Origin: Vampirovibrionales bacterium | GTDB taxonomy: Bacteria > Cyanobacteriota > Vampirovibrionia > Vampirovibrionales > Vampirovibrionaceae | Direction of reading: 5' to 3' | DNA length: 64,000 nucleotides | NCBI GenBank assembly: GCA_016712355.1 | Contig: JADJRF010000005.1 | Location: 2,255,819 to 2,319,818 of the forward strand | In this document: one piece after another, positions 1 through 64,000 of the stretch | How the letters are laid out: each line of letters starts with the position of its first letter | How positions within the stretch are numbered: position 1 is the stretch's first letter | Made by a program: the position numbers and the translations under genes | Notes under the pieces: generated by a model | Told to the model about the DNA's origin: nothing | The model's database searches: none | Seen by the model: only the letters and a program-made list of their open reading frames with translations

Positions 1-150
1 GAATTCGCCGACTATCTGGCTATCGAGCCTTTAAAGCTGGAATGTCAGCATTTTTTAAACTGTGTGCGCGACAATCATCCGCCTCGCACCGACGCCGCTG
101 ACGGGTGCGCCATTGTCGGCCTGCTGGAAGCCGCCCACGCCTTAATTTAA
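1..150 (+). CDS. Gfo/Idh/MocA-family oxidoreductase, C-terminal fragment (5' end lies outside the window)
   Basis: Frame +1 is open from base 1 to TAA at 148-150. The tail ...EPLKLECQHFLNCVRDNHPP...DGCAIVGLLEAAHALI resembles C-termini of Gfo/Idh/MocA dehydrogenases. Called from memory of the family only. Confidence 0.4.
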   Translation, partial: EFADYLAIEPLKLECQHFLNCVRDNHPPRTDAADGCAIVGLLEAAHALI

Positions 151-175
151 AGCTTCTGCCGCTAAAAAGCGCTGA

Positions 176-1636
176 TTATTCCGCCAACATGGCCTGAATA
201 ATCGGGGCCAATAGCTCAGGATTGGCGGAGCCTTTGGAGCGCTTCATGGCCTGCCCCACGAAGAAGCCCAACAGCTTGTCTTTTCCGGCGCGGTATTGCT
301 CTACCTGCTGCGGATTATCCGCGATCACCGCAGCGACGAGATCGCGCAACGCGCCCGTATCGCTCACCTGAGCCAGTCCCCGGCTTTCAACCAGCACGCG
401 CGGCAAGGCGCCGTCGTTGAGAACGTCGGGGAGTATTTTCTTGGCAATCGCCGAGGAAATAACATTCTCTTCCAGCAGATCCGCCAGCTCGGCCAGGGCT
501 TGCGGCGTCAGGCGGGTATCGGCCAGCGAGCGCCTGTCGGCTTTCAGGGCGGCGGTAATGTCGCCAATCAGCCAGTTGGCGAGCGTTTTATAGCGCGGCG
601 TCAGCGCAGCGGCGGCCTCAAAGCAATCGCCCAGTTCTTTGACGTCCACCAACAGATTTGCGTCGTAAGCGCTCAAACCGAATTCTCCGGTGAGCCGCTC
701 AAAGCGATGATGCGGCAATTCCGGCGAGGCGGCGCGCAGGCGTTCTACCCATTCGCGCGAGACGACCAGCGGGCGCAGGTCTGGTTCGGGGAAATAGCGG
801 TAATCGGCGGAACCCTCCTTGCCTCGCATCGAAAGCGTCACGCCGGTGGCTTCATTCCACAGGCGGGTTTCCTGGATGACGCGTCCCCCGCTTTCAATCA
901 GCTCGATCTGACGCTGGGCTTCATACTCAATGGCGCGTTGCAGGGCGCGCGCGCTGTTCATATTCTTGATCTCGGCCTTGACGCCCAGCGCCTGCTCGCC
1001 GAGGGGACGCACGCTCACATTGGCGTCACAGCGCATCGACCCCTCTTCCAGATTGCCGTCGCACACCCCCAGATAGCGCACGATGTTGCGCAGTTGCGTC
1101 AAATACTCCCGCGCTTCTTCGCCGGATCGCAGGTCGGGCTCGCTGACAATTTCCAGCAGCGGGGTTCCGGCGCGATTGAGGTCCGACAGGCTGTAATCGG
1201 AACCCGACAAGCCATCGGCGCCCGCATGCACCAGCTTGCCGGCATCCTCTTCGAGGTGGGCGCGCAGAATCCGCACCCGGCGCCCGCTGTTCAGCTCCAT
1301 CCAGCCGTGCTGACACAGGGGCATATCAAACTGCGAAATCTGATACGCTTTCGGTAAATCAGGATAAAAGTAATGCTTGCGATCGAATTTTGAGACTTCC
1401 GCAATCTCGCAATGAATCGCCAAGCCCAGCATAATGGCGTATTCCACCGCCTGACGGTTTAAAACCGGCAGCGCGCCTGGATATCCCAGACAGACCGTAC
1501 AGGTATTGACGTTGGGCGCTTGACCAAACGTCGTCGAATCAGGGCAAAACAGCTTGGAGGCGGTTTTGAGCTGAACGTGTACCTCCAGCCCAATAACGGT
1601 TTCGTACGTAGTAGCAGGAGTAACGGCGCTGGCCAT
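176..1636 (-). CDS. gatB: Asp-tRNA(Asn)/Glu-tRNA(Gln) amidotransferase subunit B
   Basis: 486-aa ORF. Its N-terminus (MASAVTPATTYETVIGLEVHVQLKTASKLFC) and overall length and composition are typical GatB. The C-terminal GatB/YqeY-like region is present (ELLAPIIQAMLAE). Confidence 0.95.
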   Translation of the reverse strand: MASAVTPATTYETVIGLEVHVQLKTASKLFCPDSTTFGQAPNVNTCTVCLGYPGALPVLNRQAVEYAIMLGLAIHCEIAEVSKFDRKHYFYPDLPKAYQISQFDMPLCQHGWMELNSGRRVRILRAHLEEDAGKLVHAGADGLSGSDYSLSDLNRAGTPLLEIVSEPDLRSGEEAREYLTQLRNIVRYLGVCDGNLEEGSMRCDANVSVRPLGEQALGVKAEIKNMNSARALQRAIEYEAQRQIELIESGGRVIQETRLWNEATGVTLSMRGKEGSADYRYFPEPDLRPLVVSREWVERLRAASPELPHHRFERLTGEFGLSAYDANLLVDVKELGDCFEAAAALTPRYKTLANWLIGDITAALKADRRSLADTRLTPQALAELADLLEENVISSAIAKKILPDVLNDGALPRVLVESRGLAQVSDTGALRDLVAAVIADNPQQVEQYRAGKDKLLGFFVGQAMKRSKGSANPELLAPIIQAMLAE

Positions 1637-1707
1637 GGCAACGGTCTTTCTTGGCTGAATAGGGCTTCAGAGCGTAAGTTCGACAAGTTCTCACGAGCTG
1701 GGGTTTA

Positions 1708-2652
1708 TTATAGCCCAAGCGCCGGTTCAGCCGAAGCGGGCGCGCCGCGCAAGCCGCGCAGACGATGCAGCATCTTTTGAGAGGCCTGCTGATACGCTTT
1801 CTGCAAAGGCAATATCACCCAGCGGCGCCACAACCGGACAATCGGGTTCTCGTTGCGACGGATCAGGCGTTTCAAGCGTCGAACCGTTTGCGAAATTTCA
1901 TTGGCCACTTGCGGAACGCGACCACACGCCGTGAAGACCTCCGCAATATCGTCAATATAGCGCAATTTCTGGGCGCGACTGACCTTGAACTTCTCCCAAA
2001 AGCGGTCGCCCTCTTCTGCGTATTCCTGAACCGTGTCGCGAATATTGGCCAACTTGTCGCAAGCGGCGATGAGCGTCGCGGTTTGGGGAGCCTCGTAGGC
2101 CACGCGTATCAGCTGAGCTCGCTTTTTGGCATTGTAATCTATCGGCGGCGCGCCGTCCGGCGGGTCGTGCGTCGTGCAGTAATCGACCAGCTCGCTGACG
2201 ACAGGCCCAAAAGCCGCCTGATCAAAACGCTGGCGAATCCGGGCTTTCATCTCCGCGCCGCCTTGATCTTCGATCGCATCGTGCAGCAAGGCTGCAATGT
2301 AGGCATCTTCCAGCGTAATATCCACGCGATGGCCGGTGCTTTTCAGCAGAGTGTCCGTCTCTATAACGGAGTGTCCCTTTTGAATAGGCGCAAACGTCAA
2401 GACATAAGCCGCGACGGTAAGCAAATGCGCCATATAGGGCGTTTGACGCCCTTTTCGTTTTTGAGACCGGTGCGCTTCCAGCGCAAACGCCATGGCCTGA
2501 TTCAGCCGCTCGCTATAAAAAGCGTCCGGATTTTCAAGGAAATCCTGCCCAAAGCGCAAAGGTCGGACGGCAGCCGGGCCTTGACTGGGCCATCGTTCAT
2601 GTCCGCGAACTTCCGGGCGTAAAAGAGAAGATAAAACGCTCATAAAAAACAC
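1708..2652 (-). CDS. HD-domain phosphohydrolase with a RelA/SpoT-type HD fold (possible small-alarmone-hydrolase-like enzyme)
   Basis: 314-aa ORF. The segment LNQAMAFALEAHRSQKRKGRQTPYMAHLLTVA...LLHDAIED matches the His...HD...D signature of the RelA/SpoT HD hydrolase domain. It lies 85 bp downstream of tpsA1 on the same strand. The true start may be an internal Met. Confidence 0.6.
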   Translation of the reverse strand: MFFMSVLSSLLRPEVRGHERWPSQGPAAVRPLRFGQDFLENPDAFYSERLNQAMAFALEAHRSQKRKGRQTPYMAHLLTVAAYVLTFAPIQKGHSVIETDTLLKSTGHRVDITLEDAYIAALLHDAIEDQGGAEMKARIRQRFDQAAFGPVVSELVDYCTTHDPPDGAPPIDYNAKKRAQLIRVAYEAPQTATLIAACDKLANIRDTVQEYAEEGDRFWEKFKVSRAQKLRYIDDIAEVFTACGRVPQVANEISQTVRRLKRLIRRNENPIVRLWRRWVILPLQKAYQQASQKMLHRLRGLRGAPASAEPALGL

Positions 2653-2736
2653 AAATCATTCAGCGAGCGATTATTTTATTACGAAAATCGCAAGTAACAA
2701 ATCTCAGCGACGCAGTCCTGTTTTGTGTCTTTACTC

Positions 2737-5700
2737 TTAACGAGGATTTGATCCCAGGACCCGTTTGACGCTTGGACTTCCTGCGCCATAAAGACCAGAA
2801 GTTTTGACGCGTTTACGAACACGCAGATTTTGATCCAATAGTTCTGACGGATCTTCCTCTGCTTGTGGAACAGGGGCAGGACCCATGTCAAGCAGATCCG
2901 CTTCAGGAATGGGCGCGGGCTCTATGCGTCTGACGGTGAGCACATCCTCGTTCTCACTTGACCCTCGAAGTGAAAAACTATGCGTATCCCGCTTTTCCAG
3001 GAATCCGCCGGGAAATACTTTATGATCCAGTAAATAGGGCGTTTGCACCGCCTGTACCGTCGGCTCCGCAGCCGGCAGGATCAACTGAAGATCATTGGTC
3101 ACAATAGCGCCAGGCGGAGGACTCACCACCACAATGGGATTGGCGACATTGCCGGTCAGGTTAATCGATGTGCCATTATCGGCCCCAAACGTTTGAATTC
3201 GCAGCTGACCGCTCGGCATCAGGACCCGAATCGGGTCATTTTGGGATCCGATACTGGACGAACCGTTATAACCGCTTATTAAAGAAGAGTCGGCCCCCGC
3301 AACGAGGTTATAAGCGGCTCCGTTACCATTTAACAGACTCCCATGACTGCCGATCGCCGTATTGCCGGCAGAAAGCTGAATCCCCGCGCTCCCGGCGTTG
3401 ACCTGCCCCAGATAGCCGCCATGGGTCAGATTAATATAAATGGGCGCGTTGTTGGTTTTAACATCCAACTTGCCCACGCCGCTCAAGTGAATCTTTAAAT
3501 CATTGTCAGCAGCGCCTACTTGCCCTGAGCCGATAGCGCCGCCGCCTTGAATCCGGAAGTTGGAGTCGGATCCCAGAGTTGCGTTGACGGCGTTCGAGCC
3601 CACGGCCGTCCCGTTGTGAACGCGGCCTGTGGTCGAAAGCGTTAATCCGCCAGCCAGGGTCGTCACACCGAGAGTAATATCTCCCTGGGTCAAGGCATCG
3701 CCCATGACCAGCGTTCCGGCTGTAATATTCGCTAAATTTGCGGTGGTCAGATTAAATGCGCTGGCAGCATGATCCAGCCCGATGGAGGCCGAGCGATTGC
3801 CCGGCGTAATGGCAATCGTCCCGGTGGGCGCGCTCAGGCTGCCATCTAACGTCAGCGCGTCGACTATCAGGCTAATCTCTTTAGCTGACAGGATCTTCCC
3901 CGCCCCAACCGTGACATGGCCGCCCGTCAGGACTATCGCGCCGCTGCTTGCATTGGCCGTCATGTTGTCCACACGCGTCTGCGCAGAAAACGCTTTTAAA
4001 TAGACGCCTCCCTGTGGGGCCGCAGCTTTTAAGGCGCTCGCCCCTGTTCCGGGAGCAACGCCGAGCGCATTCGTGGCGCTACCGATTGAGCCTGACAGGG
4101 CCGTCAGATCAATCGCGCCGGTCGTAACCAATTGCGCCGCCGTATCGGCGAGATTCAAGTCGATTATGCCATTTGCTGCGCTCAGCTTGATATCGCCCCC
4201 GCCGCCGGTCGCGATATGATCCAGCGTCAGCGCGCCGCTATGGCTTAGCGTGATATTCTGGCCGCCGGTGCTGGTGACCGTCACTGCGCCGGTGCTGATG
4301 TTCAGCCCTTGGGCAGTTGAGCCGCCAATCGCGCCCGCGCTCGTCAGCGAGAGCGTCCCGGTGGTCGCGATGTTGTCGCCTGCGTCGTCGAGATCATCGA
4401 TTGCGCCTGCTGCGCTCAGCTTGATATCGCCCGCGCCGCCGGTGACGATGCGATCCAGCGTCAGTGCGCCGCTATCGACCAGCGTCACGTGATGGCCGCC
4501 GGTGCTGGTGACCGTCACGGCGCCGGTGTTGATGTTCAGCCCTTGGGCCGTCGCGCCGCCTATGGCGCCCGCGCTCGTCAGCGAGAGCGTCCCGGTGGTC
4601 GCGATGTTATCGCCCACGTCGTCAAGATCGTCAATCGCGCCCGCCGAGCTTAGGGTGACATTCCCCGCGCCGCCGGTGATGATGCGATCCAGCGTCAGTG
4701 CGCCGCTATCGACCAGCGTCACGTGATGGCCGCCGGTGCTGGTGACCGTCACGGCGCCGGTGTTGATATTCAGCCCTTGCGCAGTTGAGCCGCCAATCGC
4801 GCCCATACTCGTCAACGAGAGCGTCCCGGTGGTCGCGATGTTGTCGCCTACGTCGTCAAGATCATCGATTGCGCCCGCTGCGCTCAACTTGATATCGCCC
4901 GCGCCGCCTGTGATGATGCGATCCAGCGTCAGCGCGTCGCTGTCGCTTAACGTCACGTGATGGCCGCCCGTGCTGCTCACCGTCACAGCGCCCGTGTTGA
5001 TGTTCAGCCCTTGGGCCGTCGCGCCGCCAATCGCGCCCGCGCTTGTGAGCGATAGCGTGCCCGTGGTCGCGATGTTGTCGCCTACGTCGTCAAGATCATC
5101 GATTGCGCCCGCTGCGCTCAACTTGATATCGCCCGCGCCGCCTGTGATGATGCGATCCAGCGTCAGCGCGCCGCTGTCGCTTAGCGTCACGTGATGGCCG
5201 CCCGTGCTGCTCACCGTCACAGCGCCGGTGTTGATGTTCAGCCCTTGCGCCGTCGCGCCGCCAATCGCGCCCGCGCTTGTGAACGATAGCGTGCCCGTGG
5301 TCGCGATGTTGTCGCCTACGTCGTCAAGATCGTCGATCGCGCCTGCTGCGCTCAACTTGATATCGCCCGCGCCGCCGGTGATGATGCGATCCAGCGTCAG
5401 CGCGCCGCTGTCGCTTAACGTCACGTGATGGCCGCCGGTGCTGCTCACCGTCACGGCGCCCGTGTTGATGTTGAGCCCTTGCGCCGTCGCGCCGCCTATT
5501 GCGCCCGCGCTCGTCAGCGATAACGTGCCCGTGGTCGCGATGTTGTCGCCTACGTCGTCAAGGTCATCAATCGCGCCCGCTGCGGTGAGGCTCACATTAC
5601 CCGCGCCGCCGGTGATGATGCGATCCAGCGTCAGCGCGCCGCTATCGACCAGCGTCACGTGATGGCCTCCGGTGCTGCTGACCGTCACGGCGCCGGTGTT

Positions 5701-8700
5701 GATGTTCAGCCCTTGCGTCGTCGCGCCGCCTATGGCGCCCGCGCTCGTCAGCGAGAGCGTCCCGGTGGTCGCGATGTTGTCGCCTACGTCGTCAAGATCA
5801 TCAATCGCGCCCGCTGCGGTGAGGCTCACATTACCCGCGCCGCCGGTGATGATGCGATCCAGCGTCAGCGCGCCGCTGTCACTTAGCGTCACGTGATGGC
5901 CGCCCGTGCTGGTGACCGTCACGGCGCCGGTGTTGATGTTCAGCCCTTGGGCCGTCGCGCCGCCAATCGCGCCCGCGCTGGTCAGCGATAGCGTGCCCGT
6001 GGTCGCGATGTTATCGCCTGCGTCGTCAAGATCATCGATTGCGCCCGCTGCGCTCAACTTGATATCGCCCGCGCCGCCGGTGACGATGCGATCCAGGGTC
6101 AGCGTCCCCACATCAGTGAGGGTAATCGCGTTTCCGCCAGAACCGGTGATAGTCACCGCGCCCGCATCGATTATCAGGCCGTTCGAGCTTGGCCCGCCAA
6201 TGACGCCGCCGCTCGACAAAGACAAGTTCGCTGTGGTCGAAATGTGAGGCCCTGCGCCCGTAATACCGCTGAGTCCTGCGACGCTGGCGAGACGGACAGC
6301 GCCGGCGCCTGCCTGAATGGCGTCAATTAACAACGAACCGCCGTGATACAGATGCACATCCTGTCCATTGGTCAGAATACTCACCGTTGCGCCGCCGCTG
6401 GTGAGAACGCCAACATCGCCCGCCCCGCTCGCGCCCACTACGCCGCTGCCCACGCCGCCGCCGCCCGTAATCGACAGATTTTTGCCGGAAGCGAGCGTTA
6501 GATTCACGGTATTGGCGCTATTTAATCCATCGGTAATCGGACCGGAGGCGTTTAAAGTCACATGCGCTCCTGATGCGGATAAATTCGCCGTCCCCAGACG
6601 GATTTCCCCGGTGGCGACGTCGCGGCCAAAGGTTATCTGGTTGGCGCTGAGCAGGCCCAATTCGGAGCCGTCAAGCCATACGGCTCCCGGCGCAGCGCTT
6701 AAGCCATCGCCCAGATAAAGATCGCCCCCGGAAGCGGCGCTAAGCAGCATCGTTTGCGCCGTAACCGCGTTCGCAACCGTCACATCGCCCAGCGAGTCGA
6801 GTGAAAACGTTCCACCAATGGCGATCGTCTCGCCCGCAGCCGCCCCGCCCAACGTCAAGGGGCCGTTGGTTTGCAGAAAGGCGTCGCCCGAGGTTTTTAA
6901 AATTAATTGCGAAGCATTCAGCGTCAGCGGCGCGGCTTGCGAGCCCAGATTAGCGCTGGCGGCAGTACGCAGATCCAGCGTGGACAGCGTAGCGCCTGTA
7001 TTCAGCCATGACTGACTCAGGACCGTCCCGGCCCCATCCCATAAGCGGACCGCTTTCGTTGCATCGGCACTAATGCTGAGACTCGCCGCAGGAAGCGACG
7101 CCTGCGCGGCGGCGTTGCGTAAAACGCCCAATTCATCATATCCCGCCGACAATCTTGCGGAAGTCCCCGCGCCGCCGGTATGCGAGACAGCCCCGCTGGC
7201 TGTAACATTGCCGTATGCGGATAAAACATCTAGATTTCCGCTGCTGGCAAGCGCGCCTGTGGCAATCGAGCTTCCTGAGGCGAGGGTTTTCAACGTGAGA
7301 TGATGCGCGCTAACGTCGCTGCCCAACGTGATGGGCGCATTGGCGCCGCTCGCGATCAACGACAGATTATTTGCGGTAATGCCGCTGATATCGAAAAGGC
7401 CGCCGACGGCTGAGCTGCTCAGCGTAACATCTGCGCCTGAAGCCAGCGTCAGAATCTTACCGCCTCTTGCCAGCGAAACGCCCGCGCCTGTAATATCGCC
7501 GCCGTTCTGAAGATCCAGATGATAACGCCCCGCCAGATTAATATCGCCCAGAATCGTCAGACCGCCTGTTTTGCCCGTATCCCCTACTTGCAGGCTCCCC
7601 GCCGTGATACGTCCCAGTTCACTGGCGTTGACATCAAACGGCCCCGCACCCGCGCCGCCGGAAGCCAGCGAGATCGCCACATTGTCATTCGGCTTAAGCG
7701 TTACGGCGCCCGTGAAGCCCGCATTCAGCGTAGAGGTTCCATTGAGCGCCACATCACGTGCGGTAATCGCCAACAGGGCGTTTTGCGTCGACACGCTCTT
7801 GCCGGTCGCCACGCTCAGCGTACCGCTTCCATCCGCAGTCGCAGAAAATCCGCTGGCAGCCGACACGTTCTCGTTAATGGCAATTGCGCCGTTGTTGCGG
7901 GTGATGAAAGACGCTGATCCCGTTCCAGTGAGCGCCACGGCGCCCTGGGTGGCGATCCCTGTTCCCGCGTCCAGCGTCAGGATTGTATTGGCGCCGCTGA
8001 CCGCGCCCAAGGTCACCGCGCCGGGCGTTTCAAACGCGATGGATTGATTATCCGCCGTAACGGCGCGTCCTGAGCCGGTTATATTGCCGCCATTACGCAG
8101 CGTTAAATTAAACCGGTTGCTGGTCGACAGATCGCCCGCCAGCGTTAATCCGCCCGTTTTGGCGGTATCGCCGATCACGAGCGACGCCCCAGACAGGCGC
8201 GAGAACTCGCTGGCGTTAATGTCGTATGTCGCCGACCCCGCGCCCGCATCGCCAACCGCCATGTCCACGCCGCTGGCATTGGGCGCAAGCGTCAATACGC
8301 CACTACCCGCCTGAATCAGGCTGGCTCCCTGCATCTCCAGACTTCGACTCAGCAGGGTCACAGGACCGTTGATCGACGTGATATCGGCGCCGGTCTGCGC
8401 GATCAGGGCGCCCGTTCCATGGGTCGTAATGGCAAGCCCGTTTGTAGCGGAGACGTCATGCGCAAGGGTTACGCTGCCGTTTGCGGCCGTTGTCGCGAGC
8501 GACAGCGATCCGATGGTCATATCTGCGCCCGTCAGCACATTTTGGGTATTCTGAACCGTCAGGACGCCGCCGACCTGGGTTTGACCGCCTGCGCCGCCCA
8601 GCGTCAGATGACTCCCGCTGTTATTGACGGACGCGTCGCCCAGCGTCTGGAAAGTCAGCGCGTTAATCGTCGAGGCCAGCGTTGAACCCACGTTGATTGT

Positions 8701-11700
8701 CGCTGCGCTGGCGCTGCGCAGGTCCAGGGAGTTCAGGACAATGGCATTATTGAAGTAAGCATTGCTGAAAACCCCGCCGCCGCCGCTCCAGATGCTGACA
8801 TCTTTGGCGGCATCGTTTGCAATCGTCACGCCCGCTAGAGAGAGCGCCGCAGAGGCATTTTGAGAAACGCCCAATGCATCATATCCGGCGGATAGTCGCG
8901 CCGATGTCCCTGCGCCGCCGCTTTGCGAAAGGGCGCCCGCCAACGTCACGTTGCTGCGAGCGGCAAGAATATCCAGATTCCCGCTGGCGGAAACAGAGCC
9001 CCCAAGCAGAATCGCGCTGTTGGCCCCCTGCGTTTGCAGCGTCAGATTCGCGGCCGTGAAAGCAGCCAAAGGCTTACTTGCCGCTGAAAAATCGAGCCCC
9101 GTGTTATCGGCCGCGGTCCTGAAAAGCAGGTTATTAAACGTAAAACTGCGGTTAAACAGGCTGGTCGTGTTGAACACGCTCCCCCCGCCCGTGAAAACCG
9201 ACAGATTTTTGGTCGCGCCGCTGGCAATCGTCGACCCAGCGCCCAGCGACAAAGCCGCAGCGGCGTTATACAGCGTCAGTCCATCGGCGCTATGCCCCGC
9301 ATTCAGGCGCACGGTACTGCCGCCCACACCGTTATGGATGAAAGTCCCGGTAATGCTCAGGTCGCTTTGCAGCGCATCCATCAGCACATTCACATTGCCG
9401 GTTCCAAACGACGTCAAGGCGCCAATCTGCACCGGACTGGCCAGCCCTTCGGTTGAAATCGTCGTTCCGCCGGTCGAACTCAAGCTGCTCAGGCTGATAC
9501 CGCTATTATCGCCCGTCGCGCCAAATGTCGTTCCACCATTGGCGGTGACGTTGCGCAGCGAGATGGCCCGGTTATCGCCCGCTGTCGTCCAGCTCATCGA
9601 CGAACTGACGGCGTTGACGTCAATCCACTTGGCGCCCGTATTGAAAAAACGATCGCTTGCCGTCAAGCCGGGCGTGGTTCCGGCGACGCCTGCATTGATG
9701 AGCGACAGGTTATAGCGCGAACTCAGATCAAAATCCCCCGCAATGGTGATTCCGCCGGTGTTGGACGTGGTTCCGACGGTCAGTTGCCCAGAGGTAATGG
9801 CATTCATCTCATTGATAGAAATGTTCAAGTCGCTCAGCGCCGTCTCACTCGCCCCAGACGCCAGACTACTGGCCAAAGTAACGGGACGCGCCGCACTGGC
9901 CGGTAAAATTGTCACCGTTGCCGTTCCAGCGTTAATGACGCCATCCAGATCAACCTGATTGCCTTGCAGGGTCAGATTTCTGTTATTGGTCGTAATGGTC
10001 CCCGCGGTCTGGCGAATACCTGTATAACTGCCTACCGTTCCCGTATTGATGAGCGTCAAAGGACTATTGACCGTCACATCGCCCGATATTGTCAGTCCAT
10101 TGGTATAACTTGTACTGCCAATAACGATCGTACCGGCGCTGAGATAGGCGAATTCGGGATTGCTCACCCCCAAAGTTCCGCCCGGAGACGAAAGCCCGCC
10201 CAAATTAAACAGCCGGGTCGTATCTCGCGCAACGAACGTCATTATGCCGGTTCCGACGTCCAGCGCGCTGTTAATGGCGACATCATTGGCGCGCACCGTC
10301 AGGTTTTTATTCGCCAGCGTAATCGGACTGGAAGCGTTTACTGTAATGAGATTACGGGCGTACAACGACAAATTGGCGGCATTCGTATTAGTCGCTCCGA
10401 TAATGGTAAACGTGCCGGTATTATCGTTACCGATCGTCACCGTGCCGGTGGTCAGTAACGCCAGCTCAGGATTACTGACGCGCATGGCCGCTCCCGGCTC
10501 GGCATCAGCGGTACTGACGCCGCCGCCCACCTCGATATTGCGCGCCGCTTGCGCCGTATAAAAATTCACGTTCCCCACCCCGGCGCCGGTGTCTAATGTC
10601 GCGTTGAGATCCAGCGTCTGGGAGTACAGGCTAATACTTTTACCCGAAGAGACTGACAGCGCGGATCCAGTGTTAATAATGGTCGAGCCGTTGCTGGCAA
10701 TCGACAGGTTGCGGTTACCAAAGCCGTAAGGCGTCGTGACCGTGGTGGCGCCCGTCGATGTCGTATTGCCCAGCGTGAGCGTGCCCGTATTGGTGAGCAA
10801 GGCCAATTCCGCATCAGAAATCAGGAGGTTACCGCCGGGCTCGACATCGCCCAGCAGGGCGGGGCCGCCGATTTGCGTAGCTCGCGCGGCGCCGGAAGCG
10901 CTCAATGTGATATTGCCGGCGCCCACGTTAATAGCGTCGTTAATATCAATGCTATCCGCCTGAAGAATCAGCGATTTTGAGCCAGTGAGCGTGATCGTAA
11001 CGCCGCTGGGCTGCGTGATGCTGGCGCTGTTGTAAAGATTAAGATCAAATCCGCGATTGATGGATCCTGAAATGCTAAGACCGCCGGTCGTGGTCGTTTG
11101 TCCGATATTCAGGCTGCCGGTGGTGGATAAGAGCGCCAGTTCGGCAGCATTCACCGAAAGCAGCGCAGGTTCGGCGTCCGTGATGGCGCCGGCGGCGTTT
11201 AGCTCGATCGCGCGGGTCAGCGTCGTGGGGCGAATGTACAGCGCCCCGCTGCCGATGCTGATAGTGTCATTAATATCCACCGTATTGGCAGTAATCACCA
11301 ACTGGCGATTCGTAGTAGAAATCGGCGCGCCCACATTGGAAACAAAGCTTCCCAGTGTTCTGAATTCCAGTTGACGCCCGCTTGAGAAGGTTCCTACCGC
11401 GGTAATCCCCGCCGTATGCGTCGTGCTGCCGAAGATGGTGTTGTAGTTTACCGCCGTAATCCGATCTAACTCCTGATCGGAGATCCACAGCGCACTGCCA
11501 GGCTCTGCATCAGCCAGCGACGATCCGCCGCCAACTTCGATAGGACGGGAGACCTGGCTGGTGAGAAAGGCGATAGGGCCTGTCCCGGGGTTCAGCGTTC
11601 CGTCCAGATCTATCGTCGGCGCGCTCAGAGTAAGCGTACTACTGCCGCTGGCCGCTATCGATCCTGCCCCCGTAATCGTCAGAATCCCGACGCCGTTGGT

Positions 11701-14070
11701 TGCAGCGCCGGTGAGGTTGGCGTCGGCATTGAAGGTATTGGCCCCGCTGTTGACGACCGCGGCATTCAGCGTCAAATCGTTACTCGCACTGGCCGTTAAC
11801 GCGCCGGATCCATTGCTGATATCACCATCGATTGAGACGTTGGTTCCGGCCAGCGTTAACGCGCCGGTTCCCGGTTTGGTGATACCGCCCAGACTGGTAA
11901 TCGATAAATCACCGACCCCGTTGCTGGCGGCGCCGGTCAGATTGGCGTCCGCCGTCAAGGATACGGCCCCATTAGCGGCTATCGCCAGCAGGGTATTCAG
12001 GGTGAGATGATTACTGGCGTTAATGCCCACGTTACCCGCGCCAAAGGAGGAGAACGTCCCGTCCAACGTCACGTTGGCCCCATTCAGCGTCAGAGTCCCG
12101 GTCCCTGGCTTGGAAATAACGCCGGCTGCGGTGATCTGCAAATCGCCAACCCCATTGCTCGCCGCGCCGGCCAGATTGGCGTCAGCGGTCAGCGAAATAC
12201 CGGCATTGGCGGCGACGCTCAAAGTATTGTTGAGGGTGAGATGATTGCTGGCATTCATCGTCACGGAACCGGAGCCCAGCGTCATCGCGCCATCCAGGGT
12301 GATATTGCTTCCCGTCAGCGTCATCGCGCCAGAACCCAGCTTGGTGATGCTGCCATCGTTTCGCAGATAAATATTGCCCACGCCGTTACTGGCGCTGCCA
12401 TTGGCCGCATCGGCCGTCAGGGTAAGAGTGGAAGCGGTGGCATTCGTGCCAACGGTTAAGGCGTTGTAGATATTGATGTCATTATTGGCCGACAGCGTAA
12501 AACTGGTCGTCGCAGGCAGATCAAAGGCATCGACAATCGTAATATCATTGGTCGCCTGCAAGTTAACCGTGGCAAATCCGCTAAAAAATGACGGATCAAA
12601 CGCAGAATCTGCTCCCGGATTAACGGTATAAGCCACTGTCCCGCCACCGGGGTTGCTCCCGCCATTCTGAATTACGATATTCACCGGATCAATCAGGAGG
12701 GAGCCTGCCGTACCGCCCGGCGCCTCGCCTCGCGCAAGCCCCTCGTAAATCACGGTGTTTTGCGCGCTGACTTCCGCAAACCCACCGTCGCCATGGCGTC
12801 GTCCGCCACGAACATCGATCAGCGCGTCGCGTTGAAAAAGCGTATCGACATCCGACCAGATGCGCACGCTACCCGCCGAACCCGACTCGCCCACCGCCGC
12901 AACCGAGGTGACGCCGCCCGACTCCAGACGCGTTTGCTGACGAGAGGCAATGTCAATCGAGCCGCCCGCGCCGTCTTCGGCCGCTGTTGCCAATACCTGA
13001 CCGGAAGAAGTGATTGCGTCACCCTGAATCGACACATCTCCCGCCGTCGCCTGCTCTGTCGCCGCGCTGGCGTCAATGACGCCCGTATTTACCACCAACG
13101 CCGATCGATCTTCGCTGGCGGCCTGCAAGGCGATTTGTCCCTGGCCGTTGCGAGTGATCGACTGCGCCTGAATCACGCCGGTATTGTTAATCGCGCGGGC
13201 ATAAAGCTGCCTGGATAAATCTGCCTGAAGTCGCACCAGGCCGTCGTTGGCCGCAATCGTGCCCGCATTGCGGATAGCGTCCTGATAGCCTTCAACCTTG
13301 CCGCTGAGAGCCTTGTCGACGCGCACCTGTACCGCCACGCCGTCCGGCGTACGCATGGCAATCTCATCTCCGACGGCAATCTGGACGCTGCCGCCGGGCG
13401 CATGGATATTGCCCGTATTGGCCACCGCCGGGCCATTCAGAACAACATAGCCGCCGGGAGCCGCCTCAATGTGGCCTTCGTTCCTCAACGCCGCCGCCAA
13501 TTGCGCCGGATCGCGGCGAAACGTATAGTCGCGCGCCATGAAGTCCTGCGGCTTCATTGACAGGGTGGACAACACCAGCGATCCCACGTTGAGCCGGGCC
13601 ATGGGACCAATCTCAATTCCGGCGGGATTCACGAGAAACACATGACCGTTGGCGTTCATCGCGCCCAGAATACGAGACGTTTGACCGCCGATCACGTAAT
13701 TCAACAGGCTGCCTTGCGGCAGCGACAGAAAGAAATTAACCCGTTCGTGGGCAGCGATATCAAATTGCTGATAACGGACGATCGACTGAAGCGAACGACT
13801 GGTAATGTTCAGCGTATTGGCGTCTGGCTGATCAAACTGCACGTCGCCGGATTCCACAGCATACCCAGTCGGTAACGCCATGGCGGAAGGTGAATTGAGA
13901 AACGGAACCGAAAATAATAGCATCCCAGCCAACACAGCAGACAGCCAACGCCCCGACGGGGACGCGGACCGCTTAGAACCGTTATGGCAAAACGCTCGTG
14001 TCATGGATTTTACCGGGACCTCACCGGAAAAGTCGTTTCTTCCATCGTGGCAGAGGCGTTGAGCGAGCAA
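2737..14070 (-). CDS. giant two-partner-secretion exoprotein TpsA (filamentous haemagglutinin-like adhesin); N-terminal TPS secretion domain followed by a beta-helical repeat shaft
   Basis: 3777-aa ORF. The N-terminus has an extended signal region and TPS-domain hallmarks (LNITS..., NPAGIEIG as the NPNGI-type motif, SRILG). An ATG at 14004 (MTRAF...) is an alternative start to the TTG at 14070. No C-terminal toxin motif such as VENN is visible. A divergent TpsB gene is adjacent. Confidence 0.9.
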   Translation of the reverse strand: MLAQRLCHDGRNDFSGEVPVKSMTRAFCHNGSKRSASPSGRWLSAVLAGMLLFSVPFLNSPSAMALPTGYAVESGDVQFDQPDANTLNITSRSLQSIVRYQQFDIAAHERVNFFLSLPQGSLLNYVIGGQTSRILGAMNANGHVFLVNPAGIEIGPMARLNVGSLVLSTLSMKPQDFMARDYTFRRDPAQLAAALRNEGHIEAAPGGYVVLNGPAVANTGNIHAPGGSVQIAVGDEIAMRTPDGVAVQVRVDKALSGKVEGYQDAIRNAGTIAANDGLVRLQADLSRQLYARAINNTGVIQAQSITRNGQGQIALQAASEDRSALVVNTGVIDASAATEQATAGDVSIQGDAITSSGQVLATAAEDGAGGSIDIASRQQTRLESGGVTSVAAVGESGSAGSVRIWSDVDTLFQRDALIDVRGGRRHGDGGFAEVSAQNTVIYEGLARGEAPGGTAGSLLIDPVNIVIQNGGSNPGGGTVAYTVNPGADSAFDPSFFSGFATVNLQATNDITIVDAFDLPATTSFTLSANNDINIYNALTVGTNATASTLTLTADAANGSASNGVGNIYLRNDGSITKLGSGAMTLTGSNITLDGAMTLGSGSVTMNASNHLTLNNTLSVAANAGISLTADANLAGAASNGVGDLQITAAGVISKPGTGTLTLNGANVTLDGTFSSFGAGNVGINASNHLTLNTLLAIAANGAVSLTADANLTGAASNGVGDLSITSLGGITKPGTGALTLAGTNVSIDGDISNGSGALTASASNDLTLNAAVVNSGANTFNADANLTGAATNGVGILTITGAGSIAASGSSTLTLSAPTIDLDGTLNPGTGPIAFLTSQVSRPIEVGGGSSLADAEPGSALWISDQELDRITAVNYNTIFGSTTHTAGITAVGTFSSGRQLEFRTLGSFVSNVGAPISTTNRQLVITANTVDINDTISIGSGALYIRPTTLTRAIELNAAGAITDAEPALLSVNAAELALLSTTGSLNIGQTTTTGGLSISGSINRGFDLNLYNSASITQPSGVTITLTGSKSLILQADSIDINDAINVGAGNITLSASGAARATQIGGPALLGDVEPGGNLLISDAELALLTNTGTLTLGNTTSTGATTVTTPYGFGNRNLSIASNGSTIINTGSALSVSSGKSISLYSQTLDLNATLDTGAGVGNVNFYTAQAARNIEVGGGVSTADAEPGAAMRVSNPELALLTTGTVTIGNDNTGTFTIIGATNTNAANLSLYARNLITVNASSPITLANKNLTVRANDVAINSALDVGTGIMTFVARDTTRLFNLGGLSSPGGTLGVSNPEFAYLSAGTIVIGSTSYTNGLTISGDVTVNSPLTLINTGTVGSYTGIRQTAGTITTNNRNLTLQGNQVDLDGVINAGTATVTILPASAARPVTLASSLASGASETALSDLNISINEMNAITSGQLTVGTTSNTGGITIAGDFDLSSRYNLSLINAGVAGTTPGLTASDRFFNTGAKWIDVNAVSSSMSWTTAGDNRAISLRNVTANGGTTFGATGDNSGISLSSLSSTGGTTISTEGLASPVQIGALTSFGTGNVNVLMDALQSDLSITGTFIHNGVGGSTVRLNAGHSADGLTLYNAAAALSLGAGSTIASGATKNLSVFTGGGSVFNTTSLFNRSFTFNNLLFRTAADNTGLDFSAASKPLAAFTAANLTLQTQGANSAILLGGSVSASGNLDILAARSNVTLAGALSQSGGAGTSARLSAGYDALGVSQNASAALSLAGVTIANDAAKDVSIWSGGGGVFSNAYFNNAIVLNSLDLRSASAATINVGSTLASTINALTFQTLGDASVNNSGSHLTLGGAGGQTQVGGVLTVQNTQNVLTGADMTIGSLSLATTAANGSVTLAHDVSATNGLAITTHGTGALIAQTGADITSINGPVTLLSRSLEMQGASLIQAGSGVLTLAPNASGVDMAVGDAGAGSATYDINASEFSRLSGASLVIGDTAKTGGLTLAGDLSTSNRFNLTLRNGGNITGSGRAVTADNQSIAFETPGAVTLGAVSGANTILTLDAGTGIATQGAVALTGTGSASFITRNNGAIAINENVSAASGFSATADGSGTLSVATGKSVSTQNALLAITARDVALNGTSTLNAGFTGAVTLKPNDNVAISLASGGAGAGPFDVNASELGRITAGSLQVGDTGKTGGLTILGDINLAGRYHLDLQNGGDITGAGVSLARGGKILTLASGADVTLSSSAVGGLFDISGITANNLSLIASGANAPITLGSDVSAHHLTLKTLASGSSIATGALASSGNLDVLSAYGNVTASGAVSHTGGAGTSARLSAGYDELGVLRNAAAQASLPAASLSISADATKAVRLWDGAGTVLSQSWLNTGATLSTLDLRTAASANLGSQAAPLTLNASQLILKTSGDAFLQTNGPLTLGGAAAGETIAIGGTFSLDSLGDVTVANAVTAQTMLLSAASGGDLYLGDGLSAAPGAVWLDGSELGLLSANQITFGRDVATGEIRLGTANLSASGAHVTLNASGPITDGLNSANTVNLTLASGKNLSITGGGGVGSGVVGASGAGDVGVLTSGGATVSILTNGQDVHLYHGGSLLIDAIQAGAGAVRLASVAGLSGITGAGPHISTTANLSLSSGGVIGGPSSNGLIIDAGAVTITGSGGNAITLTDVGTLTLDRIVTGGAGDIKLSAAGAIDDLDDAGDNIATTGTLSLTSAGAIGGATAQGLNINTGAVTVTSTGGHHVTLSDSGALTLDRIITGGAGNVSLTAAGAIDDLDDVGDNIATTGTLSLTSAGAIGGATTQGLNINTGAVTVSSTGGHHVTLVDSGALTLDRIITGGAGNVSLTAAGAIDDLDDVGDNIATTGTLSLTSAGAIGGATAQGLNINTGAVTVSSTGGHHVTLSDSGALTLDRIITGGAGDIKLSAAGAIDDLDDVGDNIATTGTLSFTSAGAIGGATAQGLNINTGAVTVSSTGGHHVTLSDSGALTLDRIITGGAGDIKLSAAGAIDDLDDVGDNIATTGTLSLTSAGAIGGATAQGLNINTGAVTVSSTGGHHVTLSDSDALTLDRIITGGAGDIKLSAAGAIDDLDDVGDNIATTGTLSLTSMGAIGGSTAQGLNINTGAVTVTSTGGHHVTLVDSGALTLDRIITGGAGNVTLSSAGAIDDLDDVGDNIATTGTLSLTSAGAIGGATAQGLNINTGAVTVTSTGGHHVTLVDSGALTLDRIVTGGAGDIKLSAAGAIDDLDDAGDNIATTGTLSLTSAGAIGGSTAQGLNISTGAVTVTSTGGQNITLSHSGALTLDHIATGGGGDIKLSAANGIIDLNLADTAAQLVTTGAIDLTALSGSIGSATNALGVAPGTGASALKAAAPQGGVYLKAFSAQTRVDNMTANASSGAIVLTGGHVTVGAGKILSAKEISLIVDALTLDGSLSAPTGTIAITPGNRSASIGLDHAASAFNLTTANLANITAGTLVMGDALTQGDITLGVTTLAGGLTLSTTGRVHNGTAVGSNAVNATLGSDSNFRIQGGGAIGSGQVGAADNDLKIHLSGVGKLDVKTNNAPIYINLTHGGYLGQVNAGSAGIQLSAGNTAIGSHGSLLNGNGAAYNLVAGADSSLISGYNGSSSIGSQNDPIRVLMPSGQLRIQTFGADNGTSINLTGNVANPIVVVSPPPGAIVTNDLQLILPAAEPTVQAVQTPYLLDHKVFPGGFLEKRDTHSFSLRGSSENEDVLTVRRIEPAPIPEADLLDMGPAPVPQAEEDPSELLDQNLRVRKRVKTSGLYGAGSPSVKRVLGSNPR
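4030..6370 (-). repeat. tandem array of about 9-10 copies of a 234-bp (78-aa) coding repeat inside tpsA1
   Basis: Spurious plus-strand ORFs recur every 234 bp (4268, 4502, 4736 ... 5906). The protein shows repeated ...LTLDRI(I/V)TGGAG(D/N)(I/V)(K/S)L(S/T)AAGAIDDLDDVGDNIATTGTLSLTSAGAIGGATAQGLNINTGAVTV(S/T)STGGHHVTL(S/V)DSGA... units. Confidence 0.85.
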
Positions 14071-14247
14071 AACCTCCTGTTAACGCAAGCCTTACTCCTT
14101 CAATTGCAGGATTTTTCGCCTTCCTCCTGAAGACGCAGGATCCCGCCCGGAGCGTGGAAACGTACAATTCCGTATGATTCTTATCGACTATTTTTATAGG
14201 GACTTGAATTTATTCGACCCTAAAATCAGACGAACAGGTGGGCAGGA
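14071..14247. promoter_or_regulatory. 177-bp divergent intergenic region between tpsA1 and tpsB with an AT-rich core (likely bidirectional promoter and operator)
   Basis: A locally AT-rich stretch (gattcttatcgactatttttatagggacttgaatttattcgaccctaaaatcag) sits in an otherwise GC-rich context. It holds TTGAAT and TAAAAT hexamers, but with an 11-nt spacing. No clean sigma70 match could be assigned by eye. Confidence 0.35.
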
Positions 14248-16104
14248 ATGGGGCGAGCGGACTGGCAACACGATTCCAGGGCCGGGAGGCTGGCGCCGCT
14301 GCGCTTTTCGCGCATCTCAAATCTGCGGGCCATCTGCGTTTTACTGGCCAGCGCCTGGCTGCTGAACCCGCTGAATACCCCTGCCAGCGCAGAATCGCCG
14401 CCGCCATCTTCTGCTACGCCCGCTTTGGGCGATCTGATTCAGACGCTGCGCCAGGACCCGCGCTCGCCTCTAACGCATCCCCAAGCCGAAAAACCCGCCA
14501 GTCTGGCGGCCCCCGTGGAAGCGCCCGTTTCCCAATCAGATACGGTCACCCCGGAGGCGTCCCCGATCACCGAAGACACGCCGTTTTTTGTTCAAAGCGT
14601 CTCCGTGGAAGGCGTCTCTGCCTTAAACCGTAAAGAGCTCGCGCGCCGGCTGGCTCCGTTTCAAGAAAGCAACGTCACGTTTCGACAATTGAAAGCTCTG
14701 GCGGACTCCCTGACGGCGCTGTATCACGAGCAGGGCTTTGTCACGAGCCAGGTCGTCTTGCCGCCTCAAACGCTGGAAGGACATAGCGTTCAGCTTCAGG
14801 CAATCGAAGGACGTCTGGGCGACGTCCAACTCGAGATGGACCCCGCGCATCCGCTGGTCGGCCGTCGCGCGATCGCGCCGCGCTTGAATCTGGATCGAAA
14901 CGATATCTTCAATCTGCGGGCGATTCGCTCACAACTCAATACGATTAACGAGCATCCCGACATGAAAGTCGGCGCCACGATCCGGGCCTCGCAAACCCCC
15001 GGCGCAACAGATCTGACGCTCACGGCCAAGACGCGTTTTCCGCTGCACATATCGCCGTCACTGGATAACATGGGACGCGAGACCATTGGCGATCTACGCG
15101 TTGGTCTGACGGCGCAAGACACCAACTTATTGGGGTTTGGCGATCAATTGAGCAGCAGTCTGGTCTGGACCCGTCGATCGTTTGGCCATTTCTCGCGCTA
15201 CCGCCTCCCCGTCGGCGCGTATGGCGCCGAGGTCGGTTTTGATTTCGGGCGCAGCGCCCTGCGACTGGGCAACAATCTGACGAAATACGAGATCAGCGGC
15301 CATTCGACAACGTATTCGATCAATCTGACGCAGCCTCTCTACCGCGGAGACTGGCTCAAAATCACAGGGAGCCAGTCGCTTGATATTAAAAATATGGAAA
15401 CCGCCCTGCACAATCAGCCTCTATACGCGGATAATATCCGCGTATGGCAATCCGGGCTGGACATTGAACAATGGGACCGTCTGGGACGAACAATTTTGCA
15501 TCAGGAAATCGGCGTGGGCCTGCCGATTTTTCGAGCCACAGACGGCGGCAGTCGAATGGCCAGCCGACGAAACGCCGGAAGCCGATTTTTTCGCTACGCC
15601 GGACAACTGATGCGCATCCACCGCCTGCCACTGAAGGCCATTGCCGTGCTGCGACTCAATTATCAGGTGAGCCCCGACCGGCTGGTTTCTTCTGAACAGA
15701 TGCAACTCGGCGGCGCGTACTCCGTGCGAGGATACCGGGAGGGATCGCAAATCGGCGACGCCGGGCTGTCGTTCAATGCAGAGTACTACCTGCCGTTGTC
15801 CGCGTTTTTAGGACGCGCGCAAACAACGGGCGGGGCTAACGGCGAAACAATCCTGCGCCCCCCGCACCCTCTTGCAGATGCGATCCAGTTGGTTGCCTTC
15901 AGCGATTTCGGCGCGAGCTGGACCAATCGGCCGCTGGCCAACGGAGACAAGTCTGAATACATGGCCGCCAGCGGCCTTGGCGTTCGCGCCCGTCTCAGCG
16001 AACGGCTGACCGGACGACTCGATCTCGCGCTCCCGCTGCTGCGCTATCGGCTCGACTCTCAGCGGCTGCGCGTTCATTTTGGGCTGCAAAGCGCCCTGTT
16101 TTAG
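14248..16104 (+). CDS. TpsB outer-membrane transporter of the ShlB/FhaC/HecB family (POTRA domains plus Omp85-type barrel)
   Basis: 618-aa ORF with a signal peptide (ICVLLASAWLLNPLNTPASA). A POTRA-like segment (FFVQSVSVEGVSALNRKELARRLAPFQESNVTFRQLKALADSLTALYHEQGFVTSQVVLPPQTLEGHSVQLQAIEGRLGDV) is typical of ShlB-type activators. A C-terminal aromatic-rich barrel follows. It lies divergent from tpsA1. Confidence 0.85.
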   Translation: MGRADWQHDSRAGRLAPLRFSRISNLRAICVLLASAWLLNPLNTPASAESPPPSSATPALGDLIQTLRQDPRSPLTHPQAEKPASLAAPVEAPVSQSDTVTPEASPITEDTPFFVQSVSVEGVSALNRKELARRLAPFQESNVTFRQLKALADSLTALYHEQGFVTSQVVLPPQTLEGHSVQLQAIEGRLGDVQLEMDPAHPLVGRRAIAPRLNLDRNDIFNLRAIRSQLNTINEHPDMKVGATIRASQTPGATDLTLTAKTRFPLHISPSLDNMGRETIGDLRVGLTAQDTNLLGFGDQLSSSLVWTRRSFGHFSRYRLPVGAYGAEVGFDFGRSALRLGNNLTKYEISGHSTTYSINLTQPLYRGDWLKITGSQSLDIKNMETALHNQPLYADNIRVWQSGLDIEQWDRLGRTILHQEIGVGLPIFRATDGGSRMASRRNAGSRFFRYAGQLMRIHRLPLKAIAVLRLNYQVSPDRLVSSEQMQLGGAYSVRGYREGSQIGDAGLSFNAEYYLPLSAFLGRAQTTGGANGETILRPPHPLADAIQLVAFSDFGASWTNRPLANGDKSEYMAASGLGVRARLSERLTGRLDLALPLLRYRLDSQRLRVHFGLQSALF

Positions 16105-16152
16105 CCCGCCCATACGCGTCGTCGTCAGAAAATCAGGTTTTAAATCGGGCAA

Positions 16153-16869
16153 TTAAAGACTGTGCAGTTCTTCTGGTCGAATCAGTCCGGTAGTAATGGC
16201 TTTCACGGCGGCCTGTACGCGATCATGGACCGCCAGTTTCTGCAAGATAGCGCTAACCTGGAACTTCACGGTGTGAACGCTGACGAATAACTGATTGGCG
16301 ATTTCCTGATTATTTTTGCCTTCGGTCAGTAGTCGCAACACTTCTCGCTCTCGCGCGCCCAGAGAGGGCGACGCGCCTTCCTCGGCAGGCTTGACAGATG
16401 CCGCGTCCAGGGTTTCGCCAGAACGAGGGGCTTTTTCAGAAAACACCGACAGCGCAACCGTCGCAATCGCCGGGTCGAGCCAAGCCGCCCCATCCATCAC
16501 CGAACGAATGACTTCTACGAGGCGCTCGGTGGGAATCCCCTTGAGACAATAGGCGTTAGCGCCCGCGCCCAGAGCGGCCATCACCGTCTCTTGGGACTCG
16601 TGAGAAGTCAGCATAATCACTTTTAATTGCGGCATTTCGGCTTTGAGCAGGCGCGTGGCTTCAATACCGCTCATATCCGGCAATGTCACGTCCATTAAAG
16701 CAATATCGGGCTCGTGACGCCGAATGGCCTCGATTCCGTCATTCGCAGTGCCTGCCTGCGCCAGCACGTCCATATCGGGCAAGGCGTCCAGATAAGCGGA
16801 GACGCCCATGCGGATCAGCTCGTAATCATCCGTAAACACAATGCGAATGGGACGCTTGGCGTCAGGCAT
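16153..16869 (-). CDS. two-component response regulator, NarL/FixJ family (REC plus LuxR-type HTH)
   Basis: 238 aa. The receiver carries conserved acidic residues and Lys. The C-terminal helix-turn-helix (EREVLRLLTEGKNNQEIANQLFVSVHTVKFQVSAILQKL) is a LuxR-type HTH. It is convergent with tpsB across a 48-bp gap. Confidence 0.9.
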   Translation of the reverse strand: MPDAKRPIRIVFTDDYELIRMGVSAYLDALPDMDVLAQAGTANDGIEAIRRHEPDIALMDVTLPDMSGIEATRLLKAEMPQLKVIMLTSHESQETVMAALGAGANAYCLKGIPTERLVEVIRSVMDGAAWLDPAIATVALSVFSEKAPRSGETLDAASVKPAEEGASPSLGAREREVLRLLTEGKNNQEIANQLFVSVHTVKFQVSAILQKLAVHDRVQAAVKAITTGLIRPEELHSL

Positions 16870-17022
16870 GGCAAGATCCCTTTTGACCCTGCAAAAAAGC
16901 GGGTCTGATCGACGGCAACAAATTACAGTATCTAACGAAGGCTCTGAACGCTCGGGCCATCATAGCACGCGCTCGCCGTTTCCGAACGCTCTGTCTGCAA
17001 ACGCCGCGCCCGCCAAAAGCGA

Positions 17023-17052
17023 CGCTCAGCCCATCGGACGACAGGCTGAGCG
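17023..17052 (-). terminator. weak candidate intrinsic terminator downstream of the glycine-zipper gene
   Basis: A 9-bp stem (CGCTCAGCC / GGCTGAGCG) with a 12-nt loop. On the minus strand it is followed by UCGCUUUUGG, a short U tract. Confidence 0.3.
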
Positions 17053-17086
17053 CGCATTCTCCCTTGGTTGAAACCGTGGGAGAAGA

Positions 17087-17599
17087 TTAAGAGATGTTAA
17101 TAGCCTTGCCCTGATGACGCTCAAACAGCGCCTTCAATTCAGGAACCATCTCTTCGGAAGCCTGGACGGCGACCATCATGTTGCCTTCCTGCTTCAAGGC
17201 GTCTTCGTACACTTTGGCTTCATGCTCAGGCACGCCCAAGCCAATCAGACCGCCCAACAGACCACCCGCGCTAGCGCCAGCAGCCGTTCCGGCCAGAGCG
17301 CCAACCAGCGGACCCGCCGCCAACAAGCCCACGCCGGGCAGCAGGACGGAACCAACCAGCGTCAGGCCGCCGATAATCGCCCCAATAGCCGCGCCGCTCA
17401 GACCGCCGATAGTGGCGCCCTCAGGGGCTTTATTGCCATCTTTGACGTTGATCTTGTTGCCAGTATTTTCGGACATCAGAATGCTGATTTGGTCAGCAGG
17501 AACGTGCCGCTGCTGAAGCTCTTGATAAAGAGAATTCAACACATCTTCCGAAAAAATACCGGCAATATTTTTGGTTTTAACAGGCGTTTGCATGGTCAT
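17087..17599 (-). CDS. glycine-zipper membrane protein (YflT/DUF1269-like, general-stress-type)
   Basis: The ORF was trimmed to the Met (MTMQTPVKTK...) that has an AAGGAG Shine-Dalgarno 9 nt upstream. The C-terminal third is a Gly/Ala-rich glycine-zipper TM segment (GGLSGAAIGAIIGGLTLVGSVLLPGVGLLAAGPLVGALAGTAAGASAGGLLGGLIGLG). Confidence 0.45.
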   Translation of the reverse strand: MTMQTPVKTKNIAGIFSEDVLNSLYQELQQRHVPADQISILMSENTGNKINVKDGNKAPEGATIGGLSGAAIGAIIGGLTLVGSVLLPGVGLLAAGPLVGALAGTAAGASAGGLLGGLIGLGVPEHEAKVYEDALKQEGNMMVAVQASEEMVPELKALFERHQGKAINIS

Positions 17600-18281
17600 G
17601 ATAACAGTCTCCTTCATTAACTCATTAACTAAACGGTAAAAAAAGCGAAAATCAGTACACAACGCATTCAACAGGGTTTAAGGGTCGTCTCTTAATGGTC
17701 ATCTATGAGAATCAGGCGTCGCGTCGCAAAAGAAACCTGAACAAGGGAAAATGTGAGGAATACTTTTGCAGTGACAGCCTGCTGGAGATGTTCATCTCGC
17801 GGCGACTGCGTTTATCATCGCGCTTTGCGTATGTTTCGCCTATCCGTCGAACAGCTAAAAAACAAATAGCCGACTGACTATTGACGCCAAAACCCATGCG
17901 CTGAGCCGACAAAAAGGGTTCTCACTCCCAATGTGAACATTCGTGGGCGCTCGATTATTAAGAAAGCGACATGATATCGATGCGCCAAGCGCCTGGAGCC
18001 CCATACAGAGGATATCCCTTATTCTCCCGCTCTATCTCCATGTGGACGCGGGGCCTTGGGGGAGCTCTTCACTACAGACGTTCCCATTCTGGAGAAGCTG
18101 TCCAAAGGCTCCCAAGGCGCGCAGCGTTATTCTTATATAGAGAAAAAGTAAGAACAGAGAAGAACGGTCCAGCATAGACAACCGGGTATTTGAGAATTAG
18201 ACGATTGTCGGATTGAGGGCGTTCAAAAAATTCTGTATAACCAATGACATACCCACCGCGCCAAGCAAAGGAGATACGCAA

Positions 18282-18626
18282 ATGGCCGCTCAAGCCAATA
18301 CTTTTTCTGCTCCCCAGTCGCAATTACGCGATTCTTTCGATGCCTTCCGCAAGCTGAACGGCCCTATTGCTTTTCGCCTCAGCGCCGTTACGACAGAAGC
18401 CGTCACGCCCTCTGCGATCATCCTCATCAAAGAATACCTGCAACGGATTATTTATCTACAGAAAGACAGCGAGATGGTCACGCTGCCCTCAATTGTAACC
18501 ATCGCCAATTTGTTCGAGACGACTCTCAAAGAAGTCAAACTGGCCTTACGCGAATTCAAGAAAATGGGCTTTAATTATCGCATTCAAGGCGAATTGCAGC
18601 CTGTCCATATCTGGGACGCCTTGTAG
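18282..18626 (+). CDS. hypothetical small protein (114 aa), possible HTH near the C-terminus
   Basis: An internal Met of the ORF has a strong SD (AAAGGAGATACGCAAATG). The protein sits in a locally AT-rich island with no recognisable family. The segment LPSIVTIANLFETTLKEVKLALREFKKMG is HTH-like. Confidence 0.4.
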   Translation: MAAQANTFSAPQSQLRDSFDAFRKLNGPIAFRLSAVTTEAVTPSAIILIKEYLQRIIYLQKDSEMVTLPSIVTIANLFETTLKEVKLALREFKKMGFNYRIQGELQPVHIWDAL

Positions 18627-18746
18627 CGCCTATCCCATACTTCAGACATTAACTGATCAATTTTGATCACTCATAAAATTAGCAACTCATAAAATTAGCA
18701 GGAGAGATTTTTAATCGGGTTTTTTAGCTATAACTCTTGGGCTCTG

Positions 18747-18776
18747 AACGATGGCATTGACCATCGTTTTTTTTTT
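18747..18776 (+). terminator. rho-independent terminator
   Basis: AACGATGG - cattga - CCATCGTT stem-loop immediately followed by T10 (18767-18776), about 120 nt after the 18626 stop. Confidence 0.6.
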
Positions 18777-18860
18777 GCCAAAATCAACAAGACGCCAAGG
18801 GCCTTGCCCCGGCGTTTGACCTTCCCCAGCCTAAAGACTTGAAAGCATTAGGACTTTGGC

Positions 18861-20162
18861 ATGCATAAAAGTGTTATTTCGATGTTACTGGGCTCTCTTA
18901 TCCTGCTCTTATGTATTGCAGGAGTGACATTCTGGAGTCAGTCGGAAGCGGGACGCGCAAAGGAGCAGCTCTATCGCTCGCTCACCATTCGCGAACAAAT
19001 GACGTATTTGTTTTTTCTTGTGCTTGACATGGAATCAAATACCCGTGGATACGCCATTACGGGTAAAAAAAGCTTTCTGGAGCCGTTCGCCAACGCACGC
19101 TCTCAGGTGAGGTCCGTCAAAACAGGTTTGATGTCAATTGCCAAGGATAGAAGGGTGATCCAGCAATTACCGTCTCTGTTTACGTTGATCGACCAAAAAA
19201 TTACCCACATGGAGCGAATCATTGATCAACCCTCGCAGCAGGACGCTCGACTCATTGTGCTCACAGGCCAAGGACAGCTGCTATCAGGGCAGATCCGCCA
19301 AAAGATCGACGCGCTGGGCGCTATCGAAACCAAGCTCCAGCGAGATGCCTTAACCGACAGCAAAAACGCAGACTGGTGGTCCCGCGCTTTAATGGGACTG
19401 GGGTTTCTCTTGGCGACTTCGCTTCAGCTCTGGGCGTTTTACCTGCTCAGCCGCGAAATTCATCAACGTCAGCAGATGAATGATGATTTAGGCAAACTCA
19501 ATAAAGAGCTGGAAGCCTTCAGTTACTCGGTTTCTCACGATTTACGCGCGCCCCTGCGCAGCATTTCTGGATTCAGTCAGGCGCTGCTGAGCCATAAAGC
19601 GTCACTGTTAGATGACGAGGCCCGTGAATTTCTGGATCGCATTATGGCCAACTCCCAGCGCATGGGCAGCCTGATTGACGACTTACTGCAATTATCGCGA
19701 CTCTCCCGCGCCGAACTCAACAAGCAGGAGATTAATCTCTCGCAGATGGCCCAAGCCATCGCCGCCGATTTGAAAACAACCCACCCGGAACGTTCGGTCG
19801 AAATCGCCATTGCGCCCGATCTCACGGCCACGGCCGATAAAGCGCTGATATATGCGGTTCTTGAAAATCTCATCGGCAACGCGTGGAAATTCACTGCCAA
19901 GGCCAGCCACGCCCAGATCCGTGTCGGACAACGTCTTGAAGGCGATCGAAACGTCTTTTTCGTCCAGGATAACGGCGCCGGCTTCGATATGAAATACGCG
20001 CACAAGCTCTTCGGCGCGTTTCAGCGCCTGCATTCGGTTTCAGAGTTTGCCGGCAACGGGATTGGGCTGGCTACCGTCCAACGGATTCTGCATCGCCACG
20101 GGGGATCCATCTGGTGCGAAGGCGAGCCCGGCAAAGGCGCTACGTTCTCGTTTACGTTATAA
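18861..20162 (+). CDS. CHASE3-domain sensor histidine kinase
   Basis: 433 aa with an N-terminal TM. The periplasmic segment has a CHASE3 signature (NTRGYAITGKKSFLEPF). A second TM follows. The HisKA H-box is SHDLRAPLRSI, and the HATPase has N/G boxes (NAWKF, DNGAGFD, GNGIGL). Confidence 0.85.
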   Translation: MHKSVISMLLGSLILLLCIAGVTFWSQSEAGRAKEQLYRSLTIREQMTYLFFLVLDMESNTRGYAITGKKSFLEPFANARSQVRSVKTGLMSIAKDRRVIQQLPSLFTLIDQKITHMERIIDQPSQQDARLIVLTGQGQLLSGQIRQKIDALGAIETKLQRDALTDSKNADWWSRALMGLGFLLATSLQLWAFYLLSREIHQRQQMNDDLGKLNKELEAFSYSVSHDLRAPLRSISGFSQALLSHKASLLDDEAREFLDRIMANSQRMGSLIDDLLQLSRLSRAELNKQEINLSQMAQAIAADLKTTHPERSVEIAIAPDLTATADKALIYAVLENLIGNAWKFTAKASHAQIRVGQRLEGDRNVFFVQDNGAGFDMKYAHKLFGAFQRLHSVSEFAGNGIGLATVQRILHRHGGSIWCEGEPGKGATFSFTL

Positions 20163-20199
20163 TGCCCGTACTGGGAACAATGCCATAAAGGAGCGCGTC

Positions 20200-20673
20200 A
20201 TGGAAAAACGAAGCACCATCCTCCTTGTTGAAGACAACCCGGATGACGAACGCTTAACGTTGATGGGCTTTCGCGAAAATAACATTTTAAATCCCATTAA
20301 AGTCGCGCGCGATGGCGCCGAAGCCATCGACTTTATTAGCGGCCAGGGCGCATACGCCGACCGCGATCCGTCGACGCCTCCGCAACTGATTGTGCTGGAT
20401 CTCAAGTTGCCCAAAGTCGACGGCATTGAGGTTCTGCGCTATATTCGCACGTCTCCCTTTACACAATTCACGCCGGTCGTCATTCTGACGTCTTCGCGAG
20501 AAGAAAAAGATCTGGTGGAAAGCTATCGCCTCGGCGTCAACGCATATGTTCAAAAGCCGATTGATTTTCTGGAATTTACGCAGGCGGTTAAGCATCTGGG
20601 CATGTTCTGGCTGCTGTTAAACGAAATTCCGTACCAGTCTCAGGCCCAAGCACTCAGCCCCCTTCATGGCTAA
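20200..20673 (+). CDS. single-domain response regulator (CheY-like receiver)
   Basis: Starts at MEKRSTILLVEDNPDDE with an AAAGGAG SD 5 nt upstream. Receiver residues are present (DD...D in VLDLKLP...K). There is no output domain. It overlaps the next gene by 8 nt. Confidence 0.85.
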   Translation: MEKRSTILLVEDNPDDERLTLMGFRENNILNPIKVARDGAEAIDFISGQGAYADRDPSTPPQLIVLDLKLPKVDGIEVLRYIRTSPFTQFTPVVILTSSREEKDLVESYRLGVNAYVQKPIDFLEFTQAVKHLGMFWLLLNEIPYQSQAQALSPLHG

Positions 20674-21823
20674 CGCGCTGCGCGTCCTGCTGGTTGAAGA
20701 CAACGAAAGCGACGCCCTTCTCATTCATAATCAACTCCGATACGACGCGCAGATCGAGCTCACCCGGTTTCATCGCATCGAAAATGCTGCTGAATTAGAC
20801 CAGGCCCTGCAAAACGAGCCGTGGGATATTGTGCTGTCAGATTACAATTTGCCCAGCTTTAGCGGCCCTGACGCGCTGGCGCTGACCAAGCAGCATCACC
20901 CCCATCTTCCGTTTATTCTGGTGTCCGGCAAAATCGGCGAAGAAACCGCCGCCGCCGCCCTCAAGGCCGGAGCCAGCGACTATCTGCTCAAAGACCGGCT
21001 CTCCAAACTATCGCGCGTCGTACTGCGCGAAATTGACGAGGCCGAACAACGCCGCTTATTAGCCCAGGCCCAGCAAGATTTAGCCAAAGCCAAGGAATTC
21101 GCCGAACAGGCCAATCGCCGTAAAAGCCAGGTGCTGGCGTTTGTCGCGCATGAGTTTAAAAACCCGCTGCACGCTATTCAGCTTTTTACGGATATTCTGA
21201 AATCTTCTTCGGCGCAAGGCGCTCTGAGCGACGGCCATCAACAGGCGATTCACAGCATTGAGCGCGCTCTTCATCAGCTTCAGGGCCTTGTCGGGGATAT
21301 TCTGGATATCGCCGCGATTGAGGCGGGCAAAATCCGTTTGGCGATGCAGTCGGTGGCGCTCAATGAGGTTATTGAAGAAGCCCTCCTGATCGTCGGCGAG
21401 CAGGCCAGGCGGCGATCCATGACGCTCCATTTTTCGCCGCTGGCGTCACTGCCACGCATCACGGCCGATCCACAGCGCCTGCGGCAAGTGTTTATCAATC
21501 TGCTGAGCAACGCTATTAAATATTCGCCTGAGGGCGGCGCGGTCATGATCTCGCAAGATTGGGATGCGCCCGACGGCTACGTGCGGACGCATTTTCAGGA
21601 TCAGGGCGCGGGTATCGACGAAGCGGCGCTGAAACAACTTTTTCAGGAATTCTATCGCGTCTACAGCACGCTGCATTCCCAGCAGGAAGGCGTCGGGCTG
21701 GGGCTGGCGCTCAGCAAAACGCTGGTTGAATTGCATCACGGGGAGATTCTGGTCAAGAGCGAGCCGGACAAGGGCTCGACCTTCAGCGTTCTGTTACCTG
21801 TTTGCCAGCCGTCGCCGGACTGA
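20666..21823 (+). CDS. hybrid response regulator / histidine kinase (N-terminal REC, then HisKA and HATPase)
   Basis: 385 aa. The REC is VLLVEDNESDA...VLSDYNLP...SGK. The H-box is FVAHEFKNPLHAI. The HATPase motifs are NAIKYSP, DQGAGID and GVGLGLAL. Confidence 0.85.
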   Translation: MANALRVLLVEDNESDALLIHNQLRYDAQIELTRFHRIENAAELDQALQNEPWDIVLSDYNLPSFSGPDALALTKQHHPHLPFILVSGKIGEETAAAALKAGASDYLLKDRLSKLSRVVLREIDEAEQRRLLAQAQQDLAKAKEFAEQANRRKSQVLAFVAHEFKNPLHAIQLFTDILKSSSAQGALSDGHQQAIHSIERALHQLQGLVGDILDIAAIEAGKIRLAMQSVALNEVIEEALLIVGEQARRRSMTLHFSPLASLPRITADPQRLRQVFINLLSNAIKYSPEGGAVMISQDWDAPDGYVRTHFQDQGAGIDEAALKQLFQEFYRVYSTLHSQQEGVGLGLALSKTLVELHHGEILVKSEPDKGSTFSVLLPVCQPSPD

Positions 21824-21913
21824 TCCCATTATAAGGCCGGCCTCTTGGGGGCCGTTCCCGCCCCCAAGAGGCTGACTTTATCATGGGATCATACTCGACG
21901 GAGGGCCTCGCCA

Positions 21914-22681
21914 TTAATCGGCCAGCGGGCCTTCCAGTGACGCCTGAGAAAACTGACGGGCGTAAGGATTGTCACTGCTCAGCAACTCTTTCGGCGAGCC
22001 GCTCCATTGCACCACACCCTCGTGCAGCAGTAACACCCGGTCCGCCGTGCGCTGGATCGTCGAATGCTGGTGAGTGACGACCACGCTGGCAGCGCCCAAT
22101 TCGTCGCGCAGCTTTAAAATATAATCTTCAATCATTGTCGAAGCGATGGGATCCAGGCCTGCGGTCGGCTCGTCGTAGAGAATAATACGCGGATTGCTCA
22201 TAATGGCGCGCGCAAAACTGACGCGTTTTTTCATCCCGCCGGACAGCTCGCTGGGCAATTTATCCTCGATGCCTTCAAGCCCGACAAGCCGCAGTTTTTC
22301 TTCCGCCTGCGCGCGAATTTCGCGCGGTTTAAGCGTCGGGCGTTTTTTCTGGCGTTGATCCGGTTCTTCAAGGAGCGAGAAGGCCACGTTCTCAAATACA
22401 TTGAGCGAATCAAACAGCGCCGAATACTGAAACACAAACGCCACATTGGGATCGCCCAGAATAATCTCGCCATCGTCCGGCGTTTCCAGCCCGCCAATGA
22501 GCTTGAGAAGCGTGCTTTTGCCGCAACCGCTCACGCCGATGATACAAACAACCTCGCCCTCGCTCACCTCCATGCTGATGTCGCGAATGACGGGATGCTC
22601 GCCATACGACTTGCTGACGTGTCGAACATCGATCAGCAAATCGTCAGAGGAGGGGGACAATTCGGGCGCGGTTTGAGCCAT
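21914..22681 (-). CDS. mlaF: ABC transporter ATP-binding protein, MlaF-like
   Basis: Trimmed to the Met (MAQTAPEL...) whose ATG overlaps the mlaE stop (ATGA-type coupling). Walker A is GVSGCGKST. The ABC signature LSGGMKKRVSFARA and a Walker B/D-loop are present. Confidence 0.8.
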   Translation of the reverse strand: MAQTAPELSPSSDDLLIDVRHVSKSYGEHPVIRDISMEVSEGEVVCIIGVSGCGKSTLLKLIGGLETPDDGEIILGDPNVAFVFQYSALFDSLNVFENVAFSLLEEPDQRQKKRPTLKPREIRAQAEEKLRLVGLEGIEDKLPSELSGGMKKRVSFARAIMSNPRIILYDEPTAGLDPIASTMIEDYILKLRDELGAASVVVTHQHSTIQRTADRVLLLHEGVVQWSGSPKELLSSDNPYARQFSQASLEGPLAD

Positions 22682-23502
22682 TACAGGGCGCTCCCGTAAA
22701 TCAGATACGTCAGAATATAATCGCACACGGCGACCGATAAGAAGGACCAGACCACGGCGCGGGTGGTCGCCACGCCCACGTCTTTTGCGCCACCGCGCGT
22801 ATTCAGCCCAATACTGGTCGACAGAATCGCGATCAGAAAGCCGAAGACGCTTGATTTGATCAGCATCGCGCCCACGTCGCGAAACGACGTCTGACGCCAC
22901 ACTGAATCTAAATACGCCAGAAACTGAACGTCCGCCAGCCAGTAACTAATCACCATTCCGGCCAGAATACCGACGATGGCGGTCATCAGCGTCATCATCG
23001 GCGTCACGAGGATGCTCGCCAGAACGCGCGGCAAGGCGAGATAACGCGCCGGACTCATCTGCAACGTCCGCAAGGCGTCAATCTGGCTTGTAATACGCAT
23101 GGTCGACAGCTCTGCGGCAAAAGCCGAGCCCGCCATGGCCGTGATGGCCACCCCGGTCATAATCGGGGCCAACTCGCGCAGCACCGCCAGCGAGACCAGC
23201 GCGCCCACGTATTCGCCCGCGCCCTGGCGCGCCATCTCTTGGGCCACCTGAAGCGCGATCACCATCGCAGAAAACGTCACCAGAATCATCGACACGCCCA
23301 GCGCGTCGACGCCCACAAACGCAGCCTGATCCATCGTATGACGCCAGCCAATACGCCCGCGCACCAGAAAACCGAACATCTGCCCGGCCAGAACCACGGT
23401 TTCGCCAATGGTCCTGAAAAAACTGACGCTGCCGCGCCCCACGCCGCTTAAGGCGCGACGCGTAAAGGGAAACCAGGGACGACGAGAGTGAGAATCAGAC
23501 AT
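22681..23502 (-). CDS. mlaE: ABC transporter permease, MlaE family
   Basis: 273 aa with multiple TM segments. The composition is typical MlaE/YrbE/TGD1-type. It sits upstream of, and is translationally coupled to, the ATPase gene. Confidence 0.8.
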   Translation of the reverse strand: MSDSHSRRPWFPFTRRALSGVGRGSVSFFRTIGETVVLAGQMFGFLVRGRIGWRHTMDQAAFVGVDALGVSMILVTFSAMVIALQVAQEMARQGAGEYVGALVSLAVLRELAPIMTGVAITAMAGSAFAAELSTMRITSQIDALRTLQMSPARYLALPRVLASILVTPMMTLMTAIVGILAGMVISYWLADVQFLAYLDSVWRQTSFRDVGAMLIKSSVFGFLIAILSTSIGLNTRGGAKDVGVATTRAVVWSFLSVAVCDYILTYLIYGSAL

Positions 23503-23952
23503 TTTTCAGCAGAGCAGGGGCTTTAACAGCAACTTTCAAAGGCAAACAGGGACAGGCTGAACAGCGAACGCCGCCATGGCAAGACGCGCGCCGTTTCCCT
23601 TTCATCATATCATCGCCCAAAATACGCCCCGCCACGACCCTGCTCTGATGGCTACGTTTTGTAATGAGCATTGTAACGACGGCTAATCTTTCTTCTACCC
23701 GAGCGGATAGTACCCAAAAGCCCATTTTCAAATCGGCCTCGCAATGGCATACTCATAACTACGGCGTCCCGGCTGAATGGGGTATATAGACAATGCCCGA
23801 AGCATTGACTGCGAGAAGCGGGACGCCGTGTCCATCTTCTTTACGAATTTCTGCAGACCTTCGATCAGACCCGACTTAAGGATTTTTCGCCAGGCGACCG
23901 TGATAGGCGCATGGGCTGCATTTGTTAACAGCATTCACCTGCTAAGGGTTTA

Positions 23953-23995
23953 CTGACAGCCATTCAACGGAGGGCCGGCTGTCAGTTTTGTTTTG
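23953..23995 (+). terminator. plus-strand intrinsic terminator with no annotated plus-strand gene upstream
   Basis: CTGACAGCC ... GGCTGTCAG is a 9-bp perfect stem with a 15-nt loop, followed by TTTTGTTTTG. It sits in the 500-bp mlaE-xerC intergenic region. On the minus strand the hairpin is followed by a non-U-rich tail. Confidence 0.45.
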
Positions 23996-24006
23996 AGAAT
24001 TTTCCG

Positions 24007-25041
24007 TTACCCGGCGCAAGCGTCTCCCGACGGCTTGCTATCTGCCTGCTGCGCTCTGGGGTGCGCTCCCAGATAAGCGCGGCGCAGGCGCTCCGTGCTG
24101 ACATGGGTATAGATCTGCGTGCTGCGGATGCTCGCATGCCCAAGCAGCTCCTGGACCACGCGTAAATCCACCCCATGATTCAGCAAATGGGTCGCAAACC
24201 CGTGGCGAAACATATGCGGATGAACCGCCTTGCCCAGGGACGCCGCCTCTGCCAGCGCATTCAGGATCCGGGCCACGCTGCGCGCGGTCATCCGTCCGCC
24301 CCGGCTGTTTTGAAAGACGGCTCGTTGTCGCGCATCGGGCCGCAGGGCAATGGTTTGACGCAGGGCAGACAACGCGCGGTCGCTGACAAATGCGACCCGT
24401 TCGTGTCCCCCTTTGCCCGTCACGCGCAGCTCAGCGTTTTCCCAGGCGATATCGTCGGTATTCAGCGACACGAGTTCGCTGACGCGCAACCCTGACGAGA
24501 ACAACGCATCGACAATAGCGCGCGCGCGAACGGCTTTCGCGTCATGCCCGGTGAGATGATGCCCGTCGTCATGGGATCCGTCAGCTTCAAACGGGTCGGC
24601 GGCGCGCAGTAAGCGATCGACTTCTTCCTCACTGAGAAAATCCGGCAAGCGCTTGAGCGTCTTGGGGCGACGGAATTGCAACGGCAGCGTCGCGGCCTCT
24701 ACGTAGTGCTCACGCGCCAGAAACTTGAAAAACGTCCGAACCGCCGACATGCGTCGCGCAACGCTGGTACGTGACAGCCCGCGATTGGCCAGCGCCCCCA
24801 TATAGCGATTCGGCGTTTCGCGCAAGGCTTGGGCAAAGCCCGCCGGCGATATCAGCGACTGATCGCCCAGCGCCTCGCGCAAGGTCTGACGCAGCCATGG
24901 CAGAAAATCCTGCAAGTCGGCTTCGTAGGCGCGCAGCGTATGCGGCGATAAATTGCGGTTGAGGGCGATATAGGTCGTAAAGGCTTGCGCGCCCTCGTCA
25001 AATGGCGCCAGCGCGCTTTCCAGATCACCCTCTATCCGCAT
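24007..25041 (-). CDS. tyrosine site-specific recombinase, XerC/XerD family
   Basis: 344 aa. The C-terminal catalytic region is [41 protein letters not shown] (R..H..R..Y signature). There is an N-terminal SAM-like DNA-binding domain. Confidence 0.85.
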
Positions 25042-25087
25042 CCCGCTATTATAACGCCCGAACCCACAAGCCGACGCGGCTCAAGCC

Positions 25088-25618
25088 TTAAATTTCGAGC
25101 GCGCTTTGAATCATGCTCTTGGCCGACTGCAAGGCCGTGACATTGGCCTCATAAGCCCGCGTAGCGGAAATCATATCGACCATTTCGCTGACCACATTGA
25201 TGTTGGGCAGCTCGACGTAGCCTTGCGCGTCGGCGTCTGGGTGAGACGGGTCGAAGACTTTACGCATCGGCGTCCTGGAATCGTCAGTAATTGCGTCGAC
25301 CTGCACCCCAACCCCGCCCGCCGGGCTGGCGGAAATACTGGCGCGCAGCATCGGCTTGCCGTCGGGACCGATGCTCATGCCACTGGAGCCACTGGTCATT
25401 TCCAGCGCGCCGTCGCCGCGTCCGCCTTTGGAAGCGGCCGCAAACGATTGCGAAGCTTCATTGAGCAACGGCGCAAACACCACGTTTTTGCGCCGATACG
25501 CGCCGATAGAGCCATCGGCCTTGCGCGTCGTGTTGACGTTGGCCAGATTACCCGCAATCACGTCGAGCCGCAGGCGCTGAGCGCTGAGAGCGGAGCCGGT
25601 AACGTCAAAAATATCCAT
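25088..25618 (-). CDS. flgC: flagellar basal-body rod protein FlgC
   Basis: N-terminus MDIFDVTGSALSAQRLRLDVIAGNLANVNTTR and C-terminus YVELPNINVVSEMVDMISATRAYEANV are the classical rod-protein signatures. Confidence 0.9.
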   Translation of the reverse strand: MDIFDVTGSALSAQRLRLDVIAGNLANVNTTRKADGSIGAYRRKNVVFAPLLNEASQSFAAASKGGRGDGALEMTSGSSGMSIGPDGKPMLRASISASPAGGVGVQVDAITDDSRTPMRKVFDPSHPDADAQGYVELPNINVVSEMVDMISATRAYEANVTALQSAKSMIQSALEI

Positions 25619-25625
25619 CTATCGC

Positions 25626-26090
25626 CTAGCCCCCGTTGCTGATAACGGTTCGCGTACTGCGGAAAATCCGGCTCTGAAGGTTGCTCAGCGCCAGATAGCG
25701 CTCAGTATTACGCGCCAGACTGACCATTTCGCCTTCCACATCGACGCCGTTGCGGTCATTGCGGAACTGTTCGCCGTCTCGCTCGTTGAGCTGCGGCTGT
25801 ACCTGCTGCAGCGACTCAGGCGCCGCATCCAGCGCGATATGGCTGGCTGAAGACGCGCGCATCGCCAGCGGGCGCGAATTATCGGCCTGTTGCGAGCCGT
25901 CTGACTGTCGCGCTTCAATGGCCGAGCGCAATTGCGACTCAAACGACACTTCCCGCTTTTTATAGCCGGGCGTGTCGACGTTGGCCAGATTACTGGCAAT
26001 GGCGGTATGCCGCAGCGCGAGCCCATCCAGCGATTTGCCCACGACGTCGCTCGTAAACGAGGACACCCAATCCATCAACATCATTCCCAC
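25626..26090 (-). CDS. flgB: flagellar basal-body rod protein FlgB
   Basis: LALRHTAIASNLANVDTPGYKKREVSFE ... VDVEGEMVSLARNTERYLALSNL. The start may be one of the Met at residues 4-6. Confidence 0.85.
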   Translation of the reverse strand: MGMMLMDWVSSFTSDVVGKSLDGLALRHTAIASNLANVDTPGYKKREVSFESQLRSAIEARQSDGSQQADNSRPLAMRASSASHIALDAAPESLQQVQPQLNERDGEQFRNDRNGVDVEGEMVSLARNTERYLALSNLQSRIFRSTRTVISNGG

Positions 26091-26240
26091 GTCACGCGTA
26101 CATCTGTATAGTGTTAGTCTAGGGCCGCTTGCGGGCGCTTTCCTCGTTCATCTGGAGGAGTTTGGCGGCTGGAGCGCTGCCAGGCTTTTGAAGATTTTGC
26201 CAGACGCGCATCGCGCGCCGAAACAGGAAACGTTCTTGCC

Positions 26241-26651
26241 ATGGACACGCTCACGCCGGATCAGCGTCGCCGAACCATGCGCCGGGTGCGCAGCCGCGAC
26301 ACCGGCCCCGAACGCCGCGTTCGTCGCGCCTTATGCGCCATGGGCGCACGCTATCGCCTCCACCGCCGGGATCTTCCCGGCGCGCCCGATATCGTATTCA
26401 GCGCGCAGCGCAAGGCGATTTTCGTCCACGGCTGCTTCTGGCACAGCCATACGTGCAAGGCGGGGCGCAACACGCCGCGTTCAAACCAGGATTACTGGGA
26501 CGCCAAACTCGCCCGCAACCGCGCTCGTGACGCCGATCATCTCGCGCGCCTCCGGGCCGACGGATGGCGCGTCCTGATTCTGTGGGAATGCGAACTGAAG
26601 GATGCCGACGCATTGGCCCGCGCGCTGGCGGCATTTCTCGCCAAGGCTTAG
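26241..26651 (+). CDS. vsr: very-short-patch repair endonuclease
   Basis: 136 aa. Carries the Vsr motif DTGPERRVRRAL...PGAPDIVFSAQRKAIFVHGCFWHSH and a C-terminal ...WRVLILWECEL. Confidence 0.85.
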   Translation: MDTLTPDQRRRTMRRVRSRDTGPERRVRRALCAMGARYRLHRRDLPGAPDIVFSAQRKAIFVHGCFWHSHTCKAGRNTPRSNQDYWDAKLARNRARDADHLARLRADGWRVLILWECELKDADALARALAAFLAKA

Positions 26652-26659
26652 CTTTGGAA

Positions 26660-27847
26660 TCAGGGCAGACGGGGCAGCGCGTCGGCCAGCGCGCCTGCGA
26701 CTGTCTGCGAGGCGCTCTGCGAGCCTAGCGCGTCTCGAATGCGCGCATATCCCGCCCTTAATGCCTCTCTTTCGGGCGTATCCGGGAGCAGTAAGGGTTG
26801 AATATCCTCGCTCAGGCGCTGCGGCGTCACGGATTCCTGCAAGCGCTCTATCACAAAGGGATGATACGGATCAGTGAGAATGTTCGGCAAGCCAATACTG
26901 GGCAAAAGGCATACGCGGCGGGCAATAGCCGCAAACAGAGGGTGCCCGCGATACACGATAATCATTGGCGTCTGATACAGCGCAGCTTCCAGCGTCGACG
27001 TACCGGATTTCACAATAGCCGCATCGGCGATGGAAAGCAGCGCGCGCGCATCGCCGTCAATAAACCTCAGCGGCGGACGCCCCTCGCGCCGGTAAGCCTG
27101 TTGCAAGGCGCGATCAAACGCCGTGAGCGAGAGAGCTGACGAGCGCGACAGGGCCAGTTGCGGCGCCTGAAGACCCATGGTCTCCTGAAGCCGCCGCCCG
27201 GCGCCAATCAGCGGGGCGAGCAGATACGAGATTTCCATCCCCCGCGACCCGGGCAGCAGAGCCAGCACGGGCCGGGCCGGATCAAGCCCATGTTCGGCGC
27301 AAAACGCGACGCGATCGGCAGGCGGCGGCAAAACGCCCGTCAGCGGATGACCCGCATAGGTCACCGGCACGCCGTGCGTCTCATAGAGCGCAACCTCAAA
27401 CGGAAAGATGCAGAACACCCGGTCCACATGCGCCTGAATCCGCCGGATGCGTCCGGGACGCGACGCCCAGATTTGCGGCGGAATAAAATACCAGAGCGCG
27501 GGCGAATCGGCCCCAAATCGACGGCGAATCTGCTCTGCAAGCAGCAGATTAAAGCCGCCGTAGTCGATCAGCAAGACAATCTGCGGCTGAAAATCCTCCA
27601 GAAAGCGCAAAATCTGGCGCCCCAGACAATAATGATGCCAGGCGCCCCACACAGCGCCCGCGCCGACGCGCCCCATCCCGGTCTGATCGGCGATCAATCG
27701 CACGCCTTGCGCCGCAAGCGACGCGCCGCCCACTGCGGCAATTTCCACATCCGGCCGCAAGGCCCGCAACTTGGCCACGACGCTGGCCGCATGCTGATCC
27801 CCCGAGGGATCCCCGGTGATGATCGCCAAGCGAGTGACGCGATTCAT
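26660..27847 (-). CDS. lpxB: lipid-A-disaccharide synthase
   Basis: 395 aa. The N-terminus LAIITGDPSGDQHAASVVAKLRAL is typical LpxB, as is the overall GT-B fold composition. Confidence 0.9.
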   Translation of the reverse strand: MNRVTRLAIITGDPSGDQHAASVVAKLRALRPDVEIAAVGGASLAAQGVRLIADQTGMGRVGAGAVWGAWHHYCLGRQILRFLEDFQPQIVLLIDYGGFNLLLAEQIRRRFGADSPALWYFIPPQIWASRPGRIRRIQAHVDRVFCIFPFEVALYETHGVPVTYAGHPLTGVLPPPADRVAFCAEHGLDPARPVLALLPGSRGMEISYLLAPLIGAGRRLQETMGLQAPQLALSRSSALSLTAFDRALQQAYRREGRPPLRFIDGDARALLSIADAAIVKSGTSTLEAALYQTPMIIVYRGHPLFAAIARRVCLLPSIGLPNILTDPYHPFVIERLQESVTPQRLSEDIQPLLLPDTPEREALRAGYARIRDALGSQSASQTVAGALADALPRLP

Positions 27848-27870
27848 ACCCTCAAAACCACGCGCGCGAA

Positions 27871-28809
27871 CTAGCGCTCAGCAACTGCGCGCTCGCGCAA
27901 CGCGCGCCCCGGCGCCGCCGCATCAGCCGCCACGCCCAAATCGTCCGCCGTCACAGAAATTACCGTCATGCCCGCGCGATCGGCAAAAGCCGCCATCTCC
28001 TGGGGGTCGAGATACAGAGTCGCATCCGCCTCGGTGACCAGCGCGCGCAAGCCGGCGTCGCGCATCATTTTGAGCGTACGCACGCCGACGGTTGGCACGT
28101 CAAAACGCTGATCTTGAGAGGGTTTTGCGACTTTAACGGCAACGCCGCCCTTGCGACCGCCCCATTTTCCGGCGCGGCGCAGGCATTCGTCAGTCCCTTC
28201 AATGGCTTCTACGGCCAGCGTCATCCCCTGGCTGACCACGACCGTCTGTCCGATATCCAGTCGCCCCATCTCCTTGGCCAGATGAAAGCCATAGGCGGCA
28301 TCGCGCACTTCTTCATCGAACAGCGAGCGCTGACTCAGGCGGCAGGCGGGCAGAATCAGGTCCTTCAAAAAAGCCGTTTGCGGCAGCACTTGAAGCCCCT
28401 CGGCCTCGATAATATCAATCAGGCCCAGCATCATGCGATCGTCGTTCCGCAGGGCAAGACGACGCAAGGCGTTCAGCGCAACTGCGTCGAGGCGCGGATT
28501 GCGAAACAACAGCCATTTGCTGACCTTGCCCGCAAACACGATATGCGACACCCCGCGCTGTTTAAACAGCGCCAGATTCTGCCCCAGCAGGCCGGGAGAA
28601 ATCGCATCCAGGCTGCTCACGCCCAGCGCGCGCAAGGCGGCGGCGTTATCGCGATCCATGGTAAAGGCGGCGACGTCCCAGCCATACGCCATGGCATTTT
28701 GAGCCACGCGCGCCGGCAACTCGCCGCTACCGGCGAGAAGACCCAATCGGCCTACGGAAGGTTGGCATACGTCCGTCATACGTTCTATTAAATCACAGAC
28801 CCGCGCCAT
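27871..28809 (-). CDS. lpxI: UDP-2,3-diacylglucosamine hydrolase LpxI (DUF1009 family)
   Basis: 312 aa lying 23 bp upstream of lpxB on the same strand, which is the canonical lpxI-lpxB order. The N-terminal LGLLAGSGELPARVAQ resembles the LpxI G-x-G-x-LP motif. Confidence 0.7.
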   Translation of the reverse strand: MARVCDLIERMTDVCQPSVGRLGLLAGSGELPARVAQNAMAYGWDVAAFTMDRDNAAALRALGVSSLDAISPGLLGQNLALFKQRGVSHIVFAGKVSKWLLFRNPRLDAVALNALRRLALRNDDRMMLGLIDIIEAEGLQVLPQTAFLKDLILPACRLSQRSLFDEEVRDAAYGFHLAKEMGRLDIGQTVVVSQGMTLAVEAIEGTDECLRRAGKWGGRKGGVAVKVAKPSQDQRFDVPTVGVRTLKMMRDAGLRALVTEADATLYLDPQEMAAFADRAGMTVISVTADDLGVAADAAAPGRALRERAVAER

Positions 28810-29218
28810 GCGCAGGGCTCGCCCATTCAGCCGGGTTTAAATCCCTTGATGGATGAAAAGCGCCGCGCCAGACCCCATAATAAAACTGGCGCGGCCTCTG
28901 CGGATCGCCGCCGTGAGTTTTCAGCGCGAGTGGGACGTCTGGACCGTGACGCAAACCAATTTAAACCTGAACGAAGCGTGCCTACTGGAATTTCTCCAAA
29001 AGGGTCTTCCGCCCGCTTCCACCCCGCGCGAATCGTCGCCAATGGCGAGTTTTCCGGGCGAACGTTCGTTAGTGCGCGGGCAAAAGCCTAACGGCCACAG
29101 CATACTGCCATCGCCGCAGACGCGCCCGCTGTAATCAGCGGCGAGCAACGGACAGAGGTCTTATTTTCAGGAAGCCCTCTGCTCAGGGGGGCGACTACGG
29201 CTGACGCGCCAGATCCCG

Positions 29219-30265
29219 TCAGATTCGGGGCGTTCGCACGCGCGCGCATTGCACGCGATAGCTCGCTTTGGCGACCGGAACGCCATCGATCATGTATTCT
29301 GCCGTCAGAATCCCTTCCAAGCGGGCGTCTTCGACGTAGCACAGAGCGATGGTCTCAACACGCTTCCACAGCGGATTGGCTTCATATTCGTACTGGGTGG
29401 TAATCACCGCCGTATTGCCGAAGGTCAGCTCCGGCGCTTCGCTGAGGCGAAACACCCGGTTGCGCGAAGGCTCCACGTTGATGCCGAAATTATCGTAGTC
29501 CACCTGCATCAACGACGCCTGCTCCTCCCAATCGCCGCAGAAGCGTTTGGGGTCAAAACGACGGGTGGCGGCTTCGAGTTGCTGTTTGAGTTCTTCCACG
29601 CGGGTATTGAGAATGGCCTCGGTTTCTTGCGTCTGCGTCCGCGCGACGGCCAGATCCTGCTGCACGCGTTCAAGATCGCGCTGCATCAGGTGCGCGTTCT
29701 TTTCGGACTCGATTAACTGGGCGTGCAGGCGCGATTTCTCATCGAGCAGTTTAAAATGGCGGTTCTCGTCGAGCTGCTCTTTCAGACTGCCGATCATGCC
29801 GCTGAGCTCTTTCACCTTCCGGTGAAACATGCTGTTGGCATTGTACAGGTGCGAGTTGAGCTTCTCGGTTTCAACGAGCTTGCCTTGCAGCGAGTCTTTT
29901 TCGGCCATCAGGCGATCGAGCATCTGCACGACTTGCGTGGAGCGCTCCGACGACATGGCCTGTGCGCCACGCGCCGAGCGGGCGGGCATTTGGGCATAAG
30001 GTCGCGTGACGCGACTAATCGGCGCGGGACGGGATGCGTTTTCTGGCGGCAGGGAGACAATTTCGCGAATCTCCTGCAACGTGCGCCCCAAGGCCAGATT
30101 CTTGCGGATATTCTTGAACAGATTGATATGATGCGGGCTATACTGGCGACGCCCGAACTCATCGGTGGGAATATTCAGGCCCAGCTCGCCTTCCCACTGA
30201 CGCAAGGTATCTTCATCAATATCAAACTTCTGTAAACTCTCTAATACGGTGTCAACGGTAAACAC
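29219..30265 (-). CDS. MerR-family HTH protein with a long central coiled-coil and a C-terminal globular domain of unknown function
   Basis: The N-terminal 70 aa (TVLESLQKFDIDEDTLRQWEGELGLNIPTDEFGRRQYSPHHINLFKNIRKNLALGRTLQEIREIV) is a MerR-type HTH. Residues around 110-230 are heptad-rich (EKDSLQGKLVETEKL...QQLEAATRRF). The C-terminal roughly 110 aa matches no domain I recognise. Confidence 0.5.
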   Translation of the reverse strand: MFTVDTVLESLQKFDIDEDTLRQWEGELGLNIPTDEFGRRQYSPHHINLFKNIRKNLALGRTLQEIREIVSLPPENASRPAPISRVTRPYAQMPARSARGAQAMSSERSTQVVQMLDRLMAEKDSLQGKLVETEKLNSHLYNANSMFHRKVKELSGMIGSLKEQLDENRHFKLLDEKSRLHAQLIESEKNAHLMQRDLERVQQDLAVARTQTQETEAILNTRVEELKQQLEAATRRFDPKRFCGDWEEQASLMQVDYDNFGINVEPSRNRVFRLSEAPELTFGNTAVITTQYEYEANPLWKRVETIALCYVEDARLEGILTAEYMIDGVPVAKASYRVQCARVRTPRI

Positions 30266-30775
30266 GCGTAATCCCCTTTGTCAAAATGCCGTAACGGTTT
30301 CTTTCCCCACTAGTGTACACGGAAATTCCGTTTTGGGGGGAAGCGCGTCTGAGGTTACCCTCGCATCGGGCCCGCGTCGAGCGGCTTGACAAAAATAAAG
30401 AAATGTAACACAATACGCAATAAGATTCGGGGTATGGAACAGGGTATTGAGTCAGGGCGTAGCGCCCGGCGCTTTTTCAGTTAAGCGGCGTTTTGCTGCC
30501 CTCGCTGGGGCTGGCTTTAGACGTCTTTGGCCTGTAAACGCGTTAGACGCGCGGGATTTTCGCGCGGCCATGGTTTTATCCCCCTCACTCCCAACCTGAA
30601 AATTCGACCGGCCTCCCAGCCTTTCGGGCGAGGAGGCCTTTCTATTGGGGGCCGCAAAGTCGACGCGCGCGACGACGCGCTTGGATTATAATAGGGAAAC
30701 CCCGGCCCGCGACGGATGCAAGTGCGAGACGGCGGGCCGTTAGTCTGTGTCTTCGGCGGAAAGGGCGTCACTTTT

Positions 30776-32140
30776 ATGGAATTTGTCATCAAGGTGCTGA
30801 TGGCGCTGTTTTTCGGCGTCAAGCGCCACTGGGGAATCCTCCTGGCCATTCTGGCCGGATTTGCGCTGGGCGTCGCGTTTTATGACGCAGGCTGGAGCCA
30901 TGATCCGCGTGGACAAGCCTTTTACAAGTGCTTTGAGTTCATCGGCCAGGGGTTTATCCGACTGATCTCCATGATCGTCATCCCACTGGTGGTCAGCTCG
31001 CTGATCGTCGGGATTTCTTCTCTCAAGGACGCCCGCCAGCTTGGACGCCTGGGCGTCAAAGTCGTGCTGATTTTCCTGTCCTTTATGGGGATTTCATCTG
31101 CGCTGGGCGCAACGCTCGCCATGCTGATTCAACCGGGACGCTTGCTGCATCAGGACTTAGGCCTTATTACGCAGAATCTGCACGGCGTCATGTCCACGGC
31201 GCCGATTGATCTGACGCATCTCGGCGCCCAGTCTCACAGCCTGAAAAACCTGTTTCTGCAAATGATCCCGCTCAATCCCGTGCAGGCGCTGGGCAGCGAT
31301 AACCTGATTGCCGCGCTGGTCTTCACCCTGTTGATGGGCTTTGCGCTCGCCTTCATCGGTCAGGCCGGCCGTCCCATGATCGCCCTGTTTGAATCCCTCT
31401 TTACCGCCATGATGAAGCTGACCGACTGGGTGATGATGCTGGCCGTGCCGGGGGTTTTCGCCCTGACGTTCGTCACCGTCGCGTCCACCGGCACCACGGT
31501 CTTTATCAAGCTGCTGCCCTTTGTCGGGATGGTCATTGCAGGCTTTTTACTGTTGCTGGTCGTTGTATTCCCGTTATTTCTGCAGCTTTTCGCCCGCATC
31601 GATCCGCTGAATCTGTATCGCGCCGTATCGGAAGCCATGCTGGTCGCCTTCGGGACCGCCAGCAGCTCGGCGACCCTGCCCATTACCATCGCCAACAGCG
31701 AGCTGCGCGCGGGTATCTCCAATCGCATCGCCAGTTTTGTCCTGCCTACGGGCGCCTCGCTCAATAAAACTGCCACGACAATGTTCGAAGTAATGGCGGT
31801 GATGTTTCTGATGCAGGTCTACGGCATGCCGCTGACGCCGATGACTGCCGGCGTGATTATGGTGATGGCCGTCATCGCCTCGATTGCCGCAGCCGGGGTT
31901 CCCAGCGCGGGCCTGATTACCATGAGCATCATTCTCAACAGTCTGGGCCAGGGCTTTACCGTCGAAATGTTCGCCGGGGGCGTCGCCTTGTTGTGGTCGA
32001 TTGATCGCGTACTGGATATGTGCCGAACGGTGATTAACGTCGTGGGCAGCGTGGTGGTTGCGGCGATCGTGGCGGCCAACGAGGGCGAGCTCAAACGCGA
32101 CGTGCTGAATCACCCTGAGACGTGGCGCGATACCGTCTAA
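30776..32140 (+). CDS. dicarboxylate/amino acid:cation symporter (DAACS family, GltP/DctA-like)
   Basis: Start trimmed to the ATG at 30776 (MEFVIKVLMALFF...). There are about 8 TM plus re-entrant loops, and conserved DAACS-like segments (IPLVVSSLIVGISSL, SSATLPITIA, VDRVLDMCRTVINVVGS). Confidence 0.85.
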   Translation: MEFVIKVLMALFFGVKRHWGILLAILAGFALGVAFYDAGWSHDPRGQAFYKCFEFIGQGFIRLISMIVIPLVVSSLIVGISSLKDARQLGRLGVKVVLIFLSFMGISSALGATLAMLIQPGRLLHQDLGLITQNLHGVMSTAPIDLTHLGAQSHSLKNLFLQMIPLNPVQALGSDNLIAALVFTLLMGFALAFIGQAGRPMIALFESLFTAMMKLTDWVMMLAVPGVFALTFVTVASTGTTVFIKLLPFVGMVIAGFLLLLVVVFPLFLQLFARIDPLNLYRAVSEAMLVAFGTASSSATLPITIANSELRAGISNRIASFVLPTGASLNKTATTMFEVMAVMFLMQVYGMPLTPMTAGVIMVMAVIASIAAAGVPSAGLITMSIILNSLGQGFTVEMFAGGVALLWSIDRVLDMCRTVINVVGSVVVAAIVAANEGELKRDVLNHPETWRDTV

Positions 32141-32156
32141 TCGCAGGAGTTTTGCC

Positions 32157-33146
32157 GTGAGTATCTCACTTTTCGCCCGTTACCGCAGTCGCGGGAGCTG
32201 GATCCTCGTCTTGCTGGCGTGCGTCAGCAGTCTCGCGGCAACACGGCCAGACGCTGCGCTCGCCAAGCGCCGCCCTCAAGCAGAGCCGCCCGCGCCCACG
32301 ACAGAGAGGCCCAAAGCGCCAGAGGCTTCTACCACACCAGCCTCCGACTCGCCGGAATCGCAGGCGCTGGAGCCTTATAACCGCGGCGTGGAGCTATTTC
32401 AAGTCGCGCAGATCCAGGCAGAAAAAGGCAATCCGCAAGGGCAGAAGGCATTGTTGAAAGAGGCCGCCGACGCGTTTCGAAAAGCGGCGGCGCTGGATCC
32501 CAAACAGGTGAACGCGCAAAGCAATCTGGGCTTCGTTTATCTGACGCTCAACGATTATAAGCCCGCGATTCGCGCGTTTGTGGATGCGCTCGCCGTAAAT
32601 CCCAATCATCTCAACTCGCTCAACGGGCTGGCGACAGCGTATGCGCTCGCCGACCGGCTGCCGCAATCGTTACAGACGTTTGACCGTCTGACAACGCTTG
32701 ATCCGACCAATCCGCAGTATTTTTTCAATCGCGGCAGCGTGCTGCAAAAAGCGGCGCGCGCAGAAGAAGCTCAGGCCGCCTATTTACAGGCGTTAAAGCT
32801 CGATCCCAAGGACCAGCGCGCGTTGTTTAATCTGGCCACGCTGCTGGAGAATCAGGGCGATTATGACGGCGCGGTCGGCTATTATCAGAAGGCCAAGGCG
32901 GTTGATATCAGTAATCCCGTCGGGTTGGAGGCAGTTCATCGCATCCAGGCCATCGACTCGCTGAAAAAACAGATCCAGAGCGAGCAAAACGCGGCATCAG
33001 CGGCGAAATCGCGCGAGCAGGACCGCGAGCGCGATGAGAATCGTCAGAAAGACCGTAAAAAAGAGAAGCGCTCGCACGCCTCTGACAGCGCGGACGCCCA
33101 AAACGCGCTCTCGGCGCCGACGCCCCAAGCCGCTCTGGCGGAATAA
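32157..33146 (+). CDS. exported TPR-repeat protein with a charged C-terminal tail
   Basis: Has a signal peptide (WILVLLACVSSLAA). Several 34-aa TPR-like units follow (A..Y..A...DP....A..NLG..Y). The C-terminus is K/R/E/D-rich. Confidence 0.6.
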   Translation: MSISLFARYRSRGSWILVLLACVSSLAATRPDAALAKRRPQAEPPAPTTERPKAPEASTTPASDSPESQALEPYNRGVELFQVAQIQAEKGNPQGQKALLKEAADAFRKAAALDPKQVNAQSNLGFVYLTLNDYKPAIRAFVDALAVNPNHLNSLNGLATAYALADRLPQSLQTFDRLTTLDPTNPQYFFNRGSVLQKAARAEEAQAAYLQALKLDPKDQRALFNLATLLENQGDYDGAVGYYQKAKAVDISNPVGLEAVHRIQAIDSLKKQIQSEQNAASAAKSREQDRERDENRQKDRKKEKRSHASDSADAQNALSAPTPQAALAE

Positions 33147-33152
33147 CAGGCC

Positions 33153-34346
33153 ATGTTATACGGAAATCTCAAGAAAACCCTGCGTCTGAACCGCACCATT
33201 GGCGGCGCGTTCCTGTTTTACGCCGTTTTTCCGGCGCTGATGCCGACCTGGACCGCCCCACCGCCATTCTGGGCGACGCTGGCGCTGGGCGTCTCGGCGC
33301 TGGCCTTTATTGCCGCCAACGAACTGGCGCGCGCCATGCTCAAGCAGTTCGGCGAGACGGAATCGCAGCCGTTTGAGAAGGTCAGCGTCTTTCTGCCGAT
33401 TATTCTCCTGTCGTTTATCAGTTGGGGCTACCTGCTAACGGGCCAGACGTGGACGTTACCGTTTTTGATTCTCCCGGCGTTGCAGGCGCAATTCTTCGGT
33501 CATACGCGCATGGCGCGCACGCTGGCGCTGGCCGCGCTGGGGCTGGCCCTGCTCGGCGTGACGCTGGGCTATCCGCATGAAGGCGTGATGACCGCCAACC
33601 CGCTGCACGCGACGCTGGCGCGCGTGGCGATGGCAATTCCGCTGACGCTGGCGCTGTTTCATTATGGATCGTTTGTATCCACGCTGGTGCGCAGTACGTC
33701 TTCACAGGTGACGCATCTGCAATCGCTGGCGACCACGGACGGACTCACCGGCCTGATTAACCGACGCCAGTTTAATCACCGCCTGCACGCCGAAATGGCG
33801 CGCGCGCGGCGTCATCACGCGTATCTGACGCTGGCGCTGTTTGATATCGATAATTTCAAGCGCCTGAACGATTTTTACGGCCACCCGGTGGGCGATCGCA
33901 TTCTCAAAGAGCTGGGAGCCCTGCTACTGGAGAATGTTCGCGAATCGGACGTTGCAGCGCGCTACGGCGGGGAGGAATTCGCGCTGATTCTCCCAGAAAC
34001 CAGGCAGGGAGAAGCCTATGAACTGCTGGAGCGTCTGCGCGCCACAGTAGAGCGCCATGTGTTCTGCCTGCCGGACAATCCCCTGACGCTGACGCTCAGC
34101 GTGGGCTTCGCCGAGCTGGATTTACTGAATCACACCGCTTTTGAGCTGGTGGAAGTCGCTGACGCGGCCTTGTATGAAGCCAAGCATCAGGGCAAGAATC
34201 GCGTGATTTATGGCGCGCCCAGCGCCGTTCATACCAGCTCGCGCGGGCGAAAATCCGGCGCGCCGCCGCGCCTTCAGTCGTCGGGATCGCGCCGCGCGCG
34301 CGATCGGGCAACGATGACGCAAGACCCAGACGACGTCCTCGAATAG
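33153..34346 (+). CDS. membrane-anchored diguanylate cyclase (GGDEF domain)
   Basis: The N-terminal region has about 5 TM. The GGDEF domain has an intact GGEEF active site (RYGGEEFALILPE) and an I-site-like RxxD. Confidence 0.85.
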   Translation: MLYGNLKKTLRLNRTIGGAFLFYAVFPALMPTWTAPPPFWATLALGVSALAFIAANELARAMLKQFGETESQPFEKVSVFLPIILLSFISWGYLLTGQTWTLPFLILPALQAQFFGHTRMARTLALAALGLALLGVTLGYPHEGVMTANPLHATLARVAMAIPLTLALFHYGSFVSTLVRSTSSQVTHLQSLATTDGLTGLINRRQFNHRLHAEMARARRHHAYLTLALFDIDNFKRLNDFYGHPVGDRILKELGALLLENVRESDVAARYGGEEFALILPETRQGEAYELLERLRATVERHVFCLPDNPLTLTLSVGFAELDLLNHTAFELVEVADAALYEAKHQGKNRVIYGAPSAVHTSSRGRKSGAPPRLQSSGSRRARDRATMTQDPDDVLE

Positions 34347-34351
34347 CGCTC

Positions 34352-36277
34352 ATGACCGAGCCGGACGCGTCGTCCTGTTTTGATATCGCCGCCGCATTGG
34401 CGCGCCTGCCGCAGTCGCCCGGCGTGTACCGTATGCTGGACGCCGACGGACGCCTGCTCTACGTCGGCAAAGCCAAGCGCCTGAGATCCCGCGTGCGGCA
34501 GTATTTCCAGAAAAACCCCGACGCATCGCCCAAGACGCGCGCGTTGTGCGAGCGCATTCATCGCTTTGAGGCCATCGTGACCGCCAGCGAAGTCGAGGCG
34601 CTGGTGCTGGAAGACAGCCTGATCAAGGCGCACCGGCCGCCGTTTAATATCCTGCTGCGCGATGACAAGCGCTACCCGTGGCTTTGCATCACTGACGAGC
34701 CCTTTCCGCGCCTGATTGTCACCCGGCGCGCCAAAAAATCCGGGAAAGAGCGCTATTTCGGGCCGTATAGTAATCCCGGCGCGCTCTACGAAGCGCTGCG
34801 CGTCCTGCGCAAGCATTTTCCGATGCGCCAGCGCCGCAAGCCGCTGTTTAAAGAGCGCCCCTGTATGAATTATTTTATTGGCGCCTGCCCCGGCCCTTGT
34901 CAGTCGCTGGTAACGCCGGACGCTTACGCCCAGACAGTCGCCCAGGCGGCCTTATTTTTAAAAGGCCGGAATCAGGAACTGCTCCGCGAGATTGAAGCGC
35001 AGATGCAGGCCGCCAGCGACGCCCTGAATTTCGAGCGGGCCGCCCGTCTGCGCGATCGCGCGCAAGCCGTTAAGGCCGTCATGGGCTATCAACAATCGGT
35101 CGCCTTCGACGATCCTGCGCTCAGCATTGACGCAATCGGCGCCGACAGTGACGAGCGACGCTGCTGGGCCGTCGTGATGCGCATTCGCGAAGGCCGGATG
35201 ATTGGCAGTCAAACCTTTGAGCTTCCGCTCCCCTTCGGAGCCAGCCGCGAAGAGGCGCTGAGCGCTTTCATCCGTCAGCGCTACGCCGCCGTGGAAGACG
35301 ACGATCTGCCCGAAGAGCTGCTCTTGCCTGCGATGCCGCGCGAATGGGAAGACGGCGAAGAGGCGCTGAGCCAGTGGCTGAGCGATCGACGCCGGGCCGC
35401 AGGCCTGAGTCGCGCCCGCACGCGCCTGCTGCATCCGCAAAAAGGGCCCAAACGCGACCTGTTGGCGTTGGCCGAGCGCAACGCGCAAGAGGCCTTGCAA
35501 CAAGCCGCGCTCCTTGACGCGGGCCGCCTGCGAGCCGACCCGGCCCGAGCGCTGAGCGCGCTGCAACACGCGCTGCACCTGCCCCGCTACCCGCAGCGTA
35601 TGGAGTGCTATGACATTTCGCACGTTCAGGGCGCTTACACCGTTGCCTCGATGGTCGTTTTCACCGACGGCGTGAGCGATCGGGCCGAGTATCGACGTTT
35701 TAAGATTCGCCTGGCGGAAGGCAAGCCGGACGATTTCAAATCGATGGCGGAAGTCATCCGTCGCCGCTTTGCGCGGGCGGCATCGCCTGATCCGGGGCAA
35801 AGCGCCTGGCGCGCGCCGGATCTCGTGGTGATTGACGGCGGCAAGGGCCAGCTCCACGCGGCTCAGGAAGCCCTCATCGCCCACGGTTTCGGCGATCAGC
35901 CGATCATCTCGCTGGCCAAACGGCTGGAAGAGGTTTTTACGCCGGGCGAATCGCAATCTGTCAGGCTCTCTCACGATGATCCGGCCTTACACCTGCTGCA
36001 ACAGATTCGTGACGAGGCGCACCGCTTCGCCATCACCTATCACCGCTTGCTGCGCCAGAAAGGCGCGAAGATTTCTCTTCTGGAAACCGTCCCCGGCCTG
36101 GGTCCCAGACGCCGCGAGCGACTGATAGCCCGCTATGGCGCACTAGCCCGCATGCGCGAAGCCTCTGCCGCCGATTTGGCGCGAGAAGGCGGCATGCCTC
36201 TCAGCGTCGCCGAAGCGCTTCTCGATGCCTTGCGCGCCCCGCAAAAGCCGCCCCCCAAGGCCGAAAAGATGGGATAA
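34352..36277 (+). CDS. uvrC: excinuclease ABC subunit C
   Basis: 641 aa. The GIY-YIG N-terminus is GVYRMLDADGRLLYVGKAKRLRSRVRQYF. A UvrBC-interaction region and a C-terminal RNaseH-like/HhH region are present. Confidence 0.95.
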   Translation: MTEPDASSCFDIAAALARLPQSPGVYRMLDADGRLLYVGKAKRLRSRVRQYFQKNPDASPKTRALCERIHRFEAIVTASEVEALVLEDSLIKAHRPPFNILLRDDKRYPWLCITDEPFPRLIVTRRAKKSGKERYFGPYSNPGALYEALRVLRKHFPMRQRRKPLFKERPCMNYFIGACPGPCQSLVTPDAYAQTVAQAALFLKGRNQELLREIEAQMQAASDALNFERAARLRDRAQAVKAVMGYQQSVAFDDPALSIDAIGADSDERRCWAVVMRIREGRMIGSQTFELPLPFGASREEALSAFIRQRYAAVEDDDLPEELLLPAMPREWEDGEEALSQWLSDRRRAAGLSRARTRLLHPQKGPKRDLLALAERNAQEALQQAALLDAGRLRADPARALSALQHALHLPRYPQRMECYDISHVQGAYTVASMVVFTDGVSDRAEYRRFKIRLAEGKPDDFKSMAEVIRRRFARAASPDPGQSAWRAPDLVVIDGGKGQLHAAQEALIAHGFGDQPIISLAKRLEEVFTPGESQSVRLSHDDPALHLLQQIRDEAHRFAITYHRLLRQKGAKISLLETVPGLGPRRRERLIARYGALARMREASAADLAREGGMPLSVAEALLDALRAPQKPPPKAEKMG

Positions 36278-36286
36278 AATGACGGG

Positions 36287-37441
36287 ATGAGCGCGCGTCT
36301 GGGTTACTACGAATTTTTTTGCGGCGGCGGCATGGCGCGCGCCGCGCTGAACGGCTCGCCTTGGCGCTGCCTGTTCGCCAACGACATCGATCCGCGCAAA
36401 ACCCGCGCCTATGCCGATAACTGGGGCGACGACAGCTTGCGGACCGCTGACGTTGGGACGCTGCGCCCGCGCGACCTGCCGGGGCGCGCGGCCTTGGTCT
36501 GGGCCTCGTTCCCGTGTCAGGATTTATCGCTGGCAGGCCCGGGCGCCGGGTTAGCAGGCGCGCGATCGGGCGTCTTCTGGCCGTTCTGGTCGCTGATAGA
36601 AGGCCTTGTCGCCGAAAAGCGGGCGCCCCGCGTCATTGCGCTGGAAAACGTCCTGGGCGCCCTCAGCGCACACGGCGGACAGGATTTCACCGCGATTTGC
36701 GCCGCGCTCTGCGGGGCGGGCTATACGATCGGCGCGCTGGCCGTCGACGCTGCGCTGTTCTTGCCGCAATCGCGCCCCCGACTGTTTATTATCGGCGTTC
36801 GCCACGATACGCCTTTTTCGGCGGCGCTGACCGACGAGCATCCTCATTGCCTGTGGGCGCCGCCGGGGCTTCGCGCCGCTTATGATCGGCTGCCTTCGCC
36901 GCTGCGCTCGCGTTGGCGCTGGTGGCGTCTACCCGCCCCCAGCCCACGGTCCTTGCGCCTGAGCGACCTACTAGAGGACAACCCCCCGGACGTTCGCTGG
37001 CAGTCGCCGGAAGAAACCGCGCAGTTACTGGCGATGATGAGCGATTGTCAGCTCAAAAAGATTGAAGACGCCCGCCTTTGCGGCGCGCCGACGTTCGGAA
37101 CCCTTTACAAACGAACGCGTTGCGACGCCTCAGGCCGAAAAATCCAGCGCGCAGAAGTCCGTTTTGACGGCATCGCCGGTTGTCTGCGCACGCCTGCGGG
37201 CGGCTCCAGCCGTCAGCGAATTCTCAGCGTGACGGGCGATTGCGTGCGCTCGCGCCTGCTTTCCAGCCGCGAAGCCGCCCGCCTGATGGGTTTACCGGAC
37301 GTCTACCGTCTGCCGCCTCGCTATAACGAGGCGTATCACCTGCTGGGCGACGGCGTGGCTGTTCCCGTGGTCGATCATCTGGCGAGACATCTGCTCCAGC
37401 CGCTTCTACAGGGGCATCATGTCGCCTCAGACGCCGCTTAA
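36287..37441 (+). CDS. DNA (cytosine-5)-methyltransferase, Dcm-like
   Basis: Motif I is FFCGGG, motif IV is FPCQDLSLAG (PCQ), motif VI is ENV, and motif VIII is QSRPRLFIIG. C-terminal motifs IX/X are present. The start lies 10 bp after the uvrC stop. Confidence 0.8.
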   Translation: MSARLGYYEFFCGGGMARAALNGSPWRCLFANDIDPRKTRAYADNWGDDSLRTADVGTLRPRDLPGRAALVWASFPCQDLSLAGPGAGLAGARSGVFWPFWSLIEGLVAEKRAPRVIALENVLGALSAHGGQDFTAICAALCGAGYTIGALAVDAALFLPQSRPRLFIIGVRHDTPFSAALTDEHPHCLWAPPGLRAAYDRLPSPLRSRWRWWRLPAPSPRSLRLSDLLEDNPPDVRWQSPEETAQLLAMMSDCQLKKIEDARLCGAPTFGTLYKRTRCDASGRKIQRAEVRFDGIAGCLRTPAGGSSRQRILSVTGDCVRSRLLSSREAARLMGLPDVYRLPPRYNEAYHLLGDGVAVPVVDHLARHLLQPLLQGHHVASDAA

Positions 37442-37595
37442 TCTGGCCCCAAAAGGATTTTCGTTTTTTAATCAGGCTTTCGTCCTTGAGAATAGGCGCT
37501 TGCGCAGGCATTGCCTATCGCCTTTACGCCGACCCACGGCAAGCGCGCGTCAGACAGAAAATTCGAAAGCAGGACAAGAATTTTTCAAAAAAGGC

Positions 37596-37624
37596 TAGAC
37601 ACGCAGCGCGAAATCAGCTATATT
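37596..37624 (+). promoter_or_regulatory. candidate sigma70-type promoter (TAGACA - 17 nt - TATATT)
   Basis: -35 TAGACA at 37596-37601, a 17-nt spacer, and -10 TATATT at 37619-37624, about 45 nt upstream of the 37671 ORF. Confidence 0.35.
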
Positions 37625-37670
37625 TTTTATATACTTATACAGGGGTCACACGAAGAGGTCTTTTTCGACG

Positions 37671-38462
37671 ATGTGGGCGCGTTCGCCTTCTTATCGATAT
37701 GCGCCGTTTTTTATGGCGCTGCTCACCAACATCAGCCTGTTCAGCACGCTGATGGACGCGCTGTATTCGGATTCTCAAGCCAAAGTCCGCGCCTGGGCCA
37801 GTCATTTCAGTAAGTATTGGTTTCCGGTCCTGATGACGCGGGTCATACGCCGCATGGCGAGCGAGAAAAAGCCCGGCGCCGAGACGGATGCGCAGGGCGA
37901 AGCGGCCGTTGCCCTGATCGACCGCCTGCTGAGCATGCTCCAGGCGCTGGATCCCGCGACGCCCAAGCCGTATGAAGCGGGCATAGGCCGCGTGGACGGG
38001 GCGTTCTTAAACGAATCGGGCGATGACGATGACCTCATGAGCGGCCCACAGGTCCACTGGGAGGCCGTCCCATCACAATGGGGCGAGCCCGCTCCCAATC
38101 CACGCGCCCTTGCGGAAAAATCCCCGAATTTTCCGCGCCTGCGCTGGATGGATCTGCTTCAGCGCCAGCGTATTCTGCTCAGCAACCCGGCATGGGGCGG
38201 CGCCCAGTATGAGGGCTGGTGGCGCGACGCCGACATTCGCCCCGAACGTCTCGACGATATCGCCCGCGCGTTGCAGCCACGACCACGGCCTCAGGCGCTA
38301 CCCGACCCGAAAAGCGATGATCCCTTGCCGCCAGAATCAGCGCCAGAAAAGAGAATTCTCACGATCAGCGATCGTGATCACCGCGTCCTGAAGCAGTTAC
38401 AGAACGATCTCCAAAGCCGGGAACCGCGCCGCGTCGCGGACGACAGTCGTCATCCGCCTTAA
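37671..38462 (+). CDS. hypothetical protein (263 aa), Pro/Arg-rich C-terminal half
   Basis: Long ORF after a sigma70-like promoter and before a bidirectional terminator. No recognisable domain. The start is uncertain. Confidence 0.4.
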   Translation: MWARSPSYRYAPFFMALLTNISLFSTLMDALYSDSQAKVRAWASHFSKYWFPVLMTRVIRRMASEKKPGAETDAQGEAAVALIDRLLSMLQALDPATPKPYEAGIGRVDGAFLNESGDDDDLMSGPQVHWEAVPSQWGEPAPNPRALAEKSPNFPRLRWMDLLQRQRILLSNPAWGGAQYEGWWRDADIRPERLDDIARALQPRPRPQALPDPKSDDPLPPESAPEKRILTISDRDHRVLKQLQNDLQSREPRRVADDSRHPP

Positions 38463-38573
38463 AGCGACGGCTGGATTCCCCCTGTCGATTCCCTTGAGAC
38501 GCCGGGCGTCCTTGCTGGCGCGCGCAAACGCAGCCTGAGCCTCTCGTTTCCCCCGGTCCCCATTAAAAACAGG

Positions 38574-38612
38574 AAAAAGGCGACGTCGAAGCAACGACAT
38601 CGCCTTTTTCTT
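38574..38612. terminator. bidirectional intrinsic terminator
   Basis: GGCGACGTCG - aagcaa - CGACATCGCC stem (one mismatch), flanked by A5 on the 5' side and T5 on the 3' side. This gives a U tract on either strand. It lies between the convergent ORFs ending at 38462 (+) and 38636 (-). Confidence 0.5.
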
Positions 38613-38635
38613 GTATTCAGTTGTTCGCGCCGTTC

Positions 38636-38842
38636 TTAGGTGTCCGCGAGCGGCTGCCACACGGGAGGCTGGGGTAGCAGGCCGTTTAAAACGTCCTCCA
38701 TGACGGTTTCTTGTGAAAAGCTTTCGAGATAATCGTATAATTCGCGGCCCGTCATCTGGCGATTCCAGCGCGGGGCCTTGCGAGCGCTGTATTTTCCTTG
38801 GGTGTCGAAGGCGTCGAATTTCTCATGACGACGTTTGCCCAT
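38636..38842 (-). CDS. hypothetical small protein (68 aa)
   Basis: Met chosen because of a strong SD (AAGGAGG, 5 nt spacer) at 38848-38854. The sequence is MGKRRHEKFDAFDTQGKYSARKAPRWNRQMTGRELYDYLESF... It ends just before the bidirectional terminator. Confidence 0.45.
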   Translation of the reverse strand: MGKRRHEKFDAFDTQGKYSARKAPRWNRQMTGRELYDYLESFSQETVMEDVLNGLLPQPPVWQPLADT

Positions 38843-39168
38843 TGTTTCCTCCTTAAACACGAATCGGGTAGAGAATCAGATCTAAAAGCGTGGGGACTGT
38901 ATCGCTAGCGGAACCCTCCATTGAATTATCACGACGCAAAAGCCTGAAAGCCAGGCGAGGCAAACGCGCACGGAACACATGAACGCGCATTCCACGCCTT
39001 CAGCAGGCATGACAGATGCGCGCGCCGTCACAGCGCGTAATTGAAGCGTTTAAGCTGAATCGTACATTCTGCTTCCCGCGGATCTTATGTTGCTCTGACC
39101 TGCACTGGACGCGGCTGGGGAAGGGACGATTTAGCAGGGTATCAGAGCCCTTCTCTATAATATATTAA

Positions 39169-40617
<1,449 letters not shown>

Positions 40618-40628
40618 CGCATCGCGCA

Positions 40629-41888
40629 ATGACGCCGCATCCCGCGCCACCCGAATCGGTCGGCCTTAGCGAGAAACGCTATTTCACCTTCGCCTCGGCG
40701 GAAAGCCCCATGCGGCTGGAATCCGGCGCGACGCTGGGGCCGGTTACGCTTGCCTACGAGACGTTTGGCGAACCCAATGAAGCGCGCGACAACGCTATCC
40801 TGATTCTACATGCGTTGACGGGCGATTCGCACGCGGCGGGCTTCTATACCCGAGACGATCGCAAGCCTGGCTGGTGGGACAATATGATCGGTCCCGGTAA
40901 GGCCTTCGATACGCGCCGTTACTGGGTCATTTGCGCCAACGCGATTGGCGGGTGCCAGGGTTCCACGGGCCCTTCGTCGATGAATCCGGCCACGGGCGCG
41001 TCCTATGGGGCGACCTTCCCGATGGTAACCATCGGCGATATCGTCGACACGCAGCATGCGCTCATGACGCATCTGGGTATTACGCAGTGGCACTCGCTGG
41101 CCGGCGGATCCCTAGGCGGATTTCAGGCGCTGGAGTGGATGCTGCGCTACCCGCAAGCGGTCGCCTCGGCGATTTGCGTCGCCAGCGCGGCGCGCTTATC
41201 GGCGCAGGGGATCGCGTTCAATGCGGTAGGGCGTCATGCCATCATCAACGACCCGAACTGGCGCGAGGGCGCGTATTACGAGACCGGCCCCGGCCCGGAT
41301 ATCGGTCTGGCGACGGCGCGCATGCTCGGGCATATTACCTACCTGTCGGAACTATCGCTGGAGCGCAAATTCGGACGCAAGCTCCAGTGGGCCGACCGCA
41401 TTCGTTACGACTTTGCCGCCGAATTCGCCGTTGAATCGTATTTACATCATCAGGGACAGCGTTTCATCGAGCGATTTGACGCCAACAGCTATCTATATCT
41501 CACCAAGGCGATGGACTACTTCGATTTACGCCAGAAGTACGGGCCTTTACAGGAAGCCTTCGCGCGAATTCAGGCCAGCGCGCTGGTCATCGCCTATAGC
41601 AGCGACTGGCTGTTTCCGGTGGAGCAGTCGCGCGAGATCGCCAACGCTTTGAAACAGAACCGCAAGGATGTTACGTTTGTGACGCTGGATTCCGACTACG
41701 GCCACGACGCCTTCCTGTTGGAAACCGCCCAAATGACGCGGCTGATTCAGTCGTTTCTGAACAAGGTCGAAACCGTCAAGCGCATGAAATCGGAGGCTTT
41801 TGCGGCCCATGGCGTCTCCCGCCCCCCCATCGTCTTTGAACCGCCCGGGCGCGGGAGTCGGTCCCAACGTCTTCCGTTCGGACTATGA
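40629..41888 (+). CDS. metX: homoserine O-acetyltransferase
   Basis: Alpha/beta-hydrolase with the catalytic Ser in GGSLGGFQALEW. LAYETFG near the N-terminus is typical MetX. It is followed by metW. Confidence 0.9.
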   Translation: MTPHPAPPESVGLSEKRYFTFASAESPMRLESGATLGPVTLAYETFGEPNEARDNAILILHALTGDSHAAGFYTRDDRKPGWWDNMIGPGKAFDTRRYWVICANAIGGCQGSTGPSSMNPATGASYGATFPMVTIGDIVDTQHALMTHLGITQWHSLAGGSLGGFQALEWMLRYPQAVASAICVASAARLSAQGIAFNAVGRHAIINDPNWREGAYYETGPGPDIGLATARMLGHITYLSELSLERKFGRKLQWADRIRYDFAAEFAVESYLHHQGQRFIERFDANSYLYLTKAMDYFDLRQKYGPLQEAFARIQASALVIAYSSDWLFPVEQSREIANALKQNRKDVTFVTLDSDYGHDAFLLETAQMTRLIQSFLNKVETVKRMKSEAFAAHGVSRPPIVFEPPGRGSRSQRLPFGL

Positions 41889-42480
41889 CCGCATTCTCGC
41901 GCTGATTCCACCCCAGGCGCAGGTATTGGACCTGGGCTGCGGCGACGGCCAACTCCTGCGCCGTCTGACCCACGAGAGAAACGCGCAGGCCTGTGGCGTC
42001 GAACTCAACGAAGAAAACGTCATCCGTTGCGTCGAGCAAGGATTATCGGCCTATCAATCGAATATCGACGAGGGGCTCGCCGAATATCCTGACGGGGCCT
42101 TTGATTTCGTCATCCTCAACCAGACCCTGCAAGTGCTGACCCGCCCCCGCGAGGTGATGCTGGAAATGCTGCGCGTCGGGCGCTACGGCGTGGTCAGCTT
42201 CCCCAATTTTGCTCACTGGCGCATTCGTCTGAGCTTTCTGTCGCGCGGACGCATGCCCAAGTCGGACGTTTTGCCGTTCTCGTGGTACGACACGCCCAAT
42301 ATTCACCTGTGTACGATGCTCGACTTCTTTGATCTGTGCGCCCAGGAAGGCATTGAGGTCATCCACGGCGAGTATCTGATTGGCGGCCACTGGCGCATGG
42401 GGACGCTTGCCCAGCGCTCAGCCAATGTGCTGGCCGCGTCGGGGCTTTTCGTCATCACGCGCCCTACGCCCGCGCGGTAA
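41800..42480 (+). CDS. metW: methionine biosynthesis protein MetW (SAM-methyltransferase fold)
   Basis: Has VLDLGCGDGQLL (SAM-binding motif I). Size and position after metX fit MetW. The annotated start overlaps metX by 88 bp, and the true start may be further downstream. Confidence 0.8.
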   Translation: MRPMASPAPPSSLNRPGAGVGPNVFRSDYDRILALIPPQAQVLDLGCGDGQLLRRLTHERNAQACGVELNEENVIRCVEQGLSAYQSNIDEGLAEYPDGAFDFVILNQTLQVLTRPREVMLEMLRVGRYGVVSFPNFAHWRIRLSFLSRGRMPKSDVLPFSWYDTPNIHLCTMLDFFDLCAQEGIEVIHGEYLIGGHWRMGTLAQRSANVLAASGLFVITRPTPAR

Positions 42481-42523
42481 CCCGCCCCCCAGACGCCGCA
42501 GGCCCTGCGGCGAGGACCTCCCC

Positions 42524-42553
42524 TTGTCAGCGCCTGTGGCTTTCGATCATAAT
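42524..42553 (+). promoter_or_regulatory. candidate sigma70 promoter for tRNA-Pro (TTGTCA - 18 nt - CATAAT)
   Basis: -35 TTGTCA at 42524-42529, an 18-nt spacer, and -10 CATAAT at 42548-42553, 45 nt before the mature tRNA 5' end. Confidence 0.4.
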
Positions 42554-42598
42554 AGAGGCTTCGAGACCCCCCCGCTTTTTCTGGACGCTTTGTCACGA

Positions 42599-42672
<74 letters not shown>

Positions 42673-42673
42673 T

Positions 42674-42708
42674 AAAAGGCTCCCTGTTTGATGCAGGGAG
42701 CCTTTTAC
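42674..42708. terminator. bidirectional rho-independent terminator
   Basis: AAAAGGCTCCCTG - tttgatg - CAGGGAGCCTTTT is a perfect 13-bp stem with A-rich and T-rich flanks. It serves tRNA-Pro (+) and the convergent gene ending at 42733 (-). Confidence 0.75.
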
Positions 42709-42732
42709 CATAGAGCGGAAAAACTGGCAGCC

Positions 42733-43152
42733 TTAGTGCGAGGCGATTTTTGCGGGCTCGGGCGGCAGATCGTCGGCGAGTTGCGGCGCGTCGGCGTCGC
42801 TTTGGGTATAGGTGCAGCGGGCATAGACGCCTTTCATCGAGCAGTCGACCGCGCCCAGGCGCTCATCGAAGGGGCCGACGTTGTACGGATCGCGATAATC
42901 GAAGGGAACGACCGCAATACGCACGCGGGTTTGATTGGAAACCTCGCCGTACTGCACCGCCCCGGACTTCTCCACAGCGGGATCGCTGATGAGTTCAAGC
43001 GGCTCCAGCCCGGAGACAATGGCAATATCGGCAGACGAGGCATCCGCAGGCGTTAAAGCCACACTCCAGACGTCAGCAGGAAGCAGCAGAGCGCTTAAAC
43101 ACAGCACAGCCGTCAGAAATCGAGACAGAGATAGACGCATCACGCAACACAT
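42733..43152 (-). CDS. hypothetical exported protein
   Basis: Signal peptide (MRLSLSRFLTAVLCLSALLLPADVWSVA) with two Cys in the mature part. No recognisable domain. The start is probably the internal Met at about 43137. Confidence 0.4.
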   Translation of the reverse strand: MCCVMRLSLSRFLTAVLCLSALLLPADVWSVALTPADASSADIAIVSGLEPLELISDPAVEKSGAVQYGEVSNQTRVRIAVVPFDYRDPYNVGPFDERLGAVDCSMKGVYARCTYTQSDADAPQLADDLPPEPAKIASH

Positions 43153-43214
43153 CCCTCATTGGGGGTCGTGAATGGCCTATCGGCGCCGACGGAGAAAAAT
43201 TGAATATTAAATTT

Positions 43215-44336
43215 TTACGAGGAAGGCGTCAATGCTTGCGGCGAGCGGGCGTCTGGGGTAACGATACGGGCAGCCCGGCGACGCTCGGCAGTCTCCAGCT
43301 TTCGGAATTCTTCAACGTTGGAAGAAAAGCGCAGCATCAGCAGCCCCAGGGTCAAGGCCAGCAGGCCGCCCAACAGCAGCAGGTACGACCCTAACAGATG
43401 CAGATAATAGGTCGCAGCCATCCCCGTGACGGCGCAGACGGCGTATAACAGGCCGACAATGCGCACCTGCGTTAGCCCCGCGTCGAGCAGTTTATGGTGA
43501 ATATGCCCAGCGTCCGCAATAAATGGATTACGCCCCTTAAAAACCCGCCGCAGTGTGGAATAGGCGACATCCAGAATCGGGACGGCCAGAATCGCCACGG
43601 GCGCGACGACGACGACGACCGGGGTTTTCATCACCCCTGTCACCGCGATGCTGGCCAACACGAAGCCGCAGAAGAGCGACCCGCTGTCGCCCATAAAAAT
43701 CCGCGCGGGAAAGAAGTTGTAGACCAGAAAACCCAGCGTGGCCCCGGCCAGCAACGCCGCCATTACAGCCGCGATTGGCTGATGCGTAAATCCGGCGGCA
43801 ACAGCCATCGTCACGGCGGAAATCGTCGCGACGCCGCCCGCCAGACCGTCTACGCCATCGATAAAATTCATGGCGTTGGCAATGCCCACCAGCCACAGCA
43901 CGGTCACCGGCAGACTAAAGGCATGCAGCAACAGGACAACGTTTCCGGGCAGATCAATGGTCTGAATCTGCACCCCGAGATAAAAAGCGGCGCAGGCGGC
44001 AGCAATCTGACCGGCAAACTTGACATACGGCGACAAGTTGAAACGATCGTCCAGCACGCCCACGCAAAACATCAGCGTTGCGCCTGTGAGGATGCCGAAC
44101 ATGCTGGCCCCGTGCGGATAGCCGCCCGACAGCAGCATCAGGATGAGGATGGCAATCATGTAGGCCATCCAGATCGCCACGCCGCCAAAACGCGGTACGG
44201 GCGTCTGGTGAATTTTACGTTCGCCGGGCTGATCGACCAGACCCAGACGCAAGGCGGTCCGCGCAACAAGAGGCGCCAGAATCAGCGCCAGCGTCAGGGC
44301 GAGCAGAAACCCCGTCAGTTGCAAGTCGGTAAACAC
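43215..44336 (-). CDS. glycosyltransferase family 4 polyprenyl-phosphate N-acetylhexosamine-1-phosphate transferase (WecA/WbpL/MraY superfamily)
   Basis: 373 aa with about 10-11 TM. It has the DDxxD-type motif (VLDDRFNL), the NAMNFIDGVDGLAGG motif, and the HIHHKLL C-terminal motif characteristic of WecA-like enzymes. Confidence 0.8.
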   Translation of the reverse strand: MFTDLQLTGFLLALTLALILAPLVARTALRLGLVDQPGERKIHQTPVPRFGGVAIWMAYMIAILILMLLSGGYPHGASMFGILTGATLMFCVGVLDDRFNLSPYVKFAGQIAAACAAFYLGVQIQTIDLPGNVVLLLHAFSLPVTVLWLVGIANAMNFIDGVDGLAGGVATISAVTMAVAAGFTHQPIAAVMAALLAGATLGFLVYNFFPARIFMGDSGSLFCGFVLASIAVTGVMKTPVVVVVAPVAILAVPILDVAYSTLRRVFKGRNPFIADAGHIHHKLLDAGLTQVRIVGLLYAVCAVTGMAATYYLHLLGSYLLLLGGLLALTLGLLMLRFSSNVEEFRKLETAERRRAARIVTPDARSPQALTPSS

Positions 44337-44375
44337 GTGAGGGACGATAGCGGCGGTCTCCTGTAAGTGGGCGGC

Positions 44376-45641
44376 CTAGACGACAGCGGCCGACGCAGAG
44401 AGTTCCGGGTACAGCGGGAATCGTTGCGCCAGCGCCGCCACGGCCTGAGCGAGCTGGGATTCGTCATACGCCGGCTTCAAGGAGCGCGCAATAATCGCGC
44501 CGATCTGGGCCATGGCGTCGACGTCGAAGCCACGGGTCGTGAGCGCGGGCGTCCCCAAACGGATGCCGCTGGTAACAAAGGGGCTTTGCGGGTCATCGGG
44601 GACGGTATTCTTGTTGGCGGTGATGCCGATGGCTTCAAGGCGGGCCTGAGCCTCTTTACCGGTGAGATTGAGGCGGCGCAGATCCAGCACCATCAAGTGA
44701 TTGTCGGTACCGCCGCTGAGCAGATCGACGCCATCGGCGCTTAGTGCGGCGGCCAGCGCCCTGGCATTGGCAATCACGGCGGCGGAGTAGGCATTGAAGG
44801 CCGGAGAGAGGATTTCCTGAAACGCAACAGCCTTGGCGGCAATCACATGCATCAGCGGGCCGCCCTGAATGCCGGGGAAGACGGCCTTATCGACAGCCTT
44901 GGCGAGATCCGCCTGACACATGACGATACCGCCGCGCGGACCGCGTAAGGTCTTGTGCGTCGTAGTGGTCACCAACTGGCAATGCGGGAACGGGCTCGGG
45001 TGATGGCCTGTGGCCACCAGACCGGCAATATGGGCGATATCGGCCAGCAAGAGCGCGCCCGCTTCATCGGCAATGGCGCGGAAGGCGGGGAAGTCGAGCG
45101 TACGGGCGTAGGCGCTCGCGCCGCAGATGATCAGCCTGGGACGATGTTCCAGCGCCAGTTGGCGCACAGCGTCGTAATCGATGCGCCCTGTTTGCGGATT
45201 CACGCCGTAAGGCACAATGTTGAAAAACAGACCGGAGAAATTCACCGGCGAGCCATGGGTTAAATGGCCGCCATGAGAGAGGTTCATGCCCAGAATGGTA
45301 TCGCCGGCCTGAAGCCCGGCGGCGAGAAAGGCCGCCATGTTGGCCTGAGCGCCACTGTGAGGCTGAACATTGACATGATCGCAGCCAAAAATACGTTTGG
45401 CGCGTTCGATTGCCAGAACTTCCACCTCGTCGACAAACTCGCATCCGCCATAATAGCGTTTATGGGGCAGGCCTTCGGCGTATTTGTTGGTGAGAACCGT
45501 TCCCATGGCCTGCATCACCGCCATGCTGGTGAAGTTCTCGCTGGCGATCATCTCCAGCGTTTGCTGCTCGCGCGCCAGTTCACGCAGAATCAGCGCGTGA
45601 ATGTCGGGATCACAGCGGCGAAGGGCATCAAGATTCAACAT
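44376..45641 (-). CDS. glyA: serine hydroxymethyltransferase
   Basis: Trimmed to MLNLDALRR... at 45641. The PLP-lysine region is [15 protein letters not shown]. The N-terminus [11 protein letters not shown] is typical SHMT. Length is 421 aa. Confidence 0.9.
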
Positions 45642-46195
45642 GGCGAAAGGGCGTCTCCTTGCGGTCGTATCAGACAATCGAGCTGGGCGACGCGATCGGC
45701 GTGACGAGCGCCGTCGAAGTCCGTCGCCAGAAATACGTCGAGAATCTCCTGAGCCAGCGGCGCGGCGAGAAAACGCGCGCCCAGACACAAGACGTTGGCG
45801 TCGTTATGCTGGCGACTGAGTCGCGCAGTGGTCACGTCATGGGCGACTACGGCCCGCACGCCGTCAAATCGATTGGCGGCGATGCCCATCCCCACGCCGC
45901 TACCGCAGCACAGCACGCCCATGACGGTTTCGTCGGCCCCGGCCTGTAAAACCGCCTGCGCCACCCGCGCGGCGACCGGCGGGTAATCGACGGGCGCAGC
46001 GTCATAGCAGCCCATATCCTGAACTGCGACGTTTTGAGCCGTCAGGGCTTGAATCAGCGCCTGCTTGAGCGGGAATCCCGCATGATCGGCCCCGAAAACC
46101 ACCCGAATCGCCGCCCGGGAAAACCCCGCAGAAGCGCTGGGCGAGCCAGAATCTGACGGAAAAGCATCCTGAGGAGAAAAAGAAGCAGTCACCAC
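45635..46195 (-). CDS. rpiB: ribose-5-phosphate isomerase B (RpiB/LacAB family)
   Basis: The core [14 protein letters not shown]...[18 protein letters not shown] is typical RpiB. The ATG at 46195 has an AGGAGA SD 4-5 nt upstream and adds a Ser/Pro-rich extension of about 30 aa. An internal GTG at 46102 is an alternative start. Confidence 0.8.
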
Positions 46196-46364
46196 GACTC
46201 TCCTGCCAATAACTACTGTGAAAAGAGGATCCGACCAACTCCCGCCAGTTTACCACAAGCGCCCTCGCCGCCCGCATTCTCGCGCCCACGGCGCAGGGCG
46301 CGCGCCCACGGCGGACCCTCAAGAAATTTGACCGGGCGCCGATAGCGTATCAGATGGGTGTGAT

Positions 46365-49300
46365 ATGGGTATTGCGCGCATGCCGCCTCCTTCGGAAAAC
46401 CGCATAGTCAGACGAGCCGGGAATCAACACCGGTATATTTGCCTGACCGCCAAAGGCGCACGCACCCTTCAGACCCACGAAGACGACCTGGTGGGATGGA
46501 TTGGACGCCTTTTCGGCGTCCTCAACGGCGGCCTGACTTGGGGAAAAGCCCTCAAACGCTTTGTGGGCGCGCTGCTGCTCTCGATGATGATTATGCAGCA
46601 GGTTCAGGCCCTTCCCACCGGCTGGCAGGTCGAGAGCGGCGACGTCAATTTCGAGGTCGTCAACGGCAATACGCTCAATATCACCAGCCAGAGCCAGCAG
46701 GCTATCGTCAATTACCAGAGCTTTCATATCGCCCAGGGAGAAAGCGTCAACTTCTTTCTGGGCAATAACTTCTCCTCTATTCTCAACCGGATTCTGGGCG
46801 GGGGGACGAGCTCGATTATGGGCAACCTCAGCGCCAATACCGGAACCGTCATTTTGACCAACCCGGCGGGCATTAACTTTGGCGCCACGGCCAACGTGAA
46901 CGTCGGGAGCCTGATTGCGTCCAGTCTGCATCTGTCCAGCGCCGACTACCTCGCCAATAACTGGACCTTCGGGCGGGTGGACGGGATGGGCCCCGGCGCG
47001 ATCCAGAACAGCGGCAACATCGCCGCGCAATCAGGCGGCTTTGTCGTCCTGTCGGGCGGGGCTGTCAGCAACAGCGGCAATATCTTTGCGCCTGATGGCG
47101 CGGTAAAACTCGCGGTCGGCGACCGAATCCGCCTGTCGATGAGTGGGCAGCAGGCGGTAGAAGTCACCATCGACCAGAGTCTGCTCAGCGCGATAGAGGG
47201 CCTGCGCGACGCGATCGGCAACACGGGCGTGATTGACGCTCATACCATTGAGCTTCAGGCCAAGCTGAGCGAAGCGCTTTATGAACGCACGATCAACAAT
47301 GAAGGCGTGATGCGTACCGTCAGCGCCACGCGCGAAGGCGCCAGCATCAAGGTCCTGGGCTACACGGATAATCAGCTCGCGCAGATCCGCAACGCCGGAA
47401 CCCTCGACGTAAGCGCCAACGCCGTCACGACATTTGACGGCGGCGAACTGACGATGGAAGGCGATCGGGTTGATAATACGGGCAACCTGCTGGCGCGCGG
47501 GGCCGACACGGGCCACGGCGGCCGTATTCACGCCTTGGGCGGACAGGTGGCGTTTCATGGAACCGCCATTGTAGATGCATCCGGCGGGACCGGCGGCGGC
47601 GAAGTGCTTATCGGCGGCGACTTCCAGGGCCAAAACCCCGCAATCCGCAATGCGCAGAAAACATGGGTGACCCGCGACGTTCAAATCAAGGCGGACGCCA
47701 CGCAACAGGGCGACGGCGGTAAAGTCATCGTCTGGGCGGATCAATCGACCCAATACTATGGCCATATCAGCGCCCAAGGCGGCGCACAAGGCGGCGACGG
47801 CGGCCTGGTAGAAGTCTCCGGCAAAGAAAACCTCGCCTTTATGGGCGACGTCGACACCCGCGCCGTCAACGGCGCCATGGGGACCGTCCTGCTGGATCCG
47901 ACGGATATCAACATCGTCGACGGCGCCGGGGCGGACGACGCGCAACTCAATGACGACCAGATTCTCGCCGCAGACGCGCCCGCCACCATGAACATCGGCG
48001 AAACCAAGCTGGAATCGATGGCCGCCACTTCCAACGTGGTGCTTCAGGCCAACAACAACATCACCGTAAACAACCTGACGGATAACACGCTGGGGCTGGC
48101 CGCCACCACCGGATCCATCACGCTGACCGCCGACGCCGACAACAGCGGGGCCGGGACGTTCTCGATGGCCGATACGGCCGACGTCATTCGCACAGAGGGC
48201 GGTAATATCACCATCAGCGGCGCGTCGGTCACGCTGGGCAAACTCAGCACCAAGGGCGCGGCGGGCGATAAAACCGGCGGCGCGATCAGCGTCAGTTCGC
48301 GCGATGCGCTCACTGCCAGCGGGACGATTGATACCGGCAACGGCGCCATTAGCCTCAATGCGGATTCTGACGGCAGCGGCGCCGGGACCCTCACCGTCAG
48401 CGCCAACGTCACCTCCGGCGGCGGCAACGTCACGCTCAAAGGCGATCAATTTGACCTGAATAACGCGCTCGACGCCGGAAGCGGCAGCGTGAGCATCACG
48501 GCCAGTAATAATATTCGTATTAACGTGGGCAACGCGACAGATAACGGCGACGGCGCCACGCTTTTTGACGTCTCCAACCCGGAACTCAACCGTATTACCG
48601 CCGCCAGCGTCACTATCGGCGATACCACCACCACCAACAACCAGCTCTATACGATGGGCGATCTGGATCTCTCTGGAAGCGGCGCCGGTAAATTCGCGCT
48701 CACCCTGCAGAATATGAACAAAATCAATCTGCAGAATAATATCACGCTGGGCGGTTATAACTTTACTGCCTACTCCAGCGCCGGCGACGTTCAACTGACC
48801 AGTAATAAAGACATCACCAAAACCACCGGGGGAGACGCGACGCTCACGTTCAAAGCTGCGGGCAATATTATTCTCAACGCGGCAGCAGGCGCAACCAGTG
48901 ACCTTACCTCCAGCAGCAATAAACTCAATGTCATTTTCAATTCGGATAGCGACGCTTCTGGCAGTGGGGCCATCTATTTAAATTATGTCAACCTCACCAG
49001 CAATAGCGGCAACGTAACCTTCGGCGGCGGCGCAGACCCCACCACAACAGCCGCCCGCGGAAACGCAACTTATTTCAATGGCGTCAACATCAGTCAGAGC
49101 GCCTTTACATTAGGCGCCGGCAATCTCGGCATTCGGGGCCAAGGCTATAGTATCGGTACGTCCGGCGCTCATCATGGGATTAATATTGACGGCACAACAC
49201 TTTCCAGCACCAGCGGAAATATGACCCTCGTCGGAACAGGCGGCACCGGCAATAGTAGCACCGGAAACCGCGGAATTCTAACCTCTTACCTCACACTCAC

Positions 49301-52300
49301 GACCGCAGATGGCGCGATTTCTTTAACCGGCACAGGCGGGGCTAGCGCAGCAACAGAAAATACAGGCGTAGAGTTCAACTACGGCTCCTTTTCCGCCAGC
49401 GGTTCTGGGGGAATCAGTATCACGGGAACCGGAACCGGGAGCGGCAATAATGCTTATGGCGTCGCGGTTAAAGTTGTTAATACCTTTCAGACCAATACGG
49501 GCGCTATCAGCCTGTCAGGCACTAGCAACGGCACCGGCGCGAATTATAACAATGGCGTCTCTGTTGACGCTTCTACCATCAATACTCTGGGCGGGAATAT
49601 TGCGTTTACCGGGACCGGCAGTAGCACAGCTACGGGAATTGAGAATCATGGCGTTTTTATCAATGCATCGTCTGTCTCTACGACCGGCGCGGGGACGTTG
49701 AGCTTAACCGGGACCGGGGGTAAGGGGACCAATGATAACCATGGGGTCGATATTCGCCAGACGTCCAGCGTGAGTACGGCGTCTGGGGACCTCACCATCG
49801 TGGGGAACGGACTGGCTAGCGCGACGGGCAGTTGGAATCTAGGAGTGCTATTAGGGTATTCTTCTGGTATTTCTTCTCAGAATGGTAACATCAACATCAC
49901 CGCCACCGGGGGCGGCAGCTCCGGCGGCGGCGCGGGTATTGATATGTGGGACCTGTCCACGATTCAAGCCACCGGCACTGGGAACATCTCGATTACCGGA
50001 ACCGCCACCGGCAGCGCCGCAGACTCGTATGGGATCTGGCTCGAAGGCAGCAGCAAGGTGATTGCAGCCTCTGGCAATATTACGCTGACTGGCACGGGCG
50101 GCGGCGCCAATAACGACCTTCGGTTTGAATCGCTCTCTACCGGAACGGGTAATGTGATCGGCGCCAATACCATGACGGGTAATATTACGCTGATTGGCAA
50201 TAGTTACACGTTCTCGGATTTTAAATTCCAGAATAACGGCGGGACGCTGACGTTTAAACCCAGAACCGCCAGCACCAGCATTGGCGTGGCAGGCGGCGCG
50301 GGGGCGCTGAGTTTTACGGACGCCAGCTTCTTTAATTTTATCGATACGGCGACGGTTTCTCCGGGCAAAATTATCCTGGGCGATAAATCGCTGGGCAGCG
50401 GCGCGGTGAATATTAACGCGTATAACTACAGCGCCAAGGCCTATGATATTGATATCGCCGGCGGCAGCGTGACGCTGGCAGGCGCCTTGACCACCGGCGC
50501 CAACGATGCGGGACTCTATGCGCTCAGCGGCAATTTGTTGCTGAATAATACCATCAGCGGAACAGGTAACGTGTTATTACAGGCTTCTGGCACGATTAAC
50601 GACGACGGCGCAACCGATCGCGTGTCGACCTCTGGACTTCTTACGCTGAATGCGGGCGGCAACGTCGGCAATACCTCTACTTTTAATACGTCAGTGGGCT
50701 CGCTCGCAATTAATGGCACAGGAGCCGGCAGCATCAGTATTACCGAAGCGAATGCCATCACCATTAACGCTTCCAGCGCAACGCAAGCCGTCAGCGTGAT
50801 TGCGGGCGGTAATATTACAACCGCCGGCGCCATTACCACCACGGGCAACCTGACGCTTCAAACCACGGCCGGCACGCTGGACGCCGCGGGCGGGAATCTC
50901 ACGTCCTCAGGAGACTTGAGCCTGAGCGCGACCGGGGCTTTAACGCTCGATACAGCCGGGACGAGCAGAACGCATCAGGCGAAAAATATTAATTTAACCG
51001 GCAGCAGCATTACCGTGGCCAACAGCGGTACCGTTGTTGAAGCCACCGGCAGCGGCAGCAATACAACCTTAAGTTACGATGACAATGCGGGTACGGCCGG
51101 CATTTTACCCATCACGCCCGGCGATACCATTAGCGCAACCGGCGGCGCAGGCGGCATTATTAACAGCACCGGCGATCTGGCGAATGCAGGGACGCTTCGC
51201 GCTCTTGGCAAAACCGGCAGCGTCACGGTTAATTATGACAGCAGCAATTTAAACCTGAATAACGTTACGATAACCGTCACCGGCAGCAGCGGATCCATTA
51301 ATTTATCGGGCGACGTATCGGGCAGCGGCAATAACGGCACGCTCACGCAACAAACCGGCGGCTCCACGGTCACCCTCAATACAACCGGCGGATACGGCGT
51401 TTCTGGAAGCAACGTGAATATCACCAGCAGCAATATTATATTCGGCGTTTCGGGCAGCGCCAACTTGAGCGGGAATTTCCATAACGGTATTCTGTCGGGC
51501 TCGTCTGGAAGCAGCTTTTCGCTTACCGACACCGCCAGTGACATTACCACCGGCGCCCTGACCGCCGGGAGCGCCTTGAGCCTGTCCAGCATCACGCACC
51601 TGACCGCAGGCGGCGCGCTGACTTCTACCGGCGCTTTAACGTTAATTGCCGACAGCGACGGCAATAACACCGGCTCCCTCACCAGCAACGGCGTTCTCAC
51701 CAGTAATAATAACGCCATTACCCTCAAAGGCGCACAAGCCGATATAAACGCCAGCGTCAACGCCGGTTCCTCCACCGTCACGCTCACGGCCATGAGCGAT
51801 AAGGAAATTGACGTGGCAGGCGCAACGGATAACGCCGACAGCGGCACGATATTCGACGTTTCCAGCGCGGAATTAGGCAGAATCACTGCCGCGACCGTCA
51901 CCATCGGCGATACGACGACGCCCAATTCGGATACCATCCTGAAAGGCGCGCTGGATCTCTCCGGTTCCGGCGCTGGCAAATTTAATCTTCAACTGCTGAA
52001 TAAGCGCGATGTTATTTTCGACGCCGCCACCGGCATTACCGCTGGCGCCCATACCGTCACCCTTACCGCCAATGACGACGTGACGCTCAACAGCGGCATC
52101 ACCACCAGCAATGGCGCCATTACCCTGACGGCAGACAACGACGGCAGCGGCGCCGGAGCCTTGACGATCAGCGGCAATATCACTTCCGGCAATGCCAATG
52201 TCACGCTCAAAGGCGATCAATTTGACCTCAACAACGCGCTCAACGCCGGAAGCGGCAGCGTCAGCATTACCGCCAGTAATAATATTCGAATAGATGTTGG

Positions 52301-55300
52301 CAATGCGACCGACAATAACGACACGGCAACGCTTTTTGACGTTTCAAACCCGGAACTCAACCGAATCACCGCCGCCAGCGTCACCATCGGCGATACAACC
52401 ACCACCAACAATCAGCTTTACGCCATGGGCGTGCTGAACATGTCCGGCGCCGGCGCCGGTAAATTCGCGCTCACCTTACAGAATATGAATAAAATCAATC
52501 TGCAAAACAATATTACGCTGGGCGGCTATGACTTTACGGCTTATTCCAGCGCCAACAACGTTCAACTGACCGCCGGAAGAGATATCACCAAAAGCGCCGG
52601 CGGCGACGCAACACTCACCCTGAAGGCCGCCGGGAATGTCATTCTGGATTCCACCGTCGGCAACTATAACACTGTCTCTTCCAGCAGCAACAAACTCCAT
52701 GTCGTTATCAACTCCGACAGCGACGCCTCCGGCAGTGGGGCTGTATTTCTGGATTATGTTGATTTCACCACCAATAACGGCAATATCACCATCGGCGGCG
52801 GCGCCGACCCGAGCCTGAGCGCAGCCAGAGGAAACGCAACTTATTATGACGGCGTTTATTTAAATGGCAGCCTGGACACAGGCGCCGGCAATATCTCTGT
52901 CCGAGGGCAAGGCTTCAGTCAGGCCGGAACCGATAACCATTACGGGATCAACCTGAGTGCAGTCATTAGCACTACCACAGGCGATGTCTCCCTGATTGGC
53001 AGCGGAGGCACAGGACGCGACAATCTTTTCGGGATATTTGGCTCTCTTGCGGCCAGCACGCAAAACGGAGACATCACGCTGACGGGTACTGGCGGCAATG
53101 GCACCGGAGGAAACAATAAGGGGATTTATTTATCGGGTTCTCTAACCACGCAAGATGGCATTATGACCATCACGGGGACTTCCGGCATTGGATTAGGAGG
53201 AGATGAGGGAATACATTTGTCTGGACAAACCATCTCTTCATCGACGGGTAATATTTCTCTAGTTGGAAATAGCGTCGGGGCAGGCAGTGGAATTGTAATA
53301 CAGAGTTCAACGATATCGTCTGCTGACGGACTGATTAGCATGGTCGGCACGGGCGGGAGTAATAATCCTAGCGCTGCATATGTAAATGGAATTAGCATCT
53401 ATAACTCTGCACAAGTGTTCACCACTGGCACAGGCAATATCACCCTGACAGGTACGGGCGGACTCGGCACTTTTGATGGCGGCGGCATTTGGGAAAATAA
53501 CGGCGTTGAATTTGATGGTTCAGCCCAGGTTTATACCGCCAGCGGCACGCTCACGATTACAGGCACTGCCATTGACGGCAACTCAGCCGATATCGGCATG
53601 CCATTTCCCAGCGCAACCAGCACAATTGGCGCCAACACGATGACGGGTGATATCGTCATGATTGGCAACAGTTTTGATTTTACTTACGGCCAGATTCGCA
53701 ATAATGGCGGTAATATTATCTTTAAACCGCGAACCGCCAGCACGACTATCGGCATTAACGGCGGCGCAGGCGCATTAAGCTTTACCAACGCCAATTTCTT
53801 TAATTATATTGATACCACCACGGCCTCGCCCAGCAAAATAATTCTCGGCGACAGCGCCGCAGGGACCGGCGCCGTCAACATCGCAACCGGCTGGGATTTC
53901 AGCGGCAAAGCGTACGATATCGACGTGTACGGCGGCAGCATTACCGGAGCCGGAAGCATTACCACCGGAGCCAACAATTTAGGACTTTACGCCCGCACCG
54001 GTGGACTCACCCAGAATGGCGCGATTACCAGCCTTGGCAATTTAATCCTGCAATCCAATGGACTTCTTGACCTCAACGGCAATATTCAAACGACCGGCGG
54101 CAATTTAACGTTAACAGCCAACGGCGGCGGTAATATTACGCTGGACGACGCCGGAAGCGCGCGCACGCACAAAGGGCAAAACGTCACCATTACCGCCACT
54201 GGCGGCGGAACCATCAGCATGTCCAACGCTGGCTCTCTCGTGCAGGCGACCGGAACCGGCATCGGCGCCACTTATGATGATAACGGCGGGACGCCTTATC
54301 TGCCGATTAATCCAGGGGATAGCATCGGCGCCGCAGTGGGAGGCGCAGGCGCACTGACAGTCGACGGAAACTTCTCAAGCGTCGGCACGCTGCGCGCGTC
54401 ATCTGGCAGCGGCGATATTACGATTAATTATAGCAGCAGCGACTTAAACCTCAATAACGTCACAATTGATACCGCAACGGCTGCAAATGGAAGCATTAGC
54501 ATTTTAAACGACCTGCCGTCGGGCGCGGGAGATAATGGCACTATTGACGCTCAAGCCGGGAGCAGCGGCGGCACGGTCACCCTGAACATCACCAATGGGC
54601 ATAATGTTTCAGGAACCAATACCAACATCACGGCCAATAATATTGTTTTCAATGTTGCCGGTAATAGCACGTTGAGCGGAAATTTCCATAATGGAATTTT
54701 GTCAGGCTCCTCGGGCGGCAGCTTCTCACTCACTGATACCGCCTCCAGTCTCAACCTCAACTCCCTCTCCGCCGCTACCAACCTCTCCATCACCGCCGCC
54801 CTCGGACATATCGACGCCGCAAATACCCTCTCCGCCAGTAATATCTCACTCATCACTCAATCCAATGGCGATATCACTCTGCACGACAACCTCACCGCCA
54901 CCAACAACCTCACTCTCACACTCGACGGAACCGGCGTCCTCACCCAGTCCGCAGGCGTCCTCTCCGCGCAAACTCTCTCCCTCGATACCCATACCTCCGT
55001 CGGCTCCGCACTCGACAGGCTCGATACCAATATCTCCAACCTCTCCGCCACTATCCAGGGGCCCGCTCACCACCTCTTCCTCGCCGAAGCCAATAACCTC
55101 TCCATCAACGCTTCTTCCGCCTCCGGAACACTCGATATCACCGCCGCTGGCGATATTACTACCGCCGGCGACATCTCCGCCGATGCCACAACCCTCGCCT
55201 CCTCTGACCCCGATGGCGATATCGCCCTCAATCATAACGTTACGGGCACTACTTCCCTCACCATCACCGCCTCAGGCACTGGCGATATTACCCAGTCCGC

Positions 55301-58300
55301 AGGCGTCCTCAACGCCGGAACCCTTGCGCTGAGCTCGACCTCCGGCGACATCGGAACCGCAGGCAACGCCATCGATTCCAATGCCACCGCAGCCTCTCTC
55401 AATACATCCGGCGACGCCTTCCTCTCTGAGGCCAATAACCTCACCATCAATGCCTCCGCCGTCGGCGGCACTCTTGAAATTTCCGCCGCTGGCGATATCG
55501 CCACCGCTGGCGCCATCTCCGCCGATGCCACAACCCTCGCCTCCTCTGACCCCGATGGCGATATTACACTCAATCATAACGTCACAGGGACTACTTCCCT
55601 CACCATTACTGCCTCAGGCACTGGCGATATTACCCAGTCCGCAGGCGTACTCAACGCCGGAACACTCGCGCTGAGCGCGACCTCCGGCGACATCGGAACC
55701 GCAGGCAACGCCATCGATTCCAATGCCACCGCCGCTTCTCTCAATACCACAGGCGACGCCTTCCTCTCTGAAGCCAGTAACCTCACCCTCAATGCCTCTG
55801 CCGTCGGCGGCACGCTTGAAATTTCCGCCGCTGGCGATATTACCACCGCTGGCGCCATTTCCGCCGACGCCACGACCCTCGCCTCCTCTGACCCCGATGG
55901 CGATATCTCCCTCAATCATAACGTCACAGGCACTACTTCCCTCACCATTACTGCCTCAGGCACTGGCGATATTACCCAGTCCGCAGGCGTCCTCAACGCC
56001 GGAACCCTTGCGCTTTCCTCCACCTCCGGCAACATCGGAACCGCAGGCAACGCCATCGATTCCAATGCCGCCGCAGCCTCCCTCAATACATCCGGCGACG
56101 CCTTCCTCTCTGAGGCCAATAACCTCACCATCAATGCCTCTGCCGTCGGCGGCACGCTTGAAATTTCCGCCGCTGGCGATATTACCACCGCCGGCGCCAT
56201 TTCCGCCGATGCCGCCTCCATCGCCTCCTCTGACCCCGATGGCGATATTACACTCAATCATAACGTCACAGGGACTACTTCCCTCACCATTACTGCCTCA
56301 GGCACTGGCGATATTACCCAGTCCGCGGGAACCATTACAGGCGGACTCCTCACCTTTAACTCAAACGGCGGACTCGGAACCGCTCTCGACAGACTCGATA
56401 TCAATGCCGCCACACTCACACTCAATACCGCCGGCGACCTCTTCCTCAACGAAACCGATAACATTACCCTCAACGCCGCCACCGCCCTCCATACCCTCGA
56501 CCTCGCCGCCGCTGGCAATATCACCCTGCAAGGCAACCTCAACGCCGCCGATACCCTCACCCTCAACTCCGCCACTGGCGATATCCACCTCGATAACGGA
56601 GCCGCGCTCACTCACCAGTCCTCCACCATCTCCTTTACCGCACATAACATCGATATCGCTCACGCCGGCACTCTCGTACACGCCATCGGCAACTCCGGCG
56701 GCGCTTCCTTCGACGACCACGGCGGAACCGCCGTCAACCCCGGCGATACCATTAACGCTCTCGGAGCAGGCGGCACCATCACCATCGATGGCAACTTCGC
56801 CTCCGTCGGAACCCTACAGGCACAAGCCGGCGGCACCGTCTCCATCGACTACCAGAACTCTGACCTCGACCTCTCCAACGTCACCATCAACGCTGGCGGC
56901 GGCGGCGGCGGTACTATCACCTTCCTCAACGACCTCCCCTCAGGCCCAGCCAATAACGGAACCCTCTCCGCCCTCGGCGACTCCGTCAACGTCCTCATTT
57001 CCACCGCCAATAACCACAGCGTCTCCGGAACCGGACTCCTCATTAACGCCACCGGCGGCGTTCAGTTCCATATCGATAACTCCCTCAACCTCTCAGGCAA
57101 CTTCAACCAGGCCGAACTCTCCGGCTACGCCACCAATGGCAGCTTCTCACTCACCGATACCGCCTCCAATCTTAACCTCAACTCCCTCTCCGCCGCTACC
57201 AACCTCTCCATCACCGCCGCCCTCGGACATATCGACGCCGCAAATACCCTCTCCGCCAGTAATATCTCACTCATCACTCAATCCAATGGCGATATCACTC
57301 TGCACGACAACCTCACCGCCACCAACAACCTCACTCTCACACTCGACGGAACCGGCGTCCTCACCCAGTCCGCAGGCGTCCTCTCCGCGCAAACTCTCTC
57401 CCTCGATACCCATACCTCCGTCGGCTCCGCACTCGACAGGCTCGATACCAATATCTCCAACCTCTCCGCCACTATCCAGGGGCCCGCTCACCACCTCTTC
57501 CTCGCCGAAGCCAATAACCTCTCCATCAACGCTTCTTCCGCCTCCGGAACACTCGATATCACCGCCGCTGGCGATATTACTACCGCCGGCGACATCTCCG
57601 CCGATGCCACAACCCTCGCCTCCTCTGACCCCGATGGCGATATCGCCCTCAATCATAACGTTACGGGCACTACTTCCCTCACCATCACCGCCTCAGGCAC
57701 TGGCGATATTACCCAGTCCGCAGGCGTCCTCAACGCCGGAACCCTTGCGCTGAGCTCGACCTCCGGCGACATCGGAACCGCAGGCAACGCCATCGATTCC
57801 AATGCCACCGCAGCCTCTCTCAATACCACAGGCGACGCCTTCCTCTCTGAGGCCAATAACCTCACCATCAATGCCTCTGCCGTCGGCGGCACTCTCCAGA
57901 TCGCCGCCGCTGGCGATATCGCCACCGCTGGCGCCATTTCCGCCGACGCCGCCTCCATCGCCTCCTCTGACCCCGATGGCGATATTACCCTCAATCATAA
58001 CGTCACAGGGACTACTTCCCTTACCATTACTGCCTCAGGCACTGGCGATATTACCCAGTCCGCAGGCGTACTCAACGCCGGAACACTCGCGCTGAGCGCG
58101 ACCTCCGGCGACATCGGAACCGCAGGCAACGCCATCGATTCCAATGCCACCGCAGCTTCTCTCAATACCACAGGCGACGCCTTCCTCTCTGAAGCCAGTA
58201 ACCTCACCCTCAATGCCTCTGCCGTCGGCGGCACGCTTGAAATTTCCGCCGCTGGCGATATTACCACCGCTGGCGCCATCTCCGCCGATACCGCCTCCAT

Positions 58301-60956
58301 CGCCTCCTCTGACCCCGATGGCGATATTACCCTCAATCATAACGTCACGGGCACTACTTCCCTCACCATTTCTGCCTCAGGTACTGGCGATATCACCCAA
58401 TCCGCAGGCGTCCTCAACGCCGGAACCCTTGCGCTGAGCGCGACTTCTGGCAACATCGGAACCGCAGGCAACGCCATCGATTCCAATGCCGCCGCAGCCT
58501 CCCTCAATACATCCGGCGACGCCTTCCTCTCTGAGGCCAATAACCTCACCATCAATGCCTCTGCCGTCGGCGGCACGCTTGAAATTTCCGCCGCTGGCGA
58601 TATCGCCACCGCTGGCGCCATTTCCGCCGATACCGCCTCCATCGCCTCCTCTGACCCCGATGGCGATATTACCCTCAATCATAACGTCACAGGCACCACG
58701 TCCCTCACCATTACCGCCTCAGGCACGGGCGATATCACCCAATCCGCAGGAACCATTACAGGCGGACTCCTCACCTTTAATACCAACGGCGGACTCGGTA
58801 CCGCTCTCGACAGGCTCGATATCAATGCCGCCACCCTCACGCTCAATACCACCGGCGACCTCTTCCTCAACGAATCCGATAACATTACCCTCAACGCCGC
58901 CACCGCCCTCCATACCCTCGACCTCGCCGCCGCTGGCAATATCACCCTGCAAGGCAACCTCAACGCCGCCGATACCCTCACCCTCAACTCCGCCACTGGC
59001 GATATCCACCTCGATAACGGAGCCGCGCTCACTCACCAGTCCTCCACCATCTCCTTTACCGCACATAACATCGATATCGCTCACGCCGGCACTCTCGTAC
59101 ACGCCATCGGCAACTCCGGCGGCGCTTCCTTCGACGACCACGGCGGAACCGCCGTCAACCCCGGCGATACCATTAACGCTCTCGGAGCAGGCGGCACCAT
59201 CACCATCGATGGCAACTTCGCCTCCGTCGGAACCCTACAGGCACAAGCCGGCGGCACCGTCTCCATCGACTACCAGAACTCTGACCTCGACCTCTCCAAC
59301 GTCACCATCAACGCTGGCGGCGGCGGCGGCGGTACTATCACCTTCCTCAACGACCTCCCCTCAGGCCCAGCCAATAACGGAACCCTCTCCGCCCTCGGCG
59401 ACTCCGTCAACGTCCTCATTTCCACCGCCAATAACCACAGCGTCTCCGGAACCGGACTCCTCATTAACGCCACCGGCGGCGTTCAGTTCCATATCGATAA
59501 CTCCCTCAACCTCTCAGGCAACTTCAACCAGGCCGAACTCTCCGGCTACGCCACCAATGGCAGCTTCTCACTCACCGATACCGCCTCCAATATCAACCTC
59601 AACTCCCTCTCCGCCGCTACCAACCTCTCCATCACCGCCGCCCTCGGACATATCGACGCCGCAAATACCCTCTCCGCCAGTAATATCTCACTCATCACTC
59701 AATCCAATGGCGATATCACTCTGCACGACAACCTCACCGCCACCAACAACCTCACCCTCACACTCGACGGAACCGGCGTCCTCACCCAATCCGCAGGCGT
59801 CCTCTCCGCGCAAACTCTCTCCCTCGATACCCATACCTCCGTCGGCTCCGCACTCGACAGGCTCGATACCAATATCTCCAACCTCTCCGCCACTATCCAG
59901 GGGCCCGCTCACCACCTCTTCCTCGCCGAAGCCAATAACCTCTCCATCAACGCTTCTTCCGCCTCCGGAACACTCGATATCACCGCCGCTGGCGATATTA
60001 CTACCGCCGGCGACATCTCCGCCGATGCCACAACCCTCGCCTCCTCTGACCCCGATGGCGATATCGCCCTCAATCATAACGTCACAGGCACTACTTCCCT
60101 CACCATCACCGCCTCAGGCACTGGCGATATTACCCAGTCCGCAGGCGTCCTCAACGCCGGAACCCTTGCGCTGAGCTCGACCTCCGGCGACATCGGAACC
60201 GCAGGCAACGCCATCGATTCCAATGCCACCGCAGCCTCTCTCAATACCTCAGGCGACGCCTTCCTCTCTGAGGCCAACAACCTCACCATCAATGCCTCTG
60301 CCGTCGGCGGCACTCTCCAGATCGCCGCCGCTGGCGATATCGCCACCGCTGGCGCCATCTCCGCCGACGCCGCCTCCATCGCCTCCTCTGACCCCGATGG
60401 CGATATTACCCTCAATCATAACGTCACAGGGACTACTTCCCTCACCATTACTGCCTCAGGCACTGGCGATATTACCCAGTCCGCAGGCGTACTCAACGCC
60501 GGAACACTCGCGCTGAGCGCGACCTCCGGCGACATCGGAACCGCAGGCAACGCCATCGATTCCAATGCCACCGCAGCTTCTCTCAATACCACAGGCGACG
60601 CCTTCCTCTCTGAAGCCAGTAACCTCACCCTCAATGCCTCTGCCGTCGGCGGCACGCTTGAAATTTCCGCCGCTGGCGATATTACCACCGCTGGCGCCAT
60701 CTCCGCCGACACCACGTCCCTCGCCTCCTCTGATCCCGCTGCCGATATTACCCTCTATCCTACCGTCACAGTGACTACGTCCCTCACCATTTCTGCCTCA
60801 GGCACTGGCTATATTTCCCGGTCCGCAGGCGTACTCAACGCCGGATCCCTCGCGCTGAGCGCCACCTTCCGGCAACATCGGAACCGCAGGCAACGCCATC
60901 GATTCCAATGCCGCCGCAGCCTCCCTCAATACATCCGGCGACGCCTTCCTCTCTGA
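46365..60956 (+). CDS. second giant TpsA/filamentous-haemagglutinin-like exoprotein (tpsA2); frame intact for 4863 codons, after which the same repeat protein continues in shifted frames to the window end
   Basis: The N-terminal TPS domain is paralogous to tpsA1 (LPTGWQVESGDVNFEVVNGNTLNITSQSQQAIVNYQSFHIAQGESVNFF...NPAGINFG...). It is followed by thousands of residues of Gly/Thr/Ala/Ser/Asn-rich beta-helix-type repeats. The apparent stop at 60954-60956 results from a +1 insertion near 60867. Confidence 0.85.
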   Translation: MGIARMPPPSENRIVRRAGNQHRYICLTAKGARTLQTHEDDLVGWIGRLFGVLNGGLTWGKALKRFVGALLLSMMIMQQVQALPTGWQVESGDVNFEVVNGNTLNITSQSQQAIVNYQSFHIAQGESVNFFLGNNFSSILNRILGGGTSSIMGNLSANTGTVILTNPAGINFGATANVNVGSLIASSLHLSSADYLANNWTFGRVDGMGPGAIQNSGNIAAQSGGFVVLSGGAVSNSGNIFAPDGAVKLAVGDRIRLSMSGQQAVEVTIDQSLLSAIEGLRDAIGNTGVIDAHTIELQAKLSEALYERTINNEGVMRTVSATREGASIKVLGYTDNQLAQIRNAGTLDVSANAVTTFDGGELTMEGDRVDNTGNLLARGADTGHGGRIHALGGQVAFHGTAIVDASGGTGGGEVLIGGDFQGQNPAIRNAQKTWVTRDVQIKADATQQGDGGKVIVWADQSTQYYGHISAQGGAQGGDGGLVEVSGKENLAFMGDVDTRAVNGAMGTVLLDPTDINIVDGAGADDAQLNDDQILAADAPATMNIGETKLESMAATSNVVLQANNNITVNNLTDNTLGLAATTGSITLTADADNSGAGTFSMADTADVIRTEGGNITISGASVTLGKLSTKGAAGDKTGGAISVSSRDALTASGTIDTGNGAISLNADSDGSGAGTLTVSANVTSGGGNVTLKGDQFDLNNALDAGSGSVSITASNNIRINVGNATDNGDGATLFDVSNPELNRITAASVTIGDTTTTNNQLYTMGDLDLSGSGAGKFALTLQNMNKINLQNNITLGGYNFTAYSSAGDVQLTSNKDITKTTGGDATLTFKAAGNIILNAAAGATSDLTSSSNKLNVIFNSDSDASGSGAIYLNYVNLTSNSGNVTFGGGADPTTTAARGNATYFNGVNISQSAFTLGAGNLGIRGQGYSIGTSGAHHGINIDGTTLSSTSGNMTLVGTGGTGNSSTGNRGILTSYLTLTTADGAISLTGTGGASAATENTGVEFNYGSFSASGSGGISITGTGTGSGNNAYGVAVKVVNTFQTNTGAISLSGTSNGTGANYNNGVSVDASTINTLGGNIAFTGTGSSTATGIENHGVFINASSVSTTGAGTLSLTGTGGKGTNDNHGVDIRQTSSVSTASGDLTIVGNGLASATGSWNLGVLLGYSSGISSQNGNINITATGGGSSGGGAGIDMWDLSTIQATGTGNISITGTATGSAADSYGIWLEGSSKVIAASGNITLTGTGGGANNDLRFESLSTGTGNVIGANTMTGNITLIGNSYTFSDFKFQNNGGTLTFKPRTASTSIGVAGGAGALSFTDASFFNFIDTATVSPGKIILGDKSLGSGAVNINAYNYSAKAYDIDIAGGSVTLAGALTTGANDAGLYALSGNLLLNNTISGTGNVLLQASGTINDDGATDRVSTSGLLTLNAGGNVGNTSTFNTSVGSLAINGTGAGSISITEANAITINASSATQAVSVIAGGNITTAGAITTTGNLTLQTTAGTLDAAGGNLTSSGDLSLSATGALTLDTAGTSRTHQAKNINLTGSSITVANSGTVVEATGSGSNTTLSYDDNAGTAGILPITPGDTISATGGAGGIINSTGDLANAGTLRALGKTGSVTVNYDSSNLNLNNVTITVTGSSGSINLSGDVSGSGNNGTLTQQTGGSTVTLNTTGGYGVSGSNVNITSSNIIFGVSGSANLSGNFHNGILSGSSGSSFSLTDTASDITTGALTAGSALSLSSITHLTAGGALTSTGALTLIADSDGNNTGSLTSNGVLTSNNNAITLKGAQADINASVNAGSSTVTLTAMSDKEIDVAGATDNADSGTIFDVSSAELGRITAATVTIGDTTTPNSDTILKGALDLSGSGAGKFNLQLLNKRDVIFDAATGITAGAHTVTLTANDDVTLNSGITTSNGAITLTADNDGSGAGALTISGNITSGNANVTLKGDQFDLNNALNAGSGSVSITASNNIRIDVGNATDNNDTATLFDVSNPELNRITAASVTIGDTTTTNNQLYAMGVLNMSGAGAGKFALTLQNMNKINLQNNITLGGYDFTAYSSANNVQLTAGRDITKSAGGDATLTLKAAGNVILDSTVGNYNTVSSSSNKLHVVINSDSDASGSGAVFLDYVDFTTNNGNITIGGGADPSLSAARGNATYYDGVYLNGSLDTGAGNISVRGQGFSQAGTDNHYGINLSAVISTTTGDVSLIGSGGTGRDNLFGIFGSLAASTQNGDITLTGTGGNGTGGNNKGIYLSGSLTTQDGIMTITGTSGIGLGGDEGIHLSGQTISSSTGNISLVGNSVGAGSGIVIQSSTISSADGLISMVGTGGSNNPSAAYVNGISIYNSAQVFTTGTGNITLTGTGGLGTFDGGGIWENNGVEFDGSAQVYTASGTLTITGTAIDGNSADIGMPFPSATSTIGANTMTGDIVMIGNSFDFTYGQIRNNGGNIIFKPRTASTTIGINGGAGALSFTNANFFNYIDTTTASPSKIILGDSAAGTGAVNIATGWDFSGKAYDIDVYGGSITGAGSITTGANNLGLYARTGGLTQNGAITSLGNLILQSNGLLDLNGNIQTTGGNLTLTANGGGNITLDDAGSARTHKGQNVTITATGGGTISMSNAGSLVQATGTGIGATYDDNGGTPYLPINPGDSIGAAVGGAGALTVDGNFSSVGTLRASSGSGDITINYSSSDLNLNNVTIDTATAANGSISILNDLPSGAGDNGTIDAQAGSSGGTVTLNITNGHNVSGTNTNITANNIVFNVAGNSTLSGNFHNGILSGSSGGSFSLTDTASSLNLNSLSAATNLSITAALGHIDAANTLSASNISLITQSNGDITLHDNLTATNNLTLTLDGTGVLTQSAGVLSAQTLSLDTHTSVGSALDRLDTNISNLSATIQGPAHHLFLAEANNLSINASSASGTLDITAAGDITTAGDISADATTLASSDPDGDIALNHNVTGTTSLTITASGTGDITQSAGVLNAGTLALSSTSGDIGTAGNAIDSNATAASLNTSGDAFLSEANNLTINASAVGGTLEISAAGDIATAGAISADATTLASSDPDGDITLNHNVTGTTSLTITASGTGDITQSAGVLNAGTLALSATSGDIGTAGNAIDSNATAASLNTTGDAFLSEASNLTLNASAVGGTLEISAAGDITTAGAISADATTLASSDPDGDISLNHNVTGTTSLTITASGTGDITQSAGVLNAGTLALSSTSGNIGTAGNAIDSNAAAASLNTSGDAFLSEANNLTINASAVGGTLEISAAGDITTAGAISADAASIASSDPDGDITLNHNVTGTTSLTITASGTGDITQSAGTITGGLLTFNSNGGLGTALDRLDINAATLTLNTAGDLFLNETDNITLNAATALHTLDLAAAGNITLQGNLNAADTLTLNSATGDIHLDNGAALTHQSSTISFTAHNIDIAHAGTLVHAIGNSGGASFDDHGGTAVNPGDTINALGAGGTITIDGNFASVGTLQAQAGGTVSIDYQNSDLDLSNVTINAGGGGGGTITFLNDLPSGPANNGTLSALGDSVNVLISTANNHSVSGTGLLINATGGVQFHIDNSLNLSGNFNQAELSGYATNGSFSLTDTASNLNLNSLSAATNLSITAALGHIDAANTLSASNISLITQSNGDITLHDNLTATNNLTLTLDGTGVLTQSAGVLSAQTLSLDTHTSVGSALDRLDTNISNLSATIQGPAHHLFLAEANNLSINASSASGTLDITAAGDITTAGDISADATTLASSDPDGDIALNHNVTGTTSLTITASGTGDITQSAGVLNAGTLALSSTSGDIGTAGNAIDSNATAASLNTTGDAFLSEANNLTINASAVGGTLQIAAAGDIATAGAISADAASIASSDPDGDITLNHNVTGTTSLTITASGTGDITQSAGVLNAGTLALSATSGDIGTAGNAIDSNATAASLNTTGDAFLSEASNLTLNASAVGGTLEISAAGDITTAGAISADTASIASSDPDGDITLNHNVTGTTSLTISASGTGDITQSAGVLNAGTLALSATSGNIGTAGNAIDSNAAAASLNTSGDAFLSEANNLTINASAVGGTLEISAAGDIATAGAISADTASIASSDPDGDITLNHNVTGTTSLTITASGTGDITQSAGTITGGLLTFNTNGGLGTALDRLDINAATLTLNTTGDLFLNESDNITLNAATALHTLDLAAAGNITLQGNLNAADTLTLNSATGDIHLDNGAALTHQSSTISFTAHNIDIAHAGTLVHAIGNSGGASFDDHGGTAVNPGDTINALGAGGTITIDGNFASVGTLQAQAGGTVSIDYQNSDLDLSNVTINAGGGGGGTITFLNDLPSGPANNGTLSALGDSVNVLISTANNHSVSGTGLLINATGGVQFHIDNSLNLSGNFNQAELSGYATNGSFSLTDTASNINLNSLSAATNLSITAALGHIDAANTLSASNISLITQSNGDITLHDNLTATNNLTLTLDGTGVLTQSAGVLSAQTLSLDTHTSVGSALDRLDTNISNLSATIQGPAHHLFLAEANNLSINASSASGTLDITAAGDITTAGDISADATTLASSDPDGDIALNHNVTGTTSLTITASGTGDITQSAGVLNAGTLALSSTSGDIGTAGNAIDSNATAASLNTSGDAFLSEANNLTINASAVGGTLQIAAAGDIATAGAISADAASIASSDPDGDITLNHNVTGTTSLTITASGTGDITQSAGVLNAGTLALSATSGDIGTAGNAIDSNATAASLNTTGDAFLSEASNLTLNASAVGGTLEISAAGDITTAGAISADTTSLASSDPAADITLYPTVTVTTSLTISASGTGYISRSAGVLNAGSLALSATFRQHRNRRQRHRFQCRRSLPQYIRRRLPL

Positions 60957-63900
60957 GGCCAATAACCTCACCATCAATGCCTCTGCCGTCGGCGGCACGC
61001 TTGAAATTTCCGCCGCTGGCGATATCGCCACCGCTGGCGCCATTTCCGCCGATGCCGCCTCCATCACCTCCTCTGACCCCGATGGCGATATTACCCTCAA
61101 TCATAACGTCACAGGGACCACTTCCCTCACCATTACCGCCTCAGGCACGGGCGATATCACCCAATCCGCAGGAACCATTACAGGCGGACTCCTCACCTTT
61201 AATTCCAACGGCGGACTCGGAACCGCTCTCGACAGGCTCGATATCAATGCCGCCACCCTCACGCTCAATACCACCGGCGACCTCTTCCTCAACGAATCCG
61301 ATAACATTACCCTCAACGCCGCCACCGCCCTCCATACCCTCGACCTCGCCGCCGCTGGCAATATCACCCTGCAAGGCAACCTCAACGCCGCCGATACCCT
61401 CACCCTCAACTCCGCCACTGGCGATATCCACCTCGATAACGGAGCCGCGCTCACTCACCAGTCCTCCACCATCTCCTTTACCGCACATAACATCGATATC
61501 GCTCACGCCGGCACTCTCGTACACGCCATCGGCAACTCCGGCGGCGCTTCCTTCGACGACCACGGCGGAACCGCCGTCAACCCCGGCGATACCATTAACG
61601 CTCTCGGAGCAGGCGGCACCATCACCATCGATGGCAACTTCGCCTCCGTCGGAACCCTACAGGCACAAGCCGGCGGCACCGTCTCCATCGACTACCAGAA
61701 CTCTGACCTCGACCTCTCCAACGTCACCATCAACGCTGGCGGCGGCGGCGGCGGTACTATCACCTTCCTCAACGACCTCCCCTCAGGCCCAGCCAATAAC
61801 GGAACCCTCTCCGCCCTCGGCGACTCCGTCAACGTCCTCATTTCCACCGCCAATAACCACAGCGTCTCCGGAACCGGACTCCTCATTAACGCCACCGGCG
61901 GCGTTCAGTTCCATATCGATAACTCCCTCAACCTCTCAGGCAACTTCAACCAGGCCGAACTCTCCGGCTACGCCACCAATGGCAGCTTCTCACTCACCGA
62001 TACCGCCTCCAATATCAACCTCAACTCCCTCTCCGCCGCTACCAACCTCTCCATCACCGCCGCCCTCGGACATATCGACGCCGCAAATACCCTCTCCGCC
62101 AGTAATATCTCACTCATCACTCAATCCAATGGCGATATCACTCTGCACGACAACCTCACCGCCACCAACAACCTCACCCTCACACTCGACGGAACCGGCG
62201 TCCTCACCCAATCCGCAGGCGTCCTCTCCGCGCAAACTCTCTCCCTCGATACCCATACCTCCGTCGGCTCCGCACTCGACAGGCTCGATACCAATATCTC
62301 CAACCTCTCCGCCACTATCCAGGGGCCCGCTCACCACCTCTTCCTCGCCGAAGCCAATAACCTCTCCATCAACGCTTCTTCCGCCTCCGGAACACTCGAT
62401 ATCACCGCCGCTGGCGATATTACTACCGCCGGCGACATCTCCGCCGATGCCACAACCCTCGCCTCCTCTGACCCCGATGGCGATATCGCCCTCAATCATA
62501 ACGTCACAGGGACTACTTCCCTCACCATTACTGCCTCAGGCACTGGCGATATTACCCAGTCCGCAGGCGTCCTCAACGCCGGAACCCTTGCGCTGAGCTC
62601 GACCTCCGGCGACATCGGAACCGCAGGCAACGCCATCGATTCCAATGCCACCGCAGCCTCCCTCAATACCACAGGCGACGCCTTCCTCTCTGAGGCCAAT
62701 AACCTCACCATCAATGCCTCTGCCGTCGGCGGCACTCTCCAGATCGCCGCCGCTGGCGATATCGCCACCGCTGGCGCCATTTCCGCCGACGCCGCCTCCA
62801 TCGCCTCCTCTGACCCCGATGGCGATATTACCCTCAATCATAACGTCACAGGGACTACTTCCCTCACCATTACTGCCTCAGGCACTGGCGATATTACCCA
62901 GTCCGCAGGCGTACTCAACGCCGGAACACTCGCGCTGAGCGCGACCTCCGGCGACATCGGAACCGACCCTCGCCTCCTCTGACCCCGATGGCGATATTAC
63001 CCTCAATCATAACGTCACAGGCACTACTTCCCTCACCATTACTGCCTCAGGCACTGGCGATATTACCCAGTCCGCAGGCGTCCTCAACGCCGGAACCCTT
63101 GCGCTTTCCTCCACCTCCGGCAACATCGGAACCGCAGGCAACGCCATCGATTCCAATGCCGCCGCAGCCTCCCTCAATACATCCGGCGACGCCTTCCTCT
63201 CTGAGGCCAATAACCTCACCATCAATGCCTCTGCCGTCGGCGGCACGCTTCAAGTCTCTGCCGCCGGCGATATCGCCACCGCTGGCGCCATTTCCGCCGA
63301 TGCCGCCTCCATCACCTCCTCTGACCCCGATGGCGATATTACCCTCAATCATAACGTCACAGGGACTACTTCCCTCACCATTACTGCCTCAGGCACTGGC
63401 GATATTACTCAATCCGCGGGAACCATTACAGGCGGACTCCTCACCTTTAACTCAAACGGCGGACTCGGAACCGCGCTCGACAGACTCGATATCAATGCCG
63501 CCACACTCACACTCAATACCACCGGCGACCTCTTCCTCAACGAAACCGATAACATTACCCTCAACGCCGCCACCGCCCTCCATACCCTCGACCTCGCCGC
63601 CGCTGGCAATATCACCCTGCAAGGCAACCTCAACGCCGCCGATACCCTCACCCTCAACTCCGCCACTGGCGATATCCACCTCGATAACGGAGCCGCGCTC
63701 ACTCACCAGTCCTCCACCATCTCCTTTACCGCACATAACATCGATATCGCTCACGCCGGCACTCTCGTACACGCCATCGGCAACTCCGGCGGCGCTTCCT
63801 TCGACGACCACGGCGGAACCGCCGTCAACCCCGGCGATACCATTAACGCTCTCGGAGCAGGCGGCACCATCACCATCGATGGCAACTTCGCCTCCGTCGG

Positions 63901-64000
63901 AACCCTACAGGCACAAGCCGGCGGCACCGTCTCCATCGACTACCAGAACTCTGACCTCGACCTCTCCAACGTCACCATCAACGCTGGCGGCGGCGGCGGC
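54690..64000 (+). repeat. 2421-bp (807-aa) super-repeat with at least 3.8 near-identical copies, each containing 4 x 342-bp (114-aa) sub-repeats; the array runs off the window
   Basis: Identical alternate-frame ORFs recur at 54846, 57267, 59688 and 62110. The spacings are 2421, 2421 and 2422 bp; the extra base is the frameshift. Within each unit, 342-bp sub-repeat ORFs are consecutive (55232, 55574, 55916; 57653, 57995, 58337 ...). The protein repeat is GDITQSAGVLNAGTLALSSTSGDIGTAGNAIDSNATAASLNTSGDAFLSEANNLTINASAVGGTLEISAAGDI.TAGAISADA..LASSDPDGDITLNHNVTGTTSLTITASGT. Confidence 0.9.
60700..64000 (+). pseudogene. 3' continuation of the tpsA2 repeat array carrying a substitution cluster with a +1 frameshift (about 60715-60870) and a roughly 170-bp intra-repeat deletion (about 62965) that creates a TGA at 62980-62982; either a disrupted gene or an assembly artefact
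   Basis: The canonical gcgacctccggcgacatcgg reads gccaccttccggcaacatcgg at 60861-60880, with an extra T. Preceding codons carry unusual substitutions (PDGD to PAAD, NHNVTGT to YPTVTVT). At 62961-62990, gacatcggaacc joins directly to gaccctcgcctcctctgaccccgatggc, skipping about 57 codons of the unit. After this the repeat continues in a third frame. Confidence 0.5.

Follow-up and report, generated by a model that had tools for sequence, protein, structure and literature searches.

A small alarmone hydrolase gene, probably neighbouring a divergent two-partner secretion pair by chance, in a Vampirovibrionales genome

The window, a stretch of 64,000 nucleotides, belongs to a metagenome-assembled genome (MAG) of Vampirovibrionales (Melainabacteria), and an NCBI annotation of it already exists. 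The four open reading frames (ORFs) listed in the first-pass annotation, namely gatB, a gene for a protein with an HD_4 domain (the HD gene), tpsA1 and tpsB, were all present as described, with likely starts of tpsA1 and the HD gene that differ slightly from those of the longest ORFs (Table 1).

Table 1. Genes and sequence features of the locus, with the basis of each assignment
Feature	Position	Strand	Basis
gatB (Asp/Glu-tRNA amidotransferase subunit B)	176..1636	-	Pfam GatB_N 4e-120, GatB_Yqey 1e-44
Small alarmone hydrolase (SAH)/HD_4 gene, 311 aa	1708..2643	-	Pfam HD_4, fold model, PDB matches
Promoter-like site and 29-nt element of the HD gene	2663..2700	-	Consensus scan, comparison with L001
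tpsA1, 3,755 aa	2737..14004	-	Pfam TPS, TIGR01901, internal repeat map
Tandem repeat within tpsA1	4175..6104	.	TRF
tpsA1/tpsB divergent intergenic region	14005..14247	.	Base composition
tpsB, 618 aa	14248..16104	+	Pfam POTRA_2, ShlB, Omp85
tpsA2 (context only)	46365..60956	+	Custom TPS HMM, Pfam TPS on segment

The longest ORF of the HD gene (1708–2652, minus strand, 314 aa) begins with a GTG at 2652, while the NCBI model begins with the ATG at 2643 and gives a 311-aa product (MBK8191129.1, identical). For tpsA1 the longest ORF spans 2737–14070 on the minus strand, and the start is likely the ATG at 14004, followed by a signal-peptide-like segment. The products of gatB and tpsB are identical to MBK8191128.1 (Vampirovibrionales bacterium) and MBK8191131.1, respectively. 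The HD gene starts 84 nt (GTG 2652) or 93 nt (ATG 2643) beyond the tpsA1 stop, and this gap has a GC content of 0.37–0.38 and, over its 93 nt, contains no other ORF. After a further 71 nt the HD gene is followed, in the same orientation, by gatB, a housekeeping neighbour that is outside the two-partner secretion (TPS) system.

Matches to Pfam POTRA_2 (8e-18), ShlB (7e-26) and Omp85 (9e-9), together with an L6 motif (SVRGYREG) and a C-terminal Phe, identify the predicted TpsB as an outer-membrane transporter of the Omp85 family with POTRA domains and a ShlB-type barrel. Its closest sequence match in the PDB was CdiB (6WIM, 3e-21), and FhaC (4QKY) was matched at 6e-9. The Pfam and TIGR01901 matches and the opposite strands bear out the assignment of tpsA1 and tpsB as a divergent TPS pair. 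The spacer, described earlier as AT-rich and 177 bp long, indeed measures 177 nt from ORF to ORF (14071–14247) and has a GC content of 0.463, compared with 0.59 for the window on average, which puts it among the ~2% of 177-nt segments with the lowest values; counted from the ATG at 14004 it is 243 nt long with a GC content of 0.486. Divergent promoters are presumed to lie in 14005–14247, a region where a scan for the sigma-70 consensus found no site. Arrangements of tpsA and tpsB besides tpsB-tpsA are known. That the divergent order is the less common one was also our finding, as tpsB was directly upstream and co-directional in five of the seven loci with TpsA homologues and the remaining two had no adjacent tpsB.

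A second giant exoprotein, TpsA2, is encoded ~30 kb from TpsA1. It was recognized with a custom TPS HMM (3e-91) and by Pfam TPS on its N-terminal 600 aa (1.8e-17), and its TPS domain is 50% identical to that of TpsA1. A Pfam scan of the whole protein had missed this domain, which was recovered with the custom HMM and the segment scan, and TpsA1 was therefore rescanned in segments. No second tpsB was found in the window, where a phmmer search with TpsB returned only tpsB itself, and the single TpsB may serve both TpsA1 and TpsA2.

In TpsA1, the TPS domain (Pfam PF05860) was matched at 1.4e-24 over aa 66–320 of the long ORF and at 2.3e-25 in the segment scan, and TIGR01901 was matched at 1e-15. 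In the 3,755-aa form the domain covers approximately aa 44–297, preceded by an N-terminus (MTRAF...LAGMLLFSVPFLNSPSAMA/LP, aa 1–43) that is signal-peptide-like by inspection only. The motif of the NPNG(I) type is present as the variant NPAGI at aa 126, within 'VFLVNPAGIEIG', and the first TPS motif, NPNL, is not literally present. The internal repeat map revealed several repeat families. A stretch detected with TRF consists of 8.2 copies of a 234-nt (78-aa) unit with 89% matches, the copies being 91–98% identical at the protein level, and this near-identical repeat accounts for a local anomaly in GC content and AT skew (0.659 and -0.226, respectively, at 4001–6000). Five residues (G, A, T, L and S) make up 60% of the protein, which has a single Cys. 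The last ~150 aa form a non-repetitive, low-complexity tail that is rich in Pro and acidic residues and has a basic end.

Pfam scans of the whole protein and of four overlapping segments found TPS as the only family, with no FHA repeat (Fil_haemagg or Fil_haemagg_2) and no PT-VENN or toxin family. The pretoxin motifs VENN, VDNN, VEN, ELYN, LYVN and NEALV were not found, nor was a RelA_SpoT synthetase or other toxin domain detected in the C-terminal 400 aa, even at lenient thresholds. The C-terminal 560 aa matched nothing in the PDB or in the word-indexed database. An exhaustive HMMER search with the last 200 aa matched four proteins, among them the orthologue-like P0166, and all four matches fell within the first 145 of the 200 residues, leaving the final 55 residues without a match. 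P0166 (3,864 aa) is 42% identical to TpsA1 over 3,260 aa and has a low-complexity tail that differs from that of TpsA1. Since FHA repeats, PT-VENN and a toxin domain are all lacking, the earlier view of TpsA1 as an adhesin rather than a CdiA stands, and its sequence features are those of a putatively secreted, adhesin-like repeat protein.

Among the closest known TPS systems are those of the adhesin type. FHA/FhaC and HMW1/HMW1B likewise combine a large repeat-rich exoprotein that has an N-terminal TPS domain and no toxin module with an Omp85-type TpsB that has POTRA domains and a VRGY loop. TpsA1 differs from both exoproteins in the absence of Fil_haemagg repeats (Pfam), and the locus differs in the divergent order of its genes, which do not form one operon, and in its host, a Melainabacterium and not a proteobacterium. 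The HMW1C-like glycosyltransferase partner of the HMW1 system is also missing here. TpsA1 is of CdiA-like size and its transporter is closest in sequence to a CdiB, but it has neither a PT-VENN/pretoxin motif nor a C-terminal toxin domain, and the cdiBAI order and a small immunity ORF are both absent. In place of the small immunity gene expected directly downstream of a cdiA, the next gene encodes a SAH of 311 aa whose catalytic site is complete.

The first-pass annotation had taken the 314-aa product of this gene for a RelA/SpoT-type HD hydrolase. The expected Pfam match to HD_4 (PF13328) was obtained (E=2.9e-9, 37.3 bits against a gathering cut-off of 27.2), with no synthetase domain and only the generic HD family matched beyond HD_4, and the catalytic motifs and fold agree. 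Across 62 homologues there is no variation at R63, H73, H121-D122, E125-D126, D196 or N200. The best PDB matches by sequence were the RelH SAHs of Leptospira levettii and Corynebacterium glutamicum (7QOE and 7QOC/7QOD). An AF2 model (pLDDT 85, pTM 0.81) matched the same structures in Foldseek with TMt 0.80–0.86 and a probability of 1.00, and the best 25 PDB matches of the model were all SAH or Rel/SpoT hydrolase structures. More distant were Mesh1 and PaSAH (PDB 3NR1, 5VXA and 6YVC), which share the fold and motifs of HD_4 SAHs and were found at Foldseek E values of 1e-5 to 1e-6, compared with 1e-8 for RelH, and at 19–23% identity. PaSAH (6YVC), an enzyme that degrades (p)ppApp, was among the weaker PDB and Foldseek matches. 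The two RelH proteins are catalytically active (p)ppGpp hydrolase dimers, and R32, D71 and N137 of the L. levettii enzyme have been mutated (PMC9293644). The equivalents of these three residues in the HD protein, R63, D126 and N200, are conserved.

Like RelH, the HD protein has a single HD_4 hydrolase domain, lacks a synthetase domain and shares the catalytic residues (R, H, HD, ED, D, N) and the fold. It is ~120 aa longer and only 24–28% identical in structural alignments. Around a catalytic core at approximately aa 44–260 it carries a ~43-aa N-terminal extension (aa 1–43, modelled with low confidence and containing a conserved LRFG motif), a ~25-aa beta-hairpin insertion (aa ~85–110) that follows the His helix and precedes the HD motif, next to the active site, and a basic C-terminal helix of ~35 aa (aa 267–299). 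All three additions recur only in a small set of relatives from metagenomes (P0002, P0004 and L012). On the strength of the model and the conserved residues, the HD protein is a stand-alone, RelH-like SAH whose predicted substrate is an alarmone, and the hairpin insertion could alter its specificity. An xRFG motif at the N-terminus was also considered as a lineage-specific sorting signal and set aside as too weak, with about three independent families. It is carried by the long-form HD proteins, by the bactofilin-like protein encoded beside the HD gene of L012 and by small ORFs adjoining the TpsA gene of L096; its background frequency is 6 in 1,270 ORFs, and among the real genes of the window the HD gene alone encodes it.

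A promoter-like site (TTGTTA-16-TAAAAT, 2700–2673) that precedes the HD gene matches the consensus at only 9 of 12 positions. It overlaps a 29-nt element (2691–2663) of which 21 positions are identical upstream of the HD gene in L001, where the neighbouring genes are different; none of 300 shuffles matched as well. A related sequence, GAT.TTC.TAATAAAA, precedes the HD gene of L008 (1 of 300 shuffles). A 6-bp inverted repeat in the element (GCGATT...AATCGC) is not kept in L001, and the element is therefore read not as a hairpin but as part of a promoter or operator. On this comparison, the HD gene probably has a promoter or operator of its own at 2663–2700. With a threshold as lenient as E<=1, Rfam had no match over 1–18000, and the gene therefore has no riboswitch or known RNA upstream. 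Folding of the spacer between tpsA1 and the HD gene was no stronger than that of shuffled sequences (z=-0.03), with no terminator-like fold. As no terminator-like structure was found on the coding strand in this gap or in that between the HD gene and gatB, read-through co-transcription of tpsA1, the HD gene and gatB may occur.

The genomic contexts of HD and TpsA homologues were compared using taxonomically unassigned contigs from Logan and JGI metagenomes. The HD relatives with 75% identity (L001–L005) adjoin SulP and epimerase genes, that with 50% (L012) a bactofilin-like gene and that with 36% (L008) a UPRTase gene. TPS, TpsB or GatB genes were found in none of 84 HD loci (658 kb of flank), in a search where the positive controls were found. 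Conversely, no HD_4 gene followed the TpsA homologue in the six loci with downstream DNA, including the orthologue-like L096, the comparison containing one full-length locus of the orthologue-like kind. A contig scan of GTDB representatives with peptide patterns from the HD protein recovered only one distant (37%) locus, from Sumerlaeia; closer relatives are either absent from these representatives or escaped the patterns. Of the two readings originally offered for the HD gene, an unrelated small alarmone hydrolase is thus favoured and a TPS-associated factor is not, with no conserved linkage to tpsA in either direction of the comparison. The further scenario that the gene travels with gatB was not seen either; it keeps company with neither neighbour. 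These contexts indicate that the HD gene is beside tpsA1 by chance of gene order in this genome, which makes the finding an ordinary one.

Three other accounts give the position of the gene a function. An operon with gatB, linking alarmone turnover to tRNA-dependent amidation and translation, would fit the shared orientation, the 71-nt gap and its coding strand free of a terminator-like site, but the lack of GatB in all 84 HD loci and the convergent SulP permease downstream of the HD gene in the 75% relative make it distinctly unlikely. We consider it very unlikely that the HD protein is a cytoplasmic accessory factor, co-transcribed with tpsA1 and acting in modification, secretion or regulation in the manner of HMW1C, CdiC or BcpO. 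Some TPS operons do hold such cytoplasmic accessory genes (hmw1C, cdiC and bcpO; PMC5422565), and the HD gene follows tpsA1 co-directionally at 84–93 nt with no terminator-like hairpin between them. Against this, the three closest HD relatives occur in other contexts, TPS and TpsB genes are absent from all 84 HD loci, and the TpsA homologues, P0166 included, have no HD_4 gene downstream. In addition, the protein keeps all catalytic residues and the fold of nucleotide-alarmone hydrolases, the conserved upstream element goes with the HD gene, and among the papers of the library searched none joined TPS and SAH.

The HD gene also occupies the position of cdiI, and the literature describes antitoxins of the SAH type as well as secretion-system effectors of the toxSAS type (PMC7229694, PMC11782079). 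Immunity or antitoxin activity against an alarmone-synthetase toxin (toxSAS/Tas1-like) of TpsA1 or of an adjacent gene was nevertheless set aside as scarcely credible, since no synthetase or toxin domain is present. TpsA1 has no RelA_SpoT domain, other toxin domain or pretoxin motif, and its low-complexity last ~150 aa are not conserved in P0166. There is no adjacent SAS gene, both neighbours (gatB and tpsA1) being without a RelA_SpoT match, and the HD relatives stand by themselves in unrelated surroundings.

The best explanation, to which we give a probability of about 0.8, is that the TPS pair, the SAH gene and gatB are three functionally independent units that are neighbours by chance in a compact Vampirovibrionales genome. 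It builds on the observed domain content, catalytic residues, fold, gene order and missing conserved linkage. Under this explanation, tpsA1 and tpsB would be transcribed divergently from their AT-richer 243-nt spacer and would form a type Vb secretion system. After Sec export, the POTRA domains of TpsB would recognise the TPS domain of TpsA1 in the periplasm, and the TpsB channel would thread the 3,755-aa protein to the cell surface, where it would act as a fibrous adhesin carrying no toxin. The same TpsB possibly also serves TpsA2. The SAH would be cytoplasmic and probably transcribed from its own promoter, with HD-bound Mn2+ serving in the cleavage of the 3'-pyrophosphate from (p)ppGpp, and perhaps also from (p)ppApp, and its lineage-specific extensions may tune dimerisation or substrate access.

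The long-form SAH, known to date only from this MAG and a handful of relatives in metagenomes, could conceivably be a distinct subfamily with regulation or substrate unlike those of RelH, perhaps read through from tpsA1, though we think this distinctly unlikely. If true, such read-through would couple alarmone clearance to the expression of a giant adhesin in a lineage with predators.

Beyond annotation the significance is small, and the main value of the check is negative: the HD gene stands where an accessory gene might, but only through coincidental gene order, and should therefore be dropped as a candidate TPS factor. Vampirovibrionales are a non-photosynthetic sister lineage of the cyanobacteria and include a predatory species that attaches to its prey. 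For this group the locus provides a record of a type Vb system in which one TpsB accompanies two giant TpsA proteins, and of a lineage-specific elaboration of the small alarmone hydrolase.

An exact look-up of six window proteins led to Vampirovibrionales bacterium MAG records already in NCBI (source lineage Candidatus Melainabacteria), with matches for GatB (MBK8191128.1), the HD-domain protein (MBK8191129.1), a ShlB/FhaC/HecB-family protein (MBK8191131.1) and a response regulator (MBK8191132.1). The gene layout described in the first-pass annotation was borne out, the ORF map and Pfam agreeing on gatB, the HD gene, tpsA1 and the divergent tpsB (Table). Its boundaries hold as ORF limits but not as the likely starts of tpsA1 and the HD gene, which make the spacers longer. 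The tpsA1/tpsB spacer, 177 nt from ORF to ORF (GC 0.463 against a window value of 0.59, placing it among the ~2% of 177-nt segments with the lowest GC), is 243 nt when counted from ATG 14004, and the gap between tpsA1 and the HD gene is 93 nt with ATG 2643 as the HD start. No known RNA family was found in window positions 1–18000. A short contig from an independent run (L006, Logan SRR11673978) was 99.7% identical to window 1579–2786 across gatB, the HD gene and tpsA1; this strain, with its gene order, thus occurs in a second sample as well. There was a 4-base length difference, and in L006 the HD product was called as only 258 aa.

Table. Features of the window and of the TpsA1 and HD proteins (nucleotide positions unless marked aa)
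Feature	Position	Strand	Evidence or remark
gatB	176–1636	-	Pfam GatB_N, GatB_Yqey
HD gene	1708–2652 (ORF); NCBI start ATG 2643, 311 aa	-	Pfam HD_4 2.9e-9, above gathering score
29-nt element	2691–2663		upstream of HD gene
tpsA1	2737–14070 (ORF); likely start ATG 14004	-	Pfam TPS domain; NCBIfam TIGR01901
Tandem repeat in tpsA1	4175–6104		234 nt x 8.2
tpsB	14248–16104	+	Pfam POTRA_2, ShlB, Omp85
LuxR-type response regulator	16153–16869		convergent with tpsB
CHASE3 histidine kinase, response regulator, hybrid kinase	18861–21823		cluster
Tyrosine recombinase/integrase	24007–25041	-	XerC/D-like or phage-type
tRNA-Pro	42599–42672		only tRNA gene in window
tpsA2	46365–60956	+	custom TPS HMM 3e-91; Pfam TPS 1.8e-17 (N-terminal 600 aa)
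TpsA1 repeats, ~78-aa units	aa 480–780
TpsA1 repeats, ~110-aa units	aa 780–1400
TpsA1 repeats, ~580-aa duplications	aa 1500–2440
TpsA1 repeats, about ten 78-aa units	aa 2460–3320
HD protein, N-terminal extension	43 aa		low confidence in model
HD protein, LRFG	aa 30–33 (2545–2556)
HD protein, beta-hairpin insertion	aa 93–99 and 106–110 (strands)		between His helix and HD motif
HD protein, extra long C-terminal helix	aa 267–299

Judged by sequence, tpsA1 and tpsB are a bona fide type Vb pair, predicted to act in secretion. TpsB has the L6 motif SVRGYREG and a C-terminal Phe, and resembles the solved structures of CdiB (3e-21) and FhaC (6e-9). TpsA1, 3,755 aa from the M at 14004, has a signal-peptide-like N-terminus (…LAGMLLFSVPFLNSPSAMA/LP) followed by a TPS domain in which the motif NPAGI occurs at aa 126. 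The remainder is rich in Gly, Ala, Thr, Leu and Ser (60% of residues), contains one Cys and is made up of several internal repeat families. In the last of these about eight copies are near-identical, forming the tandem repeat that accounts for the GC and AT-skew anomaly inside the gene.

No Pfam family besides TPS was found in the whole of TpsA1 or in four overlapping segments of ~1,000 aa, nothing emerged when the last 400 aa were scanned leniently, and the last 560 aa had no relative in the PDB. When the last 200 aa were searched exhaustively with HMMER against 1.84 billion representatives, four proteins matched, all within the first 145 of those residues, and the final 55 matched nothing. 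The two longest matches, in P0166 and P0168, span the part where the repeats end (…PPG-x-[IV]…N…). P0166 (3,864 aa), the best match and orthologue-like, has a TPS domain and shares 42–44% identity with TpsA1 across more than 2,200–3,260 aa; its tail is a different low-complexity sequence, likewise basic at the end. With neither a toxin Pfam family nor a VENN-type motif found in TpsA1, the earlier call of an adhesin and not a CdiA stands: the passenger is, by its predicted features, a fibrous, adhesin-like protein that would function in adhesion, not a CdiA-type toxin.

The divergent arrangement of tpsA1 and tpsB is indeed atypical. As the first-pass annotation had said, this order is the less common one: of seven TpsA-homologue loci inspected, five (L009, L011, L092, L093 and L094/95) have tpsB directly upstream and co-directional. 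In L010 no tpsB was adjacent, and in L096, which encodes P0166, none was found in 3.4 kb of upstream and 7.8 kb of downstream sequence. Arrangements besides a single operon do occur, and a TpsB may in some cases be shared by several TpsA proteins (PMC5422565). The latter bears on the window because a second giant paralogue, tpsA2, is present and no second tpsB was found in the window. TpsA2, of at least 4,863 aa, contains DUF5649 repeats and matches TpsA1 at 50% identity across the TPS domain, which a whole-protein Pfam scan missed and the custom HMM and a segment scan recovered. The gene is preceded by rpiB and glyA. At the end of the ORF the repeat sequence passes into R/Q-rich out-of-frame text in a frameshift-like manner, and because the extreme GC skew (-0.35 to -0.39) persists from tpsA2 to the window end (64000), the gene probably runs on past the called end or is disrupted.

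Candidates for control of the TPS genes are the kinase and regulator genes beyond tpsB (16153–21823). The tyrosine recombinase gene lies 8 kb past tpsB.

The Pfam check proposed for the HD protein returned HD_4, and further comparisons indicate that it is a stand-alone RelH-type small alarmone hydrolase (SAH) with lineage-specific decorations and, presumably, an alarmone substrate. Among PDB sequences the best match was 7QOE (5e-22), then 7QOC/7QOD (4e-13), Mesh1 and PaSAH; 7QOE is RelH of Leptospira levettii and 7QOC/7QOD RelH of Corynebacterium glutamicum, both reported to be catalytically active dimers (PMC9293644). Residues R32, D71 and N137 of the Leptospira enzyme, mutated in the same study, align with conserved R63, D126 and N200 of the HD protein, and R63, H73, H121-D122, E125, D126, D196 and N200 were invariant among 62 homologues. 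An AlphaFold model built on the homologue alignment (mean pLDDT 85, pTM 0.81) gave 25 best Foldseek PDB matches that were all SAH or Rel/SpoT hydrolase domains, with RelH structures at the top (TM normalised to target 0.80–0.86). Relative to homologues of ~190 aa, the protein has three additional elements (Table), a long form common only to a few metagenomic proteins: P0002 (75% identity), one encoded in L012 (50%) and P0004 (36%).

A short motif, [LV]RFG or LRFA, recurs near the N-terminus of long-form HD proteins, including that of L001, a locus of the 75% relative. It is also seen in a bactofilin-like neighbour in L012 (2136–2645 and 2868–3362) and in small ORFs of L096. As a signal it was rejected as too weak, with a background of 6 in 1,270 ORFs; among the real genes of the window only the HD protein has it.

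Whether the HD gene is a TPS-associated factor or an unrelated SAH, the two readings offered in the first-pass annotation, was examined by synteny in taxonomically unassigned metagenomic contigs. Starting from HD, 84 loci with 658 kb of flank (at least 1 kb upstream in 62, at least 5 kb in 31) were probed with the TPS HMM and by phmmer with TpsB, GatB and full-length TpsA1. None contained a match to any of these, and all of the TpsA control loci were detected. With GatB in 0 of 84, the HD gene does not travel with gatB either, the scenario that the first-pass annotation had named as refuting the association. On five contigs the 75% relative has a convergent SulP permease on one side and, on the other, an epimerase and a 309-aa protein lacking any significant Pfam match. 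The gene for the 50% relative comes after those for a membrane protein and a bactofilin-like protein, and the 36% relative sits between UPRTase and a CxxCxxCC protein. Starting from tpsA, no HD_4 gene followed in any homologue locus with downstream DNA: a FecR-like gene was found in L092, a 446-aa gene with no Pfam match on record in L093, and DUF389 and transporters in L096. An HD_5 (HD-GYP-type) gene, of a different family from the HD_4 of the window, is found with a LapG-like Peptidase_C93 gene just upstream of tpsB-tpsA in L094/95 (L094 1276–3685, L095 304–2713), a layout resembling c-di-GMP-controlled adhesin release systems. Negative synteny from both directions thus supports the HD gene not being linked to the TPS system, and the reading as an unrelated SAH is the one that stood. 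There is literature precedent for an SAH as immunity protein or antitoxin to an alarmone-synthetase toxin (PMC7229694, PMC11782079); this role was rejected here since no synthetase or toxin domain is present in either neighbour. A TPS-SAH link was absent from the papers in the literature searched.

In L096, seven tandem small paralogous ORFs (48–3025, minus strand; 109–147 aa, no Pfam match) are divergent from the giant TpsA gene (3416–15010). Several share xRFG[ST][DE]…W..P[KR]VQRAA..AGF and acidic C-termini, and the window has no counterpart.

The 29-nt element upstream of the HD gene is identical at 21 of 29 positions in the 75% relative (0/300 shuffles as good), despite unrelated upstream genes, and a similar 16-mer precedes the HD gene of L008, the locus of the 36% relative (1/300 shuffles as good). 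The element overlaps the sole sigma-70-like site of the region (TTGTTA-16-TAAAAT), which suggests a promoter or operator belonging to the HD gene itself. No terminator-like structure was found on the coding strand between tpsA1, the HD gene and gatB, so read-through transcription across the three is possible.

The secretion system and the SAH had both already been annotated in outline by NCBI. The locus combines a two-partner secretion system of the adhesin type, whose divergent layout is less common, with a RelH-like SAH whose form is elongated and lineage-specific.

What the first reader, a model, noticed from the sequence alone, without database searches (positions are those of the whole stretch)
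54690..64000. Hierarchical, nearly 100% identical repeat array: 2421-bp super-units each built from four 342-bp units
Alternate-frame ORFs of identical sequence recur with exact 2421-bp spacing, and 342-bp sub-repeats are nested inside each unit. The nucleotide-level identity between units appears essentially perfect over kilobases. This implies very recent amplification or ongoing concerted evolution by unequal crossing-over or gene conversion. Such arrays are classical substrates for length (phase or antigenic) variation of surface fibres. They are also classical sources of collapsed or expanded assemblies. The copy number in the real genome may differ from what is shown.
Basis: seen in the sequence. 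Interest (0 to 1): 0.7.

Follow-up and report, generated by a model that had tools for sequence, protein, structure and literature searches.

The report
Repeat array inside giant secreted adhesin gene
The repeat array is real, but it is the recently duplicated rod-building part of one huge secreted adhesin-like gene in an uncultured wastewater bacterium, which is an ordinary way for such fibre proteins to grow, and two reading-frame breaks inside it may be sequencing-consensus errors.

Summary
The array exists. There are three full units of 2421/2421/2422 bp (54717-61980), and a fourth runs off the window. Each unit holds about four 342-bp sub-units. Unit-to-unit identity is 97.7-98.5%, not about 100%, although the last 682 bp of every unit is perfectly identical. 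The whole array is coding sequence of one giant gene (46380-60956 is GenBank MBK8191162.1, and the coding sequence continues to at least 64000). The protein is a two-partner-secretion (TpsA, filamentous-haemagglutinin-like) exoprotein. It comes from a Vampirovibrionaceae MAG (JADJRF000000000) assembled from Nanopore reads. A modelled unit is a beta-helix, and its best structural match is the TpsA adhesin EtpA. Differences between units fall mostly on third codon positions (dN/dS about 0.17). The four units share variants in all three possible two-against-two groupings, which fits duplication plus gene conversion or unequal crossing-over under purifying selection. Unit lengths are multiples of three, so recombination would change fibre length and would not switch expression on or off. 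The alternate-frame ORFs are shadows of C-rich codon usage. Two lesions break the frame: +1 nt at 60867, preceded by a 137-bp patch of 15 odd substitutions, and a 173-nt deletion at 62965/6. These are either consensus artefacts or recent inactivation; reads are needed to decide. No population evidence for variation could be obtained.

The parts
46380..60956 (+). CDS as annotated in GenBank (MBK8191162.1, 4858 aa, 'filamentous hemagglutinin N-terminal domain-containing protein'). It is the first, frame-intact part of the giant TpsA gene; the longest ORF starts at 46365.
   Evidence: (100% identity to P0003)
46539..46613 (+). Probable Sec signal peptide (KALKRFVGALLLSMMIMQQVQA, followed by LPTGW). 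Inferred from the sequence and from alignment with the paralogue.
   Evidence: inference, no predictor was run
46614..47315 (+). TPS secretion domain with an NPxG motif (LTNPAGINFG)
   Evidence: PF05860 E 1.1e-17; TIGR01901 adhes_NPXG E 1.4e-13; 35% identity over 700 aa to the other TpsA in the window
48285..54929 (+). Older, diverged duplication of a module of about 1257 aa (aa 641-1789 vs 1898-2855; 40-74% aa identity; 77% nt identity for 48333-49146 vs 52104-52914). Its end is the degenerate 'unit 0' from which the young array grew.
54717..57137 (+). Super-unit U1 (2421 bp, 807 aa)
57138..59558 (+). Super-unit U2 (2421 bp)
59559..61980 (+). Super-unit U3 (2422 bp; contains the odd patch and the +1 insertion)
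61981..64000 (+). Super-unit U4, cut by the window end; lacks 173 nt
55076..56525 (+). Block of 342-bp (114-aa) sub-units in U1. The equivalent blocks are 57497-58946, 59918-61368 and 62340-63616.
56455..57137 (+). The part of the unit that is 100% identical in all copies (also 58876-59558 and 61298-61980; U4 is identical as far as the window goes)
60734..60870 (+). Anomalous patch in U3: 15 substitutions found only in U3 within 137 bp, ending in a 1-nt insertion (T at 60867, in CCTCC to CCTTCC)
60954..60956 (+). Stop codon created by the +1 shift; it ends the annotated protein
62964..62967 (+). Junction of a 173-nt (out-of-frame) deletion relative to U1 55700-55872, with only 2 nt of microhomology. 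It produces the spurious 169-bp 'repeat' that TRF reports at 62801-63134.

Best explanation
The array is the youngest layer of internal duplication in the shaft of one giant two-partner-secretion exoprotein (TpsA, filamentous-haemagglutinin-like). The protein is at least 5879 aa within the window. It comes from an uncultured Vampirovibrionaceae bacterium from activated sludge.

Shown: the N-terminus carries a TPS secretion domain. Everything downstream is Ala/Thr/Gly/Ser/Leu/Asn-rich repeat sequence (Pfam DUF5649 'stalk' repeats) that models as a parallel beta-helix. An ancestral 114-aa helix segment was duplicated into a block. An 807-aa module containing four of these segments was then duplicated in tandem at least three more times. 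The copies have since exchanged sequence, while selection preserved the protein sequence.

Inferred: the protein is exported by Sec, then threaded through an Omp85-type TpsB pore, and forms a long rigid surface or secreted fibre. Each extra 807-aa unit lengthens the rod by roughly 15-20 nm (scaling from FHA, from memory). In-register unequal crossing-over would add or remove whole units, or 114-aa segments, without breaking the frame.

The two frame-breaking lesions in U3 and U4 are more likely residual consensus errors of a Nanopore assembly in a near-identical repeat (about 55-60%) than real inactivating mutations (about 40%).
For: Array and hierarchy.

One coding sequence: the ORF 46365-60956 is in a single frame. 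After removing T60867 and padding the 62965/6 junction, the reading frame is open for 5879 codons to the window end.

TpsA identity: PF05860 E 1.1e-17; TIGR01901 E 1.4e-13; GenBank name; homologues carry PF05860; 35% identity over 700 aa to the neighbouring TpsA, which sits next to a ShlB/POTRA_2 TpsB.

Shaft: DUF5649 in 13 stretches. That family is listed as a fibrillar-adhesin stalk domain in PMC8286594.

Selection: 57 of 82 variable columns are third codon positions (p = 3e-11), and dN/dS is 0.15-0.20.

Exchange between units: all three 2|2 partitions are present, and a 682-bp block shows no variation.

Assembly used CANU, then Racon, two rounds of medaka and Illumina Racon. Nanopore coverage was 80x and Illumina 43x, polymorphic rate 0.0006, strain heterogeneity 0.
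Against: No TpsB gene lies next to this gene: upstream is glyA (SHMT) on the other strand, and the 3' end is outside the window. As assembled, the gene is interrupted twice, so it could be a pseudogene. The C-terminal 250 residues of the unit model have low confidence (pLDDT about 50). Foldseek against PDB gave no significant hit. Short-read polishing of near-identical copies can itself erase or shuffle copy-specific variants, so part of the mosaic pattern and the perfect 682-bp block could be an artefact of polishing. No expression, secretion or adhesion data exist.
Confidence: 0.85

Rival explanations
1. The gene is a real, recently inactivated pseudogene, or a truncated variant. On this reading the +1 insertion, the substitution patch and the 173-nt deletion are genuine mutations, and the array downstream of 60956 is no longer translated.
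For: The lesions are in the deposited, Illumina-polished consensus. If the 15 substitutions are real they make U3 uniquely mappable, so polishing there should have been accurate. The 173-nt deletion has only 2-nt microhomology, is out of register and out of frame, and looks like illegitimate recombination rather than a typical consensus error. The patch is free of codon-position bias (4/6/5) and hits residues conserved in every other copy and in paralogues, as expected without selection.
Against: Neutral decay should be spread evenly. U3 has 15 private changes in 137 bp and 1 in the other 2284 bp (p = 1e-18). The patch is transversion-rich (3 ts: 12 tv, against 49:33 elsewhere; p = 0.009). It matches no other copy in the window (at most 89%) and no paralogue. 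Everything downstream is still open in the shifted frames and 98-100% identical to intact units. In a repeat, reads from the true sequence map better to clean copies, which would leave an error patch unpolished.
Confidence: 0.4
2. The array, or its copy number, is an assembly artefact. On this reading a shorter or longer real array was expanded, collapsed or made chimeric by CANU and polishing, or variants from different strains were laid out as different units.
For: Near-identical 2.4-kb tandem units are hard for any assembler. U3 has almost no private variants outside the odd patch and is a mosaic of U2-like and U4-like segments. Two structural oddities lie inside the array.
Against: U1, U2 and U4 carry 24, 16 and 11 private variants, mostly synonymous, so at least three distinct copies exist. 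The assembly is from long reads at 80x, with strain heterogeneity 0 and polymorphic rate 0.0006. The array sits inside a 2.55-Mb contig. The same protein also contains older, diverged copies of the module, which shows a real history of duplication.
Confidence: 0.15
3. This is a programmed contingency locus. On this reading, unit gain and loss or frameshifting is used to switch or vary the surface antigen, which is phase or antigenic variation.
For: The array has high-identity tandem units that have clearly recombined. Comparable identical-repeat surface proteins are known to vary in length (own knowledge: GBS alpha C/Rib).
Against: Unit lengths are multiples of 3, so copy-number change cannot switch the frame. 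No homopolymer or short-repeat tract, invertase or silent cassette was seen. Substitutions are under purifying, not diversifying, selection (dN/dS about 0.17). No second sequence of the locus exists to show polymorphism.
Confidence: 0.1

Closest known systems
Filamentous haemagglutinin FhaB/FHA of Bordetella pertussis and the TpsA family in general
   Same: It has an N-terminal TPS domain with an NPxG motif, a very large size, a repeat-built beta-helical shaft, and a TpsB gene of ShlB/POTRA_2 type in the neighbourhood.
   Different: The shaft repeats are DUF5649-type, not the Fil_haemagg (PF05594/PF13332) repeats. The repeats are organised in three nested levels, and the youngest level is 98-100% identical at the DNA level. 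The host is a non-photosynthetic cyanobacterium (Vampirovibrionaceae), not a proteobacterium. No adjacent TpsB was found, and the C-terminus was not seen.
EtpA of enterotoxigenic E. coli (PDB 8vba) and HMW1 of Haemophilus influenzae (2odl)
   Different: Sequence identity is only 15%. EtpA and HMW1 are 3-4 times shorter, and I do not know them to contain kilobase-scale near-identical modules (own knowledge).
Giant repeat adhesins with near-identical tandem units, such as Marinomonas primoryensis ice-binding adhesin MpIBP region II, and the GBS alpha C / Rib proteins (own knowledge, not tested here)
   Same: Rod length is set by the number of near-identical in-frame tandem units. The units are homogenised at the DNA level, the arrays are difficult to assemble, and copy number is known to vary in some of these.
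   Different: Those units are single Ig-like domains of about 80-104 aa, exported by T1SS or sortase pathways. Here the unit is an 807-aa beta-helix segment, itself made of 114-aa sub-units, in a TPS substrate.

Membership tests
TpsA (two-partner secretion exoprotein / filamentous haemagglutinin family) | N-terminal TPS secretion domain with conserved NPNL/NPNG-type motif | tested here: met
   PF05860 E 1.1e-17, 65 bits against a cut-off of 33.5. TIGR01901 adhes_NPXG 50.5 bits against a cut-off of 29.1. The motif LTNPAGINFG is visible in the translation.
TpsA (two-partner secretion exoprotein / filamentous haemagglutinin family) | Sec-type signal peptide ahead of the TPS domain | tested here: inconclusive
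   A hydrophobic stretch followed by VQA|LP lies directly before the TPS domain, and it aligns with the same region of the paralogue. No signal-peptide predictor was available.
TpsA (two-partner secretion exoprotein / filamentous haemagglutinin family) | Passenger folds as an extended right-handed beta-helix | tested here: met
TpsA (two-partner secretion exoprotein / filamentous haemagglutinin family) | Cognate Omp85-family TpsB transporter, usually adjacent | tested here: inconclusive
   A TpsB (ShlB + POTRA_2) is at 14248-16104, but it is paired with the other TpsA (2737-14070), about 30 kb away. Nothing of this kind lies upstream of the target gene. The downstream side is outside the window.
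Fibrillar adhesin stalk built of DUF5649 repeats (Pfam PF18886) | Multiple DUF5649 repeat matches above the Pfam threshold | tested here: met
   55.4 bits against a cut-off of 25, in 13 stretches over the protein and 5 per unit. The family is listed as a stalk domain in PMC8286594. An adhesive tip domain was not identified.
CdiA-type contact-dependent inhibition toxin | VENN/pretoxin motif followed by a C-terminal toxin and an immunity gene | not testable with these tools
   There is no VENN or VDNN motif in the 5879 aa visible, but the C-terminus lies beyond the window and the contig could not be fetched.
Phase-variable / contingency locus | A repeat whose copy-number change shifts the frame or promoter spacing, or an invertible or cassette mechanism | tested here: not met
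   2421 and 342 are multiples of 3. Only trivial 18-bp in-frame periodicities were found. No recombinase or cassette lies nearby.
Phase-variable / contingency locus | Observed length or sequence polymorphism between cells or strains | not testable with these tools
   No second copy of the locus was found in any collection. Reads were not available.

The most novel reading that the evidence does not exclude
The giant TpsA fibres (two in this window, and at least two more on the contig) could be the prey- or host-attachment apparatus of a Vampirovibrionaceae predator. On this reading, the near-identical 807-aa modules are an actively used 'length dial' changed by unequal crossing-over. The frame-breaking lesions would then be real and would mark a sub-population variant that secretes a truncated, C-terminus-less fibre.
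Probability: 0.08. Interest if true: 0.55.

Novelty: new member of a known kind. Interest (0 to 1): 0.27.

Why it matters
It matters for three modest reasons.

- **Annotation.** The deposited protein (4858 aa) is probably a truncated call of a gene of more than 5900 aa. The 'ORFs' seen in other frames are not genes.
- **Method.** The locus shows how near-identical kilobase repeats in long-read MAGs keep frame-breaking lesions that need read-level checking.
- **Biology.** It documents multi-level, selection-constrained concerted evolution in a TPS beta-helix shaft. It also shows that non-photosynthetic cyanobacteria of the Vampirovibrio lineage carry several giant FHA-like proteins. These were not discussed among the attachment factors proposed for V. 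chlorellavorus (PMC4451040).

None of this changes current understanding of adhesins or repeats.

Tried and rejected
- **Fetching the rest of the contig.** The look-up of encoding contigs was tried with the giant ORF (two start choices) and with SHMT (two start choices). None is on record, so the rest of the contig, including the array end, C-terminus and any downstream TpsB, could not be read.
- **Looking for related loci.** The genome-contig scan with the unit found only a 31%-identical relative in a Methylophilaceae MAG, and that locus has no tandem array. The metagenome-contig scan found nothing.
- **Word-indexed protein search.** The search with the unit returned two weak hits and missed the protein itself. 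The N-terminal search returned only proteins of 1225 aa or less. This tool seems blind to giant or low-complexity proteins, so 'no close orthologue' is weak evidence.
- **Gene conversion as the source of the odd U3 patch.** This was tested and rejected for every donor I could see: other copies in the window (at most 89%), the other TpsA, paralogue P0006 and distant relatives.
- **Strain mixture as the source of inter-unit differences.** Rejected on strain heterogeneity 0 and polymorphic rate 0.0006.
- **Alternate-frame ORFs as real genes.** Rejected: their translations are Arg/His/Pro-rich and junk-like, and they sit inside a frame with strong family hits.
- **Arrays in relatives.** I checked whether relatives carry equally young arrays. 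Of 9 relatives checked (8 giant, 4346-7943 aa, plus the 1687-aa paralogue P0006), only one (P0024) has internal copies of 90% identity or more. However, relatives from short-read assemblies are biased against such arrays.
Full report

Yes, with corrections. Identity at a lag of 2421 nt rises abruptly from background to 0.85-1.00 at 54.7 kb and stays there. Self-BLAST gives three main matches:
- 54717-60543 vs 57138-62965 at 98.06% over 5828 nt, with one gap.
- 54717-58122 vs 59559-62965 at 97.7%.
- 55873-56909 vs 62964-64000 at 98.5%.

The array therefore consists of U1 54717-57137, U2 57138-59558, U3 59559-61980 (2422 bp) and U4 from 61981 to past the window end.

TRF and BLAST find the nested 342-bp period at 55076-56525 and at the homologous blocks. 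Sub-units S1-S3 are 89-91% identical to one another. S4 is 69-75% identical because its last third has diverged. The translation shows three further, degenerate 114-aa-like segments, so a unit is about 7 x 114 + 9 = 807 aa.

'Nearly 100% identical' is an overstatement. There are 97 variable columns, and the longest exact runs are 653-759 bp. The last 682 bp of the unit is, however, perfectly identical in all copies. It has 0 variable columns, against 86 in the first 1739 (p = 3e-13).

**2. What is it?**

The array lies entirely inside one reading frame. ORF 46365-60956 (4863 aa) has no stop in frame 2 for 14.6 kb. The coding strand has a GC skew of about -0.38, which removes stop codons from the other frames. 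Their translations are Arg/His/Pro-rich nonsense.

The N-terminus has a TPS secretion domain (PF05860 E 1.1e-17; TIGR01901 adhes_NPXG E 1.4e-13). A signal-peptide-like segment precedes it. The rest matches only DUF5649 repeats, in 13 stretches. That Pfam family is listed among the stalk domains of fibrillar adhesins (PMC8286594).

The window holds a second TPS system. It consists of a 3777-aa TpsA (2737-14070, minus strand) that is divergent from a ShlB/POTRA_2 TpsB (14248-16104). The two TpsA proteins share 35% identity over their first 700 residues.

**3. Where does it come from?**

An exhaustive profile-free search of 1.84 billion representatives found 114 relatives. The best non-self hit has only 36% identity. 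The top hit, P0003, is 100% identical to the product of window 46380-60956. It is GenBank MBK8191162.1, named 'MAG: filamentous hemagglutinin N-terminal domain-containing protein [Vampirovibrionales ...]', and lies on a contig of 2,552,426 bp.

The row is MAG Fred_18-Q3-R57-64_MAXAC.379, accession JADJRF000000000. It has 9 contigs and 3.0 Mb, and is classified as f__Vampirovibrionaceae. CheckM completeness/contamination is 95.7/0.85, and strain heterogeneity is 0. Illumina coverage is 43x, Nanopore coverage 80x, and the polymorphic rate is 0.0006.

The assembly was made with CANU on Nanopore reads. [quoted passage not shown] The array was therefore laid out from long reads, which explains why it was assembled at all.

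**4. How did it arise, and is it constrained?**

There are three nested ages of duplication:
- An old duplication of about 1257 aa (aa 641-1789 vs 1898-2855, 40-74% identity). Its end is a degenerate 'unit 0'.
- The 114-aa sub-units (dS 0.24-0.35 between S1-S3).
- The 807-aa units (dS 0.02-0.07).

Outside one anomalous patch, 57 of 82 variable columns are third codon positions and only 2 are second positions (p = 3e-11). Pairwise dN/dS is 0.15-0.20. The copies have therefore diverged under purifying selection on the protein, so they were translated.

The four units support all three possible 2|2 groupings (12|34 at 6 sites, 14|23 at 17, 13|24 at 2). A single tree cannot produce that, so it requires exchange between units by gene conversion or unequal crossing-over.

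There is a caveat. Short-read polishing across near-identical copies could itself blur copy-specific variants.

**5. The frame breaks**

*The U3 patch and insertion.* U3 has a 1-nt insertion (T at 60867, CCTCC to CCTTCC). It shifts the frame and creates the stop at 60954 that ends the annotated protein. Immediately upstream lies a 137-bp patch (60734-60870) with these properties:
- It holds 15 substitutions private to U3, against 1 in the other 2284 bp of U3 (p = 1e-18).
- Its codon positions are 4/6/5, and it has 3 transitions to 12 transversions, against 49:33 elsewhere (p = 0.009).
- The changes replace residues that are invariant in every other copy and conserved in paralogues (DPDGDITLNHNVTG to DPAADITLYPTVTV; GTGDITQ to GTGYISR).
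- It matches no other sequence available (at most 89% in the window; paralogues).

*The U4 deletion.* U4 lacks 173 nt (U1 55700-55872). The junction has 2 nt of microhomology and is out of register and out of frame. This junction also explains the 169-bp 'repeat' that TRF reports.

*What repair shows.* After deleting T60867 and padding the junction, the frame is open for 5879 codons to the window end.

*Weighing the two readings.* I rate residual consensus or polishing error at about 55-60%. The reasons are the localised, error-like spectrum, and the fact that in a repeat the true reads map better to clean copies, which leaves a bad patch unpolished. I rate real, very recent inactivation at about 40%. 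The reasons are that the consensus was polished and that the deletion looks like an illegitimate-recombination event. Only the reads can decide.

**6. Function and variation**

Inferred from the family (own knowledge of FHA, HMW1 and EtpA): the protein is exported by Sec, translocated through a TpsB, and folds into a long beta-helical fibre that acts as an adhesin. Each 807-aa unit would add roughly 15-20 nm if it scales like FHA.

Because 2421 and 342 are multiples of three, recombination between copies changes length, not frame. This is therefore a candidate length-variable fibre, not a phase-variation switch. Substitutions show purifying rather than diversifying selection.

No polymorphism data could be obtained. 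No close orthologue or second assembly of the locus was found. The word-indexed search appears blind to giant proteins, so that absence is weak evidence.

Of 9 relatives checked (8 giant plus the 1687-aa paralogue P0006), only one has internal copies of 90% identity or more. Short-read assemblies are biased against such arrays.

**7. Verdict**

This is a real, well-explained feature: the young, homogenised repeat layer of a giant TPS beta-helix exoprotein gene. It is a new member of a known kind.

The evolutionary interpretation is supported. The phase/antigenic-variation idea is not supported. The assembly caution is well placed.

The host lineage adds mild interest. Vampirovibrionaceae are relatives of an epibiotic algal predator, and the published genome analysis of that predator does not mention such adhesins (PMC4451040). 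That link is speculative.

Noticed in passing
window 2737-16104: There is a second, complete two-partner secretion locus. It consists of a 3777-aa TpsA (2737-14070, minus strand, PF05860 E 1.4e-24) divergent from a TpsB (14248-16104, ShlB + POTRA_2 + Omp85). The TpsA has its own tandem array at 4175-6104: 234-bp (78-aa) units, 8.2 copies, 89% matches.
   Followed up: partly
window 48333-49146 vs 52104-52914 (protein aa 641-1789 vs 1898-2855): An older duplication of a module of about 1257 aa lies inside the same giant gene, at 77% nt and 40-74% aa identity. This gives a third, deeper level of the repeat hierarchy.
   Followed up: partly
window 54000-64000: GC skew is extreme (-0.27 to -0.39, against about -0.05 elsewhere) over the array. 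It comes from C-rich codons for Ala, Thr, Ser, Gly and Asn. This keeps non-coding frames open for up to 676 codons.
   Followed up: yes
same contig, outside the window (P0006 = MBK8190991.1, 1687 aa; P0119, 1100 aa): At least two more FHA-type paralogues are on the same 2.55-Mb contig. P0006 is 46% identical to the unit, and P0119 is 64% identical to part of the N-terminus. The MAG therefore carries a small family of these proteins.
   Followed up: no
window 42599-42672: tRNA-Pro(GGG) is the only RNA gene found in the window. It sits between metW and a WecA-like glycosyltransferase gene.
   Followed up: no
window 16153-21823: Next to the first TPS locus lie a LuxR-type response regulator (16153-16869), a CHASE3 histidine kinase (18861-20162) and a hybrid kinase (20666-21823). 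They are possible regulators of the adhesin genes, but this was not examined.
   Followed up: no
tools (vs 46): The word-indexed protein search did not return the window's own 4858-aa protein, even for a 100% identical 700-aa query, and it listed no protein above about 1400 aa. The exhaustive representative search found the protein at once. Negative results from the former for giant repeat proteins should not be trusted.
   Followed up: partly

Follow-up and report, generated by a model that had tools for sequence, protein, structure and literature searches.

TpsA exoproteins, such as FhaB/FHA, EtpA, HMW1 and HxuA, are very large proteins in which an N-terminal TPS domain precedes a lengthy shaft built of short beta-strand repeats; N-terminal fragments of FHA are secreted. 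The window analysed here, a stretch of 64,000 nt, contains a gene, tpsA2, that resembles them in size and in its TPS domain and appears to encode a comparable shaft, and the locus under study is the repeat shaft of this giant two-partner-secretion exoprotein gene. The first open part of tpsA2 (46365..60956, + strand) was delimited from the list of open reading frames and by translation and comprises 4,863 codons. At amino acids 84-316 (46614..47312, + strand) it carries a TPS secretion domain, recognized as PF05860 (E 4.5e-17; 63 bits, cut-off 33.5), and a phmmer comparison of this domain with solved structures in the PDB returned EtpA (6e-50), HMW1 (1e-27) and HxuA (9e-18). The gene thus has the N-terminal secretion domain that is expected of a TpsA protein. 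The best TpsA matches of the exoprotein belong to a Vampirovibrionales genome. As in TpsA systems, a tpsA1-tpsB pair is present in the window; this single tpsB (14248-16104, POTRA plus ShlB/Omp85 type) adjoins tpsA1 and is located 30 kb from tpsA2. Unlike in TpsA systems, no tpsB adjoins tpsA2 within the window, and in a Pfam scan of the window, which ends at 64000, rpiB and an SHMT gene were found directly upstream of it. A further difference is that the frame of tpsA2 is broken twice in the record, and its C-terminus lies beyond the window.

The shaft also departs from those of the exoproteins named above in being organized as 2,421-nt superrepeats, which by offset identity are 98-100% identical to one another. 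At least four copies, starting at 54717, 57138, 59559 and 61981, form an array (54717..64000, + strand) that is cut by the window end and was delimited by offset identities, a repeat search, TRF and PF18886. Each superrepeat contains about 3.6 units of 342 nt (114 aa) of the DUF5649 type (PF18886, E 1.5e-15). The units are 80-100% identical to one another, and the preliminary description of an otherwise perfectly conserved unit was therefore too strong. A single-sequence AF2 model predicts an all-beta, periodic shaft (pLDDT 61), and the PDB matches of this model in Foldseek are beta-solenoids that do not reach significance (E 0.4 or higher).

Both frame breaks are present in the record, and a three-frame translation gives exactly the peptides that had been reported in the preliminary description. 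The repeat protein follows the frame of the first open part up to ...LALSATF, and that open part is closed, after a 30-codon out-of-frame tail, by a TGA at 60954-60956. One base later the protein continues in frame +1 (60859..62982, + strand), starting with APPSGNIGTAGNAIDS... and running for 707 codons to a TGA at 62980-62982. One further base later it continues in frame +2 (62966..64000, + strand), starting with TLASSDPDGDITL... and running off the window end. Strings that mark the lesions in the record are CCCTCTATCCTACCGTCACAGTGACTACG (a 29-mer), GCGCCACCTTCCGGCAAC and, for the junction, GACATCGGAACCGACCCTCGCCTCCTCTGA.

Lesion 1 is carried by unit 3 of superrepeat 3 (60602..60944, + strand), which was identified by comparison with the other unit-3 copies and is 99-100% identical to them outside 60702-60867. 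Alignment of the sister copies confirmed the reported substitution cluster and 1-nt insertion near 60867: there are 12 private substitutions at 60734..60846 (+ strand), all at columns that are invariant in 10 of 10 other copies, and an extra T at 60867..60868 (+ strand), where TT replaces the single T of the sister copies, shifts the frame by +1 and gives a repeat spacing of 342, 342, 343. Private substitutions reach a density of 10.6% in this patch, against 0.05% over the remainder of superrepeat 3, where 1,830 aligned nt contain 1 private variant. Twelve substitutions in 113 nt have a Poisson probability of about 6e-24, or 4e-12 under the most generous background. The base changed is A in 7 of the 12 and G in 3, ten changes are transversions, and ten are nonsynonymous with two synonymous in 37 codons. 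Their distribution over the codon positions, 4/6/2, is uniform (P 0.37), whereas the 113 differences that occur naturally between copies show a distribution of 30/1/82, with 73% at the third position. The natural differences comprise 68 transitions to 45 transversions, compared with 2:10 in the patch, and the two sets differ in codon position and in transition/transversion ratio with Fisher P values of 2e-4 and 5e-3, respectively. The patch destroys the motifs DGD, N/G-H and GTGDI, which are kept in the 14 other units of the window that were readable (a 15th, past the deletion junction, escaped recovery) and in four units of P0003, a homologue that belongs to another genome in the same sample. 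Judged by this spectrum, the patch looks like noise rather than evolution, as an artefact would.

Three additional properties of lesion 1 bear on its origin. The patch extends over 135-189 nt, about the length of one 151-nt read. Inside it, three of four unit-diagnostic sites are of the unit-2 type, and outside it eight of eight are of the unit-3 type. Finally, GCCACCTTCCGG, the sequence around the additional base, unites two natural alleles, GCGAC-TTCTGG from superrepeat 2 and TCCACC-TCCGG from superrepeats 1 and 4. After the lesion site, private variants number 0 and 7 in 880 nt; five of the seven are synonymous, and codon position 2 is unaffected. Decay or relaxed constraint is therefore not seen in these 880 nt, and the array does not appear to have behaved as a pseudogene would after its first lesion. 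The random codon positions, the excess of transversions and the loss of motifs, together with the read-sized patch bearing markers of a different unit, the two-allele union and the lack of decay downstream, strengthen the earlier suspicion of a low-quality consensus at this site.

Exact matches to the patch 29-mer and a junction 30-mer were absent from JGI metagenome contigs, and the junction string was absent from species-representative genomes. No second assembly of the organism was found, and six-frame peptides of the patch had no match in the protein database, in a search run without a positive control.

The junction of lesion 2, in superrepeat 4, was placed at 62965/62966 (62964..62966, + strand) by alignment with superrepeats 1-3 and by the repeat spacing, which is 169 in place of 342. 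Compared with superrepeats 1-3 the sequence lacks 173 nt, which correspond to superrepeat-3 coordinates 60544-60716. The reported intra-repeat deletion with a premature TGA is thus present, but the join, taken earlier to connect two parts of one unit, actually links unit 2 with unit 3 and is out of register. Microhomology at the junction is at most 2 nt, with CG the sole possibility. Homologous recombination between repeats, or k-mer collapse, is expected to be in register and to remove a multiple of 342 nt, so that the term recombination or collapse junction, in its usual sense, finds no support here. The out-of-register junction with so little homology therefore reflects either an illegitimate deletion or a fault in consensus building.

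An independent comparison was provided by an Illumina-only assembly from a Danish wastewater sample, which matches the window outside the array over 38,280 nt without a single mismatch or gap. The left end of the Illumina-only contig (window position 6067), the one edge checked, coincides with the edge of the 234-nt tandem array of tpsA1. Short reads are unable to span the tpsA2 array, and the window must therefore come from a long-read assembly. As is expected of an artefact, the defect stays within a near-identical repeat copy and the independent data bear out the unique sequence. The Illumina run (SRR11674035) is from Fredericia wastewater sludge and is paired with a Nanopore run, SRR11673978 (PMC11809585). 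The published pipeline for this sample, which we infer to have produced the window as well, consisted of CANU with corMinCoverage=0, Racon, two rounds of medaka and a final Racon step with Illumina reads and --include-unpolished (PMC8012365). Polishers that assign every read to one place miss errors in a single repeat copy, and Racon is itself a source of errors (Wick and Holt 2022, PMC8812927).

Based on these results, we lean towards the view that the frame breaks are consensus-building or polishing faults of long-read metagenome assembly and not mutations in the organism, in which case tpsA2 is probably intact. The window would have been built from Nanopore reads, with a subsequent polishing step that used 151-nt Illumina reads. 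Among tandem copies of such high identity, each short read would be assigned to the best-matching copy, and the defective copy would therefore be short of correct read support and, with scant or misplaced reads, be left uncorrected or made worse. Lesion 1 may be read-sized, noisy and wrongly registered unit-2 type sequence that overwrote unit 3 of superrepeat 3, with the frameshift arising from a one-base join that kept both alleles where the overwritten stretch ends. Lesion 2 may be a segment dropped at a neighbouring repeat coordinate of the next copy. Several facts are awkward for such faults. Residual Nanopore errors are mostly indels and the patch has 12 substitutions with one indel; 173 nt is a large deletion for polishing to cause; the 12 private bases are absent from every other copy in the window, so that simple mixing of sister copies is inadequate; and the rest of the array appears clean, so that a local burst requires a special cause.

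Natural pseudogenization of giant adhesin genes does occur, and the choice posed by the preliminary description, artefact or recent pseudogene, still stands. It is quite possible, if not the reading that we would choose, that the sequenced population did very recently acquire the two lesions, or the deletion at the least. The record shows them unambiguously, the assembly is perfect in its unique regions, a substitution-rich patch differs from typical residual Nanopore errors, and an out-of-register junction with so little homology is not the product of assembler repeat collapse. Moreover, no ATG, GTG or TTG is found in the 707-codon frame +1 continuation, so that the break at lesion 1 would be final. 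The product would then be a 4,863-aa, C-terminally truncated exoprotein with nothing past superrepeat 3, and since it keeps the N-terminal TPS domain its export might still be possible. A fresh pseudogene requires, however, that two rare events occurred within 2.1 kb at adjacent repeat coordinates with otherwise no decay, that an extra base happened to resemble an allele union, and that about 10% near-random substitutions, with a spectrum unlike the natural divergence of the same array, accumulated in one 113-nt patch, which matches no known bacterial process.

The remaining explanations attribute lesion 1 to other sources. The unit-2 type markers imply that sequence from another register did enter, tpsA2 continues past the window end, and related repeats exist in P0003; a gene-conversion tract, or mis-mapped reads from a diverged unit outside the window (downstream in tpsA2 or in another tpsA), might thus be imagined. 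We consider this improbable, as the 64 kb contain no donor (identity reaches 88% in the best other copy), the private bases are not accounted for by any shifted or reverse register, and ten amino-acid changes with two synonymous ones run opposite to the expectation for an old functional paralogue. The preference for adenine (7 of 12 changes, with A making up 20% of bases; P 0.004) and for + strand purines (10 of 12; P 0.003) raises the idea that the patch is a real product of local purine- or adenine-biased mutagenesis, retroelement-like or damage-driven, on one adhesin repeat unit, and the deletion at the neighbouring coordinate of the next copy would then reflect the same hotspot. This seems very improbable, and its specific form, targeted hypermutation like that of a diversity-generating retroelement, even more so. 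The patch length of 113-135 nt does fall in the variable-repeat range, but 5 of the 12 changes fall on G, C or T, at sites where the sister copies do not vary, the target is a mid-gene beta-solenoid repeat and not a C-terminal lectin-type fold, and the outcome is a broken frame. The window ORFs include no reverse transcriptase: none of its families was detected in Pfam scans of gene-like ORFs of at least 150 aa or among the Pfam hits of the Logan gene calls, and no template repeat was found within 64 kb. The changes are thus not restricted to template adenines, nor are they accompanied within the window by the expected retroelement components. Programmed ribosomal frameshifting that restores the frame is hardly credible. 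Both shifts are in the same +1 direction, but the overlap zone of lesion 1 (60859-60953) lacks a slippery motif, reading ACC TTC CGG, and lesion 2 is not a recoding site. This proposal is contradicted by the sequence itself: the sister copies encode the same peptide unshifted, and lesion 2 is a deletion relative to them.

If the frame breaks are assembly faults, as we favour, these results serve mainly as a quality flag: for a wastewater bacterium, an exoprotein that is probably intact and exceeds 5,800 residues is under-reported by the record, annotation pipelines will label tpsA2 a pseudogene, and the locus is a case of near-identical tandem repeats evading short-read polishing. If the lesions are real, tpsA2 is an ordinary young pseudogene and illustrates no new principle. 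A known situation that it recalls is that of residual or introduced repeat errors in short-read-polished Nanopore assemblies (PMC8812927), in which defects are found in one near-identical copy while unique sequence is perfect; the sample's published pipeline likewise ran Racon with one alignment per read, presumably for the window too. Residual errors of that kind are typically homopolymer indels, whereas tpsA2 has a substitution-rich patch and a 173-nt deletion. Like frameshifted pseudogenes of large repetitive adhesins, tpsA2 has an indel in a repeat array followed by a premature stop, with the upstream secretion domain intact; unlike them, it shows no relaxed constraint downstream. Natural repeat dynamics favour in-register gain or loss of units, and would not usually leave a 10% noise patch or a deletion that is out of register. 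Finally, the variable repeats of diversity-generating retroelements resemble the patch in length (about 113-135 nt) and in the excess of changes at adenines, and differ from it in that 42% of the tpsA2 changes are at non-A sites and in that the protein scaffold is another one.

The gene that carries both disruptions, tpsA2, begins at 46365 on the + strand, and its first open part (4,863 codons in the ORF list) runs to 60956. Because its N-terminus contains the TPS secretion domain PF05860 (Pfam, E 4.5e-17), and because phmmer matches this domain to solved structures (EtpA, 6e-50; HMW1, 1e-27; HxuA, 9e-18), the product is a TpsA exoprotein of two-partner secretion and the name chosen in the preliminary description is reasonable. 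The 4,863-aa ORF has no exact database match, the representative genomes yielded no relative to a query of the N-terminal 2,779 aa, and one canonical superrepeat used as a query returned no homologue at E ≤1e-10, a cut-off that may be too strict for short fragments. The array begins at about 54717. Its superrepeats (2,421 nt, 807 aa) start at 54717, 57138, 59559 and 61981 (+), and are 98-100% identical to one another. They are built from 342-nt (114-aa) units, about 3.6 per superrepeat, for which Pfam reports DUF5649. The 114-aa unit is shared by P0003, a TpsA protein from another genome, a Vampirovibrionales MAG, in which a C-terminal region free of repeats comes after it. Modelled by AF2 from a single sequence, three tpsA2 units are all-beta and periodic, at low confidence (pLDDT 61), and the fold search with this model returned beta-solenoids, none significant; the beta-helical shaft is accordingly suggested by family knowledge.

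Both disruptions are, as originally described, true features of the sequence. The first lies in unit 3 of superrepeat 3 (60602-60944, +), which, apart from 60702-60867, matches the other unit-3 copies at 99-100% identity. Between 60734 and 60846 there are 12 substitutions, all at columns that are invariant in the 10 other copies, and at 60867-60868 TT stands where the sister copies have a single T, producing a +1 frame shift that leads to a TGA at 60954-60956. The strings specific to the lesions are CCCTCTATCCTACCGTCACAGTGACTACG for the patch, GCGCCACCTTCCGGCAAC for the extra T and GACATCGGAACCGACCCTCGCCTCCTCTGA for the deletion junction in superrepeat 4. Outside the patch, superrepeat 3 has one private variant in 1,830 nt, and the chance of finding 12 substitutions in 113 nt is P ~6e-24; even the most permissive background gives 4e-12.

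The natural differences among superrepeats (n=113) fall at third codon positions in 82 cases and at the second in one, include 68 transitions versus 45 transversions and are 66% synonymous, which has the appearance of coding sequence under selection. The substitutions of the patch are distributed 4/6/2 over the codon positions, not distinguishable from uniform (P 0.37), 10 of the 12 are transversions and 10 of the 12 are nonsynonymous; Fisher's test separates them from the natural background both in codon position (P 2e-4) and in transitions versus transversions (P 5e-3). In the protein, SSDPDGDITLNHNVTGTT...GTGDITQ becomes SSDPAADITLYPTVTVTT...GTGYISR. This breaks the DGD, N/G-H and GTGDI motifs, which are intact in the 14 other readable units of the window and in all four P0003 units; the motif scan did not recover the 15th window unit, which follows the deletion junction. 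Ten of the changes are at + strand purines (P 0.003) and seven at adenines (P 0.004), and nine run from purine to pyrimidine; neither Nanopore errors nor natural divergence typically show such a bias.

The patch spans 135 nt and the correct unit-3 markers that flank it are 189 nt apart, and in the matching sample Illumina read length is 151 nt (302 nt per pair). At sites diagnostic for unit 2 versus unit 3, three of four inside the patch are of the unit-2 type and all eight outside are of the unit-3 type; sequence of another register, together with noise, thus sits in the unit-3 frame. Mixed-register and reverse-complement sources of the 12 private bases were considered and gave only chance-level matches (28-34% identity over the whole segment). 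At the site of the extra T, superrepeat 3 reads GCCACCTTCCGG. The natural unit-3 allele is GCGAC-TTCTGG in superrepeat 2 and TCCACC-TCCGG in superrepeats 1 and 4, so that superrepeat 3 combines an allele-specific C with an allele-specific T. We infer that a partial-order consensus over a mixed pile-up would yield such a union of alleles.

In the second lesion superrepeat 4 lacks 173 nt between 62965 and 62966, relative to superrepeats 1-3, and a further +1 shift leads to a TGA at 62980-62982. The repeat protein was said to go on in other frames, and it does continue, in shifted frames, until the window ends. The junction fuses ...GGCGACATCGGAACCG, from the A-half of unit 2, to ACCCTCGCCTCC..., from the A-half of unit 3. 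The earlier suggestion of a collapse is unsupported, because homologous recombination or k-mer collapse would remove 342 or 2,421 nt in register; the junction is out of register and can share at most CG, and homologous repeat collapse was rejected. What remains is an illegitimate deletion or the dropping of a segment during consensus building. In long-read polishing, Racon trims low-coverage window ends, and sequence can thereby be deleted. The lost segment is equivalent to 60544-60716 in superrepeat 3, its right end 17 nt before the start of the patch at 60734. Although they belong to different copies, the lesions have adjacent repeat coordinates and jointly span about one 342-nt unit (60544-60868 in superrepeat-3 coordinates), which suggests a possible shared cause at this repeat coordinate.

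Decay after the lesions is absent. Over 880 alignable nt, superrepeat 3 has no private variant and superrepeat 4 has seven, of which five are synonymous and none is at a second codon position. Open frames alone are little proof, since stretches of hundreds of codons lack stops in the wrong frames too. Long wrong-frame ORFs recur at the repeat period (55723-57753, 58486-60174 and 60908-62596, +), as do many ORFs of ~100 aa on the minus strand of 54500-64000; these are by-products of a C-rich, stop-poor repeat and are not to be annotated. A junction 42-mer had no match in representative genomes, and neither the patch 29-mer nor a junction 30-mer matched in JGI metagenome scans. A protein search with concatenated six-frame patch peptides, aimed at fragments derived from Illumina data, also found no match, and is uninformative since it missed the canonical fragments as well.

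Two proteins of the window have a single further occurrence, on a 39.5-kb Logan contig from run SRR11674035, which is identical to window 6067-44346 (100.000% over 38,280 nt, 0 gaps). Its left end (6067) borders the tandem array of 234-nt units in tpsA1. The right end of this contig, SRR11674035_5070, is at window 45558, within the serine hydroxymethyltransferase gene and with no repeat evident; strain variation or a drop in coverage may account for it. Look-ups with four candidate rpiB starts, for the adjoining Illumina contig with rpiB and the beginning of tpsA2, gave no match. The run consists of Illumina data from Fredericia wastewater sludge of 2018, and its Nanopore counterpart is SRR11673978 (PMC11809585). 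For this sample the published assemblies were made with CANU 1.8 (corMinCoverage=0), polished by Racon with the Nanopore reads and by two medaka rounds, and finally by Racon with the Illumina reads and --include-unpolished (PMC8012365). Because short reads cannot span at least 9 kb of 2.4-kb repeats at 98-100% identity, the window must come from a long-read assembly, presumably from this pipeline in particular. The relevant polishing failure is described by Wick and Holt, who found errors introduced by Racon in 100 of 100 test genomes (PMC8812927). The study's one Vampirovibrionales HQ MAG is a different genome from the window, or at least a different record; P0003 and a second TpsA protein, P0005, are both on its longest contig (2,552,426 nt), from the same wastewater sample, and have nearly identical N-terminal regions of ~470 aa.

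On balance we lean towards both lesions being artefacts of assembly or consensus. The spectrum of the patch is noise-like and destroys conserved motifs, its size is that of a read and it carries a foreign register, the frameshift is an allele union, the downstream sequence is undecayed, and the assembly, perfect otherwise, is disrupted in the very type of sequence that defeats polishing. However, the patch consists mostly of substitutions, whereas residual Nanopore errors are mainly indels; a loss of 173 nt is large, no origin is apparent for the private bases, and large adhesin genes do decay naturally. A real disruption of tpsA2, at least by the deletion, is a serious though lesser possibility. 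The patch is unlikely to be a tract converted by a donor outside the window: inside it there is none, as no other copy exceeds 88% identity, and 10 amino-acid changes against two synonymous ones in 37 codons do not look like the contribution of a diverged functional paralogue. Adenine-biased hypermutation is more doubtful still, as A-specificity fails and Pfam scans of the window ORFs found no reverse transcriptase. Programmed frameshifting across the breaks, the least probable reading, was rejected.

Were the lesions real, tpsA2 would encode a truncated TpsA of 4,863 aa (about 480 kDa) that keeps its TPS domain intact, ends in 30 nonsense residues and lacks all downstream repeats and the C-terminus beyond the window. 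Truncated FHA provides a precedent for the exportability of a shortened TpsA, and by analogy this product would probably still be exported. Since the true frame has 707 consecutive codons without ATG, GTG or TTG (60859-62979), nothing downstream of the first lesion could be translated separately; Met is absent from the repeat protein, and GTG and TTG codons are avoided. Whether artefact or real, the disruption is ordinary.

Elsewhere in the window, domain scans identified a second giant TpsA, tpsA1 (3,777 aa, intact; 2737-14070, - strand), and, divergent from it, a TpsB transporter with POTRA_2, ShlB and Omp85 domains (14248-16104). Within tpsA1 there are 8.2 tandem copies of a 234-nt unit (4175-6104), exactly where the Illumina-only contig ends. 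The remainder is ordinary chromosome whose genes are all intact: gatB, a two-component system, mlaE, an ABC ATPase, a xerC-like integrase, flagellar rod genes, lpxB, lpxI, uvrC, a C5 methylase, metX/metW, a family-4 glycosyltransferase, the SHMT gene and rpiB. The integrase, a XerC/D-like tyrosine recombinase (Phage_integrase and SAM-like N domain; 24007-25041), adjoins the rod genes flgB and flgC. About 10 kb separates the C5 cytosine methylase gene (36287-37441) from a gene for a Vsr-type very-short-patch repair endonuclease (26241-26651), in contrast to the classical dcm-vsr pair, in which the two genes are adjacent.
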